Source: Desulfobacteraceae bacterium (GTDB taxonomy: Bacteria > Desulfobacterota > Desulfobacteria > Desulfobacterales > Desulfococcaceae). Taken from it: 64,000 bases of DNA. Within the stretch, counting starts at the first letter, position 1. Each line of letters starts with the position of its first letter. Below, in pieces: positions 1 through 64,000 of the stretch. Under the pieces are notes generated by a model. The model did not search any database, had not been told where the DNA came from, and saw only the letters and a program-made list of their open reading frames with translations. The stretch covers positions 14,534-78,533 of the forward strand of contig JAABRU010000007.1 in the NCBI GenBank assembly GCA_011390755.1, in the 5' to 3' direction. Both the position numbers and the translations under genes were made by a program.

Positions 1-190
1 CAAATTCATTTTTATAATTTACAAGTCTGCGACTAATACATTCAGCACAAAGCTTTAAAAGTTCCAAAAGGATACCATAATTTTGATGGTTGAGACATAT
101 TTGATCTCTATTCGAATCTACAAAATTTCTAAGCAGAAGAATACAATCACCCAAAGAGATATCATTACTTTTTACCAAAAAGAATTTAAT

Positions 191-290
191 AGGAGTTATG
201 CAGTTGAGTTTTAACCACTTGAATTTATTATGTGCCTAAAAAATTGACAGTCAATAAAAACAGCCGATTATATTTCAACTGCGTAACTCC
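191..290. repeat. ~100-bp palindromic repeat element, copy A
   Basis: The ends GGAGTTATGCAGTTGA ... TCAACTGCGTAACTCC are self-complementary. The whole element is the reverse complement of 2096-2196, sharing the core ATTGACTGTCAAT / GGCACATAATAAATTCAA. Confidence 0.8.
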
Positions 291-357
291 TATTTAAGAT
301 AGATAGAAATAAATTTTGTGTTGTTTTGCAGATATTTTTTATACTTTCTCAATAATT

Positions 358-1725
358 CCTGATTATACCGGATTTTGGGGAGGGGTGCGGAATCCTCCCA
401 TCGAAGTTGAAACCATAAGATTATGCAACCAACTGTCATGATAACGAAATCGGTTAAGTCTCTCAGCCGGACTCCGAAACCCTTCATACTTTTTTACAGT
501 ATACGGATTGGACGGTGCGAAATTGGTGATAAGTGCCCAACCGCGTATACCGGATTCCGCGGAATTCTCAGAACCGTGAAAGACTGAGTGCTGAAAAGGT
601 GATGATCCATTCTCTGCATCAGCCTGTCCAACATATTGCTGGTTCTGTGGGCTCCCGGAAAATCGTAGGCACACCCGAAAGAACCGGTATTTGTACGCAG
701 TTTTCCGATTTTTTCAGAAATAACAGGGGGAACCGCATGTTTTTCCGTCCATTCGTGAAGTCTTCCCACTCTTTGAACAAAAGATATTTTGCTCTCAGCT
801 TTGCAGCAGTTCCAAAGTCTGTCAGCGACTTCCCGGAAAATATCTCCGAATTTTTTCTTTGCCCGGTTTCGGATACCGATGAAAACATGAAGGAAACAGA
901 GAATGAGAGTGGCAGACGGGAAAAGGTTTTTCAGAGCATTCCGGGTTGCCTGCCAACCGTCCGTAAGAATTGTCTCCGGTTCATAATCCGGGCAGACATT
1001 CCGGGCCTCTTTTCTGAATTTTCCGTAAGATTTTTCCAAAGAATCCTGTCCCGCATCGGCAGCGACGGAAACCCCCAAAATGCATTCGGATGCCACCGTG
1101 GTTGCAACATAAACCTTTTCGCCCTTACGACCGGAATGTTTTTCATCTGCGGAAATATTTTCCGGCATATTTTCAGAATTCCTGACTGTTGTGCCGACTA
1201 TACTGTTTCTTCCGACAGACTGTTCAATTCTCTGCCAATACATCGGATATTTTCCGAAAACATGGCTCAGTGCCCGGAAAGGCGTGCTGAATTTTCGCAG
1301 AAACAGAGCATTTTCCGATTCGTCGGTTTTCCCTGTCATATAAGGCATGACAAAGGAAGGACGGATTGTATAACTGATATCCGATGCCCTGACCCTGATT
1401 CTGCGGACTGTTATTCCGGTTTTTTTGGAATCATACCTGTCTTTCATCTGATATCCTTCTGTAATATCAGACGGAAACAGTTCCGGATAACAGATAATCA
1501 TTTCATCAACGAACAGACGGAACAGAGAAGTATCCCGAACGGTTTCATCATAACTTTCCGGATCAAAAGGAAGGCAGACTGTCCGGTTCTGCCGGGAGAA
1601 TTTATATCGTTTTTATTTCATGTATTACTCCTGATGATATATTTATTGTGTCAGTCAGAAAGTGATAAAATAAACATGAAATTTCAGGAAAAAAACAGTC
1701 CTCCCCAAAATCCGGTATAATCAGG
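358..1725 (-). mobile_element. IS element (1368 bp) with perfect 26-bp terminal inverted repeats, nested in an older transposase remnant
   Basis: CCTGATTATACCGGATTTTGGGGAGG at 358-383 is the exact reverse complement of 1700-1725. The repeats enclose one DDE-transposase frame. Confidence 0.85.
363..1621 (-). pseudogene. DDE transposase of the IS (ISKra4/ISNCY-like, family tentative), disrupted
   Basis: ORF 494-1501 (...TDGWQATRNALKNLFPSATLILCFLHVF...) continues in another frame at 363-~585 (...FHGSENSAESGIRGWALITNFAPSNPYTV...SPAERLN...), implying a 1-nt frameshift near 580. An in-frame upstream ATG at 1621 is followed by TAA at 1613-1615. Confidence 0.7.
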
Positions 1726-2053
1726 TTATTTTATGCTTACATTTTTTAGGATTCCCGGGGTCTTTAATTTTAGAAAGCTGTTTCAATAAAATCGGAAGAT
1801 GTGCTTTCATGATTCTGAACTGCTCAGTGACGGCCTCTTCTCGTTCAGCACGTTCTTCCTCAATTGTTTCATAAGGACATTTGCAGTTAGGAAGAGAAGT
1901 CGGGTGTAGGGCTTCTAATCCTTCAATTTTATTGTTTGTACGCAGTTCTGCCTCAGCCTGCTGCTTTTTAATTTTCTGTGCTGCTATTTCATCTTTGGAA
2001 AGACGGGGGATCATATTTTTTTCCATGAGATTAAGTTTTTTAAAAGTAAGCAA
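1726..2053 (-). pseudogene. N-terminal fragment of an ISAs1-type transposase, cut by the IS at 358-1725
   Basis: The 110-aa ORF ends ...LLKQLSKIKDPGNPKKCKHKI, which looks like the DPR...H motif region preceding the DDE domain of ISAs1-family transposases. The reading frame runs straight into the IS terminal repeat, and no DDE domain follows. Confidence 0.45.
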
Positions 2054-2095
2054 AATTTATGCCTGTTATGTCATAAATATCAATCATTGTCTTTT

Positions 2096-2196
2096 AGGAC
2101 TTACGCAGTTGAAATATAATCTGCTGTTTTTATTGACTGTCAATTTTTAAGGCACATAATAAATTCAAACAGTTAAAATTCAACTGCGTAAGTCCT
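2096..2196. repeat. ~100-bp palindromic repeat element, copy B (inverted relative to 191-290)
   Basis: AGGACTTACGCAGTTGAA (2096-2113) pairs with TTCAACTGCGTAAGTCCT (2179-2196). The interior matches the reverse complement of copy A. Confidence 0.8.
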
Positions 2197-2271
2197 AGTC
2201 TTTATAAAAAAATAGCGCGACAAAAAAACTACCTGCTGCTGTAAAGGCATACTGCTCTATGTATATTTAAG

Positions 2272-3387
2272 TCATGCTTCAGCACTGATATTGCCCGGCC
2301 AGGAATAGGACTGAATTTTTTTCAGCACCTTTGGGGAAAATGCGGAAATATCCTTTTTTAAATTACGGGAAATATTTTTCAGCAGATAGCAGGCCAGGGG
2401 CAGAATACAGACCCTTCTTTCTCTCAGGGAAGGGAGACGGACGGAAAGTATCTGTAAGCGGTAATACAGGTCTTCCCGGAACTTCCCTTCTCTGATGCAC
2501 TGTTCCAGATTCCGGTTGGTGGCAGCGATAAAGCGCACATCCGCATCAATGGTTTCGGAACCGCCCACCCGCTCAAATTTCTTATTATCCAGCACCCGCA
2601 GCAGTTTGGCCTGAAGAGACAGGCTCATCTCCCCGATTTCATCCAAAAAAACCGTACCGCCTTTGGCCTGCTCGAATCTGCCGATGCGCTGCCTGTCCGC
2701 ACCGGTAAAGGCTCCTTTTTCATGACCGAAAAGCTCACTTTCCAGCAGGGTTTCGGAAATATTGGCGCAGTTGATGATGATAAAGGGGCAGTGTCTCCGA
2801 AGACTGTTGAAATGCAGGGTTCCGGCCAGAAAACTCTTGCCGGTTCCGGTTTCCCCGGTCATGAGGATCAGGGACTCGTTCATGGCGAATTTTTCCAGAT
2901 TCCCGATAATCTCTTTCATTACCGGTGTTTCCGCAATGATGTCCTGAAAATTGTAAATCACATCCTGACTCCGGCGCAGGTAATCCCTTTCGTTTTTCAG
3001 GCTGCGGTTTTCTATGGCTTTGCTGACGGCATGGATGATTTTTTCTTTTGCAAAGGGAGCAGGAATAAAATCACAGGCTCCGGCCTGCATAACTTTTACC
3101 GCCAATGCGACATCCGCTGTATCTCCGAAGGCAATGAGGGGAGTGGAGGGGCATCGCTGCCGGATCCACTGCATCAGACGGAAAAGACAGGTTCTGTCCT
3201 TGCCGATTTCCAGTACAATGGCATCATAGCCTCTGGATCTCAGTTCACTGCGCAGTTCTTTTTCATCTGCCGGGTACCGGACAGCATATATCGAAGGGAA
3301 TATATCAGGGGGGGGCAGATTGCCGATTGCCGGGGCAGTCAAACAGCAGAATGTAAAACATAAAAAAATCCTTTTATAATAAAGCAC
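2272..3387 (-). CDS. sigma54-dependent transcriptional activator (NtrC family), C-terminally truncated, degenerate receiver
   Basis: AAA+ sigma54-interaction motifs are present: [16 protein letters not shown] (GAFTGA loop), VFLDEIGE. The ORF stops right after WPGNI, where homologues continue (WPGNVRELEN) into a Fis-type HTH. The receiver-like N-terminus has VLEIG in place of the phospho-Asp. Confidence 0.8.
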
Positions 3388-3499
3388 ATAATAATTGAGA
3401 AGCAGAAAATAAACTGTGCAATTATTTTATATGATATATACCCTGAATAAACCATCAGAATATCGGTTTACGGCAGACTATACTCAATGCCGTTTCCTT

Positions 3500-3690
3500 G
3501 GCAGAAAATCCCCCCCGATGGCAATGCTGCTGCCCTAAGGAATAATTTTTTCCGCAGGGGGCGTATTGCATACACCAGTACCTGTGTGGCGGCCGTATGC
3601 AATACGCCCTTACAGACCACGGTTTTTCTTAAATCAGCAGCATTGGGAGTCAGGGGGGATACGGATTTAAAAAATGGTGTAATCGTCTGA
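3500..3690. repeat. GC-rich composite repeat (GGGCGTATTGCATAC palindrome family)
   Basis: GGGGCGTATTGCATAC (3557-3573) pairs with GTATGCAATACGCCC (3595-3609). The tail GAGTCAGGGGGGATACGGATTTAAAAAATGGTGTA recurs at 8565-8600. A partial copy lies near 48562-48582. Confidence 0.6.
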
Positions 3691-3695
3691 AAGCG

Positions 3696-4511
3696 ATGTT
3701 TGAAACAGGAAGACTGCAAAAGGGGGTGTATGGAATTGAATGGATACGGGTGAGGAATGCTTCTCCCCGTGCCCTGCTTTTTTCTCCGCCCCTGATCGGA
3801 GGAAATTATGCCCAGCAGATCCGCTGGTTCCGGCCTCTGCTGCGCAAAGGATATGATCTGATTTCTTTCAATTTTTCCGGCCACGGACATTCCTCGGGCC
3901 GCTTTTCCCCTGAACAAACCCGGGAAGACACCCTGCGGATGCTGGAAAATGCCCTTGAAATCGCAGCATGGGAAAAACTGCCCCTTTTCGGTCTGGGGAC
4001 CTGTTACGCGGCCATCCCCCTGCTGAAAGCCGCCGCGGAGACGGGGGACCCCTTTCAGAAAACAGTTCTGATCAATGCCATTGTGCATCTGCGCCCCGCG
4101 TCTCTGCTCAGATCCTTTTTCCTTTTTTACCGGAAAATTTACCGGGGAAGCGGCATTATTGACGGGGCAAGGCATTACGGGGAATTCATGTTTCCCGGTG
4201 TGGTCAAAAGCAGACACGCTTTCGGTGTGCTGGAACGCAGGAAAATCCGCATCGGCAAAAGTCTCTGCGATTTTTTTTCCCCGGATCCCCTGGAAAATGT
4301 CTGCCTCCGGAAAACACCGTTTCTTTGTATCTACGGTCTGGATGACAGGGTGCTGCAGATATACGGAAAAGAATTCCGGAAAAATTATGAATCGGCACTG
4401 CGGAAAATCTGTCCCCGGATTTGTTTTCATCCCCTCCCCGGCGATCATTTTCTCTCCCATCCAGCGGGACGGCAAAAGGCACTGGAGGCAGTGCTGAACT
4501 TTTTCCGATGA
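3696..4511 (+). CDS. alpha/beta-fold hydrolase family protein
   Basis: 271-aa ORF with hydrolase-like blocks: LLFSPPLIGG, FNFSGHGHSSG, a nucleophile-elbow-like FGLGTCYAA, and C-terminal LPGDHF. The long antisense ORF 3468-4607 is judged spurious. Confidence 0.65.
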   Translation: MFETGRLQKGVYGIEWIRVRNASPRALLFSPPLIGGNYAQQIRWFRPLLRKGYDLISFNFSGHGHSSGRFSPEQTREDTLRMLENALEIAAWEKLPLFGLGTCYAAIPLLKAAAETGDPFQKTVLINAIVHLRPASLLRSFFLFYRKIYRGSGIIDGARHYGEFMFPGVVKSRHAFGVLERRKIRIGKSLCDFFSPDPLENVCLRKTPFLCIYGLDDRVLQIYGKEFRKNYESALRKICPRICFHPLPGDHFLSHPAGRQKALEAVLNFFR

Positions 4512-4795
4512 AGATGAGGGGCCGGAAGACAGCGCTTTCATTCCGCAGGCCGCCTGCGGCAGATTACAGTTTTTCCGGAACAATAAAAATCCGCTATTTC
4601 TTGACACAGTTATGACAGATGCTGATATTTCTGTCTGTACAGTCTTTCAGTAAGGACTGTTTTGGAAGTTTTATCTGCCGAAAATCCCCCTTTTCCGGCA
4701 GATGCATACGTCACCGGTCTGCGTCTGTATCCTTCGGCGGCGCGGGGACATCCCTGAAGTTTTTTAAGAAATCATAAAGAATACGGAGATTGTAT

Positions 4796-5185
4796 ATGCT
4801 ATTCAAACTTTTCCTGGCTTTTACCCTGATCCCGGCACTGGAGATATTCCTTTTTATCGAAATCGGAAAAAATATCGGAACCCTGAACACCTTTCTGCTG
4901 GTCATTCTCTCGGGTTTTGCCGGTGCATATCTGGCAAAACTGCAGGGACTGCAGACCATGCTCCGGGTACAGAGCAATCTGGAACAGGGGATTGTGCCTG
5001 CAGAAGAAATGCTGGATGCCCTCATTATTTTTGCTGCCGGTATTGTGCTGCTGACCCCCGGTTTTTTTACAGATACCCTGGGACTGCTTTTGCTTTTTCC
5101 CCTCAGCCGTTTTCATTTCAAACGCTTTCTCCGCATAAAATTTGATCAGTGGGTGCAAAACGGCAATATCCGGGTACATTATTGA
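4796..5185 (+). CDS. fxsA: FxsA family membrane protein
   Basis: MLFKLFLAFTLIPALEIFLFIEIG...LLTPGFFTDTLGLLLLFP is the characteristic FxsA signature. ACGGAGA RBS lies 6 nt upstream of the ATG at 4796. Confidence 0.85.
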   Translation: MLFKLFLAFTLIPALEIFLFIEIGKNIGTLNTFLLVILSGFAGAYLAKLQGLQTMLRVQSNLEQGIVPAEEMLDALIIFAAGIVLLTPGFFTDTLGLLLLFPLSRFHFKRFLRIKFDQWVQNGNIRVHY

Positions 5186-5207
5186 AACGAGGGGTCAGGG
5201 GGAAGGT

Positions 5208-6791
5208 TCAGAATCCCACTGCCTGCCCGTCTTTGCGGTGATCCGAGGCCGCGCAGTATCCCCCGGCAAGCCGGTAAATGATTTGCGCACCGCCGTATCC
5301 CCAATAGGGATCAATATCGGATATTTCATGCCCCCGCTTCCGGAGTTCTTCAACGACTTCCGGAGAAATACCTTTTTCCAGGGCCAGTGTTCCGTCTTCA
5401 CAGATATGCCAGCGGGGGGCATCCGAGGCCGACTGGGGATTCTGCCCGCAATCGAATATCCGCACCATCATCTGCACATGGCCCTGGGGCTGCATATGCC
5501 CGCCCATGACCCCGAAACTCATCAGGGCCCCGTCTCCTTTGGTAACAAATCCGGGAATAATGGTATGATAGGGTCGTTTTCTGCCTGCCACACAGTTGGG
5601 ATGCCCTTTTTCCAGACGGAAACCGTATCCCCGGCTCTGCATACTGATGCCCGTGCCCGGAACGACAACACCGGAACCGAAACCTGTAAAATTGGACTGG
5701 ATATAGGAAACCATCATGCCCTTTTCATCCGCGGCCGCCAGATATACGGTTCCCCTGTCCTTCGGCGGCTGCACAGGAACGGCGGCCTTGTCTTTCCGAA
5801 TCTGCCCGGCTTTTTCCGCAAGAAAATCCGCTGTCAGAAAATCATGAAAATCCCTGTCCGTAAATGCCGGATCCGCAGATCGGAAGAGGGCCGCTGCAAA
5901 GGCAATTTTCATGGCTTCCACCTGCAAATGGATGCTGTCCGCAGCATCCGGTGCAAAGTCTTTCATGGGGAAATGCGCAAGAATTCCCAAAGCCATCAGC
6001 GCGGCCAGTCCCTGCCCGTTGGGGGGAATTTCATGCAGACGGACATCCTGGTAGGCCACCGATACGGGTTCCACCCATTCGGAACGGTACGCGGCCAGAT
6101 CCGCCATTGTCATGGCCCCGCCTCCGGCTGCCGAACAGTCCGCAATTTTTTCGGCAAGTCTTCCCCGGTAAAAGGACTCTCCATGGGAATCTGCAATTTT
6201 TTCCAGTGAGTTGGCCATCGGGAGACAGGAAAAAAGCTGTCCGGCACGGGGGGATTTGCCACCGGGAAGAAAGGTACGGGCAAAAGAGGGCATCCGCCCG
6301 TATTTTTCCGGTGCATCGGCCCATGCTTCTGCAATCCGGGGCGAGACCGTGAATCCGTGCCTGGCATAGCCGATGGCCGGTGCGAAAAGTTTGCTGAATC
6401 CCAGTCTGCCGAAACGTTCTGATAAACGGGCCCAGACATCCACGGCTCCCGGCACTGTCACCGCGTCCCAGCCCGTAACCGGCATTTCCGCATATTTGGC
6501 AAAATATTCCCAGCTCCATGCGGCAGGGGAAGGACCGGAACCGTTGATTCCCCACAGTTTTTTTCCATCCCATATCAGGGCAAAGGCATCACTGCCCAGG
6601 CCGTTGCTCACCGGTTCCACAACGGTGAGTGTAATTGCCGCGGCCAGGGCCGCATCCACTGCATTTCCGCCCATGAGCAGCATCCGCAGACCGGCCTGGG
6701 CGGCCAAAGGCTGGGAAGTCGCCACTGCATTTGCGGCAAAAACCGGCATCCGCTGCGAAGAATAGGGAAAATCCCATTGCAAGTCTTTCAT
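5208..6791 (-). CDS. ggt: gamma-glutamyltransferase family protein
   Basis: Motifs: ...ATSQPLAAQAG..., RGTVYLAAADEKGMMVSYIQSNF (autoprocessing Thr region), PYHTIIPGF, GVMGGHMQPQGHVQ. The track ORF extends to 6890, but that extension lies in a MITE, so the start is placed at ATG 6791. Confidence 0.85.
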   Translation of the reverse strand: MKDLQWDFPYSSQRMPVFAANAVATSQPLAAQAGLRMLLMGGNAVDAALAAAITLTVVEPVSNGLGSDAFALIWDGKKLWGINGSGPSPAAWSWEYFAKYAEMPVTGWDAVTVPGAVDVWARLSERFGRLGFSKLFAPAIGYARHGFTVSPRIAEAWADAPEKYGRMPSFARTFLPGGKSPRAGQLFSCLPMANSLEKIADSHGESFYRGRLAEKIADCSAAGGGAMTMADLAAYRSEWVEPVSVAYQDVRLHEIPPNGQGLAALMALGILAHFPMKDFAPDAADSIHLQVEAMKIAFAAALFRSADPAFTDRDFHDFLTADFLAEKAGQIRKDKAAVPVQPPKDRGTVYLAAADEKGMMVSYIQSNFTGFGSGVVVPGTGISMQSRGYGFRLEKGHPNCVAGRKRPYHTIIPGFVTKGDGALMSFGVMGGHMQPQGHVQMMVRIFDCGQNPQSASDAPRWHICEDGTLALEKGISPEVVEELRKRGHEISDIDPYWGYGGAQIIYRLAGGYCAASDHRKDGQAVGF

Positions 6792-6810
6792 TTTTATTCC
6801 TGCTGATAAA

Positions 6811-7027
6811 TCAATGTCATTGACGTAAGAAAATACCGGAGTGCCAAACTGAAAGTTTGGCAGAATAATCTGTAATAATTTCAGTCTCAAACTTTCAGAT
6901 TGGGACTCCCGGCACCCACAAGAGCCTATCCGAAAACCTCCGAAACCGATTTTTTAACCCGGTAAAAGCAGGGGGGCCGAACATCGGGAAACAGGTTTTC
7001 GGATAGGTTCTAAGTCAGTGACACTGA
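6811..7027. mobile_element. MITE, TIR TCAATGTCAYTGACKTAAG family, carrying nested repeats
   Basis: TCAATGTCATTGACGTAAG (6811-6829) is inverted relative to CTAAGTCAGTGACACTGA (7010-7027). A minimal 71-bp copy is at 47509-47579 and a solo end at 13538-13556. Confidence 0.65.
6922..7010. repeat. ~88-bp palindromic element (CTATCCGAAAACC...GGTTTTCGGATAG)
   Basis: The ends are self-complementary. A reverse-complement copy lies at 19173-19262. Confidence 0.8.
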
Positions 7028-7130
7028 CTGGTAAATGGTAAATAACCGGCAGGCACGCAGTTCTGTGCGTTTCTGCAGTGTTCCCGGAAATGCTGTTCAA
7101 TGTGCTTCCGGGGCGCACCGCCGTGCGTCC

Positions 7131-7754
7131 CTACTCTGTTTTTTTCTCTGCCCCCTGGGATATGATGAGTTTTTCCAGCACAGAATAAGGCTGCGCGCCC
7201 GAAAGGATGCGGTCTCCGGCCACAAATGCAGGCACAGCCCTGATGTCTGTCTGCCGGGAAAGCAGCCAGTCCGCATCCACAACTTCTTTATATGTTCTTT
7301 TTTCCAGAACACTCCATGCCTCCTCCTGATCCAGCCCGGCATTTCCGGCCATTTCCAGTAAAACGGGAATCCGGGCGATATTTTTTCCTTCTGCAAAATA
7401 GGCCCGGAAAACCGCAAGATGAAAGACATCTCCCTTTCCCCTGATTTCTGCCCATTTTCCCAGTTCCTGGGCTTTGCGGCTGTTAAAGGTATATTTCCGA
7501 TCTCCGAAGGGAAGTCCCTGGTCCGCGGCTGCCTGTTTCAGGCGGGCCAGCATCCGGGGGATGTCCACCAGGCGACCGGCAAAAAGTTCTTCCAGTGACA
7601 TTCCCTCCTCCGGTATCTCCGGGTGAAGGGGAAAGGCCCGCCATTGAATTTCAACATGATATTCCTGCTGCAATTTTTCACAACGCCCGGTTATGAAATA
7701 ACACCAGGGTCAGATATAATCGGAAAATATCTGAAGTTTTACACTTTCGTTCAT
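7131..7754 (-). CDS. DsbA/FrnE-like thiol:disulfide oxidoreductase with in-frame UGA (putative selenocysteine) in the redox motif
   Basis: The track ORF (7131-7673) starts at an internal TTG. Reading upstream in the same frame from ATG 7754 gives MNESVKLQIFSDYI-[TGA 7710-7712]-PWCYFITGRCEKLQQEY... This is the FSDxxCPWCY motif with the first Cys codon replaced by TGA. Confidence 0.7.
7686..7709 (-). promoter_or_regulatory. candidate SECIS-like hairpin immediately 3' of the UGA
   Basis: Minus-sense sequence is CCCUGGUGUUAUUUCAUAACCGGG. GUUAU/AUAAC and CCC/GGG can pair, but the apical loop is only about +14 from the UGA, closer than in the E. coli fdhF SECIS. Confidence 0.3.
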
Positions 7755-8335
7755 TTTACTGTCTCCCTCTCCGGATTTTTTTATTGTCTTTAAAGAAAAT
7801 AATGCCGGGGTTTCGCGCAGTCGGGTTGGATAACAAAATCCGGAAAATTCAGAATTCTGGTGTCCGCGACCTTCCCCCCTTCTGCTACAAAACTGCTATA
7901 CCGATACTTAAAACATTTCGGGGTATCCGGCAGAGAAAAAATTCATGTACGCAGTACTTTCGGGAAATGCGGTAACCGGAAATTTTTTAAGTAATGGTAT
8001 ATCTTACATATCGGTACTGCAGAAAATTCACCATTGTGTCTTATGTGAGCAATTCAGTTTTTAGATAATTCCCTTAAAGCGACTGTGCATCCCGTCACTG
8101 TCAGCGGAGCGGATTATCAAAAAAATAAACCTGCCCGTGCAGCAGTGGAAAAGAAAATTGACAAAACAGTCACTTTTACAATAATAACAGCAGTCATTTT
8201 TATCATCATTTATATATTGAATCAAAAGTTTTTTCAGATAATCTGCTGAAAAAAATCTGCCGGATCAATGTGCAAAGTGAAGATTTGCAGATTTGTATAA
8301 GAAGTGCTATACTCAGCAGAACCAAAGTTTATGAA

Positions 8336-8385
8336 GGAGTGCAAAAATACAATTTTTGCACTCCTTCGGAAACTTTTTGAACCGC
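8336..8385. repeat. half copy of the GGAGTGCAAAAAT...TTTTTGCACTCC palindromic element
   Basis: GGAGTGCAAAAATACAATTTTTGCACTCCTTCGGAAACTTTTTGAACC matches the right half of the elements at 16868-17059 and 21220-21364. Confidence 0.6.
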
Positions 8386-8439
8386 ATGCACAATATTATG
8401 CAGAATAATGAATATGTTACACCGCTTTGAAAGTTCGTC

Positions 8440-8596
8440 CCCCTCTGCAGGGGCCAATACGCCTGACTTAAGGTGCCGGGGCGTATGCAATACACTCCTG
8501 CTGCCCCCGGTTTTTCTAACAGCATTTTGCCCCTGCCGGGGCGGTATTGCAATATACCCGGTAAGGAGTCAGGGGGTACGGATTTAAAAATTGGTG
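8440..8596. repeat. GC-rich composite repeat (GCGTATGCAATAC family)
   Basis: Contains GGGGCGTATGCAATACAC and GGGGCGGTATTGCAATATACCC plus the tail GGAGTCAGGGGGTACGGATTTAAAAATTGGTGTA. Related to 3500-3690. Confidence 0.6.
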
Positions 8597-8978
8597 TATA
8601 CTGATCCAATTTTGGTTTTTCCGGGCACAAAAATTGCTAAACCCAAAAACATACCTTCTTTGACCTGTTTTCACATTTTCGGAGTCAGAAACAGCCGTTT
8701 TTCAGCAATCTGATTCAAGGGCAAAAACTGTGCCCGGGAAAACCAAACTGAACTTGCGCAGCTATTTTGCGGTTTGATCATTTTAACTACCTGAAACAAT
8801 AATATATTATGTCTATATTTATCCAAATAGTTATTTTTGGATATGTTGTAATTTCAATATGTTAAAGATTTGTAAATTTGGAAACTTTTAAAGATTCAAC
8901 AGCATGATAATATTGTATTTTTTGTTCAATCATAAGATTTTGCCTGCACAAGTTCAGAACCAAAATTGGAGTACTATA
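8597..8978. mobile_element. MITE-X (TIR TAYTGATCCAATTTTGGTTTTTCC), copy 1, interrupted by MITE-Y
   Basis: Left end is TATACTGATCCAATTTTGGTTTTTCCGGG. The right end GGGAAAACCAAA|..|AACCAAAATTGGAGTACTATA is split by the 210-bp insertion at 8748-8957. Intact copies are at 18217-18381 and 45578-45702. Confidence 0.8.
8748..8957. mobile_element. MITE-Y (TIR CTGAACTTGYGCAG), copy 1, nested in MITE-X
   Basis: Flanked by a perfect 7-bp duplication AACCAAA (8741-8747 and 8958-8964). The same element, in opposite orientation, is at 34328-34521 and 35654-35863. Confidence 0.9.
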
Positions 8979-8983
8979 CTACT

Positions 8984-9092
8984 ATTGATGAATATGTAAA
9001 AAGTCCGAAATCCGGGTATTTTATCAGCTTAACATGCTGATTTTACTAAGGTTGAATTTTGGAAAAATGACTTTTTACCGGTTCATCACTAT
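8984..9092. mobile_element. MITE-Z (TIR ATTGATGAAYCNGTAAAAAGTC), copy 1
   Basis: ATTGATGAATATGTAAAAAGTCC ... GACTTTTTACCGGTTCATCAC. Other copies are at 24338-24445, 37232-37365, 46271-46384 and 57681-57793. Confidence 0.7.
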
Positions 9093-9107
9093 TATTTCCG
9101 GGGCCAT

Positions 9108-11117
9108 ATGACAAAATCCGGTATTACAGACATATTGTATTTTTTTCTCAGTATCTATAAACTGCAGTTAAATGCCCCCCGTTCTTCCGGGCAGTTTTCC
9201 CTGCTGAGCGGGGATAATTCGTCCGGGGCCGATCTGATCTATGAACTGCAGGTCATCAAAGACGACAAGCAGAGAAACCGGCGGATCAGCATCGGCCCTC
9301 TGGGAGAAGACAGCGGCAGCAAAAGCACATGCTATAAAGTGATTTACGATGATCTGCTGGTGGTAAAAATTCCGCCGGTTCCGATTACGGATTTTGAAAA
9401 ATACCTTGAACATATTCAGACAGAAAAAGAAATTGCAGACCGTATTATGCCGGATATTGAATGCATTGCCCCCAGTGTTTCCGCAATTCTCAGGAAAATT
9501 CCCGCTTTTTCCGAAACGAATATCCTCCCGGATTATGAGGAAAGATGCATCCGGAAACTCAGAGAAAGAGTCCGTTTTCAGGATTACCTCCGGATTGGAA
9601 ACAGTTTTGTTTTTTTTATGAATCTTTCCCGTTATGCTTTTCTGGGGCAGGTGGTGGACGGAATGCACTGGGCGGCAAGGGATATCCGGGATGAGCTGGA
9701 AGGAAAGACGGAAATTTTACAAAATCCTGATATTTTTGAAAATATATACGGGAAAAAATATGCGCCCCTCTATTATCCCCTGCATGAACTTTCTTTTGTC
9801 TTTGAAGAAAAACTCGCACAGCTGCAGAAAAAACACAAACTCTGCTGTCTTTTCCCTTCGGTGAAGAAAAAACAGTGGTTTCTGTCTTATCTGGCGGATA
9901 AGCACACAGAACCGGCAGAACCGCAGATGAGTCCGGAATTTGTTGCGGATCTCAACCGTCTGCTCAGAGATATTATCTCCGGAAGTTCGGCAGCCGCACT
10001 TTTCCGCCGTCTGGTGGAAAAAGGGCTGAATGAAAAAAGTTTTCAGCAGAACAAGACGCATATATCCGGCATTATCAGCAACCTGATAGATATGCTGGCC
10101 CGCCTGCGGGAAAAAGGCATTGCCATCCGGGATTTAAAACCGGATAATGTTTTTATTGCGGGTGATTCATCCCGTTTTCCCCATCTGCTGTCTTCTCCGG
10201 AAGAATACTCCATCGGTCTGATTGATTTTGAAACGGCCGTGATATACGGCAGTGCGGAAAAACTCCGCCAGCCCATGCTGGGCGGCACACCTTCCTATGC
10301 CACCCCTTCCCACATATTCAAAAATGAGCTGTTACAGGAAACCTATGAAGATCTTCCCCGGATTTTTCATCTGCAGGACTGGCAGGCGGTTATCAGCATG
10401 ATCCATATTGTGATTACCGGTGAGCATCTGGCCCGGAAAACCAGCAAACTGATGCCCGAATTTATCCGGGTAATGAAAAAATCCCTGAAAATCAAAAACA
10501 TGAAACCCCGGGAAACCTATATCGGTTTTAACCGGGTTTTCTGGAGCCGTGCCGCAGGCGAATTTATGGAGAAACTTTCACAGAATGCCGAAATTTTACA
10601 GAATGTCAGACCCAAACTTTCTGAAAAATCCCTCAGAATGCTCACGGAGGAAATATCCGAAGTGGAAAAAAATACCGGGCAGCGGATACAGAACCATATC
10701 AGAACCCAGCATTTTTTCAAAAGTCCCCAAAGCCGCTCGGAACTGATAAATGCCCCCCTGGCGGTTATCCGCAGATACCGCCGGAACTGGGAACAGGGGA
10801 CAGGTGTGCCCAATATATCCCATGCCGTCCGGGTTGCTGTTATCAAATGGCTGAAAAATTTTGAAAAAATCAAAGCGGATGCCGAAAGGAAATCCCTTTT
10901 CATCACTATGCTTTCGGAGGAAAAAAGCAGTATCTCGGCCTATGATCTGCTGGATATGATGTTCAGTGTTGTACTGTATTCCATGTATATCTCCAAATGG
11001 GGAGAACTGCGTCCGGAAACCCGGGATTTTGGGCAGGCAGAGATGAAAAAAGAAAAAACAAAGGTTTCCAGGGAAGATACCATGGCCCTGGAAAAAACAG
11101 TGGGCGGACTGCACTGA
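9108..11117 (+). CDS. atypical Ser/Thr protein kinase-like protein (669 aa)
   Basis: Motifs: N-lobe LLVVKIPP (VAIK-like Lys), catalytic loop IRDLKPDNVF (~10128-10148), DFE in place of DFG (GLIDFETAV), and GTPSYATPS (APE-like). A long C-terminal helical extension follows. Confidence 0.7.
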   Translation: MTKSGITDILYFFLSIYKLQLNAPRSSGQFSLLSGDNSSGADLIYELQVIKDDKQRNRRISIGPLGEDSGSKSTCYKVIYDDLLVVKIPPVPITDFEKYLEHIQTEKEIADRIMPDIECIAPSVSAILRKIPAFSETNILPDYEERCIRKLRERVRFQDYLRIGNSFVFFMNLSRYAFLGQVVDGMHWAARDIRDELEGKTEILQNPDIFENIYGKKYAPLYYPLHELSFVFEEKLAQLQKKHKLCCLFPSVKKKQWFLSYLADKHTEPAEPQMSPEFVADLNRLLRDIISGSSAAALFRRLVEKGLNEKSFQQNKTHISGIISNLIDMLARLREKGIAIRDLKPDNVFIAGDSSRFPHLLSSPEEYSIGLIDFETAVIYGSAEKLRQPMLGGTPSYATPSHIFKNELLQETYEDLPRIFHLQDWQAVISMIHIVITGEHLARKTSKLMPEFIRVMKKSLKIKNMKPRETYIGFNRVFWSRAAGEFMEKLSQNAEILQNVRPKLSEKSLRMLTEEISEVEKNTGQRIQNHIRTQHFFKSPQSRSELINAPLAVIRRYRRNWEQGTGVPNISHAVRVAVIKWLKNFEKIKADAERKSLFITMLSEEKSSISAYDLLDMMFSVVLYSMYISKWGELRPETRDFGQAEMKKEKTKVSREDTMALEKTVGGLH

Positions 11118-11139
11118 GGAATGCAGGAGGAATGACAGT

Positions 11140-12057
11140 GTGCTAAAACAGATTCTTCTGATTCTCGGAAAAATATTTCTGCTCTGGATCTTTTTTTCGC
11201 TTCTCTTTTTTTATGCGGGAAAATACATCCCCTTCGGGCCTGAACAGACATTTCTGACCGCTCCCTTTTCGGTTCTGTTTTTTCTTTCCCTGGCCTCCTT
11301 TCTGACGGCTTTTTTTATTATCCACGGCCAGCCGCTCCTTGCACAGCAGCACAGGCTGCGCGGTATGCTGCTGGTGCTCAGTTTTTTCTTCGGAACCGCC
11401 ATGTTTGCATTTGTGCGGGGGGGCGGAAGCAGTCACAGCATCATATATATTACGGTAACAGCCAATCTGCTGCTTTTTGCCAATCTTTTGGGAACCTGGA
11501 TTGCCGGTCCTCTGAAAAGGCCCGCGGAACTGATTCCCCTCTGTCTGGTCATGGCTTTGAGCGATATTTTCAGTGTGGCCGCGGGGCCGACGGAAAAATT
11601 CGCAGAAACCATTGCGCAGTATTACCGCTCCGGCATGAAAGGCCCTGCGCCGGTCATTGATTTTATTCTTTTTAAAATTCCGGTTCCCGGTGCGGAAAAG
11701 ATGGTTCCCCTTTTCGGTCTGGCGGACTGGGTGATTATTGCTTTTCTGGCGGCCTGTGCGGCAAAGTTCGGTTTTCATGATAATCTTGCCGGAAAAGGAT
11801 TGGGGGAGATGGCAGAAAAAAAGCGGCCGGTTTTTTATTTTCCCGCTTCCCTTGCAGGTCTTATTTTCGGGATTTTTCTGGCATGGTACAGCGGTGTGTT
11901 TCTTCCCGCGCTGCAGCTCGTTGTTATTTTTTTCCTAGCCTATATTATACCAAAATATGCTCAAATCCGAAAAATAACGGCTTCCGATCTGAAACTGATG
12001 CTGGGAACCCTGCTGATTATGGGTACATTGCTGGCAATCCGCTTTATCCTCCTGTAA
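11140..12057 (+). CDS. polytopic membrane protein resembling presenilin/SPP-type GxGD aspartyl proteases (305 aa)
   Basis: About 9 hydrophobic segments. Motifs: ALSD142 in TM5/6, FGLAD196 (GxGD-like), and FLPAL256-258 (PAL motif). Order and spacing match A22-family proteases. GTG start lies 22 nt after the kinase stop. Confidence 0.5.
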   Translation: MLKQILLILGKIFLLWIFFSLLFFYAGKYIPFGPEQTFLTAPFSVLFFLSLASFLTAFFIIHGQPLLAQQHRLRGMLLVLSFFFGTAMFAFVRGGGSSHSIIYITVTANLLLFANLLGTWIAGPLKRPAELIPLCLVMALSDIFSVAAGPTEKFAETIAQYYRSGMKGPAPVIDFILFKIPVPGAEKMVPLFGLADWVIIAFLAACAAKFGFHDNLAGKGLGEMAEKKRPVFYFPASLAGLIFGIFLAWYSGVFLPALQLVVIFFLAYIIPKYAQIRKITASDLKLMLGTLLIMGTLLAIRFILL

Positions 12058-12124
12058 ACAGAATGATAACGGGTCAAATCCGCGGATGACCGTCTCCCCC
12101 TGCAGGACAATGCTGCTGACTTAG

Positions 12125-12615
12125 GGAACATGAAAGCTGCACGGAGTGCGAAAAATAAGGCCGGAGGGCCGGTTTTTCGCAGACACTTTCATATAAACCG
12201 CCATGAGCTATGACTCACAGCGAAGCATGAAAGTTTCAACCCGTTCCCGGGCTCCGGCAGTGTGTGAGGCAGAGCCTCACCCTATGCGTTCCCGGGCGGA
12301 GCCCGGGAACGGGTCAGGCTGCGCGGAGTGCAAAAATTTAGGCCGGAGGGCCGGTTTTTCGCAGACACTTTCATATAAACGACCGTGATATGAAGTCACA
12401 ACGAAGCATGAAAGTCTTTTTATACCGGACGCAAAGCATCCCGCAGCCCGTTCCCGCGCGGAGCGTGGGAACGGGCTGCGGGCGGGGAGACTTTCATATA
12501 AACGACCATGACCGCAGGGTCACAACGAAGCATGAAAGTCACCGGTAATATGCAAAAACCGCTTCGCTTATTTTTTGCACTCCGGAGACTTTCATATAAA
12601 CGGCCATGATATTTC
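12125..12615. repeat. cluster of 4 tandem nested palindromic repeat units
   Basis: The conserved junction CTTTCATATAAACNNCCRTGA-N8-9-CACARCGAAGCATGAAAG recurs at ~12186, 12366, 12489 and 12585. It is separated by 45-135-nt inserts that are themselves REP-like palindromes (GGAGTGCGAAAAATAAGGCCGGAGGGCCGGTTTTTCGCAG; CCCGTTCCCGGG...CCCGGGAACGGG). Confidence 0.75.
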
Positions 12616-12664
12616 ATCCACAACATTCCGCAAATCCGCAGGCAGAATAATTCAGACAGATGAT

Positions 12665-12680
12665 TGGCATGGATAATGCT
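12665..12680 (+). promoter_or_regulatory. candidate sigma54 (-24/-12) promoter
   Basis: TGGCAT-GGATA-ATGCT has the GG and GC dinucleotides at the canonical spacing of TGGCAC-N5-TTGCW. It lies ~150 nt upstream of the DUF1638 gene start. Confidence 0.4.
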
Positions 12681-12831
12681 TGAAAGAATTATTAAAGTAT
12701 ATTGCCTTTCAGAAAATATATTTCACAGGTCTTCGCTCTGAACCGGTCTGAAGACAGCAGGGGGAATATGACTGTGAAACTGTTTTTCCGGAAACCTGTT
12801 GCTGTTAAAACATAATAAAGGAGGATTTCAA

Positions 12832-13473
12832 ATGAGTAATAAATCGTTTTCGGATACCGCCATTATTGCCTGCGGAACACTCAGCCCGGAGTTGAATTAT
12901 TTAAAAAAAGAAGGATTCCTGGATACCCATCATCTGTATTATACAAAACCGGGACTTCATCAGGACGTTCCCGAACTGGAACGTCAGCTGATAAAACGCA
13001 TCCGCAAAGCAAAGGAAAAAACAGACAGGGTTATTGTTGTCTACGGGGGAAAGTTCTGTTACGTCAATGTGGATGAACCTACGCGTACCATGCAGAATAT
13101 CATTGAAGAACAGGGGCCCGGTGTGAAAAGAATTCAGGCCAGTCACTGTATGGATATGCTGGCCGATGAGGCAGAAAGGGACAGAATCGCCCAGGAAGTT
13201 GCCGGAGGGGAAAAGGTCTGGTGGATGACACCCGGGTGGATTAAATTTCGGGAAGATGTTTTTAAAGGATGGGATAAAGGTCTGGCAAATGAGAATTTTC
13301 CCCGGCACACGGGTGGGGCTGTGGTCCTGGACGGAATTGGGTATCTTGATCAGTATATGGCTGAAAAACCGGAAGCATTTCTTGAATATTCCGATTGGAT
13401 GGGCATTCCGATACAGCCTTACCCCATAAGTCTGGACAGGTTCAAATCATTGCTTCTGGATCAGTTAAGTTAA
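12832..13473 (+). CDS. DUF1638 domain-containing protein
   Basis: MSNKSFSDTAIIACGTLSPELNYL...RVIVVYGGKFCYVN...IQASHCMDMLA resembles DUF1638. AAAGGAGG RBS lies upstream of ATG 12832. Confidence 0.6.
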   Translation: MSNKSFSDTAIIACGTLSPELNYLKKEGFLDTHHLYYTKPGLHQDVPELERQLIKRIRKAKEKTDRVIVVYGGKFCYVNVDEPTRTMQNIIEEQGPGVKRIQASHCMDMLADEAERDRIAQEVAGGEKVWWMTPGWIKFREDVFKGWDKGLANENFPRHTGGAVVLDGIGYLDQYMAEKPEAFLEYSDWMGIPIQPYPISLDRFKSLLLDQLS

Positions 13474-13555
13474 TTAGCGTTACCGTAACGCTATTATACG
13501 TTACTTTTTTCTTCCTGCCGTTCTGGCAACATAAAAATCAATGTCACTGACTTAA

Positions 13556-13590
13556 GCAAAAAACCTCCTTCCCCGGCCGGGGAAGGAAGT
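13556..13590 (-). terminator. rho-independent terminator candidate (minus strand)
   Basis: Minus-sense CUUCCUUCCCCGG/CCGGGGAAGGAGG hairpin followed by UUUUUU. It lies downstream of the PilZ gene and the heptamer array. Confidence 0.55.
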
Positions 13591-13600
13591 TTGAAGGAGT

Positions 13601-13810
13601 CCGGAAACCGGAAACCGGACACCTGACACCTGACACCTGACACCGGACACCGGAAACCTGACACCGGAAACCTGACACCGGACACCTGACACCTGACACC
13701 TGACACCTGACACCTGACACCTGACACCTGACACCTGACACCTGACACCTGACACCTGACACCTGACACCGAACACCTGACACCGAACACCTGACACCTG
13801 ACACCGAACA
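13601..13810. repeat. 30 tandem heptanucleotide repeats (CCTGACA; variants CCGGAAA, CCGGACA, CCGAACA)
   Basis: Exact 7-nt phasing was counted from 13601 to 13810, including a central run of 12 perfect CCTGACA units. This explains the three overlapping VSGVRCQ-repeat ORFs in the track. Confidence 0.95.
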
Positions 13811-13882
13811 CCTGCCCCCCGAATTTTCTTTGTTTAAAAAAATCAGCAGATTTGTCCCCTGAAAACAGCAGAAGGTGCGGAA

Positions 13883-14230
13883 TTATTCTTTCTGCTCCTG
13901 AAAAAGCCGGATAAATTTTTTTAAAACAGAAAAATTTTTCAAATCCAGACGGGCAAATTCAATCCCGGTCTGATACCAGCTGTTTTCAGACTGTGCACTT
14001 CGTACAACCTGTCCTTCAATATCCAGCAGTTCTTCCCCAATGGCAAGAGTCAGGGAAATATTCTGCCCCGGCAGAATGCTGAAATGGGTTTCCAGCAGAA
14101 TTCCGCTTTCCGATACATTCAATGTTCTGCCCATGCCTTCCATAAGGATATTGTCATTTTCATCAATGCAGACATAGGAAAGATTCAGGGAATCTACCCG
14201 CGGATTTTTCCGTTGTTCATGTGTTGCCAT
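13883..14230 (-). CDS. PilZ domain protein (c-di-GMP receptor type)
   Basis: MATHEQRKNPRV (RxxxR) and LNVSESGILL (D/NxSxxG) motifs. Start is placed at ATG 14230. Confidence 0.8.
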   Translation of the reverse strand: MATHEQRKNPRVDSLNLSYVCIDENDNILMEGMGRTLNVSESGILLETHFSILPGQNISLTLAIGEELLDIEGQVVRSAQSENSWYQTGIEFARLDLKNFSVLKKFIRLFQEQKE

Positions 14231-14377
14231 ACTTTGACTCCTGAAAATGCAGGTCGGCAAAAAAACATTCCGGGAAGATTGCAAAGGGAAAAACAGGGAT
14301 CCGGCCCGGCGCTTTTCCGCGTTTTGGCAGATTCATCTTCTTTCTGCCCGAAATTTTTTTCCGACAGTCTGTGATAT

Positions 14378-15547
14378 TTATTTTTTTTCAAGATTTTTCT
14401 TATGATAATCAGCGGCCACCCGTGTGGTTACGGTAATGTTGGTTGCAGTTGTTTCAATGAGATTCCGCAGTGCGGCAGAAAGGTTGCTGTATTCTTCCTT
14501 CAGGTTTTCGGCATTCATTTCTTCTGTTTCAATATCTTCGGAAGCAAATACAATTCCCCCGTGGGGTTCGTGGCCAATATCCAAAAAAGGACAGGGGCCG
14601 ATAAAATCTCTTTCTTTCAGATTGGCAAGGGGGATATAGCTGCCGTCACCGGTTTTCCGGATAATACATACATTCCCTTTCCGGATGCGGTAAAGTTTTT
14701 CCGGATGAACTCCCCGTTTTTTGGCCAACTGCTTTCCTTTGGTAAATTCTTTCAGATCAAAACGGCGGGAAAAAACATCCACTGTTTTTTCTGTAATTTC
14801 ATCCCGCCGTTTATCCAGACTGACAACCATATCCCGGAATTCTCTGGACTGATTCCCGAATTCATCTGCCAGTCGCTGGGAATCCAGCACACCCAGCTGC
14901 ACATCCGTTGATGCCTGTATGGTTGATTTTCTCACATTGTCTTTAAATAAAAAGCAGCTGACACCGCCGATAAAGGAACCCGCGGCCATGCGGACGATGG
15001 GAACCGGGCCTTCGGGGCCTTCCTTGATTACATCCACAATTCCTTCCAGCACGACCCATATCCAGCTGCCGTGTTTGTTTTCCTGCACGATTTTACGGTT
15101 TTTATAAAATTCCTCTTCCGCGGCCACATACATATAATCCACCAGCGGCCCTTTGATAATGGGAATTGCGGAACGGGAACCGCTGTCTTTTTTTTCATAA
15201 TCCACAGGCCCGAGTTTTTTGGTGTGACCGTCATCCACCATGCGCAGCCCGTCCAGAATAATCTCCATCCGGCTGTTGCGAATCACTTTGGGAACATTGA
15301 TCTCTTCTTCACTGAAAGCAAATTCCCCCTCTATCCATCCGAAGAGGGCATAAACCGCATCCAGACCTTTTACGGAACCGGCCCGGGCATCCATAATATT
15401 GCCTTTGGAAAAATAGATATGCCCCGGTTCACCTGTATATTTGCTCATCAGGTTCAGCACTCCGGTTCCGCCGTTGGAACCGATTAACTGCAGCACTTCC
15501 CCCAGACCTAAAAATTGCAGATTTCCGGAAAGAACAAATTTCGACAT
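14378..15547 (-). CDS. DUF4388 domain protein with cyclic-nucleotide-binding-like domains
   Basis: N-terminus LSGNLQFLGLGEVLQLIGSNGGTGVLNL...GHIYFSKGNIMDA is DUF4388-like. Two beta-barrel cNMP-like segments follow. Confidence 0.7.
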   Translation of the reverse strand: MSKFVLSGNLQFLGLGEVLQLIGSNGGTGVLNLMSKYTGEPGHIYFSKGNIMDARAGSVKGLDAVYALFGWIEGEFAFSEEEINVPKVIRNSRMEIILDGLRMVDDGHTKKLGPVDYEKKDSGSRSAIPIIKGPLVDYMYVAAEEEFYKNRKIVQENKHGSWIWVVLEGIVDVIKEGPEGPVPIVRMAAGSFIGGVSCFLFKDNVRKSTIQASTDVQLGVLDSQRLADEFGNQSREFRDMVVSLDKRRDEITEKTVDVFSRRFDLKEFTKGKQLAKKRGVHPEKLYRIRKGNVCIIRKTGDGSYIPLANLKERDFIGPCPFLDIGHEPHGGIVFASEDIETEEMNAENLKEEYSNLSAALRNLIETTATNITVTTRVAADYHKKNLEKK

Positions 15548-15578
15548 TTCCCCCCTCTTCCTACTGCTTTGTCAAATT

Positions 15579-16100
15579 TTCCGGGTAAAGGCATCCGTTA
15601 CCTGACACCCTCCCCACAGATCCGTATGTGAGCAGGTAACCCATACGGTTCCTCCGTTCAGTGGGTTCGCCCACGGAAACCGGACAGACGGCACCCCGTC
15701 CGGCGCATGACTCTGCTGTCCGTCCGCTGAATAACACCGGCTTTCAGTCTTATTACAGAACCTTATCCAATGTCCGCGACGATTCCCTTTCCGGGCTTAA
15801 GTGACACGGCCTGCATACCCGTTCCGTCCGGCTTCGGACTCCCGTTACCTGGTTTAGGGACTCGGAAAAAGATAATTCCCCCGGTTCACTTCAGCAGCAG
15901 AGAATAAACAAATCTGTAAAATAATTCCAGAGGATTTATTTTTTGCCGGGTCCCTTACCCCCGGACGCGGCTGCTGATCTGCCGGTTACGCTTTCATCGG
16001 ACGGGACTTTCACCCCTTGGGTAATAATAATAAATTTCAGGGCCTTCGGCCCTTCCCGTCATTCCGGATTTATCCTGACGCAATGAACGCCGGGTTAGCC
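15579..16100 (-). ncRNA. ORF-less group II intron-like structured RNA element, copy 1
   Basis: The minus sense is G-rich with many GNRA-closed hairpins (GGUGAAAGUCCC, GAUGAAAGCG, CCCGGAAAGGG, GACUGAAAGCC). It has a DV-like hairpin at 15619-15651 and a DVI-like hairpin with a bulged A at 15581-15615. It is homologous to 17384-18456 and to the 3' end of the RT-bearing intron. No GUGYG 5' end was found. Confidence 0.45.
15857..15954. mobile_element. 98-bp MITE (TIR GGGACYCGG) inserted in intron-like copy 1
   Basis: Absent from the same position in copy 2 (GGTTTAC|CTCCGGACGC). A related copy at 22571-22805 truncates the IS91-type ORF. Confidence 0.7.
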
Positions 16101-16159
16101 TTCGTTTTGTTTTGAGACTCGTACTAATTGACTGTAATCATATGTTAAAATAACAAGAC

Positions 16160-16618
16160 TTATTCTTTTGTACTATTCATAATTTTCGATATGGATAATA
16201 AAGGGTATCTCTTAATATCAATCAGGGATTCTCTTTCAATAATTCTTTCAGCGGAATTGAAAATAAGAATTTTACATGTTACCTCTCCGATATTTGTTAA
16301 AGGACGAATGATACCGCCGTCAAGTTGAAAATGATCTGTCCATTTATCGTTTCTTGGATTATAAAATCGTATAAATTCGGTATTGCCGATAATAACGGAA
16401 CCAATATCACTGCCTTTGTGACGATTACAGAAAGAACATGAATATGCAAGATTATTAGCATCAGTTTTTCCGCCGTGTTTTATGCTGATTATATGATCAA
16501 TTTGACATCCAAGATATGTATCGCTTTCATGAATCAAACAATATTCACAAAAATATTAGGCTCTTTCAGCAACAAATCTTCTCCGTTCTGCATCAATATA
16601 TCTGTTTGCTGGAGGCAT
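16160..16618 (-). pseudogene. small HNH endonuclease with in-frame TAA
   Basis: MPPANRYIDAERRRFVAERA-[TAA 16556-16558]-YFCEYCLIHESDTYLGCQIDHIISIKHGGKTDANNLAYSCSFCNRHKG. The CxxC...DH...N...CxxCN HNH core is intact, but a stop precedes the first zinc-knuckle. Confidence 0.65.
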
Positions 16619-16844
16619 ATTTACGTGCTCTTGCTTTTGCTAATCTCATAAGATGTTCAAGTTGCATATAATGTTCGAGTTCGGATGTTTCTTCTTCAGT
16701 TAAACCTCTTGTTTTTTCAAAACAGATGAGATCTTCAACACGATTTTTAACAGAATCGGAAGGCGTGAAAGCTATAACAGAATTGGGATTCGTCCCCGAT
16801 GCTATAAAATCAACTACTTCTTCATATGCTCTTAATGTATTCAT
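16593..16844 (-). CDS. small conserved hypothetical protein, partner of the HNH gene
   Basis: MNTLRAYEEVVDFIASGTNPNSVIAFTPSDSVKNRVEDLI...ELEHYMQLEHLMRLAKARARK. It overlaps the HNH start by ~26 nt. The track ORF's N-terminal extension lies in a MITE. Confidence 0.55.
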   Translation of the reverse strand: MNTLRAYEEVVDFIASGTNPNSVIAFTPSDSVKNRVEDLICFEKTRGLTEEETSELEHYMQLEHLMRLAKARARKYASSKQIY

Positions 16845-16867
16845 TTGACAAAACCTTTTATAAAATT

Positions 16868-17059
16868 TCAGTAGATCGAAACGTTTCCGGAGGAGTGCAA
16901 AAATTGTATTTTTGCATATGTCAACCGGGAACTGCGGAGGAGTGCAAAAATTGTATTTTTGCATATGTCAACCGGGAACTGCAACCTTGCAAAAATATAA
17001 TTTTTGCACTCCGGGACAGTCGTAAAACCGTATCCGGGGAAAACTTTTCGATCTACTGA
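16868..17059. mobile_element. palindromic MITE (ends TCAGTAGATCGAAA...TTTCGATCTACTGA) with internal 46-bp duplication
   Basis: The ends are at 16868 and 17059. GGAGGAGTGCAAAAATTGTATTTTTGCATATGTCAACCGGGAACTGC occurs twice in tandem. Related copies are at 21220-21364 and 22628-22761. Confidence 0.75.
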
Positions 17060-17524
17060 ATTTGGTTAAACTTGAAGTTCTATCAATTAATTTGAGTTAT
17101 TTGTTTTTTAATGTTAAATAATATAATTAAAATATCAAATAGTTAAATACAATTATTTCAACTGCGCATTTATAATATTACAAACAAAATATTATTATAA
17201 AGTAAAATTATATCAGATTCCATAAGGGATTACCAGTGATATTAAATTTGTTTCTGTAAAGTTACGCTGGCTTAATTTGTTAAATAAATTGGCATGTATA
17301 AAATAATAATTTAAGAAGGCTAAGGTCAGACTAAGCGGCTTGCGGGATGGAGCGACGACAGGAGCGGAACCCAACAAATCCGCTTCCGGGTAAAGGCATC
17401 CGTTACCTGGCACCTCCCCACAGATCCGTATGTGAGCAGGTAACTCATACGGTTCCTCAGTTCAGTGGGTTCGCCCACGGAAACCGGACAGGCGGCACCC
17501 CGTCCGGCGCATGACTCTGCTGTC

Positions 17525-17990
17525 TGTCAGGCTTATAGCCCTTTCCGCAGTATCATGAAGTTGCGGTGATATGTTTCCCGGTATCCGTGCGCCGGTCATA
17601 TTTCCCCTCATAATAACGTCATGCCTGACCTCACCTTCCCTCCGGCGGGCCGCCCGGATCGCACCGCCTTTCACCGGAACTGTGTTCCGTTAGGACTGCC
17701 GCATGTCCGTCTCCGGTTCGTTCGGTTCTCCCTGCCCTCACCGGATACACTGTTTTGCCCTTCTTTACATTTGTGTCTCTGCTTCCGCAGACGCAGACCC
17801 GGAGGCGGGGGCATCCCCCGGAAGCCGGGAATTTCGCCTTACGACCGGATTTCCTTTTACCTTTTTTTATCCGCAGGGAAACATATGGCTCTCCCGGGTT
17901 CCCGGATTACCCCTTTGAATACATGCCCTGCTCCCGGACCCCGGCGGAGACCGTTCCGCTCACCGTAATGCTGCCCGGTCTGCTGCCTTC
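17525..17990 (-). other. 466-bp insertion of unknown nature inside intron-like copy 2
   Basis: Copy 1 reads ...GACTCTGCTGTC|CGTCCGCTGAATAAC contiguously. In minus sense the insert is G-rich with GNRA loops (CCGGUGAAAGGCGG, GCGGAAAGGG, CGGGAAACA) and has no credible ORF. Confidence 0.5.
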
Positions 17991-18216
17991 CGTCCGCTGA
18001 ATAACACCGGCTTTCGGTCTTATTACAAAACCTTATCCAATGTCCGCGATTATACCCTTTCCGGGGCTCAGTGACACGGCCTGCATTCCCGCTCCGTCCG
18101 GCTTACTTCGGCAGGCTCAGTAACCATCGGACTCCCGTTACCGGGTTTACCTCCGGACGCTGCTGCTGATCTGCCGGTTATACTTTCATCAGGCGGGACT
18201 TTCACCCGCCGGGTAA

Positions 18217-18381
18217 TATACTGATCCAATTTTGGTTTTTCCCGGCATACTTTCTGCTGTCAGTCCGGATTGTGAAAAAATGACCGTTCCGGAATGAAAA
18301 ACTGCTGAAAAAGGTCAGAAAAGTGCTGTTTTCAGGACACAGCAGTTTTTGTTCCCGGAAAAACCAAAATTGGAGTACTAT
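18217..18381. mobile_element. MITE-X, copy 2
   Basis: TATACTGATCCAATTTTGGTTTTTCCCGG ... CCGGAAAAACCAAAATTGGAGTACTATA. Comparison with copy 1 of the host element suggests a TA duplication. Confidence 0.8.
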
Positions 18382-18467
18382 AATAATAAATTTCAGGGCC
18401 TTCGCCCCTTCCCACCATTCCGGATTTATCCTGACGCAAGGAGTGCCGGGTTAGCCAACATTTTGAA

Positions 18468-18857
18468 TTACATTATTCTGTTTTTCGTATTACTTTGAAG
18501 CCATAGAAGAAATTCCTCACGATTTATCTGAGCGGAAGCAAGATTTAAAATTGTCTGTTCCTGTTCATCAACATTTGCTGATATTTCTATTCCATTAAGG
18601 ACAAGAAAAATTTCCATAGCGGCATGTCCGATCCTTTTGTTTCCATCAACAAAAGGATGATTTTGAATGATTGAAAAACAAAGAATTGCGGCTTTTTCAA
18701 TTATTGTAGGATAGAGTCCAGTTTCCCCAAAAAATTGTCTTGGTAAGGCAAGTGCAGATTCAAGTCCACCCTGATTTCGGATTCCATAACTCCCGCCACT
18801 TTCTCTGATAATTCGATCATGAAGATACAATACTTCAGTCAGTTTCAGGTAGCGCAT
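18468..18857 (-). CDS. doc: type II toxin, death-on-curing (Doc/Fic) family
   Basis: Fic motif HPFVDGNKRIGHAA; 129 aa; overlaps the upstream antitoxin gene by 1 nt. Confidence 0.9.
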   Translation of the reverse strand: MRYLKLTEVLYLHDRIIRESGGSYGIRNQGGLESALALPRQFFGETGLYPTIIEKAAILCFSIIQNHPFVDGNKRIGHAAMEIFLVLNGIEISANVDEQEQTILNLASAQINREEFLLWLQSNTKNRIM

Positions 18858-19051
18858 CAGCTTAATCTCTGATATAATTCTTTATTTTTGTTTAGAACAT
18901 AATCTGCTGCTGAAAGAAAGTTTTCATCATGTGTATTAAGGAGATCATTAATAGCAACTTTTATCAGTTGTTTTGGCAGAATACCCAGGTGTTTTGCTTT
19001 TTCCTGTATTTTTTCAAATTGGGATTCTGTAAGTTCAATAGATAATTCCAT
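18857..19051 (-). CDS. putative antitoxin (Phd/RHH-like) of Doc
   Basis: MELSIELTESQFEKIQEKAKHLGILPKQLIKVAINDLL... (64 aa), immediately upstream of and overlapping doc. Confidence 0.65.
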   Translation of the reverse strand: MELSIELTESQFEKIQEKAKHLGILPKQLIKVAINDLLNTHDENFLSAADYVLNKNKELYQRLS

Positions 19052-19172
19052 TATTAAACCTTTATTTATGAGACTCATATTATAAAAAGATAAATGGTTG
19101 ATATAAAATCTATTAATTTGAATTATCAGCAATGTGACAATTTTTGATCAAGTATATCACAGATATTAATAA

Positions 19173-19262
19173 GAGACTATCCGAAAACCTGTTTCCCCAT
19201 GTTCGGAACCCTTGCTTTTACCGGGTTTAAAAATCGGTTTCGGAGGTTTTCGGATAGTCTCT
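19173..19262. repeat. ~88-bp palindromic element, reverse-complement copy of 6922-7010
   Basis: CTATCCGAAAACCTGTTTCCCCATGTTCGGAACCC...CGGAGGTTTTCGGATAG. Confidence 0.8.
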
Positions 19263-19434
19263 AAAATCAACCATATTATAGCTTATTTCACCTATATAAT
19301 CATATAATTTAGATAGTTAATATTGATTTGCCGAACATGGAAACTGATTTGTGGAATTAATAAACATGATAGATATGCGATAATTAAAATTAGATACAAC
19401 TTACAAAATATTATTATAAATTGAGTAAGTTGGC

Positions 19435-21212
19435 ATCGGGGTAGAACAGCCGGTTACCCGACTGTCCCCCCACAGTCCCCCTGCGTGCGGAACTACCCCG
19501 CAAGGTTCCTCAGAGCTACCCGCTTAGGCGTTCCTGCAATGCGTTAAAAATTGAAAACAGTCTCTGTTTCTTCTTTTCTGTGATACGGGGTTTTTCAATA
19601 CGAAAGAATTTCATCAGTTCTTTAAAACCTTCCCAAGTGTGGCTTTTCCGCCGACTTCTTCTATTAACCCATTTAAATAAATATTTTACGGTATGACAGA
19701 AGTAGCATGACAGACTCTTGAAATTTCCTATAACTCCGTAATAATTGTAGTAACCACGAAGTTTTGTTTTAAGTTTTTTGAATAAAACTGTCACTTTAAG
19801 GTGTCTGTGTTTCTTACACCGGTCATCAAGAACATAATGCAGATATATGTTGGCAAGAATCGGAGAAACAATTCCACCTTGCGGTGTTCCGGTTTCCGGA
19901 TTTGTGATCGTGCCGTCTTTTTCAAATATACCTGCTTTCAGCCACTTCCGAATGAGGTTCAGAAATTTCCTGTCATCAATTCGTCTTTTCAGCATTTCCA
20001 GTAGTTTATCATGGTCTATGCTGTCAAAGAAACTCCTGATGTCTGCTTCGGCAATGTAATTGAAATTTCCAAACTGTAATTGTCCGGAAACGTCTTTGAC
20101 CGCATCTTTTGCACCTGTTCCCGGTCTATACCCAAAGCTGCAACCTAAGAAATCAGGTTCGTAAATTGCTTCAGGTATTTTTGACACTGCCGTCTGCAAA
20201 ACCTTGTCTTCAGTGAGTGGAAGTCCGAGAGGTCGTTCTTTTCCCCCGGTCTTCGGTATGAAACGTCTGAGTATCAGTCTCGCCCGGTACGTCCCCTTTA
20301 TAAGACGCTCATGCAAATTTTCAATATTTTCAAAAAGATTTTCACCGTATTGTCTGGTATCTGTTTTATCAATTCCCGGAGGGGCATTCATGTTTAACTG
20401 CTGCCAACTCCGGGCCAGATAATCCGGTGTGAGTTCGTTTATCAGGTTCTGAAACCGGTGTTCTTTACGCAGTGCAGATTTTTCTGCTATTGACCACAGT
20501 GAGGTTTGCATTGTTTTTCCTCCGATTCAACTTTGTCCGGCAATGTTTCCTTTGCGGACTGCGTAATTCTTCTCACCCCTTCCCCATGTGACCGGCGTTA
20601 CCGTCTCTGAGTAGTATGAGTGAGTACGACTCCCTGAAAGTCGTCAGCGATCCTCCTTTTTCCCGTTGGGTACGCTTACCTGATGCCTGTTTCCGTATAA
20701 CCATTCTTTGTTTGTGTTTCTGCTTTAAACAGATTCTCTGACGGGCGGGATTTTCCATATCAGAACCGGGATTTTGCTTTTTTTGCAGGTAACTCCTGAC
20801 CTTTTATTTTAACGAAACAGACGAAGTTCTTCACTTCTTGTCATCAGGAACTGACAGGGTCTCCCAAGTTCTCCAATGTTTCTCTTCATACATGCCACGC
20901 CCTGAGGACACCGACAGACCCTCCGGAATCTCGCATGTTCGATGCTGAAGCAGGTTTCGCAGGGAAACTAACGATTCCTTTGTATTGGCTTCCGTCACGT
21001 TAAAAACGTCGCCGCCTGCATTTATGCTTACAACGGTGCTTGTACCATGCTTCAAGGGGATGCCATCCCCCTGTGACCTGTATGATTCTCTGTGTACACT
21101 TCATGCGGGTCGTTCGACGGTATGTCTGTCCTTCCCAATCACGCAACACTCGGTACGGGTGGCTGGCCAAGCCTTGCCCGACAGGGACTTTCACCCTAAT
21201 ACACCCCGATTA
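19435..21212 (-). mobile_element. group II intron (degenerate), boundaries approximate
   Basis: About 700 nt of structured 5' RNA (GGGUGAAAGUCCC..., many GNRA loops), then the RT/maturase ORF, a DV-like hairpin (19475-19508), and DVI with a GUAA loop (ACAGUCGG-GUAA-CCGGCUGU) and a bulged A 8 nt before ...CCCCGAU (3' end ~19435). The 5' end abuts the MITE at 21220. Confidence 0.6.
19516..20511 (-). pseudogene. group II intron reverse transcriptase/maturase with internal deletion
   Basis: RT motifs 0-4 are present (RFQNLI, GIDKTD, RRFIPKTGGKERPLGLP, SFGYRPG, ADIRSFFDSIDH, GTPQGGIVSPILANIYLH). The sequence then jumps to the maturase X region (LRGYYNYYG). No YADD block is present. Confidence 0.75.
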
Positions 21213-21219
21213 TCAACAT

Positions 21220-21364
21220 TCAGTAGATCGAAAAGTTTCCCCCGGATACGGTTTTACGGCTGTCCCGGAGTACGGAAACTGTATTTCTGCACCGCCGCAT
21301 CTCCCGACTGGCCCATGCAGAAATACAGTTTTTGCACTCCTCCGGAAACTTTTCGATCTACTGA
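21220..21364. mobile_element. palindromic MITE (TCAGTAGATCGAAAAGTTTCC...GGAAACTTTTCGATCTACTGA)
   Basis: The ends are perfect complements. Same family as 16868-17059. Confidence 0.8.
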
Positions 21365-21387
21365 CATTTAAAAAAGGAGAATGTATT

Positions 21388-21831
21388 ATGGCAAAGGTAC
21401 TCCGCACAAAGTGGTACGAAGAAACCGCAAAGACTCTGCAGATTAACGGGAAAAGCCGTCGCACGCAGGAATGTTATGCCCGGGCCGTCCGGATGCTGAT
21501 TGAATACTCCGGCAGGGAACCGGACGAAATTACCGGAGAGGAACTCCGGGATTACTTTCTTTACCGGAGGAATGAGTGCGGTCGGGCACCGGACACCATG
21601 AAAATCTGTTACTGCGGCATCCGTTTCTTTTACGGGCATGTCATCCGCCGGGAGTGGCATATTTTCAGTATCCTGAAATCCCAGAAGGAAAAACGCCTTC
21701 CCTGTGTGCCCGGCCGGGAAGAGGTGTATGATATCCCCAGTCATGTCCGCACATTCCACAATTACACATACCTTACGACAGTATATGCCTGCGGGCTGCG
21801 TCTTCAGGAGGCTCTGTTCCTGCAGGTATCC
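21388..21831 (+). pseudogene. tyrosine recombinase (phage-integrase family) N-terminal fragment
   Basis: MAKVLRTKWYEETAKTLQINGKSRRTQECYARAVRMLIEY... is a SAM-like N-domain. It runs to ...YACGLRLQEALFLQVS, where the catalytic domain begins and then breaks off. AAGGAGA RBS is present. Confidence 0.6.
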
Positions 21832-22608
21832 ATCATTTTTACCGTTCCTGCGGCAGCCGTCACTGCCCGGTCTGTCAGCATCAGAAGGCTTCGGAGTGGA
21901 AGGAACGTCAGTTGGAAAGAACACTTCCCGGTCATCATTTCATGGTGACCTTCACCGTGCCGGAGCAGTTGCGGGATTTCATCCGTCCGCATCAGAAGGC
22001 GGGATACGGGGCCATGTTCACGGCTTCTTCGGACAGTATGAAGAAACTGTCACCGGATGAAAAATACATCGGTGGTGACCGGTCCGGATTTTCGGGTGTG
22101 CTGCACACATGGGGGCGGACCATGCAGTATCACCCGCATGTTCATTATATTGTGCCCGGCGGGGGCCGTCTCTTCCGAAGACGGTCTGCGGCATCCCTCC
22201 CGCACTGATTTTTATCTTCCGGTACGGGCCCTGCCGAAGATTTACAGGGCAAAGTTCCGTGACCTGATGAAAAAAGAGGGACTGTACGATCAGATTCCGG
22301 CGGAAGTATGGGATACTGATTGGAATGTGAATGTGCAGGCCGTGGGAAATGCCGGAAATACAGTGAAATATCTGTCCCGTTATGTTTTTCAGGTCGCGAT
22401 ATCCGATTACCGCATCGTAAAGTGCGGACACGGAAAAGTCACTTTCACATACAGAAAAAAAGGAAGTTCCCGTGACCGGCATATGACTTTGGAAGTCATG
22501 GAATTTATGCGGCGTTTTCTGCAGCATGTGCCGCCTCCGGGGTTCATGAAGGTGCGGTATTACGGTTTTAGGGACCCGGCAAAAAATAAATCCTCTGAAA
22601 TTATCTGA
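21832..22608 (+). pseudogene. IS91-family (Y2/HUH) transposase remnant, truncated and frameshifted
   Basis: FYRSCGSRHCPVCQHQKASEW...GHHFMVTFTVPEQL...VLHTWGRTMQYHPHVHYIVPGGG, followed by a frameshift near 22160 to ...FYLPVRALPKIYRAKF...VKYLSRYVFQVAIS...RYYGF. The C-terminus is cut by the MITE at 22571. Confidence 0.65.
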
Positions 22609-22805
22609 CAGATTTGTTTATTCTCTGTCAGTATACCGAAAAGTTTTCCCCGGATACGGCCTTACGGCTGTCCCGGAGTGCAGAAACTGTATTTCTGCAG
22701 GGTTCCGACTCATGCAAAAATGCAATTTTTGCACTCCTCCGGAAACTTTCCGATCTGCTGTCTGCTGCTGACATGAACCGGGGGAATTATTTTTTTCTGA
22801 GTCCC
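22571..22805. mobile_element. MITE (TIR GGGACYCGG) carrying a nested palindromic MITE (22628-22761)
   Basis: Outside the nested element, the sequence is the reverse complement of 15857-15954. Confidence 0.65.
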
Positions 22806-22844
22806 TTACGCACAGGCACAAAAAAACATCCCTGAAAGAGTATC

Positions 22845-22880
22845 CGGTATTTCTCAGAAAATCTTTCAGGGAAGCAGGTC
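22845..22880. repeat. 36-bp direct repeat, copy 1
   Basis: CGGTATTTCTCAGAAAATCTTTCAGGGAAGCAGGTC is identical to 23225-23260 (380-bp spacing). Confidence 0.85.
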
Positions 22881-23224
22881 GGATTCAGTCCGGAGTTCAG
22901 GAGGCCCGGCCGCCCGGTTATTACGGGGACTGCTTAAAAGAGTCGGGCTGTCCGGACAGAGACCCACCCGTATGGGACACTTCCGGAACCGTAAAAATGA
23001 TCCGGTCCGGTTCCGGAAGCATGAAAAGATATAAAAAAAACGTTCAACCCATAAGGCACTCAGCAAAAAATAACTCCCCCGTTTCATCTGATTAGGGGAC
23101 GGAATGCAAAGTTTCTGTTTATCCGCAGGATATTTCCGGAGGATTTATTTCTTACCGGGGCCCTAAGGATTGAACTGACCTGCTCTTCGCAGAAATCACC
23201 CTTTCACGGTCCTGAGATAAAATT

Positions 23225-23260
23225 CGGTATTTCTCAGAAAATCTTTCAGGGAAGCAGGTC
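23225..23260. repeat. 36-bp direct repeat, copy 2
   Basis: Identical to 22845-22880. Confidence 0.85.
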
Positions 23261-23357
23261 AGTTCCGTAGGTCGGGTTAGCGAAGCGTAACCCGATATCA
23301 GGATGCTTTTCCCGAATACATACACAATTTTAAGGGAATATCAGAAAAAGGAGAACA

Positions 23358-23828
23358 GTGAACCGTAAAGAAAGAGAAATCAGGGATGATGCAGAAATTG
23401 AATCCCTGATACGGGAGGCAAAGGTATGCCGTCTGGGGATGACAGGGGAACAGGGCTACCCTTATGTTGTGCCCCTCTGTTTTGGGTATCAGAACAAAAC
23501 TCTGTATTTTCATTGTGCAGAAAAAGGACTGAAAACGGCGCTGCTGAGAAAAAATCCGAAAGTATGTTTTGAAATGGATATATGTAAAGATGTAAAATAT
23601 TTATCCAGAATATGTGACTGGGGCATGTTTTACAAAAGTATTATCGGTTTCGGGGATGTGGAATTTCTGGAATCCGGGGAAGAAAAAAAGGAAGCTTTGG
23701 ATATACTCGTCCGTCATTACGGGTCGGAACTTATGGATGATGAATTGAATTATCCGGCAGTCATGCTGAAAAACACATTGCTGTTCAAAGTAAACATTCG
23801 GAGCATGACCGGAAAAAAATCAGGATAG
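23358..23828 (+). CDS. pyridoxamine 5'-phosphate oxidase-family (NimA-like) flavoprotein
   Basis: MNRKEREIRDDAEIESLIREAKVCRLGMTGEQGYPYVVPLCFGYQNKTLYFHCAEKG... GTG start with an AAAGGAGA RBS. Confidence 0.7.
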   Translation: MNRKEREIRDDAEIESLIREAKVCRLGMTGEQGYPYVVPLCFGYQNKTLYFHCAEKGLKTALLRKNPKVCFEMDICKDVKYLSRICDWGMFYKSIIGFGDVEFLESGEEKKEALDILVRHYGSELMDDELNYPAVMLKNTLLFKVNIRSMTGKKSG

Positions 23829-24022
23829 GAAGTATTCCTGCTTACATATATGATTAAAATTATGGAAAGCGGCATCGTGCTTTGTCATGGCTAAAATTGC
23901 TAGATTGAAGTGTAACACTTTCAATACCATTATCGGGGTTGAGCATATCAATGATATACAATAACCCCACTGACCATTCATACCAATAAGGATCACCGAT
24001 ACCTGCTGAATTATTCAAGCGG

Positions 24023-24110
24023 GTAGGTCGGGTTAGCGAAGCGTAACCCGACAATAATCAATGATTGGCGGGGGATGTCGGGTTACGGCTTTCAGCCTAA
24101 CCCGACCTAC
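24023..24110. repeat. REP-type palindromes (GTAGGTCGGGTTAGCGAAGCGTAACCCGAC family)
   Basis: Two hairpins form an overall inverted pair. A further copy is at 23264-23294. Confidence 0.75.
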
Positions 24111-24311
24111 GGAACTGATAGTATTTTGAAAATTTTCAACATCCTTATCATCCCACACAGGAGCGTTTAACAACGCCTTTCTGAGTTTATGCTGTTTATC
24201 CTCTTCGGAAATAATAACAACCCTGAATTTTCCTGTCCGACTCCCCATATAATCGTCCGGAATTTTGATTATTCCTTCCTTCATTTCTGTTTCAAATTCG
24301 TAACTTATCAT
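24033..24311 (-). CDS. small hypothetical protein, C-terminus overrun by REP sequence
   Basis: MISYEFETEMKEGIIKIPDDYMGSRTGKFRVVIISEEDKQHKLRKALLNAPVWDDKD... with an AAGGAAG RBS. I recognise no family. Confidence 0.3.
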   Translation of the reverse strand: MISYEFETEMKEGIIKIPDDYMGSRTGKFRVVIISEEDKQHKLRKALLNAPVWDDKDVENFQNTISSVGRVRLKAVTRHPPPIIDYCRVTLR

Positions 24312-24337
24312 AATTCTTCCTTTGCATTCATATCCAT

Positions 24338-24445
24338 AATTGATGAATCGGTAAAAAGTCAGATTCCCAAAAAATGATGTAAATAAAATCAGACTGTTAA
24401 AGTGTATCAAAATCTGATTTTCGGACTTTTTACGAGATCATCATA
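24338..24445. mobile_element. MITE-Z, copy 2
   Basis: AATTGATGAATCGGTAAAAAGTC ... GACTTTTTACGAGATCATCAT. Confidence 0.7.
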
Positions 24446-24618
24446 ATTACACTGGTGTTTCTAAGAATCGCTTATTCTCCCAGCTTCGGTCGTACAGGTT
24501 TATATGAAAATGTTTGCGAAAAACCGGCCTCCGCCTTAATTTTCGCACTCCGGTACGCACGGTTTTCAAAACTGTGCCAGATCATCGCTCATGGCTGCTT
24601 ATTTGCAATCAGTCATTT

Positions 24619-27600
24619 TTACAAAGGAATCGCATTTTCCCTCACCGACACCCCTGTATCCGCATCCCCCTTATCCGTGGTCATTTCGGCTTCCAGGTGG
24701 GCCACAATCCGCTGGTATTTTTTGTTTTTTGGTTCCAGATCCAGGGCATTTTTAAAATCGCACAGCGCGCGGGTCATTTCATTTTTGTTGTACCAGGCCA
24801 GTCCCCGTTTGTAGTAGGTTTTATGGTCTTTGGGATTGGCTTTGAGGGTGACATCGTATTTTTCAATATCCTGCCAGCCCCCCTCCTGTTTTGCATTCAT
24901 GATTTCCCGATAGACAGACTGGAGGTTCCGGATTTCCTCATAGAGTTTTTTGATGACGGCCGACTGCTGGCGGCTGCTTTTGAACATGGGGTCAAGCCAC
25001 GCGTTCATGATGTTCATCTGCCCTGTGATCACCTCCAGGAATCCATCCGGCATACGGCTGACCACTTCCATTTTGGGGGGGAGCAGGGGACCGCTTTCCT
25101 CTTTGGATGCTGCGGAGAGGACGGATTGTAAGGTCTGCATGAGTTTTTCCATCTGTTGCATAGTTTCCTCAGCAAAGCTCACTTTGGTCATCCCGACTTG
25201 TTTCCCTGCCTGTTTCAATGACGCATCCAGCACGCCCCGGATACCCTCCAGTCCGTCGTAAAATGCGGATAACTGCCCGACGACCTGGACAATGGGGTCG
25301 CTGTCATCCATGCCGCGCAGCATCTGATTTTTCCGGAAGGTTTTTTTGATATCCTCCCAGCGTTGGGCTTCGTCTGCGCTCAGCCAGCCCGTGAGTTCCT
25401 TGAATTTGAGCAGATTGGCTTCGGCCCCGGTGGTCAGGGTCTGGGCATCCTGTTCATATTGGGACAGGATCAGGGTTTTCAGTTCCTCCGCGTTCATGAT
25501 GGGCATGATTTTTTCCGCTATGCGGTTCATGTTGCGGTAGGACCCCTGGAGTTTGAAGGCCGGTTCCGTTCGGTATTCGTCGGCCTGGGCTGCGGAATGG
25601 ATATACTGCAGGTTCATTTTGAGGATGATTTCCCGCACGGTAATCATTTTTTCCATTACGGAAACCATTTCGCTGACTTCCTCCGCGGAGAGATTGCCCT
25701 CAAATTCCACCCCCTCCCGGCTGCCGCTTTCCGCAATGCGGATAATTCCGTACACATCCTGCTGACTGCGGCTGGAAAGGCGGTTGAGTACGGCATTGGA
25801 GGTGAGGGAGTTTTCCAGGTAACTCATTTTGAATACATCCCCGGTATCTCCGATAATGTCGCCCAGGTTGTAGGTATCGGCGCGGTTGGCCAGCATGTCC
25901 GGGATTCTGAATTTTTCCCCGCTTTCGGTAAAGGGGTTTCCGGCCATGCAGACCACCACTTTTTTGCCCCGCAGGTCATAGGTGCGGCTTTTGCCTTTAT
26001 ACACACCTTCGATTTTGCGCTGCGCGTCGCAGAGGGAGATGAATTTCTGCAATAATTCCGGGTTGCAGTGCTGAATGTCATCCAGGTAGATCATGACATT
26101 GTCGCCCATTTCCAGGGCCAGATTGAGTTTCAGCACTTCCTCCCGCGCGCTGGCATTGGGGGCCTCGGCCGGGTCCAAAGACGTTACCAGATGACCGATG
26201 GCCGGGCCGTTGATTTTCATGAAGATAATGCCCAGCCGGTTGGCGATATACTCCATCAAAGTGGTTTTGCCGTAACCGGGCGGGGAGATGAGCAGGAGCA
26301 GGCCCATCAGGTCCGTGCGCTTTCCCTCGCCTGCCGTGCCGATCTGCTTGGCCAGATTGTCGCCGATAAGCGGCAGATAGACCTGGTTGATGAGTTTGTT
26401 TCGCACAAAGGAAGAAAGAATCCGGGGCCGGAATTCTTCCAGGCGCAGGTCTTCCCGCATCCGGTCCGTAAGTGTTTTTTTCAGTTCTCCGTAGCGCAGG
26501 AAAAGGGGCAGGGTTTCTTTTTCATATTTGCGGAGTTTTTCCATAAAGCGGATATAGTTCAGCAGGTATTTCCCTTCCTGAAGCAGGGGATGGTCGCCCA
26601 CCAGACCGGAAATCTCTGTAACAACGGAAACCTCAATCACATCCCGTTTCTGCCCGCTGCGGCTGAAGATGAGCACCGCTGCTTCGTCCGTGTAATCCGC
26701 AAGTTCCGGACGGTTCAGCGTGGCGATATAGGCCATTACCCAGTCCCGCACCAGTTCATATTCCCCGGCAGGGACAGTGGAAAGTTTTTCCCTGGCCTCT
26801 TTGAAACGTTCTCCGAAACGGGATGTTTTCAACTGGCGGATCAGTCCCTCCGCGATTTCCCAGGCTTCCCGGCTGATGACAAAGCATTCCTCCCCGCTGA
26901 TCCGGTCGGGCCGTATGAGTTCCTCAAAGAGATAGCGCGCGGATTCCGCAACAGCATCACCGGGGAAAAGCCCTGTTTCCCCGCAGAAGTCGCATAGGAG
27001 GCGATCCAGTTCCGCAATATAGCGATCCTGTTTTTCCTCTCCGGGAAAAAGCTCGTGCATCAGCCCGAATCCGGCCAGTTTGTCGGCCAGTATCTGTTTT
27101 TTCTCTGCAGGTCCTTCCCCCTGAAAATAAATCTGCCAGAAGAGCCGGGCCAGCGCGCGGGAACGGGGATGAAAACGCAGCAGTCCGGCTGCCGTATGGA
27201 TATGCAGGATTTCCCGGAAAATTTTGGCACCGTCATGGTCGTGAATGCCTTTGGAATAGCCTTCACTGTAACGGTGTCCCATGAATTTCTGCACATAGTC
27301 CTTTATTTCCTTATCGGAATAATTCTGAATCTGTTGAACTTCTTCCGCATTCTTTCCTTCCACTTCCTTCAGCATCTGGAAAGCCAGGTATTCGCCCCGG
27401 TAAACCTGCCGGTTTTCCGAAGGCACTTCCATATCCCAGACGGAATCTGTCTGAAGGAACTCCGCATCTTCCAGGGCTTCAAAAAAATTGGTGCCGGTAA
27501 GGTGAAACATCTGCTTCCCGTCCCGCAGGATCACGGTCAGATCCAAAGGCTGCACATTGACAGTGAACTGATGCTTTCCGAAGCGGATGATATTCTGCCC

Positions 27601-30162
27601 GTCCGCAAAAAGTTCCTTACGGTCTTTGAGTTGCCGCACGGTATCTTCCCGGATGGTCTTGAGCCGGGACTGGATGTCATCGGCCTTGACCGTATCATCC
27701 AAAGCCAGGAGCTGCTCCACAATATCCCGGATTTTGGAAATCATGAGATCCGAGGCAAAATACGCGTTAATGGCAGAAATTTCTTCCATTCCGGCCACCC
27801 GGCTGCGGATGCCTTTGAGAATTCGTTCGGCCGCGCTCATAAGCGCGGTGGCCCTTTTGTTGCGGGCTTCGGTCAGGCTCAGTTTGCGGGATTCAAAGGC
27901 ATTGTAAATCTCATCCCGTTTCTCCGAAAGTTCCACAATAAACTCGTCAAAATCCGCAAACCGCCCTTCCAGTTCCTCCACCCCCACCATGAGTTTTGTC
28001 AGGTATTCATCGCATTTGTCCGGGGTGTCGCAAAGGTCGAGATAATTGACCACGCTCTGGTTGAGCAGTTTGACCTGTGCCCTGAACTGGGCCACACCTT
28101 CGGTGCTTTGCAGGCTTTTCTTTTTGTTCTTCAGATTGGCCCGCACCTGGTTGAGTTGGGAATAAATATCGGAGATACTGTCAATAATGCGCGTGGTCTG
28201 GGTGGAATCCTCAATATGAAGATTGCTTACAATTTCAATGAGCATCTCCAGTTCATCCGAGGCCCCGCCCACCTCCGTCTCCAGTTCCTGTGCCTCAGTC
28301 ACTTTGCTCAGGGAATCAATCCTGGCCCCGGCTTCCGCTACCCGCTTCTCATAGGGAATGAGGGATTCGGCTTGTAAGAGGAATTCCACGCAGAGGGAGG
28401 AAACCCGGTCGGCATTTTCCGCCACTTCCGCGTCCAGGCCTTCCACCGTGTCCGTATCCACATAACGGAGGTCTTTGAGGGAAATAATCTCCCCCCGAAC
28501 GGTACGCAGCCCGGCCAGCCCTTTGACAAATCCGTCAATATGGTCAAGAGATTCGGGGCTGAGATTATCCAGAATCTCCTTTGTCCGGGCCTTTACCCGT
28601 GCGACTTCCTCGTCTGTATTTTTTTTCAGGCGCACAACCTTTTCAAATTCCTCAATGGCTCCGGCCGCGGCATCTTTGATCTGCAGCACGGTTTCCTTCA
28701 GGTGGAAGGCTTCGGGCTTGTCCAGCCAGAAATAGGCATCGGCAATGCCCGCGGCTTTCTTCATCAGGTCCACATAAAGGGTGGCGTAAAGTTCTTCCCG
28801 GTGCATGAGTTTGAGCATTTCATTGCATTCGGCCATGCAGCGCACAATATTGGGATTGCCCACCTTGTAAAGAAAGGCATCGCTTTTTTCGGAAAACGCG
28901 TATTCCGGGCCCACAAAAGGGGTCTGCCAGATGCGGATGGCGTGATGTTTCACCGGTTCCTCCGCGGCACGGAAAAAGATCATCTCCCCGTTTTCAAAAT
29001 GGGAATAACCGTTGCAGGGAATGGGGTTTTCCACCTTCTGCTCAATGAGGTTATAGGAAAGAAGCACATAATCCCCGCTTTCCATATTATAGAAAATATA
29101 GAGAAAATCCTCTCCGTTGGGGGCCACCATGCGGTGTTCAAAGCGCATGTCTTTCACGCCCAGGTCAAAGCGTTTCAGTTCCCCGCTCTGCAGATAGTAT
29201 CCGTTGGCAAACATCAGGCCCTGGTCATCGGGCAGCAGCACACAGGCATGTTCAATCTCATCCACCCGCACCACGCTTTCGGTTTTTCCGTTAAAAATAT
29301 AATAGCGGAAAAGATTTTCCATATAAGGTTTTATTTTCACCAGAATCAGATGCCCCAGCACCGCATAGCGGATTTCCGCATCATCCAAAGTCTGGTCCGG
29401 ATTATCCACCGGTTCCGCATAAATCCCCTGCCCGCTTTCGGTATTGTCTTCCACCTTAAAGGTGATATCCCCGCCCACAGCCTCCACAAATACCCGGTCT
29501 TCCAGAGAAATATGGGGATGCTTTCCGGTGCGGTGCATCTCCCGTGTGCAGCGTTTCCATTCAAATTCATGCTGGGGCGGATGTTTCACCTCATGATCGC
29601 TGCGGTTGTCCAGATAAGTAAGGCCCCCCTCTTCCATCAGCCATTTGAATGCCTTGATGTCCCTTTCGGCCTTTCCCACCCGGAAAATCATATAAAGATG
29701 CGGGCCGGTAACGGTGAATTTGGCAAACTGCGCCTGCTTATAGTATTTATAGAGGTTTTTCAGATCCGTCTCAAACTGCCCCGAATTCAGCACTGCCCAG
29801 TCCAGCTTGCGGAAACTGTGCTCCTCATAGGCATACACGGAAAAAACATCGGAAAGATCAATCTCGGATTTCAGCCCCAGATGGACATTATAACCGAAGA
29901 TGAACTGCTTTCCGTTAACAGGAACCATATCCCGCGGGATGCAGTTATGCTGCGTGCTGATCCGTTCCGTGGCCAGCAGGGTCTGCTCAATGGCCCCGAA
30001 TATTTCTTTACGGGAGGTGTTGAGCTGATCCAGTCGGGAGCGGAGCTCCTTACCATGCGTAAGCAGGCGGTTGCGGATGATTTCATAGGTTCCGCCTTCC
30101 AGTACGGTTTCATCGCTTTTGACTTCATTGGTATTTTCAGGGGACGGGGACTGCTGAGACAT
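24619..30162 (-). CDS. giant AAA+ ATPase (1847 aa) with beta-rich N-terminal region, long helical/coiled-coil region and C-terminal TPR
   Basis: Start at ATG 30162 has an AAAGGAGG RBS. Walker A LLLISPPGYGKTTL is at ~26263-26290, and Walker B VMIYLDDIQH at ~26068-26095. This is a MoxR/dynein-like AAA core around aa 1300-1480. The C-terminus YYKRGLAWYNKNEMTRALCDFKNALDLEPKN is a TPR. The antisense ORFs listed in the track are spurious. Confidence 0.9.
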   Translation of the reverse strand: MSQQSPSPENTNEVKSDETVLEGGTYEIIRNRLLTHGKELRSRLDQLNTSRKEIFGAIEQTLLATERISTQHNCIPRDMVPVNGKQFIFGYNVHLGLKSEIDLSDVFSVYAYEEHSFRKLDWAVLNSGQFETDLKNLYKYYKQAQFAKFTVTGPHLYMIFRVGKAERDIKAFKWLMEEGGLTYLDNRSDHEVKHPPQHEFEWKRCTREMHRTGKHPHISLEDRVFVEAVGGDITFKVEDNTESGQGIYAEPVDNPDQTLDDAEIRYAVLGHLILVKIKPYMENLFRYYIFNGKTESVVRVDEIEHACVLLPDDQGLMFANGYYLQSGELKRFDLGVKDMRFEHRMVAPNGEDFLYIFYNMESGDYVLLSYNLIEQKVENPIPCNGYSHFENGEMIFFRAAEEPVKHHAIRIWQTPFVGPEYAFSEKSDAFLYKVGNPNIVRCMAECNEMLKLMHREELYATLYVDLMKKAAGIADAYFWLDKPEAFHLKETVLQIKDAAAGAIEEFEKVVRLKKNTDEEVARVKARTKEILDNLSPESLDHIDGFVKGLAGLRTVRGEIISLKDLRYVDTDTVEGLDAEVAENADRVSSLCVEFLLQAESLIPYEKRVAEAGARIDSLSKVTEAQELETEVGGASDELEMLIEIVSNLHIEDSTQTTRIIDSISDIYSQLNQVRANLKNKKKSLQSTEGVAQFRAQVKLLNQSVVNYLDLCDTPDKCDEYLTKLMVGVEELEGRFADFDEFIVELSEKRDEIYNAFESRKLSLTEARNKRATALMSAAERILKGIRSRVAGMEEISAINAYFASDLMISKIRDIVEQLLALDDTVKADDIQSRLKTIREDTVRQLKDRKELFADGQNIIRFGKHQFTVNVQPLDLTVILRDGKQMFHLTGTNFFEALEDAEFLQTDSVWDMEVPSENRQVYRGEYLAFQMLKEVEGKNAEEVQQIQNYSDKEIKDYVQKFMGHRYSEGYSKGIHDHDGAKIFREILHIHTAAGLLRFHPRSRALARLFWQIYFQGEGPAEKKQILADKLAGFGLMHELFPGEEKQDRYIAELDRLLCDFCGETGLFPGDAVAESARYLFEELIRPDRISGEECFVISREAWEIAEGLIRQLKTSRFGERFKEAREKLSTVPAGEYELVRDWVMAYIATLNRPELADYTDEAAVLIFSRSGQKRDVIEVSVVTEISGLVGDHPLLQEGKYLLNYIRFMEKLRKYEKETLPLFLRYGELKKTLTDRMREDLRLEEFRPRILSSFVRNKLINQVYLPLIGDNLAKQIGTAGEGKRTDLMGLLLLISPPGYGKTTLMEYIANRLGIIFMKINGPAIGHLVTSLDPAEAPNASAREEVLKLNLALEMGDNVMIYLDDIQHCNPELLQKFISLCDAQRKIEGVYKGKSRTYDLRGKKVVVCMAGNPFTESGEKFRIPDMLANRADTYNLGDIIGDTGDVFKMSYLENSLTSNAVLNRLSSRSQQDVYGIIRIAESGSREGVEFEGNLSAEEVSEMVSVMEKMITVREIILKMNLQYIHSAAQADEYRTEPAFKLQGSYRNMNRIAEKIMPIMNAEELKTLILSQYEQDAQTLTTGAEANLLKFKELTGWLSADEAQRWEDIKKTFRKNQMLRGMDDSDPIVQVVGQLSAFYDGLEGIRGVLDASLKQAGKQVGMTKVSFAEETMQQMEKLMQTLQSVLSAASKEESGPLLPPKMEVVSRMPDGFLEVITGQMNIMNAWLDPMFKSSRQQSAVIKKLYEEIRNLQSVYREIMNAKQEGGWQDIEKYDVTLKANPKDHKTYYKRGLAWYNKNEMTRALCDFKNALDLEPKNKKYQRIVAHLEAEMTTDKGDADTGVSVRENAIPL

Positions 30163-30309
30163 GAAAAGCCTCCTTTGATGTTTGCGGTGTTTTTTCCGGA
30201 ATGCAATAATCCACACTGTCCCCGTTTTCTTACAAATCCCCTCCCTTGAGGGAGGGGCAGGGGGAGGGTGATGGGATGAAAGAGAAAGTTTGCATCAGAA
30301 CAGCGATCT

Positions 30310-30376
30310 GAAAAAACACTTTACAGACTCGAAAGAAAAATTTCAAGAAGTTCGGAGGATATTTATGTTTAGGGGA
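30310..30376. repeat. cassette-boundary repeat, copy a
   Basis: AACACTTTACAGACTCGAAAGAAAAATTTCAAGAAGTTCGGAGGATATTTATGTTTAGGGGA. Related copies are at 31114-31170 and 31815-31862. Confidence 0.75.
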
Positions 30377-30690
30377 GAAAGTACCTCATTGGTATTTCGC
30401 TGCAATCTTTTTCTCACCCAGGCGGGATTCCGGCGGCAGTCCGTGACTGCGTAAATCCGTATTTCATTTTCTTCCATACGGTAATAAATGGCAAAGGGGA
30501 ATTTTTTTGAAAGAAAACGGTAATATTTACCGAAATGAATACTGTGAATTCCGGCAGACAGTTTCAGGGATTCGATATCCGCGGAGATTGTTTCCAGAAA
30601 ATGTTTTCCCACCCCTTTTTCCTGAAATTCGTAAAAAGAAAATCCCTCTTTCAAATCCTCTTTGGCGGATTCAAGTATTCTGATTTTCAC
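30343..30690 (-). CDS. parE: type II toxin, RelE/ParE family
   Basis: VKIRILESAKEDLKEGFSFYEFQEKGVGKHFLETISADIESL...FPFAIYYRMEENEIRIYAVTDCRRNP. The GTG start overlaps the antitoxin stop (GTGA). Confidence 0.8.
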   Translation of the reverse strand: MKIRILESAKEDLKEGFSFYEFQEKGVGKHFLETISADIESLKLSAGIHSIHFGKYYRFLSKKFPFAIYYRMEENEIRIYAVTDCRRNPAWVRKRLQRNTNEVLSPLNINILRTS

Positions 30691-30893
30691 GAAACAGAAT
30701 CCCATATATCTTTTTTGGCCTGTTCCCAGTCAACAAACCTGTCTCTGCCTTCTCTTACGTTCTTCTCTCTTTCTTTTAAAATATCCCCATGCCAGCCCGG
30801 AGATGATAAATCCGGTACATTCCGGCAGATATCATCCCACAGCAGTTCCATAGTTTTCAGTTTCTCTCCTGTAGTCATTTCTTTTATATTCAT
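30687..30893 (-). CDS. putative addiction-module antitoxin component
   Basis: MNIKEMTTGEKLKTMELLWDDICRNVPDLSSPGWHGDILKEREKNVREGRDRFVDWEQAKKDI is a typical short antitoxin of ParE-like toxins. Confidence 0.7.
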   Translation of the reverse strand: MNIKEMTTGEKLKTMELLWDDICRNVPDLSSPGWHGDILKEREKNVREGRDRFVDWEQAKKDIWDSVS

Positions 30894-30970
30894 ATTCTTT
30901 TCCTTGATTTTTATTCAGAAAAAATAAACGTTTATACAGAATGTTATCTGCTGCACATGAAAGAGCGGAA

Positions 30971-31072
30971 GGATTTATCCTCTTTGCCCGTCCACCCGGA
31001 GGATTCGCTCCGGACAGGCAGGGATTTGTCCTCTTTGCCCATCCACCCGGAGGATTCGCTCCGGACAGGCAG
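30971..31072. repeat. 51-bp tandem duplication (2 units)
   Basis: GGATTTRTCCTCTTTGCCCRTCCACCCGGAGGATTCGCTCCGGACAGGCAG x2. Each unit contains the hairpin CCGGA-GGATTCGC-TCCGG. Confidence 0.9.
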
Positions 31073-31113
31073 AGTTTTTGATTATTTCTGCCATACCATC
31101 AGGAGAAAGTCAA

Positions 31114-31170
31114 TTGCAGACCTGGGAGAAAAATTTCAGGAAGTTCGGGGGATATTTATGTTTATGGGGA
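31114..31170. repeat. cassette-boundary repeat, copy b
   Basis: TTGCAGACCTGGGAGAAAAATTTCAGGAAGTTCGGGGGATATTTATGTTTATGGGGA. Confidence 0.7.
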
Positions 31171-31175
31171 AGAAT

Positions 31176-31391
31176 TCAGGCCGCAACCGGTACCAGGCGG
31201 TATATTTTTGCCAATCCGGCAGCCGCACTGATATTACCTGTACGGAGCGCATTTCGCACATCATCCAGTTTCAGGGCATCTTCAGGTCCCAAACAGGGGG
31301 ACCAGCCCTTTTCATAATAAATGAGGTCAACCTCGACTTCGGCAGCATACTGCCCTTCATGAATATATTTGACATGACGTTTCCGTTTCAT
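31176..31391 (-). CDS. small protein, putative antitoxin partner of the DUF4258 protein
   Basis: 71 aa; 4-nt overlap (ATGA) with the upstream DUF4258 gene; [49 protein letters not shown]... Confidence 0.5.
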
Positions 31392-31711
31392 CGTTTCCTC
31401 CTCATGAAATCATCCGACCATTTTCCCGGATCAGGTCTGTAGGCCGTAACCAGTACAGCAGGAGAGGATAAATTCCGTGGAATCCCCCAGAGGATATGAA
31501 CCGGATGATTTTCCGAATCCCGCTGCAATACAAGCACACATGGTCCTTTGTGATAATCAGGATATTCTTCCAGAACCAGCGCATTACCGGCACCTTCCAA
31601 CATATCCCGGACAGATAAATTATCTGCAGCCATTTCATCATAACCGTGTTCCGAAATATTCACTTCCAGACGTGCAATCAGTTTCTTTATGTTTTCAAAT
31701 ATCCGGCTCAT
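31388..31711 (-). CDS. DUF4258 domain protein (putative toxin)
   Basis: ...[61 protein letters not shown]...[13 protein letters not shown] is a DUF4258-like pattern. Confidence 0.65.
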
Positions 31712-31814
31712 TCCGGTAAACCTGTCTCCACTTTCGCTTCTTTATCCTGATTTTTCTCAGACCGAACCGTCAGATACAATCAGCATAATTATTTTACTTC
31801 AAAACAGCAACCTG

Positions 31815-31862
31815 AAGAAACACTTTACAGACTCGAAAGAAAAATTTCAAGAAATTCGGAGC
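31815..31862. repeat. cassette-boundary repeat, copy c
   Basis: GAAGAAACACTTTACAGACTCGAAAGAAAAATTTCAAGAAATTCGGAG. Confidence 0.7.
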
Positions 31863-31877
31863 GGAGTGTGGGAATAA

Positions 31878-32458
31878 TTGACTTTCAGACATTATGCAGA
31901 TATGAATCACACAGAAGATATATTTGAGAAATCCGTAAACAATCCCCATAATGCGGCCTTTCATGCGGCTTTTCAGAAAAAAGAGGTAACGAGTGCCATG
32001 TCATGCTGCACCTGTTCAAACATATGTCCGATGAGGATATGTACGGGCATCTGCTGCGGATAATGAAAATCATTTCGGAAATCTCAGAGCGGAAAACCAT
32101 GCTGGAAATCCTGGAACCGGCACTCCGATATACATACCACGCCAGGAATGAGGATGAGAAAACAGTCAGAAAATACATTGAGGAAGGAATTGAATATTTT
32201 GATGATATCAAAGCAGGGGAGGTGGCCATGACGGTTGCGGATAGACTGGAAAAAAAAGGAGAAATCAGAGGAAGGTCTGTTCTGATACAAAAACAGCTTA
32301 ACAAAAAATTTGGCCTTATTTCATCTGTGCTTGAACGGAAACTGCAGGATTCCCGTTTGGATATTCTGGATAAATTCGGGGAAAGTATTTTTGATTTCAA
32401 CAATCTGAAGGATGCGGAAAAATGGTGGGATGATTTTGAGAAGAAGGGGAATGCGTGA
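31878..32458 (+). pseudogene. Rpn/YhgA-like recombination-promoting nuclease remnant (internal deletion)
   Basis: N-terminal signature ...SVNNPHNAAFHAAFQKKEVT jumps, in another frame, to the C-terminal helical region (...MTVADRLEKKGEIRGRS...LNKKFG...). The PD-(D/E)xK core is missing. A second copy of the N-terminal motif lies at ~37020-37075. Confidence 0.5.
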
Positions 32459-32490
32459 GGAGGCAGAGTCACGGAAAATATTTTATGGGA

Positions 32491-33026
32491 TTAGATATCA
32501 AACCTTTTTTTGAAAAATTCATCAATCATTTCGGATAAAATATTGTCCGTCCCGTTTTTCTGACAGTTGGATAATTTATTCATTATATTATCATATTCCT
32601 GAACAAATGTTTCAGGATTGTCAGGTATCTCATTTATAATTTCTGCGAGTTCAGGATTAAACCGGGCATAATCACACAAAGATTTAATCATCTGAATTCT
32701 GTCTTTCAGTTCTTCCGGGCTGATCTGATTGAATTTCATAATCTGTTCCTTTCTGTATTCTTTTTCTGATTCGGCAGGTGTGAATTCCATATGCGGATAT
32801 TTTTCCGTAAATCCGTGTTGCTGTCGTTCAGGGATGCCTGATGGGTGGTATGATGCTTGAGTTGCAACAGTTCGGCAGGTGCGCCATTCTGCTGAAAATC
32901 AATATCATCAAGACCTTCTATCCTGATTTCTGTATCTTCGGTTTTATTTAAAATGAGATACAGGGCATAGATGGCTTGGTAGAGGTAGCCGAGGGCTTGG
33001 GATGAGGCGGAGAATTGGGAGTTCAA
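32491..33026 (-). pseudogene. DUF4297/Cap4-type PD-(D/E)xK nuclease N-terminal fragment, frameshifted
   Basis: MNSQFSASSQALGYLYQAIYALYLIL...EIRIEGLDDIDF...LLQLKHH shows the GYxYQ...E..D...QxK pattern. The frame breaks after ...KNIRIW near 32790 and continues as a 99-aa ORF. Confidence 0.45.
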
Positions 33027-34327
33027 TTTTTATCATCTCCTTTTGTTCATGTCCAACTGCTGAATCGGGATTCCGTAATTGTTCACGAATATCTCTTGTT
33101 TCCGAAAAGCAGGGAATGATGTTCAGTTCACTTGCCAGCCTTTTCACTTACAACATTTTCCCTCATTATTTCTTCCACATCTTTCCATCTTCTTTTATAT
33201 CCGGTTTCTTCAATCAGTTTTCGGGCTGCGTCCAGATGCTTTTCTGCCTGCCTGGCTTTACCTTCCGCAAAGCATAGACGACAGGCTTCCAGGTGGTAAT
33301 CGGTGAGGTAGAGTTTCATTCCGCCGTATTCTGCGATTTCACAGGCTTCATTCAGATCAGTTCGGGCTTTATCAAAATTTCCACTGATCCTGTTCAATTC
33401 AGCTCTGGCAAAAAGACCGATGGGCAAATCTTCCTGATATCCGGATTTCCGTTGTAAAACAATTGCAGTTTCAAGATGTTCTGATATTTTTGAAAAATCG
33501 GATACATCTGATTGGATATTTTTATGCAATAATGCACGTCCCATTGAAACATGAGACAAAGCCAATCCTGCCAGACTATAGAATAATTCAGGAGAGTTTG
33601 CATATAATTTTAAAGACCATTCGGTTCGGATAATAATATCTTCATATAAACCGAAATCCATCAGCAAATCACATATCCTGTATCCGGGGCCGGAGTATAA
33701 AAAAGTGCGTTCAGGGTTCTGCTTTTTCAGATCGGATTCTAACTGTAAAAAATATTTTTTTGCTTCAGACCTGTATCCGAAAGCATGAAGAATAGCTGCC
33801 AATGCTGAACTGGCAGTTCCTATCCAAAACCAGTCTTTCGTTTTTTGAGCGTATTCCAGACTGTTACGGGCATAATTATCAGCGGTTATCAAATCTGCAA
33901 GCAATAAATGGAGAATGCTTAAGTTGGTAGCCGCCTGCGTCATTTCTGCCCAATTTTCCTGCTTTGTATATTCTTTTAAAGAAAGATCAAGCAGTATTTT
34001 CCCTTCTTGCAATCGCCCTGTTGCACGGAGACAGTAACCGGAACGGTTCATAACAAATATTTTCTTTTCATCCGGAAGTTCTGCAACAGGAACACTCCAA
34101 ATATCAGAAAAAAAATGGGATAATGCTGTCAAATCTGCACCAAAGGCTCCAAGTCTGTAAATTGAATACCCCTGCTCTTTTCTTCTGATCCTCTCCCAAT
34201 AAACATAATCCAAAGCCTCTTCATATTGACCCGCCATGCACCCGTGCCTCACAGCCATATACAAAGGCTCCATTTCTTCCAAAGTATCCGGCAGTTCTTT
34301 TTCCGGCAGTTTTTTGAAATAACCATA

Positions 34328-34521
34328 CTGAACTTGTGCAGGCAAAATCTTATGATTGAACAAAAAATACAATATTATCATGCTGTTGAATCTTTAAAAG
34401 TTTCCAAATTTACAAATCTTTAACATATCCAAAATTAATCATTTGGATAAATATAGACATAATATATTATTGTTTCAGGTAGTTAAAATGATTAAACCGC
34501 AAAATAGCTGCGCAAGTTCAG
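34328..34521. mobile_element. MITE-Y, copy 2 (inside the STAND gene)
   Basis: TIRs CTGAACTTGTGCAGG / CTGCGCAAGTTCAG. Perfect 7-bp TSD AACCATA at 34321-34327 and 34522-34528. Confidence 0.9.
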
Positions 34522-35653
34522 AACCATACAATCGGGAGTGGGCTTTTTTCCATGCTTCGTTTTGTTCCCTTTTCAGTTTTTCACTGAAATGTTCCCGGAT
34601 CAGCGGATGGCAGTCCAATGAGTTTTTTTCACAGGCATCTTCTTGTAAAATCAGTCGCAGTTCCCTTAAATCTCTGAGCGCATAGCCCCAATCCGCATCG
34701 GAAATTCCCTGCAAATCTTCTGTCAGTCCTTCAATGACCGGTTCTGCCAGTACGGCTTTTATTGCATCTTTATCGGCGGGACGGTCAAAGAGTCCCATAA
34801 TCCGCAGAATTGCCAACTGTCTTTGCCCTTTTTTGCTTTCTTTCAGCCATTTTTCATAGGATTCCATTACCCGTCGGGCATGTTTTCCGTGATAATCATC
34901 TTCATAGGCCAGTCTTTCAATCTTGTCCCGCTTTCGGATATCTCCCCTGTAAACATTTTTCAGATATGTTCCCAGCAGGGTAAGGGCCAGTGCATGACCG
35001 TCAAATTCTTTTACTGCTGTAAGCAATTCCTTTTTCGGACCGCTTACACCCAGATGCACCAGCAGTTTCATTCCGGCTTCTTCCGACAGATGTTCCAGAA
35101 CCTGCTCTTTGACAGAGGAACGGATATAGGTTTTCAGATCATCCACTTTCAGACGGGTGGTGATTACGCACAGTCCCGGATTCTGAACAGCCAGATTCCG
35201 AAGCAGGGTACGCAGACCCTCATCTTTGACTTTTCCTTCCTGCGGTCCGGGCGGATGCTGTACCGGTTCCAGGCCGTCCAGCACAATCAGACTTTTCTGC
35301 TTCTTTATCAAATCTGCCAGTCTGCGCCCTTTTTCTGTAGGAAATCCTTCATCCGGATTGGGATCGCCAAAACATTTCAGAGCGTCCGCCAGAAAGCGGT
35401 CTGCGGAGGCCTGTCTGCCCTCTGCTGCTCCCTGACTGTAAAAAGACCAGGCATAGACCATCTCTGCGTCCCGAAAATTTTCTTTTGCCATATGATTGTG
35501 CAGCCAGGCATTCACCAGCGAAGTTTTACCCACACCGCCCAATGCAATAAAGACAAGGATTCCGGTTTCCGGATTTTCCCAAGCTTCATCCAAAAGAGAC
35601 AGTTCTTCCTCCCTGCCAAAGAGGTCAGGGGAAGTTACGGGCATAGAATCAAG

Positions 35654-35863
35654 CTGAACTTGTGCAGGCAAAATCTTATGATTGAACAAAAAACACAATA
35701 TTATCAAACTGTTAAATCTTAAAAAGATTCCTAATCTACAAATTTTTAACATACTGAAATTACAGCATGTCAAAAAATAATTATTTGGGAAAATATTGAC
35801 ATAATATATTATTATTTTAAGCGTTTAAAATGATAGAACCGCAAAACAGCTGCACAAGTTCAG
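35654..35863. mobile_element. MITE-Y, copy 3 (inside the STAND gene)
   Basis: TIRs CTGAACTTGTGCAGG / CTGCACAAGTTCAG. Perfect 7-bp TSD AATCAAG at 35647-35653 and 35864-35870. Confidence 0.9.
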
Positions 35864-37231
35864 AATCAAGGTTTATCCGGGGGATGGAAATACAGTCGGT
35901 CGGGGAAGTATCGGATGCGGATATATGGGGATCATCGGCAGTATCGGAATCCTCCGTCTTTTCGGTCTTTGGGGAAGTCGGACCCGCTTTTCTCTGCCTC
36001 AGCCCTTTTACCACAATCTGAACGGAAAGATGGGAAGACGAATCCGGTTTGACAATTTCCAGGTGATTGCCCGGAATGGTTTCCCTTGCCTTCTGGGGAA
36101 AAGGAAGATGGCAGGACTGTTCACTGACAAAATCATCATTCATGCCGCGCACAGCCCTGAAATGGAAACGTCCGTTATAGTCAACTTTTTCATCCCACTG
36201 ACGGCGAAGGTTGATAATGAACTCTCCCCGGTCTGCCATATCCCGGACCTGGGATTTGCGGAAAATCCCTGCACCGAATGCAGCTTTCATCAGACCTCCG
36301 CTGGGCGTACCGAACATGAAGAGATGGCTGACTTTTTCAAAAACTACCGGATCATCCATAAGTGCCCGCTGCACAACCAGTCCTCCCATGCTGTGGGCAA
36401 TAAAAGCAAGATTATCATAACGGTCAAAAGGAGAATACGCAATACGGGTACGAAGACTGTCGGCAAGGGAACGGATGGAGGGATAGGCAAACCAGACCCG
36501 TTTGGATTCCAAAGCAAAAAGACTGGTGGGATATCCGATGCTGAAAATATCCCAGTCCTGAATATCCGGGTGCTGCTTCAGAAATTCGGGAAAATCCCCC
36601 CAGGTTTTGCATATATCTCCGGCAAAACCGTGAATAAATACGACTGCCGAATTTTGCCCCTTATCCTTGTAAGAATAGAAATCCGCTTTCATGAAAACCT
36701 TTCAGAATTATGATGCAAGATGTAGACTTTAAGAAAATAGTTTTGGGGGTGTCCAAAATTTTAAATGTTATAAATTCAGGATATTAAAAATTAAGCTACC
36801 CCAAAACTATTATCTTAAACACTATATGAATGACATAACACACAGACGGATGGCAAATCAAGCAGTCTGTTTTGGAATTTTTGGAAAAATCTGTCCGATA
36901 TAAAAACCTCCCGATTCTGCTGAACGGAAACATTTTCAAAATAATGGACAGCGCACATCGCTCCCGAATTTTTTTGACTTCCGGATACAATTCTGGCATC
37001 ATGCTGATATGAAAAAACCGAAAACATATCTGAAAAATCCGTAAACAATCCTCATAATGCGGTTTTTCAGTCGGTTATGACACCTGCGGAGCAGATCAGA
37101 CAGAAAGTTCTGCCTTACGGCAGAATCAGGGCAGGCGGTGTTATTGTATACGCCCTTCCGCCAATCGCCGGGGACGGATGCAGCAGGCCCATACAGGAGT
37201 GGCATAAACCGTCAGTTTAACTTTGACAGAG

Positions 37232-37365
37232 CATTATTGATGAACCCGTAAAAATTCCTTCGATAAAAATTTTGCTACATTATATAGCGATTACCGGAGC
37301 AATTATGCACAACATGTTGCGCTGAAAATTTTAGGTTTTGACTTTTTACGAAACCATCATTATTG
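37232..37365. mobile_element. MITE-Z, copy 3
   Basis: CATTATTGATGAACCCGTAAAAATTCC ... GACTTTTTACGAAACCATCATTATTG. Lies ~55 nt upstream of the 1522-aa gene. Confidence 0.65.
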
Positions 37366-37419
37366 AAATCTGATTTTTTAGGGGTTCATCAACAATAATT
37401 TTTTGAGACGCTTAAAAAT

Positions 37420-40400
37420 ATGTGCGGAATTGTATGTTATTTCGGCGGAGCAGGCAACAACTTCACCCGCCTGCTGACAGCCATGTCGGCCATTATTTAC
37501 CGGGCACCCGACAGCACGGGAATCGGCCTGTTCGGAGATGATCAGGAACCTGTGCGTCTGCGAAAAGCTCTGGGTTCGGTTTCCAATCTCAGCAGCGGGC
37601 TTCTCAGGGCTGCGGTCTATCCCAATCAGTCGGCAAAACTCATGCGTCTGTGGACCCTGCCGGATCAGCGGATTTCTCTGGAAGAATACCAGAAGCGGAT
37701 TCTGGAATTTCAGGAACATTCCGAGGAAACGTATTCCCCCCTGCTTTCCGGAAAAAACAAACCGCTTTCCATAGATGAACTGACAATGACAGGTCCTGCA
37801 CGGAAATACCTGCAGCCCGGCACTCCCGGAAGAGCAACACCCCTGCCGCTATATTTTATCACTTCCCCGGAGCAGTTCAGCACCCTTTTGCGAACCCTGG
37901 CCTCCGATTATGATATTTCCACTGTGGTACTCCGCTCTCTTATACAAAAGAATCTGGAATGGTATATTCAGGAAGAAGAAAAAACCGGGCAGGATATTAC
38001 AGCGGAAAAGTCGGGGGAAATTCTCAACACCTTTGACCGGATTTTCGACGAAGTCATTTCCAGGGATACTGTTTTTCAGGAATCCATGTACACGGAATAT
38101 CCCCAGGACAGCCCCTCTTTCCCGCAGGACCCGGAAATCAGGGAACTTGCCTGGTATTATCTGAAAAAAATGCCTTTTCAGATTCCGGAAGATTATGACC
38201 GGGACGGAGTGCGATGCACATTCCGCCTGCTGGATGCGGCGCTGATGTGCAGACTGCGCATGTTCCCCGAACTGCACACCGGGCTGCAGGAAGTTCTGGA
38301 ATCTCTGTGGCCCACTGCCCGGTATCTGCCCAACACAGACTGGCAGACAATGTATCAGGCGGAAAAAGGGGCAAATGTGTATGGCTGGGGCGCGGCAAGT
38401 GTATTGACATATTTGCAGAAAAACGAAATCTTTCCCCTGCTCTGGCAGGCCGATACAGAACCGGTTCCGGCTTTCCGGGACGGATACACTGATTCCATGT
38501 GCCTGCGTTTTCTTTCCGAACCGGTTATCGCCCACGGCAGATGGGCACTGCAGTCTGCCGTAAATGTAAAAAATTCGCATCCTTTTCATGATTTCCGGAG
38601 ACATCGCTGTATTGTGCTCAACGGTCAGTTCAGCAGCTCGGTGGAAAGCGAAACGCATGATTTTCTTGCCAGTGTGGCGGGAATGCCTTTCCGTACAGAA
38701 AATTCCAGTGAGTATTTTGCTTTGCTCTGGGGATATTATTTTCACAATCTGTCATCGGAAAAAAAACGCTATGATGAAATCAGAATACAGACCGACAGGG
38801 GATCGGATGATTTTTATATGGGCAGTCATTCCATAGATTTCCGGGTGTACCGGCAGCTGGAAGGAAAAAGCGCGCAGGCTCTGGATGAAATGGCTTTTCT
38901 GGAAGCGGTGCGGCGCATGAAATCAGACGGGGGGCAGGTCGCCGCTGCCGGTATCAGTCTGCATTCCCCCCGCCGTGTTTATATTGCCTGCCATAACCGT
39001 CCCGCGTTTGTGGTGCAGAGGGCAGACAATAATGACATCATGATTGTTTCGGACATCAACGCGGCCCTGGGGCTTTTTTCCCAATCCCGCATACGGAACT
39101 GCGCGGACCGTCTCCAGAAACTGATGAAAAGACATTACAGGGAACTGCAGAAATACCTGGATTTCGGGGCATCGGAAAAAGAAACGGAAAGGATGCGGCG
39201 GGCACAGCGTCAGGCTGAAAACAGCCTGCTGGAACCCTTCCGGATAACAGTGTTTCCCCTGGAAGGGGAAGAAATTTTTGTCCGTCTGGAAACCTGTTTT
39301 CAGGAGGGAACACTGGATCGGCGCGCGCTGATTTCTGATTTTAATGGGAATCCGCTTCCGGATATCGAAGCATTTTCCACTGTTCTCAATCCGTTGCAGA
39401 TGCGCAAAGGGCTGTACGGTTCTTTTTATGAAAAACATCTCAATGAAATACCCGACCGACTGCATGATATACTGCGTTATTATATTCCGGAAGGAGAAAG
39501 ACTGCCCCGTTTTGATCTGCGGGAAAAGCTGACGGAACGCCGCTTCGGCCCGGGATTTCATAACCTGAAACGCATTGTGCTGGCAGGAATGGGCAGTTCC
39601 TGTCATATGGGGCTGATTGCCCGCGCCGCATTTGGGCACCTGCTGCCGGAACTGGATATCCGTGTGGTGCAGCCAGCAGAAACCGATCAGATACGGCAGC
39701 TGGTTTTTCCGGAAAAAGATCTGCTTCTCCTGCTGAGCTGGTCTTCCACCACCGCGGACATGGTGGAATTTGCCAAAGAGTTGCGCGATGCAAACACCGT
39801 CATGATCGGCATAACAGAAAAGGTTTTTGCCGATATGGCCCTGATTTGCGGCAAAAGCGGCGGTGTAATCCCGGTGCTGAGCGGCGAAGAGGTGACGGTG
39901 TCGGGTATTAAAAGTACGATGTGTATGCTTTTCTGCCTGCATCTTTTTGCACTGCGGCTGGGGGAGCAGATGAAATCCCCCTTCATATGGGATTATGCAG
40001 AAAAAATAAAAGAGATCCCCCGGCTTCTCGCGGATCTGCTCCATAACAGTGAACTGAAAGATTTTGCAGGAGAGCTGGCCCGGAAAAATGCCCGCAGTCA
40101 TGCCTGTATTCTCATCGGAGACAGGGATACCGGCCGGGAAGGTGCGCTGAAACTGGAAGAGTGCAGCTGGTCTTCCATCGGCAGAACCCTGGATTACGGG
40201 GATTTTTTATCCGGAACATTTCCTGTAAAAAAACTGGCAAAGGATCCGCAGGGGCATCTTCTGCTGGTGGATGCCTACCGTTCTTCCCGTATAAGCGAAG
40301 CCCTGCAGGTCATGGAGATGCTGTATCAGGCCGGTGTCTGTTTTACGGCCATCGGAACGCAGCATTCGGCCCATGCGGATGATATTTCAAAATACAGCCG

Positions 40401-41988
40401 GGGCAGTTCTTATTTTATGCCGGATGCGGTTCCGTCCGCCCGTCCTTTTCTTCTTCTCCTGTTTTATTATATTTTTACCCTGGAATTTGCACGGGCCAGG
40501 GGGCGCAAAGATGACGAATTTCCCCGTAACCGTGCCAAATCCGTAACCGCGGGCCGCAGCCGTTCCCCTGTCCGGCGGTCCGCAGGCGGAGAACTGATGG
40601 CACTGGCCCGCCGGAATTCCGCATTCCGCTCGCTTGGGGATCAGTCCGTCGAAGGAGAAGAAAGTCTGTGGGAGCAGCAGACCTTTTCCCATGCGGAACG
40701 GAAATCATACCGGCAGATCCGCATTCTGGGAGAATATCTTTCTGCGGACGCGCCTTTGCAGTATTTTTTTCCAAAGCAGGGAAAAAAACCGGGGAAAGAT
40801 ATTGCTGCTTTGGGGAAAATGATTTTTGAAGAATTGAATGAGGGAGGCGAGCTGGTTTTTTTGGCTTTTGACCGGGAAGCAGAAGCTGCCGCACGCCATA
40901 TCAGCTGCCAGTGGCAGCGTTTTACAGACTGCCCCATGTATGTATGCGGTCCGGAAAAAGATGAATTCCCTTTTCATGAAAACACCCTGCTGTTCTGCCT
41001 GGGAACCCGTCCCCCCCTTTCCGCAGATGCAAAACTGAAAAAACTGCATCAGCAGCTTTGTTTATGGCTCGGTCCTTCCCTGCCCGCGGATACGGCCCGT
41101 ATCTTCCGTTCTTCACTGGGATATTTTCCCGGCAATGCAGCAGACAGCATTGCATTGTATGCGGATCTCTGCGTTCTGCTCACAGAAGCCCGGAAATCCC
41201 AGTCCCTGAAAAAGGGTGAGGTCATTGCAGCACATTTCCGCCACAGCGGGCACTGCATCCGCACCCTGCTTTCCGACGGAGAACTCCGCAGGCACATCCG
41301 CCGCATCATGCGGGCCAACCGGAAATATCATACAGCATTTTATATCGGACCTCCGGCCGGAAGCGGTCTTTCCTGGGTGCAGCGTTTTGACGGGATACAG
41401 CGGCCGGATACGGCATGGCATTCATTCGGCACCTGCGCACACGGCCCCCTGGCCACCGTAGACAATAATGTGAAGGCCAAATATATCCGACTGCACGGAC
41501 GCAAAAAAATGATAGCGGAATACGGGGAAAAAAGAGTAATGCGATGGGAGCGATATTATCTGGGCGGTCTGACAACAGATCAGTTTTTACAGGGAAAAAG
41601 CCCCGCTGAAGATCCCCTTCATCCCAGACCCAAAGCCTTTTTTGCAGAAGGGGACTGGTATATTCCGGCTTTGCATCCGGATTATGATACCGTGGAGGAC
41701 AATCTCATCATTCTGGATGCCACCCGCAGTCATTATTTCGGTCAGGCCCTGGATGAACTTTCCACTCTGGGCTGCCGCAATGCCAGAATCATCCTCATCA
41801 CCCAGAAGGCTTTTGTGCGGATGCCTGAAAAAAAAGCCCTTTTCACCCATCCTTTCAGCCACCTTATCCGCATTCCCTCGCCCGAAGACAAAGGGGAACC
41901 CCTGCCTGTTTCCGGATTTATTCTTCCCTTTCTGATGGAAATTGTCGGGATTGCCCTGGCAGCGGAAGCCGGCGGGGAAAGGGAATAA
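37420..41988 (+). CDS. giant GlmS-like glutamine amidotransferase (class II Ntn) with multiple SIS-like modules (1522 aa)
   Basis: N-terminal MCGIVCYFGG (Cys1 nucleophile), AHGRWALQS...NSHPF, VLNGQF. SIS module RIVLAGMGSSCHMG...LLLLSWSSTTADM. GALKLEE block. A second distal set is ...YHTAFYIGPPAGSG...CAHGPLATVD. There is no internal stop. Confidence 0.8.
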   Translation: MCGIVCYFGGAGNNFTRLLTAMSAIIYRAPDSTGIGLFGDDQEPVRLRKALGSVSNLSSGLLRAAVYPNQSAKLMRLWTLPDQRISLEEYQKRILEFQEHSEETYSPLLSGKNKPLSIDELTMTGPARKYLQPGTPGRATPLPLYFITSPEQFSTLLRTLASDYDISTVVLRSLIQKNLEWYIQEEEKTGQDITAEKSGEILNTFDRIFDEVISRDTVFQESMYTEYPQDSPSFPQDPEIRELAWYYLKKMPFQIPEDYDRDGVRCTFRLLDAALMCRLRMFPELHTGLQEVLESLWPTARYLPNTDWQTMYQAEKGANVYGWGAASVLTYLQKNEIFPLLWQADTEPVPAFRDGYTDSMCLRFLSEPVIAHGRWALQSAVNVKNSHPFHDFRRHRCIVLNGQFSSSVESETHDFLASVAGMPFRTENSSEYFALLWGYYFHNLSSEKKRYDEIRIQTDRGSDDFYMGSHSIDFRVYRQLEGKSAQALDEMAFLEAVRRMKSDGGQVAAAGISLHSPRRVYIACHNRPAFVVQRADNNDIMIVSDINAALGLFSQSRIRNCADRLQKLMKRHYRELQKYLDFGASEKETERMRRAQRQAENSLLEPFRITVFPLEGEEIFVRLETCFQEGTLDRRALISDFNGNPLPDIEAFSTVLNPLQMRKGLYGSFYEKHLNEIPDRLHDILRYYIPEGERLPRFDLREKLTERRFGPGFHNLKRIVLAGMGSSCHMGLIARAAFGHLLPELDIRVVQPAETDQIRQLVFPEKDLLLLLSWSSTTADMVEFAKELRDANTVMIGITEKVFADMALICGKSGGVIPVLSGEEVTVSGIKSTMCMLFCLHLFALRLGEQMKSPFIWDYAEKIKEIPRLLADLLHNSELKDFAGELARKNARSHACILIGDRDTGREGALKLEECSWSSIGRTLDYGDFLSGTFPVKKLAKDPQGHLLLVDAYRSSRISEALQVMEMLYQAGVCFTAIGTQHSAHADDISKYSRGSSYFMPDAVPSARPFLLLLFYYIFTLEFARARGRKDDEFPRNRAKSVTAGRSRSPVRRSAGGELMALARRNSAFRSLGDQSVEGEESLWEQQTFSHAERKSYRQIRILGEYLSADAPLQYFFPKQGKKPGKDIAALGKMIFEELNEGGELVFLAFDREAEAAARHISCQWQRFTDCPMYVCGPEKDEFPFHENTLLFCLGTRPPLSADAKLKKLHQQLCLWLGPSLPADTARIFRSSLGYFPGNAADSIALYADLCVLLTEARKSQSLKKGEVIAAHFRHSGHCIRTLLSDGELRRHIRRIMRANRKYHTAFYIGPPAGSGLSWVQRFDGIQRPDTAWHSFGTCAHGPLATVDNNVKAKYIRLHGRKKMIAEYGEKRVMRWERYYLGGLTTDQFLQGKSPAEDPLHPRPKAFFAEGDWYIPALHPDYDTVEDNLIILDATRSHYFGQALDELSTLGCRNARIILITQKAFVRMPEKKALFTHPFSHLIRIPSPEDKGEPLPVSGFILPFLMEIVGIALAAEAGGERE

Positions 41989-42227
41989 TACCGGTCCCGG
42001 CAAATAAACTGCCATGCGGAGGCATCGAAAATGTTCAATTACGGCAGATTATTGCATGGGACTGATATAACCTGCATTATTCACACGTTTTAGTCTCTGG
42101 CAGATAAACTGCTGATTATTCTGCTTATACGAAAATACGGCTGCAAAACTCAGTTTTTTGTGTCTTCCTGTATTTACTGTAAAAGACTGATTTGTGAATA
42201 ATTCAGGATAAGAAAGAAATGCGGGTA

Positions 42228-44198
42228 TTATTTTTCCATAATTCCGAATACGATGGTTTCTTCCTTCAGATTATCCGGTTCTTCCAGTCCTTTTTCCAGA
42301 AAAGGGTTTCCTTCCATAATGGCAATATAGGAATAACTGTCAAAAACAGCCACCCGTCCCTTTATGATGTCGGATTCTTTCCATGAAAAACCCCTGTAAA
42401 CCGAACGCAGTCTCTGAAAATACGGATGCGTCCTTTTCCTGCGGGAATTACTTTTCAGACTGCCCCTTTCCCCGCGGGAATTACTTTTCAGACTGCCCCT
42501 TTCCCCGCGGGAACTTCTTTTCAGACTGCCCCTTTTTCCGGCAGGGACAGGGCCTGCGGAATACATCATCCTCCCCTGTCTGTTATAAATTAACAGCTTT
42601 CGGATATCCGCTCCCAGACCGTTGAGCACCGAAGGTTCCGAACCGAATCTCATTTCCAGTCTTTCTCTTCTTTTTTCATATTTCCGTAACTGAAAATGGG
42701 CGGGAACACGGGCCGTGATCCATCCGCTTTCCAAATGCTGATCCCGGGTCCAGTCCAGTGTCCGCGGATTTCCCTCTCCGTATAAATTGGAAACAACAGG
42801 ACTTACTTCGGTCTGCCGGGAAAAATGCAGACCCCTGCCGGGGGTCATGCGGCAGTAGTATCCGGCCAGCCCCAGCGTCACGGCTTCATGTTTTGACTGA
42901 TCCAGTATGGTAAAGGCCGAGATACGCACATCCGAATCCAGACCTTCGGAAAAAACAGCGTAAAGAAAAACAGCCGTGCAGGTAAAAAGAGAAATGGCCG
43001 GGATGGTCCATATCAGCAGGATTTTTTTCTTTTTCAGTGACAGGACAAAGAAATTCAAAGGCCCGACAATGATGACAAAAAGAAACATGCCCAGAAAAAA
43101 ACCGCGAATATTTATCTCCGCATCCCCTGAAACCGGCAGGGCAAGATTGGCGGAAGCCGGTGTGTCAAATTTATACCAGGGCTGCTGCACCTGTTTCCAT
43201 ATCCGGTAAAGTGCGTTCATCTGCACTGTATCCAACTCTGCTGCGGAAGTAAGCGGAAAAACAGTGCACTGTCCGAATCCGGCATAATACACATGCTTAT
43301 TTCCGTCTTTTTCCCCATAGATATCGGTAAATTTGTAATCTCCTAAAATACTGAGACTGCCTCCGCATTTGACATAGGCCAGCAGGGCGGATGCGGAAGC
43401 CGGGGACAGGGCATCCATATCCGCGGCCGTCATGATAATGCCGTCATAGGGGCTGTAGCTCATCCAGTTTTCCGGCCAGAAAGCCGGGGGGGACTGGGCG
43501 CGGATCAGGGAAATATAATTTTCTGTATCAGATGCGGAAGATTTGGATTTTGTTTTCTTCTTCAGTTCATCTGTTTTTTCCAGGCTGCGGAGCAGATCAT
43601 CCCGGTTCAGCGAAGGACTGACCAGAAGACAGATTTTTCTTTTTCCGTAGGGCATATGGGGGGTATGGGGCAAAGGAAGCGAAGGGAGCTGCCGGGCACC
43701 GTCTATGGAAATATAGGCTGTATCGGCCCATAAACGCAGGGGCGGCAGCATGACGGAAAAATGAATCTCCGCGCTGGGGGAAATGCTTACATGCCGCCGC
43801 ATTTCCCGGATAACACTGTTCCGGGCCGGTTTGTTTTTTCCTGCAAACAGAATTTCCACTTCATAGGAACGTAGCGGGGAATGATTCTTCAGATAAATGC
43901 GGTAATCATAATAACCGTGAAAACTTTCTCCTTCTGTCCGGGCCTGAATATTCACATCGATATCCCCGAAAGAAGTCAGGGCAAAGCTGTTTTTGCAGCA
44001 GAAAAGAGAAAGCAGCATCAGAAGTATGACCTCCGGTATTTGAAAGCGGAACCCCGGAACCGGATTCTCTGGTTTTGAAACCCGGTACCCGAAATTTGAA
44101 CCCGCTCCTCCGGCCCCCCGGTTTTCGGGTCTGCAGTTTGAGACCGGGAAAATATCATCCCCGGGCAGCAGCACCTGCCCGATTTTATCTTTTCTCAT
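42228..44198 (-). CDS. large membrane protein downstream of MoxR (DUF4350-like region, tentative), 656 aa
   Basis: ATGA overlap with the MoxR stop. N-terminal TM, central YVKCGGSLSILGD (GATase1-like fold motif seen in DUF4350/DUF4159 proteins), and TM pair LGMFLFVIIVGPLNFFVL / LLIWTIPAISLFTCTAVFLYAV. Confidence 0.7.
   Translation of the reverse strand: MRKDKIGQVLLPGDDIFPVSNCRPENRGAGGAGSNFGYRVSKPENPVPGFRFQIPEVILLMLLSLFCCKNSFALTSFGDIDVNIQARTEGESFHGYYDYRIYLKNHSPLRSYEVEILFAGKNKPARNSVIREMRRHVSISPSAEIHFSVMLPPLRLWADTAYISIDGARQLPSLPLPHTPHMPYGKRKICLLVSPSLNRDDLLRSLEKTDELKKKTKSKSSASDTENYISLIRAQSPPAFWPENWMSYSPYDGIIMTAADMDALSPASASALLAYVKCGGSLSILGDYKFTDIYGEKDGNKHVYYAGFGQCTVFPLTSAAELDTVQMNALYRIWKQVQQPWYKFDTPASANLALPVSGDAEINIRGFFLGMFLFVIIVGPLNFFVLSLKKKKILLIWTIPAISLFTCTAVFLYAVFSEGLDSDVRISAFTILDQSKHEAVTLGLAGYYCRMTPGRGLHFSRQTEVSPVVSNLYGEGNPRTLDWTRDQHLESGWITARVPAHFQLRKYEKRRERLEMRFGSEPSVLNGLGADIRKLLIYNRQGRMMYSAGPVPAGKRGSLKRSSRGERGSLKSNSRGERGSLKSNSRRKRTHPYFQRLRSVYRGFSWKESDIIKGRVAVFDSYSYIAIMEGNPFLEKGLEEPDNLKEETIVFGIMEK
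42441..42539. repeat. 33-bp in-frame tandem repeat x3 within the 656-aa gene
   Basis: GCGGGAATTACTTTTCAGACTGCCCCTTTCCCC x3 (third unit diverged) encodes GKRGSLKRSSR-GERGSLKSNSR-GERGSLKSNSR. Confidence 0.9.
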
Positions 44199-45310
44199 TG
44201 CACTTCCACATTCCCCGGCAGTCTCATGCCGGTTTCATCCATTGAGGAAAGCAGTTCTCCCAGCACGGCATGGGCATCAATTTTGTCCATACGGGCTTTG
44301 TATCCCAAAATAATACGGTGATGCAGGGCATGAACCGCAACTGTTTTCACATCTTCAAAGCCCGCGGTCGGACGGCCGCAGATCAGGGCATAGGCCCTGG
44401 CGCTTTCGGCAATTGCAATGGCCGCCCGCGCCGAGGCTCCGAATGAAACATAATTACGGATCATCTCTGTGGCTTCCGGGGAAGCGGGATGGGTGCCGCT
44501 GACCAGCCGGGAGATATAACGGGCCACGGGAAGCGGCAGAAACATTTCATCCATGACAGCAAAAAGATATTCCAGATCTTCGGAAGATACTCTTCTTTCC
44601 GGTTCCGGCGGATTTCCCCTCCGTCTTTCTGTGATGATTTTTTCCAGTGTTTCCGGTTTCGGTGTTTCCACTGTCAGTTTAAAAAGAAAGCGATCCACCT
44701 GGGCTTCGGGCAGGGGATAGGTTCCTTCCAGCTCAATGGGATTCTGGGTGGCCAGCACAAAAAAAGGCGAGGGAAGCTGACGGCTGTTTCCCAGCAGAGT
44801 GACAGCCTGCTCCTGCATGGCTTCCAGCAGTGCGGACTGGGTTTTGGGGGAAGCCCGGTTGATTTCATCGGCCAGCAGAATATTAGTAAAAACAGGGCCT
44901 TTCTGAAAAACCAGTTTTCTCCGGCCCTCTTCATCTGTCTGCAGGATATGATTCCCCAGAATATCTCCCGGCATGAGATCGGGTGTAAACTGCACTCTTT
45001 TATAGTCCAGTCCCAGCAGTTTGGAAAGACTGCGGACCATCAGCGTTTTTCCCACCCCCGGCACACCTTCCAGAAGCACATGACCCCGACTGAGCAAAGC
45101 CGTGAGGATCATGCGGTGCGTATTTTCATTTCCCAGGATAATCCGGTCGGTCTCTTCCAAAAGCGCGGATATAATTCCCCCGGCCTGTTCCATCTCCTGC
45201 GGTGTCAGGAGTTGCTTTTTCTGCTGCATAATCAGGGCTCCGATGATTCCTTTTCCGAGTTCAGTTTTTTGGTAAATATCTTTCATTAAAATAGCGGTTT
45301 CCAGGCTCAT
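44195..45310 (-). CDS. MoxR-family AAA+ ATPase
   Basis: HVLLEGVPGVGKT (Walker A), ILLADEINRASPKTQSALLEAMQE (Walker B/sensor), and the VLATQNP motif. Start is taken at ATG 45310 (alternative 45286). The further track extension lies in repeat DNA. Confidence 0.9.
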   Translation of the reverse strand: MSLETAILMKDIYQKTELGKGIIGALIMQQKKQLLTPQEMEQAGGIISALLEETDRIILGNENTHRMILTALLSRGHVLLEGVPGVGKTLMVRSLSKLLGLDYKRVQFTPDLMPGDILGNHILQTDEEGRRKLVFQKGPVFTNILLADEINRASPKTQSALLEAMQEQAVTLLGNSRQLPSPFFVLATQNPIELEGTYPLPEAQVDRFLFKLTVETPKPETLEKIITERRRGNPPEPERRVSSEDLEYLFAVMDEMFLPLPVARYISRLVSGTHPASPEATEMIRNYVSFGASARAAIAIAESARAYALICGRPTAGFEDVKTVAVHALHHRIILGYKARMDKIDAHAVLGELLSSMDETGMRLPGNVEVQ

Positions 45311-45577
45311 CAGGGAAAAACCGCCAGTTTGGAAATCTGCCAAACTTTCAGTTTGGCACTCCTCCGCAGTCTTTCTGAGTGTACAGAAATATATTTGACA
45401 GCCCGCCATAGTCCTTTGCAGGTGAACTGATACCCGTTATGGGTTTTGAAATTCTCAAATTCAGACTGTTGTGCTAAAATTCCGGTATCAGTTCATCTGC
45501 ATATATCTATAAGATTGAAGCAGATAATGCTATGGTTTTTTGTTCCTCCGGACATTGCAAAGATTCCGCCGCCGTAA

Positions 45578-45702
45578 TATACTGATCCAATTTTGGTTTT
45601 TCCAAAAACAGACACAAAATCTTATAACATGTCCGCCAAACAGTTGCGGTTGACAGTTGAAGCAAATTTCGTGCCTGGAAAAAGCTAAATTGGAATAGTA
45701 TA
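45578..45702. mobile_element. MITE-X, copy 3
   Basis: TATACTGATCCAATTTTGGTTTTTCC ... GGAAAAAGCTAAATTGGAATAGTATA. Confidence 0.7.
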
Positions 45703-46270
45703 TTCGCTTTTTTACAGCGCATATTCTTCCATTTCCAGGTACTCTTCTCTGGTGAGCATCATTTTTTCTGAAAGATTTGCTGTCATGGTTTCCTTCCATG
45801 GGGAATTATACCAATCCCGATAAATAACCTTCCATACAAAAGTCCGGCAAATGCTCATTTACTAACGAATCCGATGGCAGATTATTAAATGGGATTGGTA
45901 TTACTCTGCTTGGGAATGAGTCTGAAATAACCTTCTCATTTCATTCAGCAGACCCGTTGAAAGACATCTGTTCCGATTTTCAAACGGGAAAGTTATCTCG
46001 TACCAGCTCCTTAAGGAAACGGCATTGACGCTGTGTCATTTGACTTTTTACCCGCTCATCAGATATGATATAAAAGAGAAGGCAGAATATCAATATATGT
46101 TTGATATTTTTTGCCGGAAAATGATAATGCTCCCCTGAAAAGTCCGGAATTCCGCTTCTGCCGGATTCCGGAGTTTTCAGTCCCCTGCGGACTCCGGTTT
46201 TGGCAGGAGTGACGGTTTTTCAGCTTTTTGGGGATACATCGGATCGCAGGTTCCGGAAACAGACAGGAAA

Positions 46271-46384
46271 GCATTATTGATGAACCTGTAAAAAGTCAGA
46301 TTTTTGAAAATCGCTGTTAATAAAATCAGTATATTAATGTGTGTCAAAACCTGATTTTCCGACTTTTTACGAGATCATCATTAT
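46271..46384. mobile_element. MITE-Z, copy 4
   Basis: CATTATTGATGAACCTGTAAAAAGTC ... GACTTTTTACGAGATCATCATTAT. Confidence 0.75.
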
Positions 46385-46492
46385 TTACTTTTGATAAAAA
46401 ACGCTGTATGTTTGCCAGAATAATGACAGCTGCCGGGCATTCATGCAGCAGAAAAAAACATCCCCGTTCTTTTGCGCCAAGGGAGAACAGCC

Positions 46493-47491
46493 GTGTATCT
46501 GGCAAGAAAAAAAATCAGCGGTGAAATCTGTTATTTCATCAGAGAATCCTGTCCGGGAAATCCCTATCCTCTCACCCGGGATCTCTTTGATCTGGGGAAA
46601 AATCCCGCGGAATATATTATTTATCCGGGGGGAAATGCCTATTACTTCGATGATATAATCGAAGACCGTCTTGCAGAACTGGGGGTATGTTTTCAGGAAG
46701 AAGAACTGGATGATATTTTCTGGCCCTTCCTGCATCATGAAATCCGCAGGGCCCATGAATATTTCCGTAACCGGGGGCAGTATCATAAAGAAAAAACAGC
46801 GGAAAAAATCAGCCCCTCTTCCCACTTCCATCTTTTTGACCGGCGCAGAATCCATTATTTAAAATACGCACAGATGGATCAGGGGCAAATTGGCAATGTA
46901 TCGCCCAAACTTTTTCAGGTTCTCCGGGGAAAATCCAGGGATGAAATAGAGCAGTATTTTATGGATGCGGAACGGGTACTCAGAGAGCGGGAGTATAAAA
47001 ATTATGTTTATGTGATATTTGATCTGCAAAAGCATTTTCCGCAGCATTTTGCCAAAACCATGCCCCAGGGTCTGGATCAGAATCAGGTGGATGACTGTTT
47101 TATCCGGGAAATCTGCCGCCTTTGCGAAGACAGCCGTTTCTGGATGGGGATGGAAAGCCGCGGAATTCCCAATGAGTATCTTGCGCGCTATCTGTACATG
47201 TTTTTTGATAATGATTACGGACGCAGCACCTATCTGGAGGAAATGATTCAGAACTGGATCAACAGCAAAAGGGATTTTATCCCCCCGCAGAAAAGAAGAA
47301 CTGTCAGTATGCGGGAAGCCGTTACAATCCTCGGTGTAACAGAAAGTGAGCTGCGCGGGATGAACAAAAGGGAACTGACCCGGCTGTACCGGCGCAAAGC
47401 ACGGGATATGCATCCGGATCAGGGCGGGGATCATGAAGCCTTTATCCGCCTGACCGAAGTGTATCATGAAATGCGGGATCGGAAAAAATAA
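46493..47491 (+). CDS. J-domain protein with uncharacterised N-terminal domain
   Basis: C-terminal LTRLYRRKARDMHPDQGGDHEAFIRLTEVYHEM carries the HPD motif. GTG 46493 is preceded by an AAGGGAGA RBS (the track start is TTG 46472). Confidence 0.75.
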   Translation: MYLARKKISGEICYFIRESCPGNPYPLTRDLFDLGKNPAEYIIYPGGNAYYFDDIIEDRLAELGVCFQEEELDDIFWPFLHHEIRRAHEYFRNRGQYHKEKTAEKISPSSHFHLFDRRRIHYLKYAQMDQGQIGNVSPKLFQVLRGKSRDEIEQYFMDAERVLREREYKNYVYVIFDLQKHFPQHFAKTMPQGLDQNQVDDCFIREICRLCEDSRFWMGMESRGIPNEYLARYLYMFFDNDYGRSTYLEEMIQNWINSKRDFIPPQKRRTVSMREAVTILGVTESELRGMNKRELTRLYRRKARDMHPDQGGDHEAFIRLTEVYHEMRDRKK

Positions 47492-47508
47492 TATTCGGAA
47501 AAAGAAGG

Positions 47509-47579
47509 TCAATGTCATTGACGTAAGACTCCCCTCCCACCGGGGGAGGGGAATACTCTGCTTACGTCAGTGACATTGA
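47509..47579. mobile_element. 71-bp MITE (TCAATGTCATTGACGTAAG TIRs)
   Basis: 19-bp inverted ends enclose the GC hairpin CCCCTCCC-ACCG-GGGAGGGG. Sits between the J-domain and TerB genes. Confidence 0.8.
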
Positions 47580-47594
47580 AAAGAAGGTGGCAGA

Positions 47595-48494
47595 ATGGGC
47601 CTGCTGGACAATCTGAAAAAAGTCAAAAGCCGCTATTACATGGAAGCCATTGCCGCGGGCTGTGCGATGGTGGCATTTGCCGACGGCATTGTGCGGCCCG
47701 AAGAAGTGGATAAACTGCTGGAATATGTCCGGATGGATGAAAATCTGAAAGTATTTGATTCTCTGGAAATTATTGAAACATTCGAGCAGTATATTCAGCA
47801 GTTCGGATTTGATTTTCAAATTGGAAAAGAAATGGCGCTCAAAGCCATCCGGAAAGTGGACAGGAATACCGAGGAAGCCCGTCTGCTGATTCTGGTCTGC
47901 TGTGCCATCGGTTCCGCGGACGGTGAATTTGATAATAATCAGCGACTTGTCGTTCGGGAAATCTGCCGGGTGCTGGGAATGGATCACAGACGTTTTCATC
48001 TGAATTTACAGGCCCCCTCCCCCGAAGATTTCCCCAGGGCCAAAAAATCCCGCCCCAAAAGGAGTCTGCCCCGCAATATCCCCGAATGGATGAAAAACCC
48101 GCCGAAAATTCCGGCATCTTCCCCCAAACCGCCGCGGCTTCCGGATACCGGTATTCCGGACTGGATGAAAGATCCGCCCCGTCCGGAAAAGCAGGGCAAA
48201 ACACAGGAAAATCTTCCTGAATGGATGAAACATCCCCCCCAAATCAGAAAAGTCACCGAATCGGAAAAGAACATGCCGGAGTGGATGAAAGATCCGCCGC
48301 ATCAGCCGGATGATCCGAATCAGAAGGTCAGTCTGCCGGAATGGATGCGCAATCCGCCGAAAACAGATCCCCCCGCAGGTCAAAAGGATAAAGAGCCGGA
48401 ACATATGCCGGAGTGGATGAAAGAACCGCGGCAAATACCGGCATCAGACAAAAAGGGGGATGCGGATATTCCGGAGTGGATGGAAAAACAGTAA
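47595..48494 (+). CDS. TerB-domain protein with C-terminal PEWMK repeat region
   Basis: N-terminal ...AIAAGCAMVAFADGIVRPEEVDKLLEYV...LVCCAIGSADGEFDNNQRLVVREICRVLG is TerB-like. The C-terminal half carries 7 copies of (I/L/M)P(E/D)WM(K/R)xPP. Confidence 0.75.
   Translation: MGLLDNLKKVKSRYYMEAIAAGCAMVAFADGIVRPEEVDKLLEYVRMDENLKVFDSLEIIETFEQYIQQFGFDFQIGKEMALKAIRKVDRNTEEARLLILVCCAIGSADGEFDNNQRLVVREICRVLGMDHRRFHLNLQAPSPEDFPRAKKSRPKRSLPRNIPEWMKNPPKIPASSPKPPRLPDTGIPDWMKDPPRPEKQGKTQENLPEWMKHPPQIRKVTESEKNMPEWMKDPPHQPDDPNQKVSLPEWMRNPPKTDPPAGQKDKEPEHMPEWMKEPRQIPASDKKGDADIPEWMEKQ
48075..48491 (+). repeat. coding repeat: 7 x PEWMK-PP motif
   Basis: NIPEWMKNPP, GIPDWMKDPP, NLPEWMKHPP, NMPEWMKDPP, SLPEWMRNPP, HMPEWMKEPR, DIPEWMEKQ, separated by variable 8-20-aa linkers. 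Confidence 0.9.
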
Positions 48495-48752
48495 GATCCC
48501 GGTTTTCAGATGAAGCATTGGCAGCGGGTCAAATGGACTGATGAATCAGATGTATGACTGCGGGGGCTATTGCATACGTCCCGGCAGGGGGAAATCAGTC
48601 TTTTCGGCCACCACCGAAGCATTGTGATTCGGGGGCATGTCCGAATTTATGAATATTCCGGGTAAAAAGGCGGCAGCAGGGAATTGAAAAAATGCAGGGG
48701 CAGATGGAAAACAGTCGCTGCAGAAAAGGGGAAGGGGGATGCAGCAGAACCC

Positions 48753-49397
48753 TTATTCGGAGGAACCGTCCAGATCGAATATATGACCATGCAGGTAGTT
48801 TTTGGTTTTATATTTGGTGATCTTCATCAGTTTCTGCGTAATTTTCCCCATTTTATCAACCTGTTCTCTGATTTTGTTGATTTTATCGTACAAAGGATCC
48901 TCGGGGCTGACCTCCATGAGCAGGAGTTCTGAAAAGCCCATAATGCTCTGCAGGGGCTGATTCATTTCATGGCATACGGTACCGGCCATGAGCAGCACCC
49001 CCTGCAGTTTGCGCTGCTGCGTAAGTTCAATATGGGTATTGACCCGGGTGAGCAGCTCAATGGAATTAAAGGGTTTGACCACATAATCCACCGCCCCGCA
49101 TTCAAAGCCCTTTACCACATCTTCGGTTTCGGTTTTGGCTGTCAGGAAAATAATGGGAATATCTTTTGTTTCCGGCGTATTCTTCAGTTCTGTGCAGGTT
49201 TCAAATCCGTCCATTTCCGGCATCATAATATCCAGCAGAATCAGATCCGGAATGATTTTTTTCACGGCTTTCAGTGCCTGTAAACCGTTTTGCGCAACAA
49301 CTATCTGATAACCGGACTGCTTTAAAACAGTTCCCAGTACCTGAAGATTTTTCGGATTGTCATCCACTATCAAAACACATGCTTCTGTTTTTTTCAT
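48753..49397 (-). CDS. response-regulator receiver fused to a HisKA/DHp-like domain, no ATPase domain
   Basis: VLIVDDNPKN...DLILLDIMMPEMDG...IIFLTAK...VVKPF (REC), then AGTVCHEMNQPLQSIMGFSELL (H-box). The ORF ends ~70 aa later without an HATPase_c domain. Confidence 0.8.
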   Translation of the reverse strand: MKKTEACVLIVDDNPKNLQVLGTVLKQSGYQIVVAQNGLQALKAVKKIIPDLILLDIMMPEMDGFETCTELKNTPETKDIPIIFLTAKTETEDVVKGFECGAVDYVVKPFNSIELLTRVNTHIELTQQRKLQGVLLMAGTVCHEMNQPLQSIMGFSELLLMEVSPEDPLYDKINKIREQVDKMGKITQKLMKITKYKTKNYLHGHIFDLDGSSE

Positions 49398-49749
49398 TCT
49401 GTCCCGTCCTTTTTCTCCGGAAAAATATTTCCGGCATTCGGAATATTCATCGGTGGCAGACCCGCCCCGGTCATCCGGATAATTCCGTCTCCCTCCTGAA
49501 AAAATGCACAGTCCCTTTTGCAACAGTTCGGTAAAAAAATCGGCATGAATAATTTCAGTAAGTTATAAGACTCATACAAACAATCTGGATTTAATGATTT
49601 CAGATACTTATATTTTTATGCTCTGCAAATCAGAAAAAATTACCGAACCATTGTTTTGCTATATTCATCCAAATTCTGCCCTTCCGTCAGGAAAATGTGT
49701 TTTGAGTCATAAATTGCTCACTGCGAACCCATAAAAACAGGGCAATGAA

Positions 49750-50613
49750 CTATCGTAATTCCACGCATCCGCAATGCAGCAAAGGATCAATATTCCAGTC
49801 CCGCATAAGCTCCTCTGCGGTGAGAACCGTCAGGGGAATTCCCATGCTGCGGCAGGACTCATACCAGTTGTTCCGGTGCTGTTCCAGCCTGTCCTGATAC
49901 TGTTTCTGCCCGGCATCATCAAAAAAAAGTTCACGGATTTCCCCGCTTTCCGCATCTTTGATCCGCACATTGCCGTAAAAAGAAGGGCGGAGATCCGTTT
50001 CGGACAGAATCTGGATAACAGACAGGGCTGCTGCTCCGCCGACCAGCCGGGATAATACTGCAGCCGGTTCCCCGGGAAAGAGCAGATCGCTGATCAGAAT
50101 ACGGATACTCCGGTTCCGCCAGCGGGGGGGCAGAATGGAAAGTTCTTCCGGCAGGGGCAGACGGGAGGAAAAGGAAATTCCCTGCCATGCCGAAGCCGGT
50201 TCCCGGCTGTTTTCCACCGGGTGGCAGCCGCCCAGAGTCATCCATGCGCGGCAGGAACATTTGGCGTTCCGGGCTGCCGTCCCCAGCAGAGAAGCCAGTC
50301 GGAGAGCCGCCCCGGCTTTGCTTTCCGTATTCATGGAACGGGAAGTGTCTATCAGGATATCCGCATGGGGTTCATTTTCTTCCCGGAAAAGTTTTACAAG
50401 CAGTCTGTCACTTCTGCCGTATGCGCCCCAGTCAATCCGCCGCAGATCATCTCCGGGCTGATAATCCCGGAAATCCCGGAAATCCAAAGATGCTCCCGCT
50501 GCATGTCCGATCTGCTGCCCCTGTCTGCCGGAAAATATCTCCGGAGGAATTCTGAGACGGTAAGTCATACCGTGCTGCTCTCCTTCCAGCAGGTATTTAT
50601 GATACGCATTCAT
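49750..50613 (-). CDS. DUF58 domain protein (vWA-like)
   Basis: FRDFRDYQPGDDLRRIDWGAYGRSDRLLVKLFREE is the DUF58 signature. Confidence 0.8.
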   Translation of the reverse strand: MNAYHKYLLEGEQHGMTYRLRIPPEIFSGRQGQQIGHAAGASLDFRDFRDYQPGDDLRRIDWGAYGRSDRLLVKLFREENEPHADILIDTSRSMNTESKAGAALRLASLLGTAARNAKCSCRAWMTLGGCHPVENSREPASAWQGISFSSRLPLPEELSILPPRWRNRSIRILISDLLFPGEPAAVLSRLVGGAAALSVIQILSETDLRPSFYGNVRIKDAESGEIRELFFDDAGQKQYQDRLEQHRNNWYESCRSMGIPLTVLTAEELMRDWNIDPLLHCGCVELR

Positions 50614-50847
50614 GTTTATTCTTCATTGATTTCTGTTCTCTTTCCCGCAGGGGCATACTGCAGTGCACTCTTATAGTGGTTAAGATAATTATTTTGGGCA
50701 GGCCGGGGTGAACGCAGTGAACCCCGGCATCCTGAATCTGCTGGGGTCCGTTCCTCAGCCCAACCTGCAGGAAACCCAAAAATATTTTCTTAAACACTAT
50801 AGAACCCGGGCGGGAGAGTGAACTGAGAACTGCCTGTTATTCCTGCT

Positions 50848-52908
50848 TTATTTCTCATCTTCCTGGGTACAGAAATATTCAATGGTTTTCTGCGCGCAGG
50901 TACGGCAGTAACCCAGTTTGTTGAGCATGGTGTCCACCATGCGGTCATAGAGTTTCTGGTTTTCCTCATTGGTACGGTTGGCCAGCGCGCCGATAAGACT
51001 CCCGGCCCCGGCAATGTCGGATTTAAGGCGCACATCGGTCACGGCTTTGACCAGCTCCAGATTGTCCATGAAATCATAATCCGGATCAACGGAAATTTTC
51101 TGACCGTAAATCTTGCGGATGGATGTCCGGAAACTTTCCCGCTGTTCCGTGGTTTTCAGCCCCAGTCTTTCCTCCACACTCTGGATATAGCGTTCATCAA
51201 TTTTCAGGGCACGGAGTTCCCCGGTCTGGGGATCTTTATATTTCCACATTTTATCCGGGCCCAAATTTTCCGCATCAATGCCGATAATCATATTTACATA
51301 GTTCATCACATCCTTGCGGATGGCCAGAGGTTCATCCATATAGGCATTGAACATTTCGGTCATGATGCGTTCCCGGTACAGCCCCTTCGCGGTTTTGATA
51401 TCTTCCAGATATTTGGTACGGTCATTGGCTTCGGAAACATAATCCAGAATAACCCGTTCCATTGTTTTGAAAATATCATAGGCAAACATGCACTGCCCCT
51501 CATTGGTTTCGGAACTTTCAATGAGCAGCTGCAGTGCCCTGCCCAGGTTCCGCTGTCCCATTCCTTTCTGACCGAAACGTTTGACAATGTCCGGATTCTG
51601 GTTCAGGGTATCAATAACCTCGGCCAGGGTTTTGATACTTTTCTCCCCTGCCACTTCCCCTGCCGAAAGTTTCATGGTTTCCACGGGTGTCAGTTTTTCA
51701 GAATAGGGAAGACGGGTGAGGACAACCGACACCGAGGCCGCATAATTGAGATTGGGATCCTGGTGCAGACTTTCCCGGTTGATGGTGGTTCTGGCCTCAC
51801 TGCCGATGGTATAGGCGGTAAGTTCCTTTTGCAGTTTGTAGTTGGTATTGTGGGAAACATAACAGATACGGCAGCGATCCACAATGGGGGCCTCTTCTTT
51901 TTCAGCAAGAAAACGGTTGAATTCCGAGTTATTGCTGGTGGCAATAATCAGGGTGTCAATGGGCCATTTGAATCCGTCAATCTCAATATTACGGTTCTGA
52001 ATCACCCCCAGATAGACCTGCACCAGGTCTTTTTTGTTTTTATAGATTTCATCACTGAAATGAATACCGCCCCCGGCCACCCGTGCCAGGGCACCGCGGC
52101 GCAGATCGAAACGGTAGGGGTTGTTGGTGTCGGTAATATGCAAAAGCCGCTGTATGGATTCTTCTCCCAGCAGGTCCACGGCTGAAGAGGTGATTTTGTC
52201 TTTGGCCGGATATTTTCCGGTAATGGTTCCCAGGCTTTCCATAAGAGGCACAGGCATCACTTCGACAAATGCAAACATTTTCTCCAGATCACCGTCACAG
52301 TAGTTGCGGATGTCATTCCAGATATAACCGCTGCACGCGCCCAGAGGACGGTAATCATCATAGATTTTTTCCAACTGTGCTTCCGTAAAACCCGTTTCTT
52401 TGGCCAGCCATGTTCTGGTTTCATCGGGATCATCAAAAAGATTCATGGCCAGTACCATAGGGTCCTCATAGGTCTGGGATTCAATCACTTTAATTCTGCC
52501 GTAAGTTTCCAGCTTTTCAATATCTTTAAATTTAAAAGAATATTTCCGGTTTTCGGGTTTGGAGAGGAAAGAGCGGTATTTATTGCAGAGAAAATCCACC
52601 AGAAAAGTTTTACCGTTTCCCGGTTCCCCCACCAGCACATAGGCCATTTCTTTGGAAGAACCGCCTTCGGCCGCATCCTTGACATAAGAAACAAAACTGT
52701 TGATTTCATCATACATGCCGATGACATGTTTTTTCCCTTCCCGGAAGATACTGAAATCATAGGTTGTCTTTCCGTTTACCACCACTTTCCGGATTTCGTT
52801 TTCCAGAATCATCCGGGCCACACCCTGAAAAGCATTCTCAAAACAGAGACTGCCTTCCCTTACCGCCTGCATATGTGCGCGCAGTGTTCCTTTTTTATTG
52901 TCACTCAT
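50848..52908 (-). CDS. prkA: PrkA-family serine protein kinase (AAA+)
   Basis: 686 aa. ...MAYVLVGEPGNGKTFLVDFL... The N-terminal region and overall length are typical of PrkA/YeaG. Confidence 0.9.
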   Translation of the reverse strand: MSDNKKGTLRAHMQAVREGSLCFENAFQGVARMILENEIRKVVVNGKTTYDFSIFREGKKHVIGMYDEINSFVSYVKDAAEGGSSKEMAYVLVGEPGNGKTFLVDFLCNKYRSFLSKPENRKYSFKFKDIEKLETYGRIKVIESQTYEDPMVLAMNLFDDPDETRTWLAKETGFTEAQLEKIYDDYRPLGACSGYIWNDIRNYCDGDLEKMFAFVEVMPVPLMESLGTITGKYPAKDKITSSAVDLLGEESIQRLLHITDTNNPYRFDLRRGALARVAGGGIHFSDEIYKNKKDLVQVYLGVIQNRNIEIDGFKWPIDTLIIATSNNSEFNRFLAEKEEAPIVDRCRICYVSHNTNYKLQKELTAYTIGSEARTTINRESLHQDPNLNYAASVSVVLTRLPYSEKLTPVETMKLSAGEVAGEKSIKTLAEVIDTLNQNPDIVKRFGQKGMGQRNLGRALQLLIESSETNEGQCMFAYDIFKTMERVILDYVSEANDRTKYLEDIKTAKGLYRERIMTEMFNAYMDEPLAIRKDVMNYVNMIIGIDAENLGPDKMWKYKDPQTGELRALKIDERYIQSVEERLGLKTTEQRESFRTSIRKIYGQKISVDPDYDFMDNLELVKAVTDVRLKSDIAGAGSLIGALANRTNEENQKLYDRMVDTMLNKLGYCRTCAQKTIEYFCTQEDEK

Positions 52909-53110
52909 TTTTTATCTCCCCCTGTAGTGCATTGTCAATTTTGAATCTGTGACTCCGGTTCCGCTGAAAAACCGGATTTTTTGAAAAAAACCGGTTTTTT
53001 AACCCGTAATTTCAAAGTTGACAGAGCAGTAGTCTGATACGAACGGATTGTCAGAAAATGATTGCGTAAGTAAGACTGTTCCGATCCGCTGCCCCCTGCC
53101 GGTAAATAGA

Positions 53111-53222
53111 ACTCAAGTTGCTGCCTATAAACGTAAGTTACTGATTTTTCGTTCCGGTAACTTTTGAGTATCCTGCAGCTGTCTGATTTTTGGCTGCTGC
53201 CCCGATAGGTGGCAGCGTGGGT
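53111..53222. mobile_element. ~112-bp MITE (ACTCAAGTTGCTGCCTAT...ATAGGTGGCARCKTGGGT), copy 1
   Basis: Near-identical over the first ~65 bp to 54498-54610, in the same orientation. The ends are imperfect inverted repeats. Confidence 0.75.
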
Positions 53223-53414
53223 TAAATATAAAAATCAGGAGAGCGGAGAAATGCTTCCGGACTTCTCCTTCCGACGGTGATGATACTGCTGATTTGCCGG
53301 AATTCTTATTTTCCGACTGAAAGAATTCATGTGCTTTTGCATAGTATAACAAGTCAGCATTCTATTGCAACAGGAAAGGATTTTCCGGAACAGTTTGCTG
53401 AGAAAAACAGTTTC

Positions 53415-54446
53415 TTACAAAGGACAGGGAACCCAGTCCAGTCCGCTGCTTTCATCCAGACCGCACATAATATTCATATTCTGCACAGCCTGACCCGCCG
53501 CGCCTTTGACCAGATTGTCAATGGCAGAAACCAGAATCAGCCGCTTTCCATGTATTTTACACCCGATATCACAAAAATTACTGCTTCGCACATGCAGTGT
53601 ATTGGGGATTTTTCCTTCAGGCAGGATGCGGACAAACTGTCTGCCCTGATAAAAATGCTGCAGACATTCCCGGATTTCCGCTTCTTTGGCAGTCCTGGCA
53701 AGATTTGCGTATCCTGTTGTCAGCATTCCCCGGCTCATGGGCAGCAGATGGGGAACAAAAGTAATGGAAACCTCTTTTCCGGATTCCCGGCTCAGGACTT
53801 CATCCATTTCGGGATTATGACGGTGCGCTGCCACTTTATAGGGTTTGAAGGATTCTGCCACTTCACTGTAAAGGGATGTCACGGAAGGGGATCGCCCCGC
53901 ACCGCTGACCCCGGATTTGGAATCACAGATAATCGTTTCCGTGTCAATCAGATTTTCCCGGATAAGGGGAATCAGGGGCAGCAGCACGCTGGTGGGATAA
54001 CAGCCCGGATTGCCGATAATATCCGCAGACTGTATTTCTTCCCTGTAAATTTCACTCAGTCCGTAAGCAGCTTTTTCCGACAGTTCTTTTGCACAATGGG
54101 GCTGATATGCGGATTCATACCGCTTTACATCCCGGAAGCGGAAATCTGCCGACAGGTCCACCACCCGTTTTCCCTTTTTCAGCAGTTCCGGCACAATTTC
54201 CATAGGCAGTTTATGGGGAAGGGCAGTAAAAATAATATCCGCCTTTTCACAGATGTCCTCTGTCCGGAAACTTTCGCAAAGCATATCCGCAATGCCGTAC
54301 AATGCAGGATATATGTCACTGAAGGCTGTCCCGGCATACTGCCGGGACGTAATCACGGATAATTCGGCTTCCGGATGTCCCTGTAATATCCGCACCAGTT
54401 CTGCCCCTGCATAACCTGTAGCCCCGACCACGCCGACCCGAATCAT
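53415..54446 (-). CDS. argC: N-acetyl-gamma-glutamyl-phosphate reductase
   Basis: MIRVGVVGATGYAGAELVRIL...GNPGCYPTS (catalytic Cys)...NLVKGAAGQAVQNMN. Confidence 0.95.
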   Translation of the reverse strand: MIRVGVVGATGYAGAELVRILQGHPEAELSVITSRQYAGTAFSDIYPALYGIADMLCESFRTEDICEKADIIFTALPHKLPMEIVPELLKKGKRVVDLSADFRFRDVKRYESAYQPHCAKELSEKAAYGLSEIYREEIQSADIIGNPGCYPTSVLLPLIPLIRENLIDTETIICDSKSGVSGAGRSPSVTSLYSEVAESFKPYKVAAHRHNPEMDEVLSRESGKEVSITFVPHLLPMSRGMLTTGYANLARTAKEAEIRECLQHFYQGRQFVRILPEGKIPNTLHVRSSNFCDIGCKIHGKRLILVSAIDNLVKGAAGQAVQNMNIMCGLDESSGLDWVPCPL

Positions 54447-54497
54447 AGAACCCTCCCTGTATGAATGTTGAATGTTGAATGTTAATGTTACATTTTA

Positions 54498-54610
54498 ACT
54501 CAAGTTGCTGCCTATAAACGTAAGTTACTGATTTTTCGTTCCGGTAACTTTTGGGTATCCTGTAACCGGTTGATTTTCGTTTGTCGTTTCAATAGGTGGC
54601 AACTTGGGGT
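54498..54610. mobile_element. ~112-bp MITE, copy 2 (direct orientation with 53111-53222)
   Basis: See copy 1. The two copies bracket argC. Confidence 0.75.
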
Positions 54611-54650
54611 AAATTTTAATGTTGAATGTTATTAGTGATTTCCCAATAAA

Positions 54651-54770
54651 CGGTCATGGTTTACATTCACAGCGAAACATGAAAGCTGCGCGGAGTGCGA
54701 AAAATAAGGCCGAAGCCGGTTTTTCGCAGACACTTTCATATAAACCGCCATGGTACGCAGTCACAGGGAG
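54651..54770. repeat. single unit of the CATGAAAG...CTTTCATATAAAC nested palindrome family
   Basis: CATGAAAGCTGCGCGGAGTGCGAAAAATAAGGCCGAAGCCGGTTTTTCGCAGACACTTTCATATAAACCGCCATGG is the same unit as in 12125-12615. An inverted partial copy is at ~24478-24560. Confidence 0.75.
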
Positions 54771-54865
54771 CACTGCCAAAATTCCGCTCCGGTTCGGCAC
54801 TCCTGCCGCAGTCTTTCCGATCTGCTGAAATTTATCCTGTTGTTCTTTTTTCTGCTTCAGATTCA

Positions 54866-56059
54866 TCAGAAATCCTTAAAATCATCTTCATCAAAAGGAA
54901 TCAGATGTTCGGGATCAATATCCTCTTTTTTATCCTTTGATGCGTTTTTCGACTGACCGGAAACAGGGGAGTCTGTTCTTTTTTTATGAAAATCATACTC
55001 TTCTTTCAGTGGATTTTCCACCTCTTTTCTTTTTCCGGATTCCCCGGAAAATGATTCACTTTTTTTTCTCCCGTGTATCAGTGCAACCAGTTCCTCCACA
55101 AAAGATTTCATCTGCTTGGCCTGCTGTGTCATTTCTTCCGAAGCATAGGCCGACTCTTCGGCATTGTTTGAGCTCTGCTGGGTGATTTTATCTATTTCCC
55201 CCATGGACTGTGTGAGTTGATGAATCCCTTCGGCCTGTTCATTGGAAGCCGCGGCAATTTCTCCCAGCAGCTCCCCGACTTTTTCCGCGCTCCGGGCCAC
55301 TTCTGCAAATGCCTCATTGGTACGGCCCACGATTTCCGAACCGTCATTGATTTTCTGCACAGTTTCCTGAATCAGTGCGGCCGTATTCCTTGCGGCTTCT
55401 GCCGAACGCATGGCCAGATTCCGGACTTCATCGGCCACAACAGCAAAACCGGCTCCGGCTTCTCCGGCACGGGCGGCCTCCACCGCAGCATTCAGTGCCA
55501 GCAGGTTGGTCTGGAAAGCGATTTCATCTATGGTTTTTACAATTTTGGAAGTATCCTCACTGGCCGAGGATATTTCTTTCATGGAAGAATTCAGTTCATT
55601 CATGGAGGTATTGGCCATGCTGACCACCTGATTGGCCTCTTTCATCAGCCGATCCGCCTGGTTGGCATTGTCGGCGTTTTTCTGGGTCATGGTGGACATC
55701 TGTTCCAGAGATGCTGCCGTTTCCTCCATGGAGGTTGCCTGCTCTGAAGAACCTTCTGCCAATTGGGTGCTGGAACCGGTTATGGTATTGGCGGCTTCCA
55801 GGGTTTTGGAAGATACATCCGTCAGACCGTCGGCCATATTTTCCAGTCTGGCGAAAAGACCGTGCACATCTTTTTTGATAATGAAAATCAGGGATATAAA
55901 TATCAGTATAATCAGTACAGTACTTACAGGTAGCAGATTGCTTAATAATGCAAGATATTCCGGATTCCCGTCTGCCCCTTTCGCGCAGACAGCCGCAAGG
56001 AAAATTGCGATCAGGAACTGCAGGGTAATTCCGACAAAGAGTTTGCTGTAAATTTTCAT
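54866..56059 (-). CDS. methyl-accepting chemotaxis protein
   Basis: Highly conserved signalling hairpin [37 protein letters not shown]. Two N-terminal TM segments with a short loop. ATG 56059 is preceded by GAGGAGG. Confidence 0.9.
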
Positions 56060-56273
56060 TTTCCTCCTCACTGTTTATAATGTCTGAAAGATAAAAAAAT
56101 CGGACTCATGCTGTGTTTCAGGGCTTTTGTAAGTGCATACCGTATTAGTCATCTGAAATAATAACAATACACCCCGGTTCCGGCAGATCATCGGAAACAA
56201 GTTTATTTTAAATTATTTCAAAATGATATGATTAATATTGAAAAAGACCCCGGAATCCGGCATGAGCCAATAA

Positions 56274-56978
56274 TTATTGCAATGTGTTTAAAGCATCCCT
56301 CAGGACAAGTGCACCGGGATTATCAAAACTGTTTTTCAGCAAAATGCCCTCCGGGTTGGCATCCTCTCCGTAATAACGCCGGTTGGCCGGATGGTCGGTA
56401 TTGATAATCCGGCCTTCCAGGGAAACACCCGCATACAGACCGTCCGTATTGGAAAAACAGTAAATATCTTTATGAACATTCTGTGAATCTGCTGCCAGAC
56501 CCGCGCCTTCGGAGCCTATGGCAAAACTGGCATCGGCCCCCAGGGTTACACCTGTCCGGATAGCGGATTCCAGCACCCTGTCATTCATGAGCACCATAAT
56601 CAGAGAAGTCCGCTGCATACCGATCTGCAGGCCCACACTTCCGCCTCCCATCGCGTAAAAAGCCGGATTTCCCCATTTTCCGTCTGCATCCCTTGCCAGC
56701 AGGACTCCTTTTCCGCCTTCTCCCCCGAACAGCACCCCTGCCCGGAAAATCCGCGGATAAATCAGAATACCGCGGGCATTGGCAATCAGTACCGCCAGGG
56801 AACGGTTATCCGCATCACCGCACATCACCCTGACAGCAACTGCCGCTGCATCCACCAGTTCCTGCTGTGCATTCTGCCCCTCTTCTCCGGAAAGGTTTTC
56901 ATTCATGGAAACACATCCGCTTATCAGCACCGGAAACAAGAGCATGAGGCAAATATGCCATCGGATATTTTTCACCAT
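56274..56978 (-). CDS. SYLF (Ysc84/DUF500) domain lipoprotein
   Basis: MVKNIRWHICLMLLFPVLISGC (lipobox-like), then ...GGEGGKGVLLARD..GKWGNPAFYAMGGGSVGLQIG...GADASFAIG...GLYAGVSLEG. Confidence 0.75.
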   Translation of the reverse strand: MVKNIRWHICLMLLFPVLISGCVSMNENLSGEEGQNAQQELVDAAAVAVRVMCGDADNRSLAVLIANARGILIYPRIFRAGVLFGGEGGKGVLLARDADGKWGNPAFYAMGGGSVGLQIGMQRTSLIMVLMNDRVLESAIRTGVTLGADASFAIGSEGAGLAADSQNVHKDIYCFSNTDGLYAGVSLEGRIINTDHPANRRYYGEDANPEGILLKNSFDNPGALVLRDALNTLQ

Positions 56979-57151
56979 TTTCCTCCTCCTGCATTTTTTT
57001 ATTATTTCTCCGAATATTTTCTGTATTACATGTATCACTGAAAAAATACAGTAAAATATGAAAATATTCTGCCTGTATGAACCCCGCAGCAAAAAACACT
57101 GCACGGCCAGCCCGTTTTTTAATCATCCGAATCCGATAACCCCTTAGTCTG

Positions 57152-57321
57152 TAATGTAACATTGTCTTTGAGAAAGGAGTGCGAAAATTATTTTTCGCCC
57201 GCGCTCCGAAGGAGCGCGGGCGAAAGACCGCTCCGCCCAACTTTCGCACTCCGGGTTTCGCTGAATAAAATACCGAATATAATCAGCATGAAACAATTTT
57301 CTCAAAGGGTATGTTACATTA
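57152..57321. mobile_element. MITE with TIR ATGTAACAT.../...ATGTTACAT, apparent TA duplication
   Basis: TAATGTAACATTGTCTTTGAGAAA ... TTTCTCAAAGGGTATGTTACATTA. The interior carries a GGAGTGCGAAAAT...TTTCGCACTCC palindrome. A solo end is at ~57855-57885. Confidence 0.65.
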
Positions 57322-57439
57322 CACCCTTAGTCTGTATTATTCATAAACCTTAACAGGTCTCCGAATTATCATGCTTCGGCTGAAAACCGGTATTCAGCAT
57401 TTGCGTTATTTTCGGGCGACTGCCGGAATGTATGAATAA

Positions 57440-57640
57440 CCCTACAACGTCACTTAGACATATTCCGGAATAATTTGGCAAATCCGGAACTGATTACAGG
57501 ATAATAATCTGTAACAAAGCATATTTATGAGATTATATCCGGCAATCATTTCTGTCAGTCTGTTCTGCACAGATTTATATCTCATAAAATCCTTTGGAAT
57601 ACGCAAATTTTATGAGACATGGCTAAGTGACGTTGTAGGG
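57440..57640. mobile_element. 201-bp MITE with perfect 18-bp TIRs
   Basis: CCCTACAACGTCACTTAG (57440-57457) is inverted relative to CTAAGTGACGTTGTAGGG (57623-57640). Confidence 0.8.
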
Positions 57641-57680
57641 ATAATGCAGGTTAGAGAGGCATATGAATTTATTAAATCCG

Positions 57681-57793
57681 AATGTTGATGCATCGGTAAA
57701 AAGTCCAAATTTCAAAAATTGCTGTTAATCAAATCAGTAAATTAATATGTATCAAAACCTGATTTTCCGACTTTTTACGAGATCGTCAATGTT
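57681..57793. mobile_element. MITE-Z, copy 5
   Basis: AATGTTGATGCATCGGTAAAAAGTCC ... GACTTTTTACGAGATCGTCAATGTT. Confidence 0.7.
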
Positions 57794-58102
57794 CGTTCAT
57801 GTAAAAAATTATTGAAAAAAATTTAATTTTCAAAGTGTTATAAAGATAATCGAAATGTGGATTCTCAAAGACTATGTTACATTACATGCTTAAACAGTTT
57901 CTCAAAAATATAAACCAAATTGCCCATGTACTGCAAATATGACAAGGCATATGAAATACCCTATACAATATATGAAGACATCTGATCAGGCAAGAAAAGA
58001 AAGGAAAATTTCAAAAAATCTGTTATTATCTTATGGAAAATCCCGGATAAATATGCTATCCTACCGAAATATAAAATAATCATAAAAAAAGGAGGCGGAC
58101 TG

Positions 58103-59011
58103 ATGATGAATGCATCTCCCGGACAATCCCGGATTGGCTGGATCGGTACGGGTGTAATGGGGCAGTGGATGTGCCGGCATATTATGAAAAAAGGATATCA
58201 GACCACTGTTTTTTCCCGTACAAAGACCAAAGCCCTTCCTTTGCTGGAAGAAGGTGCGCAATGGGCCGACTCCCCGGCAGAAACAGCAGCGGCATCGGAT
58301 ATTATATTCACCATGGTCGGATTTCCCGAAGATGTCCGCAGTGTGTATCTGGGGGAAAAGGGAATTCTTGCCGGAGCAGCCAGCGGAAGTATTCTGGTGG
58401 ATATGACCACGACCCGGCCCGGCCTGGCGCAGGAAATATATGAAAAAGCAGGAAAAAAAGGCATTTCATCCATTGATGCCCCGGTTTCCGGCGGAGATGT
58501 GGGCGCGAAAAATGCACAACTCTCCATTATGGCGGGCGGGGATACAGATGCCCTGAACGCTGTCATGCCGCTTTTGCAGGCAATGGGGAAAAAAATTGTG
58601 CATCAGGGAAAAGCCGGAGCAGGGCAGCATACCAAAATGTGCAACCAGATTGTCATTGCAGGGGCCATGATCGGCATGTGCGAATCTCTGCTGTATGCGC
58701 ATAAGGCCGGACTGGAGCCGGAAATCATGCTTTCTTCGGTTTCCGGCGGTGCTGCTGCCTGCTGGGCTCTGGATAATCTGGCCCCCAGAATCCTGAAACG
58801 GGAATTTCACAGCGGTTTTTTTGTCCGCCATTTTGTAAAAGATATGGGCATAGCACTGGAAGAAGCCAGGAAGATGAACCTGTGCATACCCGGGCTGGCA
58901 CTGGTGGAACAGCTGTATCAGTCCCTTTTGGCAATGGGCGGGGGGGAGATGGGAACCCAGGCTCTGATGCTGGCATTGGAAAAAATAAACTGCATAAAAG
59001 AGCATGACTGA
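58103..59011 (+). CDS. NAD(P)-dependent oxidoreductase, 3-hydroxyisobutyrate/2-hydroxy-3-oxopropionate reductase family
   Basis: IGWIGTGVMGQWMCRHI (Rossmann GxGxxG), ...DAPVSGG..GA...LSIMAGG, ...GAGQHTKMCNQ. AAAGGAGG RBS. Confidence 0.8.
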   Translation: MMNASPGQSRIGWIGTGVMGQWMCRHIMKKGYQTTVFSRTKTKALPLLEEGAQWADSPAETAAASDIIFTMVGFPEDVRSVYLGEKGILAGAASGSILVDMTTTRPGLAQEIYEKAGKKGISSIDAPVSGGDVGAKNAQLSIMAGGDTDALNAVMPLLQAMGKKIVHQGKAGAGQHTKMCNQIVIAGAMIGMCESLLYAHKAGLEPEIMLSSVSGGAAACWALDNLAPRILKREFHSGFFVRHFVKDMGIALEEARKMNLCIPGLALVEQLYQSLLAMGGGEMGTQALMLALEKINCIKEHD

Positions 59012-59019
59012 GCCTCTGT

Positions 59020-59062
59020 TTTAAAAATATCGGGTTTAAAAATATCGGTTTAAAAATATCAG
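59020..59062. repeat. 14-15-bp tandem repeat x3 (TTTAAAAATATCGG)
   Basis: Counted directly, immediately after the oxidoreductase stop codon. Confidence 0.85.
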
Positions 59063-59235
59063 ACCGGTCTGAAATCAGGGAATAGGGAAGATTGTAAGGG
59101 ACGGAATGCGGAAAATATCCTGGGGATTAAAATCTTGCACCGGATGCAAAAAATCCGGTGCAACGGTTTTTTTAAAACAACTTCTGAAAGCAGGGGGAAA
59201 TATACGTCTATTTTTCCCTGCAGCATGAAAAAATA

Positions 59236-59262
59236 TTGACAAAATATTTTTAATATTATAAA
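59236..59262 (+). promoter_or_regulatory. sigma70-type promoter candidate for tRNA-Gly
   Basis: TTGACA (59236-59241), then TATAAA 15 nt downstream or TAAATA at 17 nt, ~25 nt upstream of the tRNA 5' end. Confidence 0.4.
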
Positions 59263-59287
59263 TAGAACAATTTCAAAGCTTGAAGAA

Positions 59288-59363
59288 GCGGGCATAGCTC
59301 AGTTGGTAGAGTACAAGCTTCCCAAGCTTGGTGTCGCGAGTTCGAATCTCGTTGCCCGCTCCA
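59288..59363 (+). tRNA. tRNA-Gly (anticodon CCC), CCA encoded
   Basis: Acceptor stem GCGGGCA/UGCCCGC, D-arm AGCUCAGUUGGUAGAGU, anticodon stem-loop CAAGC-UUCCCAA-GCUUG, T-arm GCGAGUUCGAAUCUCGU, discriminator U, then CCA. Confidence 0.95.
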
Positions 59364-59596
59364 TTTTTATTTGAACGGTTTTCAGAAAACAGCTTTCGCG
59401 CAGGTATTGCCGCAATGCGAAATCTGTTTTCCGAAAAGGCTGTATGTCCGCCTTTACATCAGGGTAGACCTTATTCGCTTTTGCTTGTATCGGAGTCAGG
59501 ATTTCATATTTCTTACGCTTTCCGCAAGAGTTATTGTTTATGATAAATAATTAATTGTTTTCTACATCCGGTTGAAAGGTCTATTTGTATACAAAG

Positions 59597-59622
59597 AACG
59601 GGCGGCAGCCCGTTTTTTATTT
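59597..59622 (+). terminator. intrinsic terminator/attenuator between tRNA-Gly and rimP
   Basis: AACGGGC-GGCA-GCCCGTT hairpin followed by TTTTATTTT. Confidence 0.6.
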
Positions 59623-59727
59623 TCCGGAACAGGTGCAGGAGTCATGAAATCCGACAGATACAGACCCGACAAAGACAAATCGGGAAAAAAAATACCGTAC
59701 AGCGGTTCTCCTGAGAAAGACAGCCGC

Positions 59728-60189
59728 ATGATCACACGGGTAAAGGCACTGGCCGAACCGCTTTGCGCATCTGAAGGAACAGAGCTGGTTCAGGTGGAAT
59801 ATCAGCGTGAAGCCCGGGGCAGAGTGCTTCGTCTGTATATTGACAGACCCGGCGGGGTAAATCTGGATGACTGCGCTTCCATCAGTCGCCAGATAGGGGA
59901 TTTGCTGGATGTGGAACTGGAACAGAAAGCGACCTACCACCTGGAAGTTTCCTCTCCCGGCCCGAACCGCCCGCTGGGGAAAAAGGCTGATTATGATAAA
60001 TTCAAAGGAAATAAGGTGAAAATCAGTATTTCAGAACCTCTGGACGGAAAAAAACAGTTTCAGGGGATCCTCGGCGGTATGAAAGATGGAAAGGTATTGC
60101 TTCTGAAAGGGGAAAATACCATGGAGATTCCCTATGAGAAGATTATCCGGGCGCGACTTGTCAATTATAAGGGAGAAAACAAATGCTGA
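59728..60189 (+). CDS. rimP: ribosome maturation factor RimP
   Basis: MITRVKALAEPLCASEGTELVQVEYQREARGRVLRLYIDRPGGVNLDDC...LEVSSPGPNRPL. The 153-aa length fits RimP. An alternative upstream ATG at 59644 lies only 22 nt after the terminator hairpin. Confidence 0.85.
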   Translation: MITRVKALAEPLCASEGTELVQVEYQREARGRVLRLYIDRPGGVNLDDCASISRQIGDLLDVELEQKATYHLEVSSPGPNRPLGKKADYDKFKGNKVKISISEPLDGKKQFQGILGGMKDGKVLLLKGENTMEIPYEKIIRARLVNYKGENKC

Positions 60190-62153
60190 TTACAGATATA
60201 AAACGGGTGATTGAACAGGTTGGCCGGGATAAGGGCATTGATACCGATGTGCTGGTCAGGGCACTGGAAGAAGCATTGAAATCCGCCGCCAGAAAAAGGT
60301 ATGGAAACCGGATAGATATTGATGTTCAGTATAATGAGGAACTGGGAGAGATCGAAGTTTTCCAGTTTAAAGAAGTGGTCGAGGAAATCATTGATCCGGA
60401 TATGCAGATTACGCTGAAAGAAGGTCTGAAACTGGACCCCGAATGCGAAATCGGTGACTGTCTCGGCACCAAAATGGATACCCGGAAATTCGGCAGAATC
60501 GCGGCACAGTCTGCCAAACAGGTCATCATACAGAAAATGAAAGACGCGGAACGGGATGCTGTTTACAGCAATTTCATTAACCGCAAGGGAGAAATTATCA
60601 ACGGCATTGTTCAGCGTTTTGAACGGGGCAGCATTATTGTCAATCTGGGACAGGCCGATGCGGTTCTGCCGCACCGGGAGCAGTTGCCCAAGGACAACTA
60701 CCGCCGGGGAGACCGCATCCGCGCGTATATTGCAGATGTAAAAAACGATGGGCACGGTCCGCAGATTATTCTTTCCCGGACGCATCCGGATTTTCTTATA
60801 TCCCTTTTCAAAACAGAGGTGCCGGAAATCAGTGAGGGGCTGGTCAGCATTGTCGGTGCATCCCGCGAGCCGGGAGTCCGCGCCAAAATATCCGTTTCTT
60901 CCGCAGATTCGGATATTGACCCGGTCGGCGCATGTGTCGGCATGAAAGGCAGCCGGGTTCAGAATGTTGTGCAGGAACTGCGGGGGGAAAAAATTGATAT
61001 TATCCCCTGGCATGTGGATGCGGCCAAATTTGTCTGCAATGCACTGGCACCGGCTGAAATATCCAGGGTTATTATTGATGAAGAACACCGTTCCATGGAA
61101 GTCATTGTTCCCGACGAATTTTTATCGGTTTCCATCGGGAAAAAAGGCCAGAATGTCCGCCTTGCATCCAAGCTGACGCAATGGCGTCTGGATGTAAAAA
61201 GCGAAAGTCAGTACAGCCGCACCATGAAAGAAGGTTATGAATCCCTTACAGCTTTGCCCGGAGTAGACATCGCACTGGCAGATGCTTTGTATGAAAAAGG
61301 TTTTTTCTCCGCAGAAGAAATCAGCAAAAGTACGGTGGAAGATCTGATGAATATCCGGAGCCTGCAGGAAGAAGACGCATTAAAGCTGATTCGGGCATCC
61401 GAAGAATATATGGAAACAGGCAGATCCGCAGAGGAAGATATCGCCGAAGAAACAGCCGCGGAAGCAGCCAGAGACCTGTCCGCAGGGGAAGACAGCACCG
61501 AAGAGACAGCCGCGGAAGCAGTCAGAGACCTGTCCGAAGGGGAAGACAGCACCGAAGAGACAGCCGCGGAAGCAGCCAGAGACCTGTCCGCAGGGGAAGA
61601 CAGCACCGAAGAGACAGCCGCGGAAGCAGTCAGAGACCTGTCCGCAGGGGAAGACAGCACCGAAGAGACAGCCGCGGAAGCAGTCAGAGACCTGTCCGCA
61701 GGGGAAGACATCGCCGAAGAGACAGCAGCGGAAGCAGCCAGAGACCTGTCCGCAGGGGAAGATATCGCCGAAGAGACAGCCGCGGAAGCAGTCAGAGACC
61801 TGTCCGCAGGGGAAGATATCGCCGAAGAGACAGCCGCGGAAACAGTCAGAGACCTGTCCGCAGGGGAAGACAGCGCGCCGGAAAATCCGGACAGGACAGA
61901 AGCAGACGGATCTGAAGAAAGCGGAGAAAAGGAAGACTTTTCCACTGTTGCGGAAGAAGAAAATGCCCCGACTGTAATAGCGGAAACAGAAAGGGAAGAG
62001 ACAGAAGAAATACCGGAAGAGATAAATGGCAGCACCGGTACAGCAGCATCTCCCTCTCCCGAAAACAGGAAAGATATTCCGGAGGAACCGGACAGTAATG
62101 ATACAGTGCAAATGCAGATATCAGAAACAGCAGTGCAGGGTGAGATTTCATAA
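60183..62153 (+). CDS. nusA: transcription termination/antitermination factor NusA with a long acidic repeat tail
   Basis: The N-terminal domain, S1 (GEIINGIVQRFERGSIIVNLG), KH1/KH2 (GACVGMKGSRVQNVV, IGKKGQNVRLAS) and one HhH-like module are followed by 8 x 18-aa repeats. Confidence 0.95.
   Translation: MLITDIKRVIEQVGRDKGIDTDVLVRALEEALKSAARKRYGNRIDIDVQYNEELGEIEVFQFKEVVEEIIDPDMQITLKEGLKLDPECEIGDCLGTKMDTRKFGRIAAQSAKQVIIQKMKDAERDAVYSNFINRKGEIINGIVQRFERGSIIVNLGQADAVLPHREQLPKDNYRRGDRIRAYIADVKNDGHGPQIILSRTHPDFLISLFKTEVPEISEGLVSIVGASREPGVRAKISVSSADSDIDPVGACVGMKGSRVQNVVQELRGEKIDIIPWHVDAAKFVCNALAPAEISRVIIDEEHRSMEVIVPDEFLSVSIGKKGQNVRLASKLTQWRLDVKSESQYSRTMKEGYESLTALPGVDIALADALYEKGFFSAEEISKSTVEDLMNIRSLQEEDALKLIRASEEYMETGRSAEEDIAEETAAEAARDLSAGEDSTEETAAEAVRDLSEGEDSTEETAAEAARDLSAGEDSTEETAAEAVRDLSAGEDSTEETAAEAVRDLSAGEDIAEETAAEAARDLSAGEDIAEETAAEAVRDLSAGEDIAEETAAETVRDLSAGEDSAPENPDRTEADGSEESGEKEDFSTVAEEENAPTVIAETEREETEEIPEEINGSTGTAASPSPENRKDIPEEPDSNDTVQMQISETAVQGEIS
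61446..61877 (+). repeat. 8 tandem 54-bp coding repeats in nusA
   Basis: Units start at 61446, 61500, 61554, 61608, 61662, 61716, 61770 and 61824. Each encodes EETAAEA(A/V)RDLS(A/E)GED(ST/IA). Confidence 0.95.
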
Positions 62154-62293
62154 CAGAAGCATTGAAAAACCGGAAACAGCGGACGGGGACAGTACAGAAA
62201 GAGAAGCAGAATAATCATTCCGGATTGTTATAATAATATATTCCGGAAACAGTAATCATTGCCGATAACAGGACAACCCCATGCGGTTGATAT

Positions 62294-62320
62294 AAAACAT
62301 GAGGGCCCGGGCATGTTTTT
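62294..62320 (+). terminator. hairpin + T-run between nusA and infB (possible attenuator)
   Basis: AAAACATG-AGGGCCCGGG-CATGTTTT followed by T residues, ~35 nt upstream of the infB start. Confidence 0.4.
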
Positions 62321-62354
62321 CAATAATTCCTGAGATAGAAACAAGGGGGGACAG

Positions 62355-64000
62355 ATGGCAAAAATCAGAGTATATGAACTTGCCAAGGAGTTGAATATGA
62401 AGAATAAAGCACTCCTTGACAAGTTGGCAAAGATGGATATCAGTGTAAGCAGTCATATGACTTCTCTTGATAAAGATGTGGCTGCGAAAATAAAAGCGGA
62501 TATCGGAGGTAAAAAAGGGGAAGACACAAAAACATCCCGCACAAAACCGACAGTGATCCGGAAACGAAGGAAACGTGCAAGTGAAAAAAATGTGCAGAAT
62601 AAAGAAATAAAAAGCAGCCCGGATAAAAAAACGGCAGAAAAATCTTCTGCCCCCCCCCCCTCCCCAAAAGAAACTGCCCCGGAGGAAAGCAAAGCGGAAG
62701 AAAAACATGCGGCAGGAAAAAACGCGGACGCGGATAAAACCGTGGAAAAAGAAAAGACATCGGTAAAGAAAAAAACACCCGAAAAAGAACAAAGTGCCCC
62801 CCCTGCCAGGGAAAACAGGAAAAAAGCAAAAGACGGTGATAAAGCAGAAGATGCTGAAAATGCAGAAAAAAACGCCGGAAAAAAAGTAAAGAAAAAAAGA
62901 AAAAGAAAGAAAAAGAAAGAAAAAGATACACCTGCAAAGATTATCAAACTGCCCCCCAAACCTCCGGAAACGGTTCCGAAAGCCGAGGAAAAACAGGCGG
63001 CAGATACCGGAAAAGATACGGCAGCGGCCGCAGTAAAAACAGGCAGCAGCAACGAAGCGAAAGGGGAAGCGGGCGAATCGCAGGAGGATACGCAGTCAGC
63101 GGCTTCCCGGAAAAAGAAAAGTCGGAAAAAAGGTGTGACTCCGGATGCTGTGAAAGGGGAGGATGAAAAGGAAAACCGCTGGGCCAAAAAGAAAATTTCT
63201 TTTAAACGCAAAGAAGTGGTAGAAGGTGCTGCTCTTTACAGCGGAAAAGGCAGAAAAGGAAAACGGACAAAAGGCAAAAGCGTGAAACTGCAGAAAACGC
63301 AGATTACAACACCCAAGGCCATTAAACGGCGTATCCGCATTGATGATACCATTGTCCTGGCTGATCTGGCCAAACGCATGGGCATTAAAGCCAGTGAAAT
63401 GATTGTGAAACTGATGAAGCAGGGCGTAATGGTCACCGTGAACCAGACCATTGATTTTGACACCGCCGCACTGGTGGCTTCCGAATTCGGATATGAAGTG
63501 GAAAAAGCCGCATTTGCCGAAGATGCCATCCTGAAAATAGAAGAAAGCGATGATCCGGAAAAAATGACCGGCAGACCTCCGGTAGTCACCATTATGGGGC
63601 ATGTGGATCACGGAAAGACCTCTTTACTGGATGTTATCCGCAAGACCCGGATTACCGAAATCGAAGCAGGCGGAATTACCCAGCATATCGGAGCCTACAG
63701 CGTTTCTACCGAACGGGGACTGATTACCTTTCTTGACACTCCCGGGCATGAGGCTTTTACCTCCATGCGGGCACGGGGCGCGACCGTTACAGACATCGTG
63801 GTTCTGGTAGTTGCCGCGGATGACGGTGTAATGCCCCAGACAATTGAAGCCATCAATCATGCCAAAGTAGCCGGTGTTCCGATTATTGTGGCCGTAAACA
63901 AAATGGACAAAGCCGGAGCGGATCCGGACAGGATTCAGCGAGAACTGTCCGAACAGGGGCTGATGTCCGAAGACTGGGGCGGAGACACCATTTTTGTAAA
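62355..64000 (+). CDS. infB: translation initiation factor IF-2 (partial, continues beyond window)
   Basis: [24 protein letters not shown]..., a Lys/Glu/Pro-rich linker, then the G domain [30 protein letters not shown]. No stop codon before 64000, so it is absent from the ORF track. Confidence 0.95.

Follow-up and report, generated by a model that had tools for sequence, protein, structure and literature searches.

A putative bacterial relative of presenilin and signal peptide peptidase encoded next to an atypical kinase-like protein in a Desulfobacteraceae genome

The window analysed in this study is a 64,000-nt stretch of the genome of a Desulfobacteraceae bacterium. Two genes on its forward strand, encoding a kinase-like protein and a polytopic membrane protein, are separated by a spacer of 22 nt, in which a ribosome-binding site (GGAGG) precedes the GTG start codon of the second gene by nine nt. 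A scan of this spacer found no terminator-like site, so co-transcription of the two genes is likely in the source genome. Both open reading frames and the gap between them were checked in sequence and coordinates and are as described in an earlier, sequence-only reading of this DNA. The motifs named there (LSD142, GLAD193-196, PAL256-258, RDLKPDN341-347 and DFE373-375) all translate at these residue numbers. The features of the locus are as follows:

9108..11117, + strand: kinase-like gene (open reading frame, ATG...TGA) for a 669-aa protein, predicted cytoplasmic
9366..9368, + strand: K87, candidate ATP-anchoring lysine in LVVKIPP, putatively on strand beta-3; invariant (n=33)
10128..10148, + strand: catalytic loop RDLKPDN (R341-N347), with Ile replacing the His of HRD; aligns with RDLKPxN of GCN2
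10224..10232, + strand: DFE (D373-E375) replacing DFG; all three residues invariant family-wide
11118..11139, + strand: intergenic spacer of 22 nt, with GGAGG at 11126-11130
11140..12057, + strand: membrane protein gene (open reading frame, GTG...TAA) for a 305-aa protein with 9 TM segments, a presenilin/SPP-like candidate protease
11563..11565, + strand: D142, first candidate catalytic Asp, in helix 128-147 (TM5), motif (A/S)D(I/L)(F/W)SVxxGP; invariant (n=93)
11716..11727, + strand: G193-L-A-D196, a GxGD variant at the start of helix 194-210 (TM6); G193 and D196 invariant
11905..11913, + strand: P256-A257-L258 (PAL), at the start of helix 257-269 (TM8); PAL invariant in n=16, P256 in n=93

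The 669-aa protein had been described as kinase-like, with RDLKPDN and DFE, and this description proved correct. The protein matches Pfam Pkinase (PF00069) at 1.7e-6 (28.1 bits, short of the gathering score, 31.7), and most of the 891 homologous clusters of its family carry a precomputed PF00069 match. The family profile also matches the kinase domains of GCN2, CDPK and LanKC with E-values of 5e-5 to 1e-3. Residues K87, R341-D342-L343-K344-P345, N347 and D373-F374-E375 are invariant among 33 family members. The closest known relatives are eukaryote-like Ser/Thr kinases (PF00069) and class III/IV lanthionine synthetases, the latter through their kinase domains. With these, the 669-aa protein shares the RDLKPxN loop, a Lys resembling that of strand beta-3, the Asp of DFx that binds Mg and the GTPxY end of the activation segment. 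In contrast to those kinases, the family has an invariant DFE rather than DFG and no His in HRD, and the 669-aa protein carries an insert of ~200 residues between the lobes and a C-terminal extension of ~230 aa. The protein is a genuine and probably active kinase of an atypical kind. It belongs to a large Desulfobacterales family, with three matches in the source genome, this gene being one of them, and up to three or four per genome among related genomes.

The 305-aa protein has nine hydrophobic segments by hydropathy and nine in its AlphaFold model, in agreement with the earlier estimate of about nine. The sequence-only reading had also assigned to it the motif triad of A22 proteases, of which the two Asp residues on adjacent helices and PAL stand, whereas YD and GxGD, taken literally, do not. 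The first Asp is preceded by Ser (S141-D142) and, family-wide, by A, V or S but never by Tyr. The second lies in G193-L-A195-D196, and members of the same clade have GxAD, GxSD or GxTD in place of the canonical motif. Deeper branches of the family carry canonical G[IVFA]GD, together with PALP and xD(I/L)(W/F)SVxxGP, and the GxGD-bearing branch is linked to the clade of the 305-aa protein with an hhalign probability of 99.9% (E 3.8e-35). Protein cluster look-ups returned no names or taxonomy for this distant branch.

The family as a whole is unannotated; clustered at 50% identity, its members in a set of 1.84 billion protein representatives form 148 clusters, and 17 close homologues of the 305-aa protein were found. 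Among cultured bacteria, a homologue is carried by Desulfonema limicola, D. ishimotonii and Desulfosediminicola flagellatus IMCC35005. In the close homologues (n=16), D142, G193, D196 and P256-A257-L258 are all invariant. In an alignment of 93 diverse members with a mean column identity of 19%, only six columns are invariant, namely D142, S145, G149, G193, D196 and P256. The spacing from GxxD to PAL varies from 47 to 63 residues across the family. Given this invariance in both close and diverse homologues, the GLAD, PAL and D142 motifs are, as judged from sequence conservation, more than a product of chance.

Searches with the 305-aa protein against Pfam and NCBIfam gave no match at all, and hence no significant match to the A22 models (PF01080, PF04258 and PF06550). 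When all 93 members were considered, the Pfam Presenilin family (PF01080) was the sole family matched by more than two of them, with 10 matches (best 4e-6) that all fall below the gathering score. Three profiles were compared with the sequences of the PDB: A1, built from the close clade; A2, which is broader and includes the 305-aa protein; and A3, representing the GxGD-bearing branch. Profile A1 gave one irrelevant weak match only, and A2 retrieved the C-terminal fragment of presenilin-1 (PS1) at 3.6e-4. The best nine matches of A3 are PS1, PS2 and SPPL2a (E 1.8e-5 to 0.04), with seven of the nine at E <=3e-4. They are headed by the PS1 C-terminal fragment (1.8e-5), PS2 (3e-5) and SPPL2a (2.9e-4), and the PS1 sequence variants 8x52 and 6idf score lower over the same aligned region. 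With both A2 and A3, the second-Asp motif of the family consensus aligns with GLGD385 of PS1 and PAL with its PALP433-436; in the A3 alignment, 'LGvGDlvF' falls on LGLGDFIF and 'PALPf' on PALPI. The significant HMMER alignment to presenilins spans only ~55-70 residues, from GxGD to PAL. In a sub-threshold segment obtained with A3, the first-Asp motif is collinear with 'YDLVAVLcpKGP' of PS1. When Pfam-annotated presenilin/SPP proteins were sought by word index with the profile of the GxGD branch, nothing but unannotated proteins labelled 'hypothetical' came back. No member of the archaeal SPP family PF06550 was found in the source genome; among 301 genomes of the phylum it turned up in one, a MAG with 7% contamination, where the gene is truncated and its contig short.

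Predicted structures were compared with known folds by Foldseek. The AF2 model of the 305-aa protein (pLDDT 88.8) has PS1 as its top nine matches, with probabilities of 0.82-0.97. An independent AlphaFold model of a distant family member (pLDDT 91.6) has PS1/SPPL2a as its top 13 matches (probability 0.84-1.0), after which the next match falls to a probability of 0.08. For both models the confident matches are PS1/SPPL2a only, with marginal E-values (5.5e-3 to 0.2) and TM-scores of only 0.33-0.44, the best (0.44) being to SPPL2a. Remote homology and fold, the two lines of evidence at hand, support a presenilin/SPP-like reading of the 305-aa protein. A distant kinship of this bacterial protein with presenilin/SPP is very probable, and its family lacks a database model. 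The protease candidacy proposed in the sequence-only reading is thus supported by the A3 matches to PS1, PS2 and SPPL2a and by Foldseek, but not by any curated model.

Both hydropathy and the AlphaFold model place D142 (helix 128-147) and D196 (helix 194-210) on consecutive hydrophobic segments, and the two Asp residues therefore lie in adjacent predicted TM helices. The helices that carry them are TM5/TM6 rather than TM6/TM7, and PAL precedes TM8, an arrangement that corresponds to one N-terminal helix fewer and one C-terminal helix extra. In the AF2 model, a beta-hairpin (177-180 / 189-193) comes directly before the GLAD helix. An N-in orientation is favoured in 89 of the 93 members, with 10.2 K+R in odd loops vs 1.7 in short even loops. 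Accordingly, the positive-inside rule predicts an N-in/C-out protein with a periplasmic inter-Asp loop, and the catalytic core would therefore be oriented as in SPP and not as in presenilin.

Comparison with characterised proteases places these features in context. SPP/SPPL enzymes (MEROPS A22B, PF04258; human SPPL2a 9k92, 9k93) share with the 305-aa protein a polytopic nine-helix build, two Asp residues on adjacent helices, a second Asp in G-x-(G)-D at a helix start and a PAL motif before the penultimate/last core helix. The inter-Asp loop of SPP is exoplasmic, the same core orientation as is predicted here, and as a further likeness no partner subunits are indicated for the 305-aa protein. 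The bacterial protein differs in leaving PF04258 unmatched, in having SD for YD and GLAD for GLGD, and in its bacterial host, and it has neither a PA domain nor an ER-retention signal. Because its Asp residues lie on TM5/TM6 and it has an extra C-terminal helix, its N-terminus is predicted to be inside, whereas that of SPP is outside.

Presenilin-1/2 (gamma-secretase catalytic subunit, MEROPS A22A, PF01080) provide the best profile matches, and PS1 is the top Foldseek match of both models. YDLVAVLcpKGP of PS1 resembles the first-Asp motif of the family, xD(L/I)xSVxxGP, and in both proteins a beta-strand, predicted in the 305-aa protein, immediately precedes the second Asp. In contrast to presenilin, the 305-aa protein has the opposite predicted orientation and one N-terminal helix fewer, lacks the long cytosolic loop and any sign of endoproteolysis, has no nicastrin, APH-1 or PEN-2 partners, and is shorter (~305 aa vs 467 aa). 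Archaeal PSH/MCMJR1 (PF06550) is likewise a stand-alone prokaryotic protein of ~300 aa. The two Asp residues are essential in PSH, MCMJR1 tolerates a variant PAL (PPL there), and G219A, which slows PSH/MCMJR1, parallels the natural Ala in GLAD (PMC2947513). However, the family of the 305-aa protein has no detectable match to archaeal PSH, the structures of which were retrieved neither by profile A3 among PDB sequences nor by Foldseek.

If the 305-aa protein is an enzyme, D142 on TM5 and D196 at the start of TM6 would form a di-aspartyl active site within the bilayer, which the PAL turn ahead of TM8 would help to shape. The beta-hairpin before D196 might pair with an unwound substrate strand, like the beta-2 strand of presenilin. 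The Ala of GLAD would correspond to the G-to-A change in presenilin, SPPL2b and archaeal PSH, a substitution beside the catalytic Asp after which catalysis is slower but persists (PMC2947513). SPP, whose topology is the reverse of that of presenilin, acts on type II substrates, which it cleaves (PMC7768045). Since the core of the 305-aa protein is predicted to be oriented like that of SPP, its expected substrates would be type-II (N-in) helices, such as those of leftover signal peptides and signal-anchor proteins. Neighbour clustering at 59 related loci found no conserved neighbour that points to a substrate; the best cluster, an FlK thioesterase with an unknown ORF, occurs at six loci, and the gene contexts of two distant family members are unrelated as well.

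Retention of the presenilin fold without protease function would offer a different account, in which the protein serves as a channel, transporter or pseudo-protease scaffold and keeps its polar residues for another use. Such a role would accommodate the missing second Gly of GxGD and Tyr of YD, the shifted helix numbering (TM5/TM6) and the TM-scores below 0.5 to real proteases. A likeness between the presenilin fold and that of ClC channels has reportedly been drawn, which counts on the same side. However, precisely those residues on which A22 catalysis depends are invariant across the 93 members despite their low mean identity, and almost nothing else is. Canonical GxGD is, moreover, found in deeper branches, and G-to-A variants of real enzymes stay active (PMC2947513). 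A non-protease function is consequently regarded as unlikely. As a whole, the explanation of the locus as encoding a presenilin/SPP-like (MEROPS A22, GxGD-type) inner-membrane intramembrane aspartyl protease homologue, with an incidental kinase neighbour, is considered probable. The more specific proposal, that this clade of Desulfobacterota, like the unannotated family surrounding it, consists of active stand-alone bacterial SPP-type proteases with a GxAD/GxSD site, a one-TM shift and SPP-like orientation, stands about evenly poised.

The sequence-only reading had further proposed that the two genes, apparently operonic, would form a kinase/intramembrane-protease signalling module. In such a module, the protease or its substrate could be under the control of the kinase; alternatively, the protease could release a factor acting with the kinase. 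The shared strand, the 22-nt gap, the ribosome-binding site before the second gene and the lack of a terminator-like site in the spacer are all compatible with such a module, and the arrangement is kept in one metagenome contig of 97% identity. Outside the source genome and this contig, however, the two genes were not found adjacent. Three genomes of the same genus have orthologues of both (G001, G003 and G004), located on separate contigs or at a large distance from each other; in two complete genomes (G006 and G009), they are separated by >0.5 Mb; and in the nearest MAG (JBFXEJ01), they occupy contigs 1 and 5 and have other neighbours. Across 59 related membrane protein loci (514 kb total) retrieved with the close-clade alignment A1, none has a kinase homologue within 5 kb. 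Such a lack of conserved adjacency is what the earlier reading had itself named as refuting the pairing. The kinase family, with its several matches per genome, is also present in genomes without the membrane protein. Because adjacency is confined to the source genome and the 97%-identical contig, the signalling-module reading is not supported, and a dedicated module is very unlikely. Of the operonic pair, likely co-transcription in the source genome is retained, but the arrangement is peculiar to one species. The position of the kinase gene ahead of the protease gene is incidental, and no functional coupling is indicated. The kinase-protease "module", drawn from the gene order of one species, should not be propagated.

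It is hardly plausible that the resemblance to presenilin is convergent or fortuitous and that the protein belongs to an unrelated polytopic family, for example the A24 prepilin-peptidase/FlaK type or another membrane family: the unmatched curated models and the short significant HMMER alignment would fit such an origin, but among the families listed Peptidase_A24 was matched by no member, neither the sequence nor the Foldseek searches have FlaK among their PDB matches, these searches independently reach PS1, PS2 and SPPL2a with a sharp drop thereafter, and the first-Asp motif is collinear with PS1 in the sub-threshold segment. A24 enzymes are not known to have PAL, and for this reason, together with the missing match, an A24 prepilin-peptidase/FlaK identity of the 305-aa protein was rejected.

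Work on presenilin-type proteases has centred on eukaryotes, and PSH is the one archaeal model. The searchable literature describes eukaryotic and archaeal enzymes of this type. If active, a bacterial branch missed by curated models would mean that the superfamily reaches all three domains of life and would bring a fourth intramembrane protease class into bacterial envelope biology. Its members would also offer small single-chain enzymes for work on structure and mechanism, including a natural Gly-to-Ala/Ser variant of the active site. If the proposed function is true, the clade and its wider family would act in bacteria as signal-peptide/type-II-anchor peptidases and belong to the presenilin superfamily. 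An enzyme of this kind, expressible in E. coli, could be used as a minimal model to study how presenilin and SPP catalyse cleavage and what the G384A-type substitution does. The bacterial GxGD enzymes that do appear in the searchable literature are prepilin peptidases, which look unrelated.

Sequence and translation bear out the gene pair as first read: two open reading frames (ORFs) on one strand, separated by 22 nt and carrying all the quoted motifs. No terminator-like sites were found between the two genes.

7131-7673, minus strand: DsbA-like thioredoxin gene
9108-11117, plus strand: kinase-like gene, ORF of 669 aa, with RDLKPDN341-347 and DFE373-375 in translation
11126-11130, plus strand: GGAGG in the 22-nt spacer, from the sequence
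11140-12057, plus strand: membrane-protein gene, ORF of 305 aa, GTG start, with LSD142, GLAD193-196 and PAL256-258 in translation
12799-13473, plus strand: DUF1638 gene
13883-14284, minus strand: PilZ-domain protein gene
14378-15547, minus strand: gene for a DUF4388 and cNMP-binding protein

The membrane protein had been proposed to be a presenilin/SPP-like protease of A22, the MEROPS family of GxGD intramembrane aspartyl proteases. Remote homology and fold support this reading. The protein itself has no meaningful match, to A22 or otherwise, in Pfam or NCBIfam. A word-indexed search returned 17 homologues, all unnamed and hosted by Desulfococcaceae, Desulfonema and similar bacteria, and D142, G193, D196 and P256-A257-L258 are invariant in their alignment. 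Searching 1.84 billion cluster representatives exhaustively with a profile gave 148 family members (E <= 1e-3). In an alignment of 93 diverse members, with a mean column identity of 19%, invariance is limited to six columns (D142, S145, G149, G193, D196 and P256). Because the triad is invariant in these homologue alignments, it is the family's most conserved feature and not a chance pattern.

More distant members carry the canonical G[IVFA]GD and PALP, with xD(I/L)(W/F)SVxxGP around the first Asp, and this branch is joined to the clade of the window protein with an hhalign probability of 99.9% (E 3.8e-35). When its profile was compared with all PDB sequences, the nine best matches were presenilin-1 (PS1), presenilin-2 and SPPL2a (E from 1.8e-5 to 0.04, with seven of them at 3e-4 or lower). 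'LGvGDlvF' was aligned on LGLGDFIF and 'PALPf' on PALPI; the PS1 sequence variants 8x52 and 6idf matched over the same region with lower scores. The first-Asp motif falls on PS1 'SVYDLVAVLcpKGP' through a collinear but sub-threshold segment. The 93-sequence profile also matches the PS1 C-terminal fragment (E 3.6e-4). Scanned singly, 10 of the 93 members match Pfam Presenilin (best 4e-6, none reaching the gathering score), the sole Pfam family matched by more than two of them.

Nine transmembrane (TM) segments are given both by hydropathy and by the window protein's AlphaFold model (pLDDT 88.8, pTM 0.88), in keeping with the roughly nine hydrophobic segments originally counted. The model's nine best Foldseek matches in the PDB are presenilin-1 chains (probability 0.82-0.97, E 0.02-0.2, TM-score 0.33-0.37). 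For a distant family member of 275 aa, modelled independently (pLDDT 91.6), the 13 best matches are all presenilin-1 or SPPL2a (probability 0.84-1.0; next match 0.08), with E from 5.5e-3 and TM-scores of 0.34-0.44. For both models, TM-scores are below 0.5 and E-values marginal, and archaeal PSH was not among the matches of either. The models put the two aspartates in adjacent TM helices, D142 within 128-147 and D196 at the beginning of 194-210. A beta-hairpin immediately precedes D196 and resembles the substrate-pairing strand of substrate-bound gamma-secretase.

Departures from canonical A22 concern motifs and topology. The Tyr that canonically precedes the first Asp is missing. In place of the second Gly of GxGD the window protein has Ala, and members of its clade have Ala, Ser or Thr; in presenilin, SPPL2b and MCMJR1, replacing the corresponding Gly by Ala reduces catalysis without eliminating it (PMC2947513). 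The two Asp residues sit on TM5 and TM6, with PAL before TM8, which implies one N-terminal helix fewer and one C-terminal helix more than in canonical A22. Judged from profiles and predicted fold, the membrane protein is very probably homologous to A22; that it is an active protease is about as likely as not, or slightly more so. No description of bacterial presenilin/SPP-like families of such kind was found in the searchable literature.

Counts of K+R (10.2 in odd loops versus 1.7 in short even loops) favour an N-in/C-out orientation in 89 of the 93 members, placing the loop between the Asp helices, together with PAL, on the periplasmic side. This predicted orientation is like that of SPP and differs from that of presenilin; SPP is oriented opposite to presenilin and cleaves type-II substrates (PMC7768045). 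By this likeness, candidate substrates would be type-II (N-in) helices, signal peptides and signal anchors being examples.

The membrane-protein gene has one match per genome. Within the same family, 11 of the 16 other genomes carry it, but of 24 further families in the order just 1 does. Its 59 loci in species genomes are nearly all from Desulfobacterota (Desulfobacterales, Desulfobulbales-type genera and Desulfuromonadales), with one from a Planctomycetia MAG. Canonical PF06550, the archaeal-type SPP, was not found in the source genome; its one match among 301 genomes from the phylum lies on a 2.1-kb contig of a 7%-contaminated MAG and probably represents foreign DNA or a truncated gene.

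L085 (related locus), 98-826, minus strand: sole PF06550 match, gene of 242 aa, AT-rich, YD present, no GxGD

In Caulobacter vibrioides, a control genome, a PF06550 signal appeared below the cut-off at E <= 1 and was gone at E <= 0.01, a hint of weakly SPP-like proteins in further bacterial lineages.

The 669-aa protein, read as an atypical Ser/Thr kinase with RDLKPDN and DFE, stands up to scrutiny: it has a sub-threshold Pkinase match and weak matches to LanL/LanKC kinase domains, and K87, RDLKPxN, DFE, GTPxY and DW show no variation across 33 family members. Many of the family's 891 clusters bear a Ser/Thr-kinase annotation, and the family profile matches GCN2, CDPK and LanKC kinases. An active, atypical kinase is plausible. 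The source genome has three matches and related genomes up to three or four, with 2-4 in most of the family.

C121 (source-genome contig), 15075-17000: further kinase match, 39-44% identity to the 669-aa protein
C152 (source-genome contig), 1496-3433: further kinase match, same identity range

Three same-genus relatives, two of them at orthologue loci and one at a 46%-identical match, have a conserved ORF of ~370 aa in front of the kinase gene; this ORF is absent here.

Synteny largely refutes the suggestion that kinase and protease form a signalling module. In the three same-genus genomes with both genes, the orthologues are on separate contigs or widely spaced; two complete genomes have them over 0.5 Mb from each other, and none of the 59 related loci has a kinase homologue within 5 kb of the membrane gene. 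The nearest named MAG (JBFXEJ01) has a convergent ComEC-like gene after the kinase and a radical-SAM gene before the membrane gene, and LUD-domain and FlK genes lie upstream of the latter in two Desulfonema species. Only one 97%-identical metagenome contig shares the order of DsbA (minus strand), kinase, membrane protein and DUF1638 (all plus). Nucleotide similarity to same-genus relatives ends at the gene borders, consistent with local rearrangement. The flanking DsbA-like, DUF1638, PilZ and DUF4388 genes are not conserved neighbours of either gene, and no conserved neighbour was found across the 59 loci; the best and only recurrent one, an FlK-type thioesterase with an unknown ORF, occurs at six. 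In a subset of genomes, this thioesterase and an ORF of ~150-210 aa without a Pfam match precede the membrane gene on the same strand.

L008 (related locus), 37-1184: FlK thioesterase/unknown-ORF arrangement, with equivalents at L009, L010, L011, L012, L014, L029-L032, L052 and L059

Downstream of the membrane gene, intergenic stretch 12125-12615 holds terminator-like hairpins on the minus strand, and a 478-nt AT-rich gap lies upstream of the kinase; together they may mark a rearrangement-prone spot. At 13614-13814, a heptanucleotide tandem array (ACCTGAC; 28.7 copies, 88% match) produces spurious minus-strand ORFs made of 'GVRCQVS' repeats.

Follow-up and report, generated by a model that had tools for sequence, protein, structure and literature searches.

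What are the two related elements that lie just downstream of small toxin and nuclease genes in a 64-kb stretch of Desulfobacteraceae DNA (the window), and why do they lie there? A sequence-only reading had described them as group II intron-like RNAs of ~430 nt. Alignment confirms two related minus-strand elements at these sites, 12–60 nt past the stop codons of doc and of an HNH gene, and a Pfam search identifies Fic/DOC and HNH domains in the genes that precede them. We read both, with a probability of about 85%, as decayed members, lacking an ORF and non-autonomous, of a group II intron family that inserts into integron attC sites.

Boundaries and group II identity of the two elements

The elements and the 3' domains of the longer one map as follows (window coordinates):

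15580..16083, minus strand: intron copy 1, 504 nt, UUGCG...ACCCGGA; a deleted derivative without the 3' part of domain I (D1) and D2–D4
17385..18439, minus strand: intron copy 2, 1055 nt, ORF-less, UUGCG...ACCCGGA; D1–D6 retained
17423..17455, minus strand: domain V of copy 2, with AAC triad, AC bulge and 7-nt loop
17388..17418, minus strand: domain VI of copy 2, with GUAA loop and bulged branch A at 17391

These sizes replace the earlier estimate, and an ORF listing of both copies shows no ORF in either. The 5' boundary had been drawn 17 nt too far out. The real start is the UUGCG at 16083 and 18439, and the 17 nt "GGCUAACCCGG..." form the 5' arm of an integron attC site, outside the intron; the sequence before UUGCG, GGCTAACCCGGCGTTCA or GGCTAACCCGGCACTCC, is attC. 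Consistently, 11 family 5' ends in the source genome diverge upstream of ..TCA^TTGCG (^, boundary). At the other end, the final A of '...CCCGGAA' is the first exon base, and head-to-tail tandem copies elsewhere, with the junction ...ACCCGGA^TTGTG, fix the intron's 3' end. Because the 5' boundary was misplaced, the elements had appeared to lack GUGYG; their true terminus is the near-canonical UYGYG, present in 34/34 mapped relatives and in all copies of the source genome. The 3' end is GGA or GGC, such that the consensus GUGYG...AY is departed from only at the first and last bases.

Copy 2 aligns with full-length family copies from four genomes; intact members in genome G006 measure ~976 nt. 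Group II identity, for which Rfam models had been proposed as a check, is borne out by RF02005 (group-II-D1D4-6), which scores 65.6 bits on copy 2 at 17929–18202 (gathering score 49), 93 bits on intact copies in the source genome and 107.5 bits on an RT-bearing relative. On copy 1, D1 models give a sub-threshold 22.5 bits. With RF00029 (D5–D6), the window copies stay below gathering (27.1 and 23 bits), and three relatives exceed it (41.5–44.6 bits). R1, a D5–D6 covariance model built for this analysis, scores 90.8 bits on copy 1 (15580–15654), 82.1 bits on copy 2 (17385–17458) and 58.5 bits on an RT-bearing intron in the window (19436–19511).

Both copies contain the DV hairpin with a 2-nt AC bulge and then the DVI hairpin with a bulged A that had been described; in copy 2 the branch A is the seventh base counted from the 3' end. 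The compensatory changes noted between the D5 lower stems of the copies and of the RT-bearing intron also hold. In an alignment of 69 distinct D5–D6 sequences, 93.7% of cells are paired, 15 of the 25 pairs show two-sided changes, and the covariation score is 0.488 versus 0.139 in shuffles. Every slid register falls to ≤49% paired.

The AAC triad and the non-GNRA D5 loops (7 nt) are likewise real, yet not the oddities they were taken for: they are class traits, common to intact RT-bearing introns in many phyla. AAC is found in 57/73 D5 hits and in both window copies, and the middle triad base lies opposite a mismatch in 65 of 69 distinct relatives and also in copy 2. AGC is confined to the most distant members of the lineage. 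The UYGYG end and the mismatched AAC are traits of a widespread endonuclease-less lineage, not decay. Its members occur in Desulfobacterales, Gammaproteobacteria, Calditrichia, Acidobacteria and Nitrospirota. From classical D5 mutagenesis, a G-to-A change in the triad is expected to impair catalysis. The one pointer to catalytic activity, the multi-copy RT-bearing members, suggests that the lineage may be active.

The attC target and EBS1–IBS1 pairing

The following features bear on target choice:

18440..18456, minus strand: attC 5' arm in the phd-doc cassette: R'' box GGCTAAC, then a spacer of 10 nt; serves as 5' exon (IBS1 region) for copy 2
17318..17384, minus strand: remainder of the phd-doc attC (L''-loop-L' hairpin, then spacer and R' box); serves as 3' exon for copy 2
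16084..16100, minus strand: attC 5' arm after the HNH cassette, GGCTAAC plus spacer; 5' exon of copy 1
17995..18000, minus strand: EBS1 of copy 2, UCAGCG, in a D1 hairpin loop; 3/6 pairs with CACUCC
15725..15730, minus strand: EBS1 of copy 1, UCAGCG, in the same hairpin register; 5/6 pairs with exon CGUUCA

We defined attC sites by an R'' box (RYYYAAC) and an R' box (GTTRRRY) around an imperfect palindrome, right after a cassette ORF. At least 26 sites with R''/R' boxes flanking such a palindrome are present in the source genome; one, on contig C301, reads cTAAC..GCGGATTTGCGGGG..CCCCGCAAACCGC..GTTGTAC. Intron-less sites there read ..cTAACCCGGCGCTCA^AGCGG.. (^, insertion point), with both halves contiguous. 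At copy 2, the 5' arm begins 12 nt beyond the doc stop, and an nhmmer attC profile matches C216:31853-31918 (window 17320-17385). The attC half in its 3' exon includes the motif GGTTCCG..CGCTCC, and the R' box reads CTTAGCC, of which the first base is atypical. The arm beside copy 1 has the same form as the 5' arms of intron-less sites. An integron integrase (TIGR02249, 368.8 bits, over the curated cut-off) maps to C301:2827-3762, and an attC on the same contig lies on the strand opposite the integrase. Integrases over the curated cut-off were also found in genomes G006, G009 and G053, in the last of these ~5.5 kb from an intron copy. The 64-kb window holds no integron integrase; its ORF at 21388 is IS91-like (Pfam). 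The attC context recurs in G006, G009, G053, G025 and G039, as well as around 12 of the 34 RT-bearing relatives that belong to other phyla.

At the insertion strand, intron sense, cassette coding strand and R''-to-R' direction all coincide. The family enters the top strand of attC, and the intron therefore lies a few bases past the cassette stop, in the same sense as the cassette gene. The copies stand just after small toxin and nuclease genes because the family inserts into the attC that follows cassettes. The link to such genes, drawn from the two window sites, is incidental; the target is the attC after any integron cassette.

EBS1 covaries with its target. At a fixed loop register, all 6 of its bases pair with the final 6 nt of the 5' exon (6/6) in 13 of ~18 distinct ORF-less copies, across 7 EBS1 variants, and in 15 of 22 RT-bearing relatives; many of the variants are compensatory. 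The window copies match their own exons poorly (3/6 and 5/6, as listed), and a search for EBS2–IBS2 pairing gave nothing convincing. We propose that the family spreads by retrohoming. The spliced intron RNA would recognize DNA mainly through the 6-nt EBS1 loop in domain I, which would pair with the last six bases of the 5' exon, and the RT would be supplied in trans by an RT-bearing relative. Insertion falls in the attC top strand with R'' box and spacer on one side and the L'' leg on the other. Placed in this way, the intron could be spliced from cassette transcripts; while present, it should block attC folding and so freeze cassettes, which would impair their excision.

A MITE target, exchanged flanks and apparent decay of the window copies

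Three MITE features mark the copies:

15561..15579, minus strand: the 19 outermost nt of the terminal inverted repeat of a MITE, AAATTTGACAAAGCAGTAG; serves as 3' exon for copy 1
about 15853..15959, no strand assigned: a second, different MITE within D1 of copy 1
about 18219..18380, no strand assigned: MITE with inverted ends, ~162–165 nt, in the 5' part of D1 of copy 2

Downstream of copy 1, the other half of the attC is replaced by a MITE end that abuts the DUF4388 ribosome-binding site. Ends of this form number ~360 in the genome, and unoccupied ones read ..ACATAACCCGTCATTCA^AAACCTGACAGAGCActa. The terminal repeat of this abundant MITE is a second insertion target of the family, one that a sub-lineage with altered EBS1 uses as a look-alike sequence. 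The inner half of the MITE flanking copy 1 is on contig C240, adjoining another intron copy. In relatives, a gene ending ..KKQLGW* lies 12–15 nt before DUF4388; in the source genome, C240 carries that gene, and after it come the inner MITE part, the intron copy and an attC 3' half. Copy 1 and the C240 copy thus have reciprocally exchanged flanks, and a GTPase–DUF4388 operon that is intact in relatives is split. Recombination is the probable mechanism: a reciprocal event with the C240 copy would have given, as one of its products, the flanks of copy 1, with an attC 5' arm before the intron and a MITE end and DUF4388 after it. The C240 copy has the same internal deletion as copy 1 and is 86–88% identical to it. 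This common deletion is awkward for pure retrohoming, because such a copy should not splice.

Could the mixed flanks instead be an assembler crossover, with one copy truly in attC and the other in the GTPase–DUF4388 MITE? That arrangement would keep the conserved operon order, and the shared deletion and high identity of two copies in a 379-contig draft make a chimera possible in principle. An independent Logan contig spans just the last 60 nt of the intron, not the repeat. However, the two sequences diverge along their whole length, copy 1 alone has a MITE and the C240 copy alone a 23-nt insert, and the longest exact word they share is 40 nt. Metagenome assemblers in common use finish with longer k-mers than this. 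We regard a crossover as unlikely. Reciprocal exchange offers a real example of recombination between dispersed intron copies that disrupts a conserved operon.

Both window copies are damaged internally. The MITE in copy 2 is absent from all other intron copies, and the element occurs on >30 other contigs. For copy 1, query positions 142–248 (the MITE) match >30 other contigs at 74–98% identity, and the MITE is not in the other intron copies compared. Copy 1 is also without 466 nt that intact copies and RT-bearing relatives have; the deletion junction, near 15712–15719, shows CAGCAG microhomology, and the loss takes the 3' strands closing D1, plus D2–D4. Copy 2 sits in the phd-doc attC and has since picked up its MITE, an insert of 23 nt and an EBS1 that fits its exon poorly; its D6 helix has a 1-nt deletion and several non-standard pairs.

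Given their good D5/D6 scores and the 5/6 pairing of copy 1, the copies might still be active: they would be spliced from cassette transcripts and mobilized today by an RT whose gene lies outside the assembled sequence. At 91% completeness, and with breaks at repeats, the assembly could have missed an RT-bearing copy. Yet copy 1 is without the strands that close D1 and without D2–D4, copy 2 combines a 162-nt MITE in D1 with the D6 deletion and a 3/6 EBS1, and tblastn of the assembly with the cognate RT returned nothing >41% identity, no cognate RT being found there. Continued activity is thus very improbable; both copies look like dead relics. In themselves, they are an ordinary result.

RT-bearing relatives, spread of the family and known systems

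The window holds one further group II intron:

19436..21212, minus strand: RT-bearing member of the broad class to which the copies belong, its 5' part cut off by a MITE and an IS91-like gene

This intron, which scores 81.8 bits with RF02005, is not the helper of the two copies. It is a different, truncated member with a damaged RT: the RT (19516–20511) is without motifs 5–7, Pfam RVT_1 covers only profile positions 1–144 of 205 before GIIM, and identity to the cognate RT of a relative is only 41%. In relatives, D4 encodes an RT of 442 aa that matches RVT_1 and, weakly, GIIM, and that stops after the X/maturase region. All that ORF-less forms retain of this ORF is roughly its first 70 nt, and descent of the ORF-less introns from an RT-bearing lineage, as first proposed, is supported. 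A genome-wide census, also called for, gave at least 11 5' ends here and, in a related genome that is complete, at least 10 copies. Copies without an ORF are more numerous than RT-bearing ones and form clades spanning genera. The proposed mobilization in trans stands in so far as the family has proliferated and EBS1 is matched to each site, as mobilization in trans predicts; the step itself we infer.

The copies might instead have spread chiefly by duplication, or by riding on cassettes that the integron integrase moves. This would fit their position in cassette arrays and at isolated attC sites, and horizontally mobile cassettes could explain ORF-less clades common to several genera. But flanking cassettes differ between copies, EBS1 covaries with each local exon, copies lie in MITE ends outside cassettes, and an attC split by ~900 nt would be unlikely to fold for recombination. 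We give this route little credence beside retrohoming. Still less probable is a domesticated host RNA (a HYER-type trans-acting ribozyme, or a regulatory or insulating RNA after cassettes). Structure that covaries across genera in the 5' part of D1 and in D5–D6, the breadth and excess of ORF-less copies, and sense orientation in 3' UTRs would suit such a role. Sites that match each copy's EBS1 are instead a reverse-splicing signature, not a host-selected position; the copies contain MITEs, deletions and broken helices, neighboring genes are mutually unrelated, elements also occur within MITE ends and in head-to-tail tandems, and D6 and its branch A are kept, as in ordinary introns. For a derived ribozyme or ncRNA class, the other option raised at the outset, we found no evidence.

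The intron-encoded protein (IEP) is 39% identical to class E fragments (over RT5–X), 28% to CL1 and 29% to an IIC-attC IEP, and PDB RTs of several classes all score 115–134 bits against it. The D5 sequence is nearly identical to that of the class E fragments H.ha.F1/F2. In this comparison with three labelled IEPs from one paper, the endonuclease-less, IIB-like lineage appears closest to bacterial class E. Taken together, the data tilt somewhat toward a broader reading: a second, independent and widespread attC-specific lineage, IIB-like and near class E, with UYGYG ends, apparently active despite a mismatched AAC, and homing to the top strand via EBS1 and the attC 5' spacer. Its long-lived, MITE-like ORF-less derivatives would outnumber autonomous copies, line up in head-to-tail tandems, take a MITE end as a new target, and bring about recombination that can break operons and immobilize cassettes.

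In the cyanobacterial Thermosynechococcus elongatus family, ORF-less introns are mobilized in trans. As there, ORF-less derivatives here multiply in one genome and would rely on a relative's IEP; the T. elongatus introns differ in being of the chloroplast-like class and in having targets other than attC, and the window family in the absence of a cognate RT from the assembly and in ORF-less clades common to genera. Trans-acting IEPs of group II introns are described in PMC4424553, which regards bacterial introns without an ORF as rare and short-lived; in this attC family they dominate across several genera.

The canonical group II ribozyme has 5' GUGYG and an AGC or CGC triad in D5 (PMC4424553). 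The window family shares its domain order, the 9-bp lower helix and AC bulge of D5, EBS1–IBS1 pairing and a D6 bulged A 7 nt from the end. It differs in its first base (U, giving UYGYG), its last bases (GA or GC, not AY), its AAC triad with mismatched middle base, and its 7-nt D5 loop in place of GNRA. With so atypical a D5, the family may have escaped D5-motif searches. If its AAC RT-bearing members prove active, the AGC/CGC triad, which corresponds to the AGC of U6 snRNA, would not need its G, a base supposed to be nearly invariant.

Two further comparisons come from cassette arrays. UHB.I2 is an IIB1/CL1 intron of a soda-lake array (PMC7923331) that shares the cassette orientation and the non-canonical 5'-UUGCG end. 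It is unrelated in sequence, has a 500-aa CL1 IEP (28% identical), an AGC triad and a 3' end of GU, and lies right after a complete attC, whereas the window family lies inside attC. Closer are H.ha.F1 and H.ha.F2, class E fragments from a Halorhodospira halochloris array (Sonbol & Siam 2021, PMC7923331), which share a D5 with AAC triad (GAGGAACCGGAUGCGGG..CCGCACGUCCGGGUCUG), an endonuclease-less IEP (38–39% identical), and sense orientation in a cassette array rich in toxin–antitoxin genes. PMC7923331 presents them solely as RT-bearing fragments, truncated at the 5' end and preceded by an attC or attC-like site, a description that does not include an insertion point inside attC, UYGYG, EBS1 pairing or ORF-less derivatives.

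There is also a functional parallel with the IIC-attC introns (e.g. S.ma.I2 of Serratia marcescens), which insert into the attC bottom strand, antisense to cassettes (PMC3001079). Both groups have an endonuclease-less RT and insert specifically into attC, which separates the cassette gene from what remains of the site. The window family differs in using the top strand, sense to cassettes; in its IIB-like RNA (Rfam D1D4-6) and an IEP with 29% identity to IIC-attC versus 39% to class E; in an evident 6-bp EBS1–IBS1 pairing to the attC 5' spacer; in having the attC hairpin downstream of the insertion point, not upstream; and in that most copies are ORF-less. IIC-attC introns, antisense to the genes they follow, are the only recognized attC-specific introns, and a sense lineage that splits attC would act differently on the cassettes it enters.

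Organization, identity and state of the window introns

Copy 1 and copy 2, the two ORF-less introns of the window, lie among the following features.

Features around the intron copies, in minus-strand order
about 21212 to 19436, minus strand: RT-bearing intron relic
19132 to 18468, minus strand: phd-like gene and doc (Fic/DOC in Pfam)
18439 to 17385, minus strand: copy 2
between copy 2 and the small ORF/HNH gene: AT-rich stretch with a MITE
16537 to 16160, minus strand: HNH gene, together with a small ORF
16083 to 15580, minus strand: copy 1
15547 to 14378, minus strand: DUF4388/cNMP-binding gene

Rfam model RF02005 (group-II-D1D4-6; gathering score, 49) gave 65.6 bits for copy 2 and 81.8 bits for the RT-bearing intron, which bears out the group II identity proposed by the sequence-only reading. 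Undamaged copies in the genome scored 93 bits, and an RT-bearing member from another genome (G026, locus L037) scored 107.5 bits. R1, a covariance model of domains 5 and 6 (D5–D6) built in this analysis, matched all three window modules (90.8, 82.1 and 58.5 bits) and 73 modules beside related RT genes from many phyla. Across the latter, 93.7% of cells were paired, with both sides changed in 15 of 25 pairs. The covariation score was 0.488 versus 0.139 in shuffles, and slid registers were all ≤49% paired. The DV/DVI module said to be shared by both copies and the RT-bearing intron is upheld. A foreign 5' extension or separate element was also considered for the 66-nt stretch separating UUGCG from GGGUGAAAGUCC; this was rejected because helices that covary across genera mark the stretch as ordinary D1.

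Further copies were plentiful. The assembly of this genome (6.9 Mb, 379 contigs) contains at least 11 5' ends and at least seven 3' ends. The family is also common in related genomes, with matches in 17 of the 60 others searched (18 of 61 with this genome included). On contig C18 of this genome, one locus (L004) contains an RF02003 D1 signal (1863–2031; 39.4 bits, below gathering), of another Rfam type, which immediately follows the D1 belonging to an ORF-less copy. The host intron picks up again ∼1 kb beyond, an arrangement that may represent a nested intron (twintron).

Copies 1 and 2 align end to end with three differences: a 466-nt block found in copy 2 and missing from copy 1, a MITE-like insert of ∼162 nt confined to copy 2, and a different insert of ∼106 nt confined to copy 1. 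Both MITE-like inserts have dozens of further copies across the genome. We rejected the 466-nt block as an insertion in copy 2; it reflects a deletion in copy 1, which starts directly past the EBS1 hairpin, where there is a CAGCAG microhomology, and takes the D1 closing strands and all of D2–D4. In copy 2, D1 is interrupted by a MITE and D6 has lost 1 nt; the copy also contains a 23-nt insert, and its EBS1 matches the exon poorly. As for a helper, the assembly yielded no RT with more than 41% identity to the cognate RT, and the RT relic of the window lacks motifs 5–7. We conclude that both copies are probably inactive relics.

Several elements of the window are of other kinds. An IS91-family gene (21388–22608, plus strand) encodes a Phage_int_SAM_4 N-terminal domain followed by Y2_Tnp, and is broken by a frameshift. 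This ORF was considered as an integron integrase and rejected, given the Pfam matches to a SAM-like N-terminus and a frameshifted, IS91-like Y2 transposase. A MITE at about 21222–21345 adjoins the gene, and the same MITE cuts short the RT-bearing intron on its 5' side; a related MITE, internally duplicated, is found at about 16870–17060. Repeats around two toxin–antitoxin pairs (30310–31878, minus strand) have CCCCATAAACATAAATATCCCCCGAACTTCCTGAAATTTTTCT in common and form a different repeat family. They gave no match with the genome's attC profile, and a cassette-like reading of them was dropped.

Intron boundaries, the attC target and exon recognition

Upstream similarity among the copies fades gradually over 17 nt of the form RYYYAAC plus ∼10 nt (e.g. 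GGCTAACCCGGCGTTCA, GCCTAACCCGGCGCTGA), and the copies are uniform from TTGCG onward. Copy 2 and the copies on contigs C136, C240 and C30 are each followed by an imperfect palindrome of 60–70 nt, ending in TKAGC-N4-GTTRRRY. At intron-less sites in the genome both halves are contiguous, as on contig C301 (cTAACCCGGCGCTCA^AGCGGATTTGCGGGGTTCCGG..CCCCGCAAACCGCTTAGCTTGTCGTTGTAC). At least 26 such sites were found with an nhmmer profile, used since MAFFT gaps fell asymmetrically in the stems and made the alignment unsuited to a covariance model. Contig C301 also encodes an integron integrase (368.8 bits; cut-off, 265), on the strand opposite to the attC site; the true integron integrases of the genome are on contigs other than that of the window. 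The contiguous intron-less forms, the profile matches and the integrase on C301 together identify the palindromic sites as attC. The intron occupies the attC top strand, in sense with the cassette gene, at a point flanked by the R''-box/spacer on one side and the L'' leg on the other; an insertion there would be expected to abolish recombination at the site. Five further genomes of the order have the same top-strand arrangement. Integron integrases were present in all three of those genomes checked, one of them ∼5.5 kb away from an intron copy.

Unoccupied sites read TCA^AGCGG and occupied sites TCA|TTGCG ... CCCGGA|AGCGG, and head-to-tail tandem copies in another genome, G006, are joined as ACCCGGA|TTGTGCC. 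These sites and junctions place the window introns at 18439–17385 (1055 nt) and 16083–15580 (504 nt), rather than the ∼430 nt first estimated. The boundaries proposed from the repeats were shifted at both edges: the first 17 nt are an attC arm, with the intron starting at TTGCG, and the final A at the 3' end belongs to the exon.

A D1 hairpin, AAAGCCGAC-GUUAC[UGAGCG]AAC-GGAAGGC, contains a 6-nt loop segment that is complementary, in fixed register, to the last six exon bases. The EBS1/IBS1 pairs seen included UGAGCG/CGCUCA, UGAGUG/CAUUCA, UCAGCG/CGCUGA, GGAGCG/CGCUCC, GGAGUG/UACUCC, GGAUUG/UAAUCC and UGUGUU/AGCACA. Pairing was 6/6 in 13 of ∼18 distinct ORF-less copies and in 15 of the 22 RT-bearing relatives in which the hairpin was located. 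Such complementarity identifies the loop–exon pairing as the EBS1–IBS1 interaction, which fixes the 5' splice site independently and indicates that copies arrived by reverse splicing. The window copies pair poorly with their exons (3/6 for copy 2, 5/6 for copy 1). EBS2–IBS2 pairing was sought by eye, and nothing convincing was found. As a combined EBS2 and EBS1, GAUGGUUACUGAGCC was rejected; it is a 23-nt insert confined to copy 2 and the copy on C240.

MITE ends as a second target, and an apparently split operon

Three copies (copy 1 and those on C236 and C269) are followed by AAATTTGACARAGCAGTAG and have no attC on the 3' side. This sequence forms the outermost part of the terminal inverted repeat in a MITE superfamily that is very abundant, its ends of this type numbering ∼360 across the genome. 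Readings of this 'type A' 3' flank, AAATTTGACA, as a promoter, an intron 3' extension or a second kind of attC were discarded, since it is the MITE terminal-repeat end. Unoccupied MITE ends read ACATAACCCGTCATTCA^AAACCTGACAGAGCActa and resemble an attC 5' arm. Copies with MITE-type 5' flanks (C132, C62) have the matching EBS1, UGAGUG.

Members of the superfamily have many different interiors and a common terminal repeat, ACCCGTCAKTTT AAnnTTGACAGAGCACTA (window example, 15561–15579), the inner part of which is similar to the arm that R'' and spacer form in attC sites of this genome. Six intron-less attC sites begin with one prefix, cagagcggcttacCTGAACCCGG (C108:2689, C21:4871, C127:29443, C190:1233, C378:2083 and C46:1575), and on C314 (minus strand) this prefix is found ahead of a MITE terminal repeat. 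An origin of attC sites starting gcagagcggcttacCTGAAC by intron-mediated exon shuffling with a MITE was unsupported; the similarity stops 7–8 nt before the splice point.

The flanks of copy 1 are an attC 5' arm and a MITE 3' end, and those of the copy on C240 are the reverse. In four related genomes, genes for an MglA-like small GTPase and a DUF4388/cNMP-binding protein are adjacent, in that order. A gene ending in KKQLGW* lies 12–15 nt before DUF4388 in three genomes of the same genus and one of another. In this assembly the pair is on two contigs: the DUF4388 gene in the window (14378–15547), and the KKQLGW* gene, encoding a 202-aa small GTPase of MglA-like sequence, on C240 (2773–3378; L007 1728–2336, minus strand). 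Behind the GTPase on that contig are the MITE's inner portion, an intron copy that shares the internal deletion of copy 1, and the 3' half of an attC. This placement of the GTPase and MITE remainder was predicted beforehand and then found. The two loci have the look of a reciprocal exchange in which an intron copy residing in an attC recombined with one residing in a MITE, an event that would have split the operon. An assembly chimera could also exchange flanks in this way, yet the longest exact word common to copy 1 and the C240 copy is 40 nt, making that explanation unlikely.

RT-bearing relatives, lineage traits and known systems

In G026, locus L037 combines the same RNA with a 442-aa RT/maturase in domain IV, which has an FADD motif and no endonuclease domain. 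ORF-less forms retain about the first 70 nt of this ORF, the rest being absent. The complete 6.9-Mb genome G006 has at least 10 ORF-less copies of about 976 nt each. In the RNA tree, the ORF-less copies found here group in one clade (support 100/100) with those of G006, which belongs to a different genus, and those of G039 and G053 make up a second (98/95); both clades are placed among RT-bearing relatives. Either the ORF-less state lasted across genus-level divergence, or introns were transferred between genomes.

One G006 locus (L064, C1:5733000–5742000; minus strand, 2649–8415) is a perfect head-to-tail tandem of three 976-nt units and a fourth of 2838 nt. Direct or near-direct abutment of introns also occurs in a gammaproteobacterial MAG (L125) and in L082. 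EBS1 of tandem copies is unpaired with the end of the preceding intron; repeated homing into an occupied 5' junction and RT template switching are possible origins. Upstream of the RT-bearing member in G006 (L068, C1:3301300–3305000) are two D5–D6 modules of a different intron type, with canonical AGC triads (354–431 and 1267–1344). One abuts the 5' region of that member, from which roughly the first 10 nt are missing; the sole RT-bearing copy seen in G006 may thus itself be damaged.

The missing GUGYG and the AAC triad, earlier taken as oddities of the two window copies, are traits of the lineage. The 5' end was UYGYG in 34/34 RT-bearing relatives with a mapped 5' end, and the triad was AAC in 57 of 73 D5 modules, with AGC limited to the most distant ones. 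Opposite the middle base of the triad stands A, G or C, and the two are mismatched in 65 of the 69 distinct sequences. According to one review, the triad is 'AGC (or CGC)' and the termini are GUGYG...AY (PMC4424553); the literature that could be searched contained no account of AAC combined with UYGYG. H.ha.F1/F2, a pair of 5'-truncated introns with a bacterial class E label, share the D5 of this lineage (PMC7923331). Among the labelled sequences of that one paper, to which the class comparison refers, the cognate RT was 38–39% identical to the intron-encoded proteins of H.ha.F1/F2, versus 28–29% to those of the CL1 and IIC-attC introns. Searching PDB sequences with the RT gave no separation of the intron classes.

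An attC-type 5' exon was present in 12/34 RT-bearing relatives, most with a GTTRRRY box 35–105 nt downstream; the others are in sites of other kinds. These 12 come from Chromatiaceae, Ectothiorhodospiraceae, Marinimicrobium, Pseudomonadales, Calditrichia, Acidobacteria and Nitrospirota, indicating that attC targeting is a widespread habit of part of the class.

IIC-attC introns insert in the bottom strand of attC, antisense to the cassette (PMC3001079), whereas this family uses the top strand, in the sense orientation. Sonbol and Siam (2021) described one sense-oriented CL1 intron located after an attC, unrelated to this family in sequence; from a Halorhodospira halochloris cassette array they also reported two class E fragments, for which the insertion site was undefined (PMC7923331). 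ORF-less bacterial introns have been described as rare (PMC4424553). Given the strand difference from IIC-attC introns, the class E fragments of 2021 and the reported rarity of ORF-less forms, we file this family as a variant of known attC-targeting introns and of non-autonomous introns.

Follow-up and report, generated by a model that had tools for sequence, protein, structure and literature searches.

Two MITE insertions divide a 1048-codon NLR-like gene into three open reading frames in a filamentous sulfate reducer

A 1048-codon gene in a member of the filamentous Desulfonema/Desulfococcaceae group is cut in three by two MITEs, as is seen directly from the uninterrupted allele of a conspecific strain. 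The interrupted gene occupies positions 33128-36692 of the 64-kb stretch of DNA analysed here as a whole (the window), where it reads as three minus-strand ORFs of 291 aa, 432 aa (from the first TTG) and 417 aa. It is very probable that members of one MITE family inserted here twice, independently and recently, and thereby knocked out an NLR-like conflict protein. The three ORFs that are left are probably pseudogene fragments in a decaying island from which a Lamassu system also appears to have been lost.

Fragment 1 (35817-36692, minus strand, 291 aa) consists of an alpha/beta-hydrolase effector and a low-complexity linker; its native codons 1-277 end at 35862, and its last 14 codons, ELVQLFCGSIILNA and the stop, belong to MITE copy 1. 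Fragment 2 (34475-35773, minus strand) holds the STAND NTPase module in native codons 278-651 (34522-35653) and measures 432 aa from the TTG or 425 aa from the ATG at 35752, with 33-40 N-terminal codons taken from copy 1 and 15 C-terminal codons from copy 2. Fragment 3 (33128-34381, minus strand, 417 aa) is the TPR sensor arm, native codons 652-1048 at 33128-34320, preceded by 18 codons of copy 2. Copy 1 is inserted after codon 277, at the boundary of effector and NTPase, and copy 2 after codon 651, at the boundary of NTPase and TPR, and a stop codon is reached within 14-15 codons of each insertion. Excising each MITE together with one target duplication (TSD) leaves 3565-217-201 = 3147 nt, a single 1048-codon ORF with no internal stop. 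The repaired junctions read ...PRINLDS|MPVTSPDLFGREEEL... and ...AHSRLYG|YFKKLPEKE..., and the motifs AHSMGG, GGVGKTS, LIVLDGLE, VITTR and GHALAL are all found in the reconstruction. Every detail of the original prediction on these points, from the three ORFs, the MITE coordinates and the TSDs to the arithmetic, junctions and motifs, was verified. The insertion of copy 1 adds 217 bases (3n+1) and that of copy 2 adds 201 bases.

Copy 1 (35654-35863, minus strand; 210 bp, 26% GC) is flanked by the perfect TSD AATCAAG at 35864-35870 and 35647-35653, and copy 2 (34328-34521, minus strand; 194 bp), which has a 16-bp internal deletion, by the perfect TSD AACCATA at 34321-34327 and 34522-34528. The two copies share the same orientation relative to the gene, and both inserts open with the 14-bp terminal inverted repeat CTGAACTTGTGCAG and close with its reverse complement (14/14 matches in copy 1 and 13/14 in copy 2). 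A scan of the window for this 14-mer with up to two mismatches gave six occurrences against 0.26 expected, a number reached in 0 of 100 shuffles, and the extra pair of repeats defines copy 3 (8748-8957, plus strand, 210 bp), with the TSD AACCAAA at 8741-8747 and 8958-8964. Copy 3 interrupts the right terminal repeat of another small element, which belongs to a second family, and excision of the copy restores that repeat so that it matches an uninterrupted paralogue at 18226-18373. The deletion aside, copy 2 shares 97.9% identity with copy 3 and 86% with copy 1. All three copies (194-210 bp, 26-27% GC) contain stops in all frames, match the terminal repeat at 13-14 of its 14 positions and have perfect 7-bp TSDs (3/3 sites), and the single-strand fold of the MITE scores z = -5.2. 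Filled and empty sites are both at hand, the conspecific strain providing two orthologous empty sites and the uninterrupted paralogue a third, for copy 3, and the element behaves as a non-autonomous cut-and-paste transposon.

Copy 1 has no match in Rfam, and the 64-kb window holds neither an autonomous parent IS with matching ends nor any further match to the terminal repeat. IS982 was considered as the parent and ruled out by its AC ends, those of the MITE reading CTGAAC... Searches for other copies found no exact match in GTDB genomes, JGI metagenomes or IMG/VR, and blastn found none in plasmids; judging from these sequence searches, the 7-bp-TSD family appears to have no counterpart in the collections searched. 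Insertional inactivation by prokaryotic MITEs is documented for MITEAba12 in Acinetobacter hns, for the Anabaena mcy cluster and for avrA/hopX1 in plant pathogens (PMC10969869). The family described here shares with such elements its small non-coding body, terminal inverted repeats, fixed-length TSDs, multiple copies, disruption of coding sequence and polymorphism among strains. It differs in its 7-bp TSD, its CTGAAC... ends, its absence from the searched collections and the lack of a parent IS, as well as in the double hit on one gene, by copies that belong to two sub-lineages and both sit at domain boundaries.

The search for an intact single-ORF orthologue, suggested with the original prediction, was rewarded on contig L011 (run SRR28370020) from a conspecific strain, whose gene is 96% identical to that of the window at the nucleotide level. 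Identity to the window is 96.8-97.3% in the housekeeping contigs L006 and L007, and L007 comes from the same run as L011, which together support conspecificity. The L011 protein, P0423, is an uninterrupted chain of 1048 aa that is identical to the reconstruction at 995 of 1046 positions (95%) with no gaps and at the junction residues of both sites, and the three fragments cluster with it at 90% identity or more. L011 carries each target heptamer once and neither of the gene MITEs, so both junctions are empty in the related strain. BLAST aligns it to the window gene in three blocks overlapping by 9 nt at the site of copy 1 (the 7-nt TSD plus two chance matches) and by exactly 7 nt at that of copy 2. 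The proposal that one gene of 1048 codons had been split by two MITEs, with its frame restored on excision, is thus confirmed by a natural allele. Against positions 1-205 of L011, the window has about 100 additional bases of 5' leader or promoter (36714-36827, minus strand); these include an imperfect hairpin (36737-36810) whose arms occur nowhere else in the window.

The fragments occur in the protein collection as separate proteins of 291 aa, 425 aa (starting at ATG 35752) and 417 aa, and the sole contig of the 291-aa entry is an 88,354-bp NCBI contig. That the three ORFs are so recorded on this contig would suit a natural three-gene operon with repeat-containing spacers, or else a chimeric assembly artefact. 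Both the 1048-aa orthologue and P0001, a homologue of 1080 aa with 61% identity, are single ORFs, and all aligned homologues are continuous over both junctions; a consistent arrangement as three genes with the same boundaries was not seen. The perfect TSDs and two sequence-distinct MITE copies (86% identical) mean that mis-assembly cannot be the source, and copy 3 adds its paralogous empty site. Operon or artefact is thus extremely improbable and effectively refuted.

More than 1000 relatives share the core of the protein, with heads of the TIR, SEFIR, caspase or kinase type. The hydrolase head is rare in the clade, and coverage over the full length including this head was found only in P0001 and P0423. 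In 36 intact homologues (alignment A2), neither junction shows a gap or insertion, the link from NTPase to TPR is unbroken, and junction 2 falls between the invariant Y650 and the nearly invariant Y652. No homologue naturally split at either boundary was found. Among the best 150 representatives of a search in 1.84 billion proteins (3,718 hits, E <= 0.001), no TPR-only protein starts at junction 2; the starting points of the short TPR proteins in that search are scattered, and these proteins are remnants or artefacts of contig edges. Effector-less NTPase-TPR homologues do exist, such as P0013, a protein of 780 aa whose start lies some 7 residues upstream of junction 1. Together with stand-alone hydrolase genes, they indicate that separation of effector and NTPase is not intrinsically non-functional.

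This bears on the idea that the MITEs have converted one protein into three separately expressed and co-operating ones, with stops, outward promoters and restart codons provided by the element. As a productive split would require, the two insertion points coincide with module boundaries and the copies agree in orientation and codon phase; agreement in orientation and phase alone is expected by chance about once in six. All three MITEs share one orientation relative to the downstream ORF, copy 3 with respect to a kinase-like gene at 9108, and close to where copy 1 ends on its downstream side there are weak sigma-70-like matches (TTGATA-18-AATCAT). Promoters are documented in other prokaryotic MITEs (review PMC10969869), some related systems encode the hydrolase effector in a gene of its own, and none of the three fragments bears a further lesion. 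However, no Shine-Dalgarno-like sequence precedes any in-frame restart codon, although several bona fide genes of the window have one, and the promoter-like matches are not enriched over shuffles (13 against 7.9 +/- 3.0 expected in this AT-rich region; not significant). Fragments 2 and 3 would begin with 18-40 hydrophobic residues encoded by the MITE, and the last 14-15 residues of fragments 1 and 2 are junk. The unbroken NTPase-TPR link in the intact homologues, the lack of a TPR-only protein starting at junction 2 and the deletion of the adjacent Lamassu, a sign of island decay in this strain, also speak against such a conversion. Given the stops in all MITE frames, the restarts without a ribosome-binding site and the want of any naturally split homologue, this part of the original prediction was not supported, and we consider a fission into working proteins very unlikely. 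Fragment 1 does retain its native start, an upstream AAAGG and the intact catalytic triad.

The knock-out appears to be recent: the 3147 nt are free of any further stop or frameshift, comparison with the intact allele gives a dN/dS of 0.26 (dS 0.096), the catalytic and NTPase motifs are intact, and of 222 conserved columns the reconstruction deviates at 18, a share within the 0.5-9.4% seen in intact homologues. With the loss of Lamassu, these observations favour the earlier description of an immune gene inactivated very recently. A third reading is that the MITEs silence a gene which is costly or autoimmune, and that occasional precise excision restores it, giving phase variation at the population level; against this counts the rarity with which DDE-type elements excise precisely. 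Excision with one TSD copy would indeed give exactly the wild-type sequence as in L011, filled and empty alleles both occur within the species, and the fragments are otherwise free of lesions. Nevertheless, two independent insertions would both have to excise precisely, and neither the window nor the searched collections offer a source of transposase. The 3.9% nucleotide difference between the filled and empty alleles indicates separate lineages rather than switching variants of one clone. A reversible switch is therefore very improbable indeed. It is likewise very unlikely that the MITEs are anything more than wreckage, whether by reversibly silencing a costly suicide gene of NLR-like type or as an agent of domain fission freeing effector, switch and sensor from each other. 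If fission were true, it would offer a route from single-chain STAND receptors to multi-gene effector/iSTAND/TPR-S systems using the same hydrolase domain.

The gene so interrupted by transposition has the parts of a STAND receptor. Walker A (GGVGKTS), Walker B (LIVLDGLE), the sensor-1 Arg (ITTR) and the GxP-like motif GHALAL follow in order and are intact, and across 37 sequences G316, K317, D400 and R441 show no or almost no variation. The structural model has pLDDT 70-97 over residues 280-1040 and above 90 in the TPR arm, which is matched in Pfam by TPR_MalT and TPR_12. Foldseek returned 6MFV (3.6e-12), Apaf-1 (1.5e-7), CED-4 (1.3e-5) and Avs3 (1.3e-5), as well as NRC3 and MalT domain III, and on this modelled fold the NTPase is predicted to be Apaf-1/CED-4-like (NBD-HD-WHD, then a repeat sensor). 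The Pfam thresholds for NACHT (PF05729; 21.0 against 26.7), AAA_16 (24.9 against 32.6) and nSTAND1 (19.1 against 27.1) were missed, and NB-ARC (PF00931) gave no match in the window protein; P0001 matches NB-ARC at 6.4e-5, and some homologues carry precomputed PF00931. The repaired protein matched no Avs or bNACHT model in PADLOC 2.0, its sole match being a weak one to LmuA-hydrolase in the N-terminal domain. In the assignment to NB-ARC and Avs, the Apaf-1/CED-4-like fold and the tripartite architecture stand, whereas the Pfam NB-ARC/NACHT thresholds and the PADLOC models do not support it, so that 'Avs/NLR-like' denotes an architecture and not a family.

The head is predicted to be an alpha/beta-hydrolase of the lipase/esterase type with a PlaB/lipase-like fold. 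Its catalytic triad S101/D186/H210 is intact and varies little or not at all across the family alignment (A3), H100, S101, M102, G103, G104 and D186 being invariant and H210 present in at least 90% of 22 sequences. With an AF2 model of this domain (pLDDT 80.8, about 90 over residues 1-235; pTM 0.79), a PDB fold search gave 848 matches at E <= 1e-3, with structures of lipases, esterases and phospholipases at the top, the best being the lipase/esterase 3e0x and the PlaB phospholipase 6zth/6zti. The window hydrolase scores below the Pfam cut-offs of Abhydrolase_6 (22.1 against 26.3) and PGAP1 (21.5 against 24.3); at E <= 0.001, its relatives match Abhydrolase_6 in 19/22 cases, PGAP1 in 11/22 and DUF676 (PF05057) in 6/22. 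DUF676 is the family used to annotate SesB-like lipase heads, and fungal NLRs with an N-terminal SesB-like lipase/esterase, an NB-ARC and TPRs are alike in their three-part lipase-headed architecture, the level at which the comparison is made, the present protein being bacterial. The Legionella phospholipase PlaB (6ZTH/6ZTI) shares the fold with the best query coverage of the fold matches (TMq 0.57-0.59), in spite of about 14% identity and a sequence match that is not significant (E = 0.2). The hydrolase type of LmuA (PADLOC PDLC03851) is likewise a serine hydrolase with GxSxG, Asp and His and is weakly matched by 7/22 members (best E = 1.9e-6), while the present domain is without an LmuB/LmuC partnership.

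Eight of the 22 hydrolase relatives are fused to TPR-S (PF20308) and one has an effector-associated domain; elsewhere the hydrolase stands alone beside iSTAND or TPR-S genes. Alpha/beta-hydrolases are known as effectors in NTP-dependent conflict systems of multicellular prokaryotes (Kaur, Burroughs, Iyer, Aravind; eLife 2020 PMC7159879, 2021 PMC8195603). The kind of effector domain and the relatives fused to TPR-S or beside iSTAND genes agree with those systems, whereas here the effector is fused directly to a STAND-TPR chain with intact Walker A and B, and is not VMAP-, iSTAND- or GTPase-centred. Avs and bNACHT proteins, part of a STAND world in which a 2026 survey distinguished 589 clades (bioRxiv 10.64898/2026.01.04.697583), show the same order of effector, STAND NTPase and TPR-like sensor, swappable N-terminal effectors and the same fold, and a Lamassu neighbour is present in the intact strain. 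The protein differs from them in its lack of a PADLOC model match, its sub-threshold NACHT, AAA_16 and nSTAND1 scores and its rare hydrolase head, and its structurally closest STAND proteins are the archaeal STAND-TPR protein 6MFV, Apaf-1 and CED-4.

The architecture and the neighbourhood suggest an immune function for the family. In L011, a complete Lamassu lies directly downstream of the gene (LmuA 2.4e-71, LmuC 9.6e-18, LmuB 1.7e-140). The window retains an LmuA stub of the Cap4-nuclease type (32736-33026, minus strand; PADLOC LmuA E = 8.6e-20, Pfam Cap4_nuclease) of 88 codons covering residues ~5-89 only, and in place of the 3.4 kb that in L011 contain the remainder of LmuA together with LmuC and LmuB it has 316 bp (32459-32774). 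Of the toxin-antitoxin modules and nuclease remnants said to surround the gene, a ParE toxin gene was found nearby, and the nuclease remnant is this stub. The intact protein may work like other STAND immune sensors: binding of a ligand by the TPR arm would release NTP-dependent oligomerisation, which would bring the hydrolase domains together, and the activated hydrolase would then attack membrane lipid or another ester substrate, killing or arresting the infected cell.

The locus is a well-proven yet ordinary case of recent gene inactivation by transposition and reveals no new kind of mechanism. It provides a clean natural before-and-after pair in one species, an intact gene with full Lamassu against a double-MITE copy with a Lamassu stub, and this pair shows how rapidly defence islands turn over in filamentous sulfate reducers. 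P0423 on L011 is a ready intact allele for an uncharacterised and widespread STAND clade whose members bear TIR, SEFIR, caspase, kinase and hydrolase heads.

Within 33128-36692 the minus strand encodes three ORFs one after another, 291, 432 (425 when counted from its first ATG) and 417 aa long, and between them lie two AT-rich inserts, termed here MITE copy 1 (210 bp, 35654-35863) and MITE copy 2 (194 bp, 34328-34521). Each insert is bounded by a perfect 7-bp direct repeat, AATCAAG for copy 1 and AACCATA for copy 2, as its target site duplication (TSD), and both start with CTGAACTTGTGCAG and end with its reverse complement. Removal of the two inserts together with one repeat copy each leaves 3147 nt, which read as one 1048-aa protein free of internal stops, with predicted junctions reading ...PRINLDS/MPVTS... 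(junction 1) and ...AHSRLYG/YFKK... (junction 2). The layout of the ORFs, the coordinates of inserts and repeats and the restoration of the frame were thus all as the original prediction had given them, and its main reading, that of one gene cut by two MITE insertions, is borne out by an intact orthologue and by empty sites.

The check set beforehand was to find an orthologue encoded by one unbroken ORF, or else an empty site, and it succeeded with P0423, a 1048-aa protein encoded on contig L011 of a conspecific strain. The fragments of 291, 425 and 417 aa occur as separate proteins in the protein collection, all on one 88-kb NCBI contig, and an exact-sequence cluster look-up placed all three in a common 90% cluster with P0423 (SRR28370020). 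P0423 is identical to the reconstruction at 995 of 1046 residues, without gaps and with the same residues at both junctions. At the DNA level the match between L011 and the window falls into three blocks (L011 178-1023, 1015-2146 and 2140-3692), which abut with overlaps of 9 and 7 nt, so that each target heptamer occurs once and both MITEs are absent. This is proof that the inserts are insertions into one gene. As for the closeness of the strains, the PrkA protein of the window has an entry at 100% identity on the same 88-kb NCBI contig and 99% relatives labelled Desulfococcaceae, the nearest named genomes being Desulfonema species at 86-88%, and two housekeeping contigs from those PrkA relatives (L006, and L007 from the same run as L011) match the window at 96.8-97.3% DNA identity.

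More distant proteins, too, run on without a break across the junctions. Protein search returned more than 1000 relatives of the repaired protein, including the 1080-aa P0001, 61% identical over 99% of the query and with the same hydrolase-NTPase-TPR layout, and an alignment with 36 intact homologues showed no gap or insertion at either junction. In this alignment junction 2 is flanked by Y650, which never varies, and Y652, which hardly does, both of an RLYxY motif, and junction 1 lies two residues ahead of the invariant P279, exactly at the border of the variable N-terminal effector and the conserved core. The TPR arm of P0001 itself (codons ~872-919 on its contig L001) carries an in-frame insertion of ~45 aa, and what encodes it is a ~78-bp element forming an almost perfect palindrome, ATTCCCCTCTTGAGAGGGG...CCCCTCTCAAGAGGGGAAT; this is a different small repeat in another organism, inserted in frame much as Rickettsia palindromic elements are.

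The 14-mer terminal repeat of the MITE is found at six places in the window, where 0.26 would be expected, and its third pair delimits MITE copy 3 (210 bp, 8748-8957), flanked by AACCAAA. Leaving aside 16 bp deleted from copy 2, that copy matches copy 3 at 97.9% identity, and copy 1 is 86-87% identical to either; this near-identity beside a divergent copy 1 indicates that the gene was struck twice, by two sub-lineages of the family. Copy 3 is nested in an end repeat of another MITE-like family, ~150 bp long and with 24-bp terminal inverted repeats (TIRs, CCAATTTTGGTTTTTCCGGGCACA), found at 8606-8975, its right TIR split by copy 3, and intact at 18226-18373. Removing copy 3 with one AACCAAA restores a repeat end matching this uninterrupted paralogue. 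Empty sites are therefore observed for all three insertions, two orthologous and one paralogous. The targets follow the common pattern AAYCAWR, as drawn from three sites only, and the family ends are CTGAACTTGYGCAG...CTGCRCAAGTTCAG.

All structural marks of a MITE are present in the family, namely size, no coding capacity, TIRs, a constant TSD, multiple copies and insertion polymorphism, and the family is undescribed and new. The window has no further TIR matches. Exact-pattern searches with one MITE end (34-mer and 22-mer) and with both TIRs plus spacer gave no match in GTDB genomes, JGI metagenomes or IMG/VR, nor did blastn match the MITE in PLSDB, and an autonomous parent IS was found neither in the window nor in any of these collections. 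IS982 was ruled out as parent because its ends start with AC; other IS families with duplications of 6-9 bp, such as the ISDol1 and IS1016 groups, are possible candidates. An Rfam scan of the locus returned no known RNA, intron or ribozyme within the inserts.

Beyond the two MITEs the gene carries no lesion. Against the intact allele dN/dS is 0.26 at a dS of 0.096 (hydrolase 0.17, NTPase 0.26, TPR 0.40), and the repaired protein departs from consensus at 18 of 222 conserved columns, which is within the range of intact homologues, with no departure in catalytic motifs. Taken together, these mean that purifying selection acted on the gene during most of the time since the strains split, and that the insertions are recent. 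The original prediction had also offered that the MITEs turn one protein into three. Stand-alone hydrolases do exist, as a natural three-gene system would have it, but they belong to other systems (iSTAND, TPR-S), and TPR-only matches are truncations. When the TPR fragment was searched against 1.84 billion representatives, the best 150 of 3,718 matches were mostly long proteins with an NTPase upstream; the short ones start at scattered positions, from 39 residues upstream to 19 downstream of the junction, and of two inspected one was a contig-edge truncation and the other a remnant. Stop codons occur in every one of the three frames of either MITE, fragments 1 and 2 terminating 14-15 codons inside the element, no Shine-Dalgarno-like sequence precedes the restart codons, and promoter and terminator scans of the MITEs did not rise over background. 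The fission of one protein into three, or a reversible switch, is improbable and finds no positive support.

In the repaired protein, residues 1-235 form an alpha/beta-hydrolase (model pLDDT about 90), in which HSMGG (the elbow) and D186 show no variation among 22 relatives and H210 almost none. The nearest folds are lipases, esterases and the Legionella phospholipase PlaB (TMq 0.57-0.59); family members match Abhydrolase_6, PGAP1 and DUF676, and weakly the hydrolase-type LmuA effector model. Elsewhere the domain is fused to TPR-S or encoded separately beside iSTAND or TPR-S genes, in agreement with the alpha/beta-hydrolase effectors described in conflict systems of multicellular prokaryotes (PMC7159879).

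Residues 278-651 retain intact Walker A, Walker B, sensor-1 Arg and GHALAL motifs, and residues 652-1048 form a MalT-like TPR solenoid. A sequence-profile search of the PDB left the NTPase unclassified, with TPR and TIR matches only, and a fold search was needed; the good NTPase model is nearest to the archaeal STAND-TPR protein 6MFV, Apaf-1, CED-4, Avs3 and plant NRC. NCBIfam gave nothing useful for the protein, NACHT, AAA_16 and nSTAND1 all scored under their cut-offs, and PADLOC found no Avs or bNACHT match. Of the proposed Avs/NLR-like identity, NLR-like stands by architecture and fold, but assignment to a named antiviral family does not, by PADLOC and curated models. Relatives from Desulfobacterota, Aminicenantes, Verrucomicrobiota and Methanoperedens bear TIR, SEFIR, caspase, kinase and other heads on the conserved core, and such varied heads on one core are the hallmark of an effector-swapping conflict system. 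Within this uncharacterised STAND clade the hydrolase-headed member is rare and new.

Near the gene lie ParE, DUF4351 and a giant DUF3686/AAA ATPase (1865 aa, 24619-30216). In L011 a complete Lamassu directly follows the intact gene (LmuA 2.4e-71, LmuC 9.6e-18, LmuB 1.7e-140). Comparing window 32459-33026 with L011 3441-7106, the window keeps only LmuA residues ~5-89, an 88-codon Cap4-nuclease stub at 32736-33026; 316 bp of unrelated sequence take the place of the other 3.4 kb, and homology begins again from 32458. The surroundings of the gene are a defence island, complete in L011 and in decay in the strain of the window. The 5' leader/promoter of the STAND gene has ~100 extra bases relative to L011 (about 36714-36827), which hold an imperfect hairpin at 36737-36810 with arms ATAGTTTTGGGG and could be one more small insertion, a third, with an effect on the gene. 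DUF3686 sequence recurs beside STAND or hydrolase genes: the 72 nt just upstream of the intact gene (L011 1-72) are 93% identical to codons ~129-153 of the ATPase, and a DUF3686 fragment precedes a related stand-alone hydrolase gene on another contig (L002 885-1454). Beside the ParE toxin gene (30343-30705), a ~90-bp unit (TTACAGACTCGAAAGAAAAATTTCAAGAAGTTCGGAGG...) stands three times ahead of small ORFs (30289-31879), and may serve toxin-antitoxin-like modules as a reiterated leader or promoter cassette. At 42228-45409 a MoxR AAA ATPase with a weak match to bpMoxR precedes a 656-aa protein without Pfam match, the pair possibly being a MoxR-vWA-type ternary conflict system as in multicellular prokaryotes.

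Between genes at 49522-49653 lies a 132-bp segment whose inverted ends are imperfect and which contains GTTCGGTAA; it is single-copy in the window and absent from the 97%-identical L006, and looks like a strain-specific small insertion. Tandem arrays lie at 61371-61964 (54-bp period, ~11 units, inside ORF 60183-62153) and 13559-13859 (14/21-bp period), and several segments of 70-120 bp are duplicated ~2 kb apart (15609-16109 and 17413-18465, 88-97% identity), near a group II intron-type reverse transcriptase/maturase ORF (19516-20511). Many further short repeats are dispersed (families D3, D5, D8 and D12), which suggests a genome very rich in repeats.

Insertional inactivation by MITEs is well documented (PMC10969869), the mechanism here is of this ordinary kind, and effector-STAND-TPR proteins are already known. 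What is new is confined to an undescribed MITE family, a rare hydrolase-headed STAND member and a pair of intact and broken alleles.
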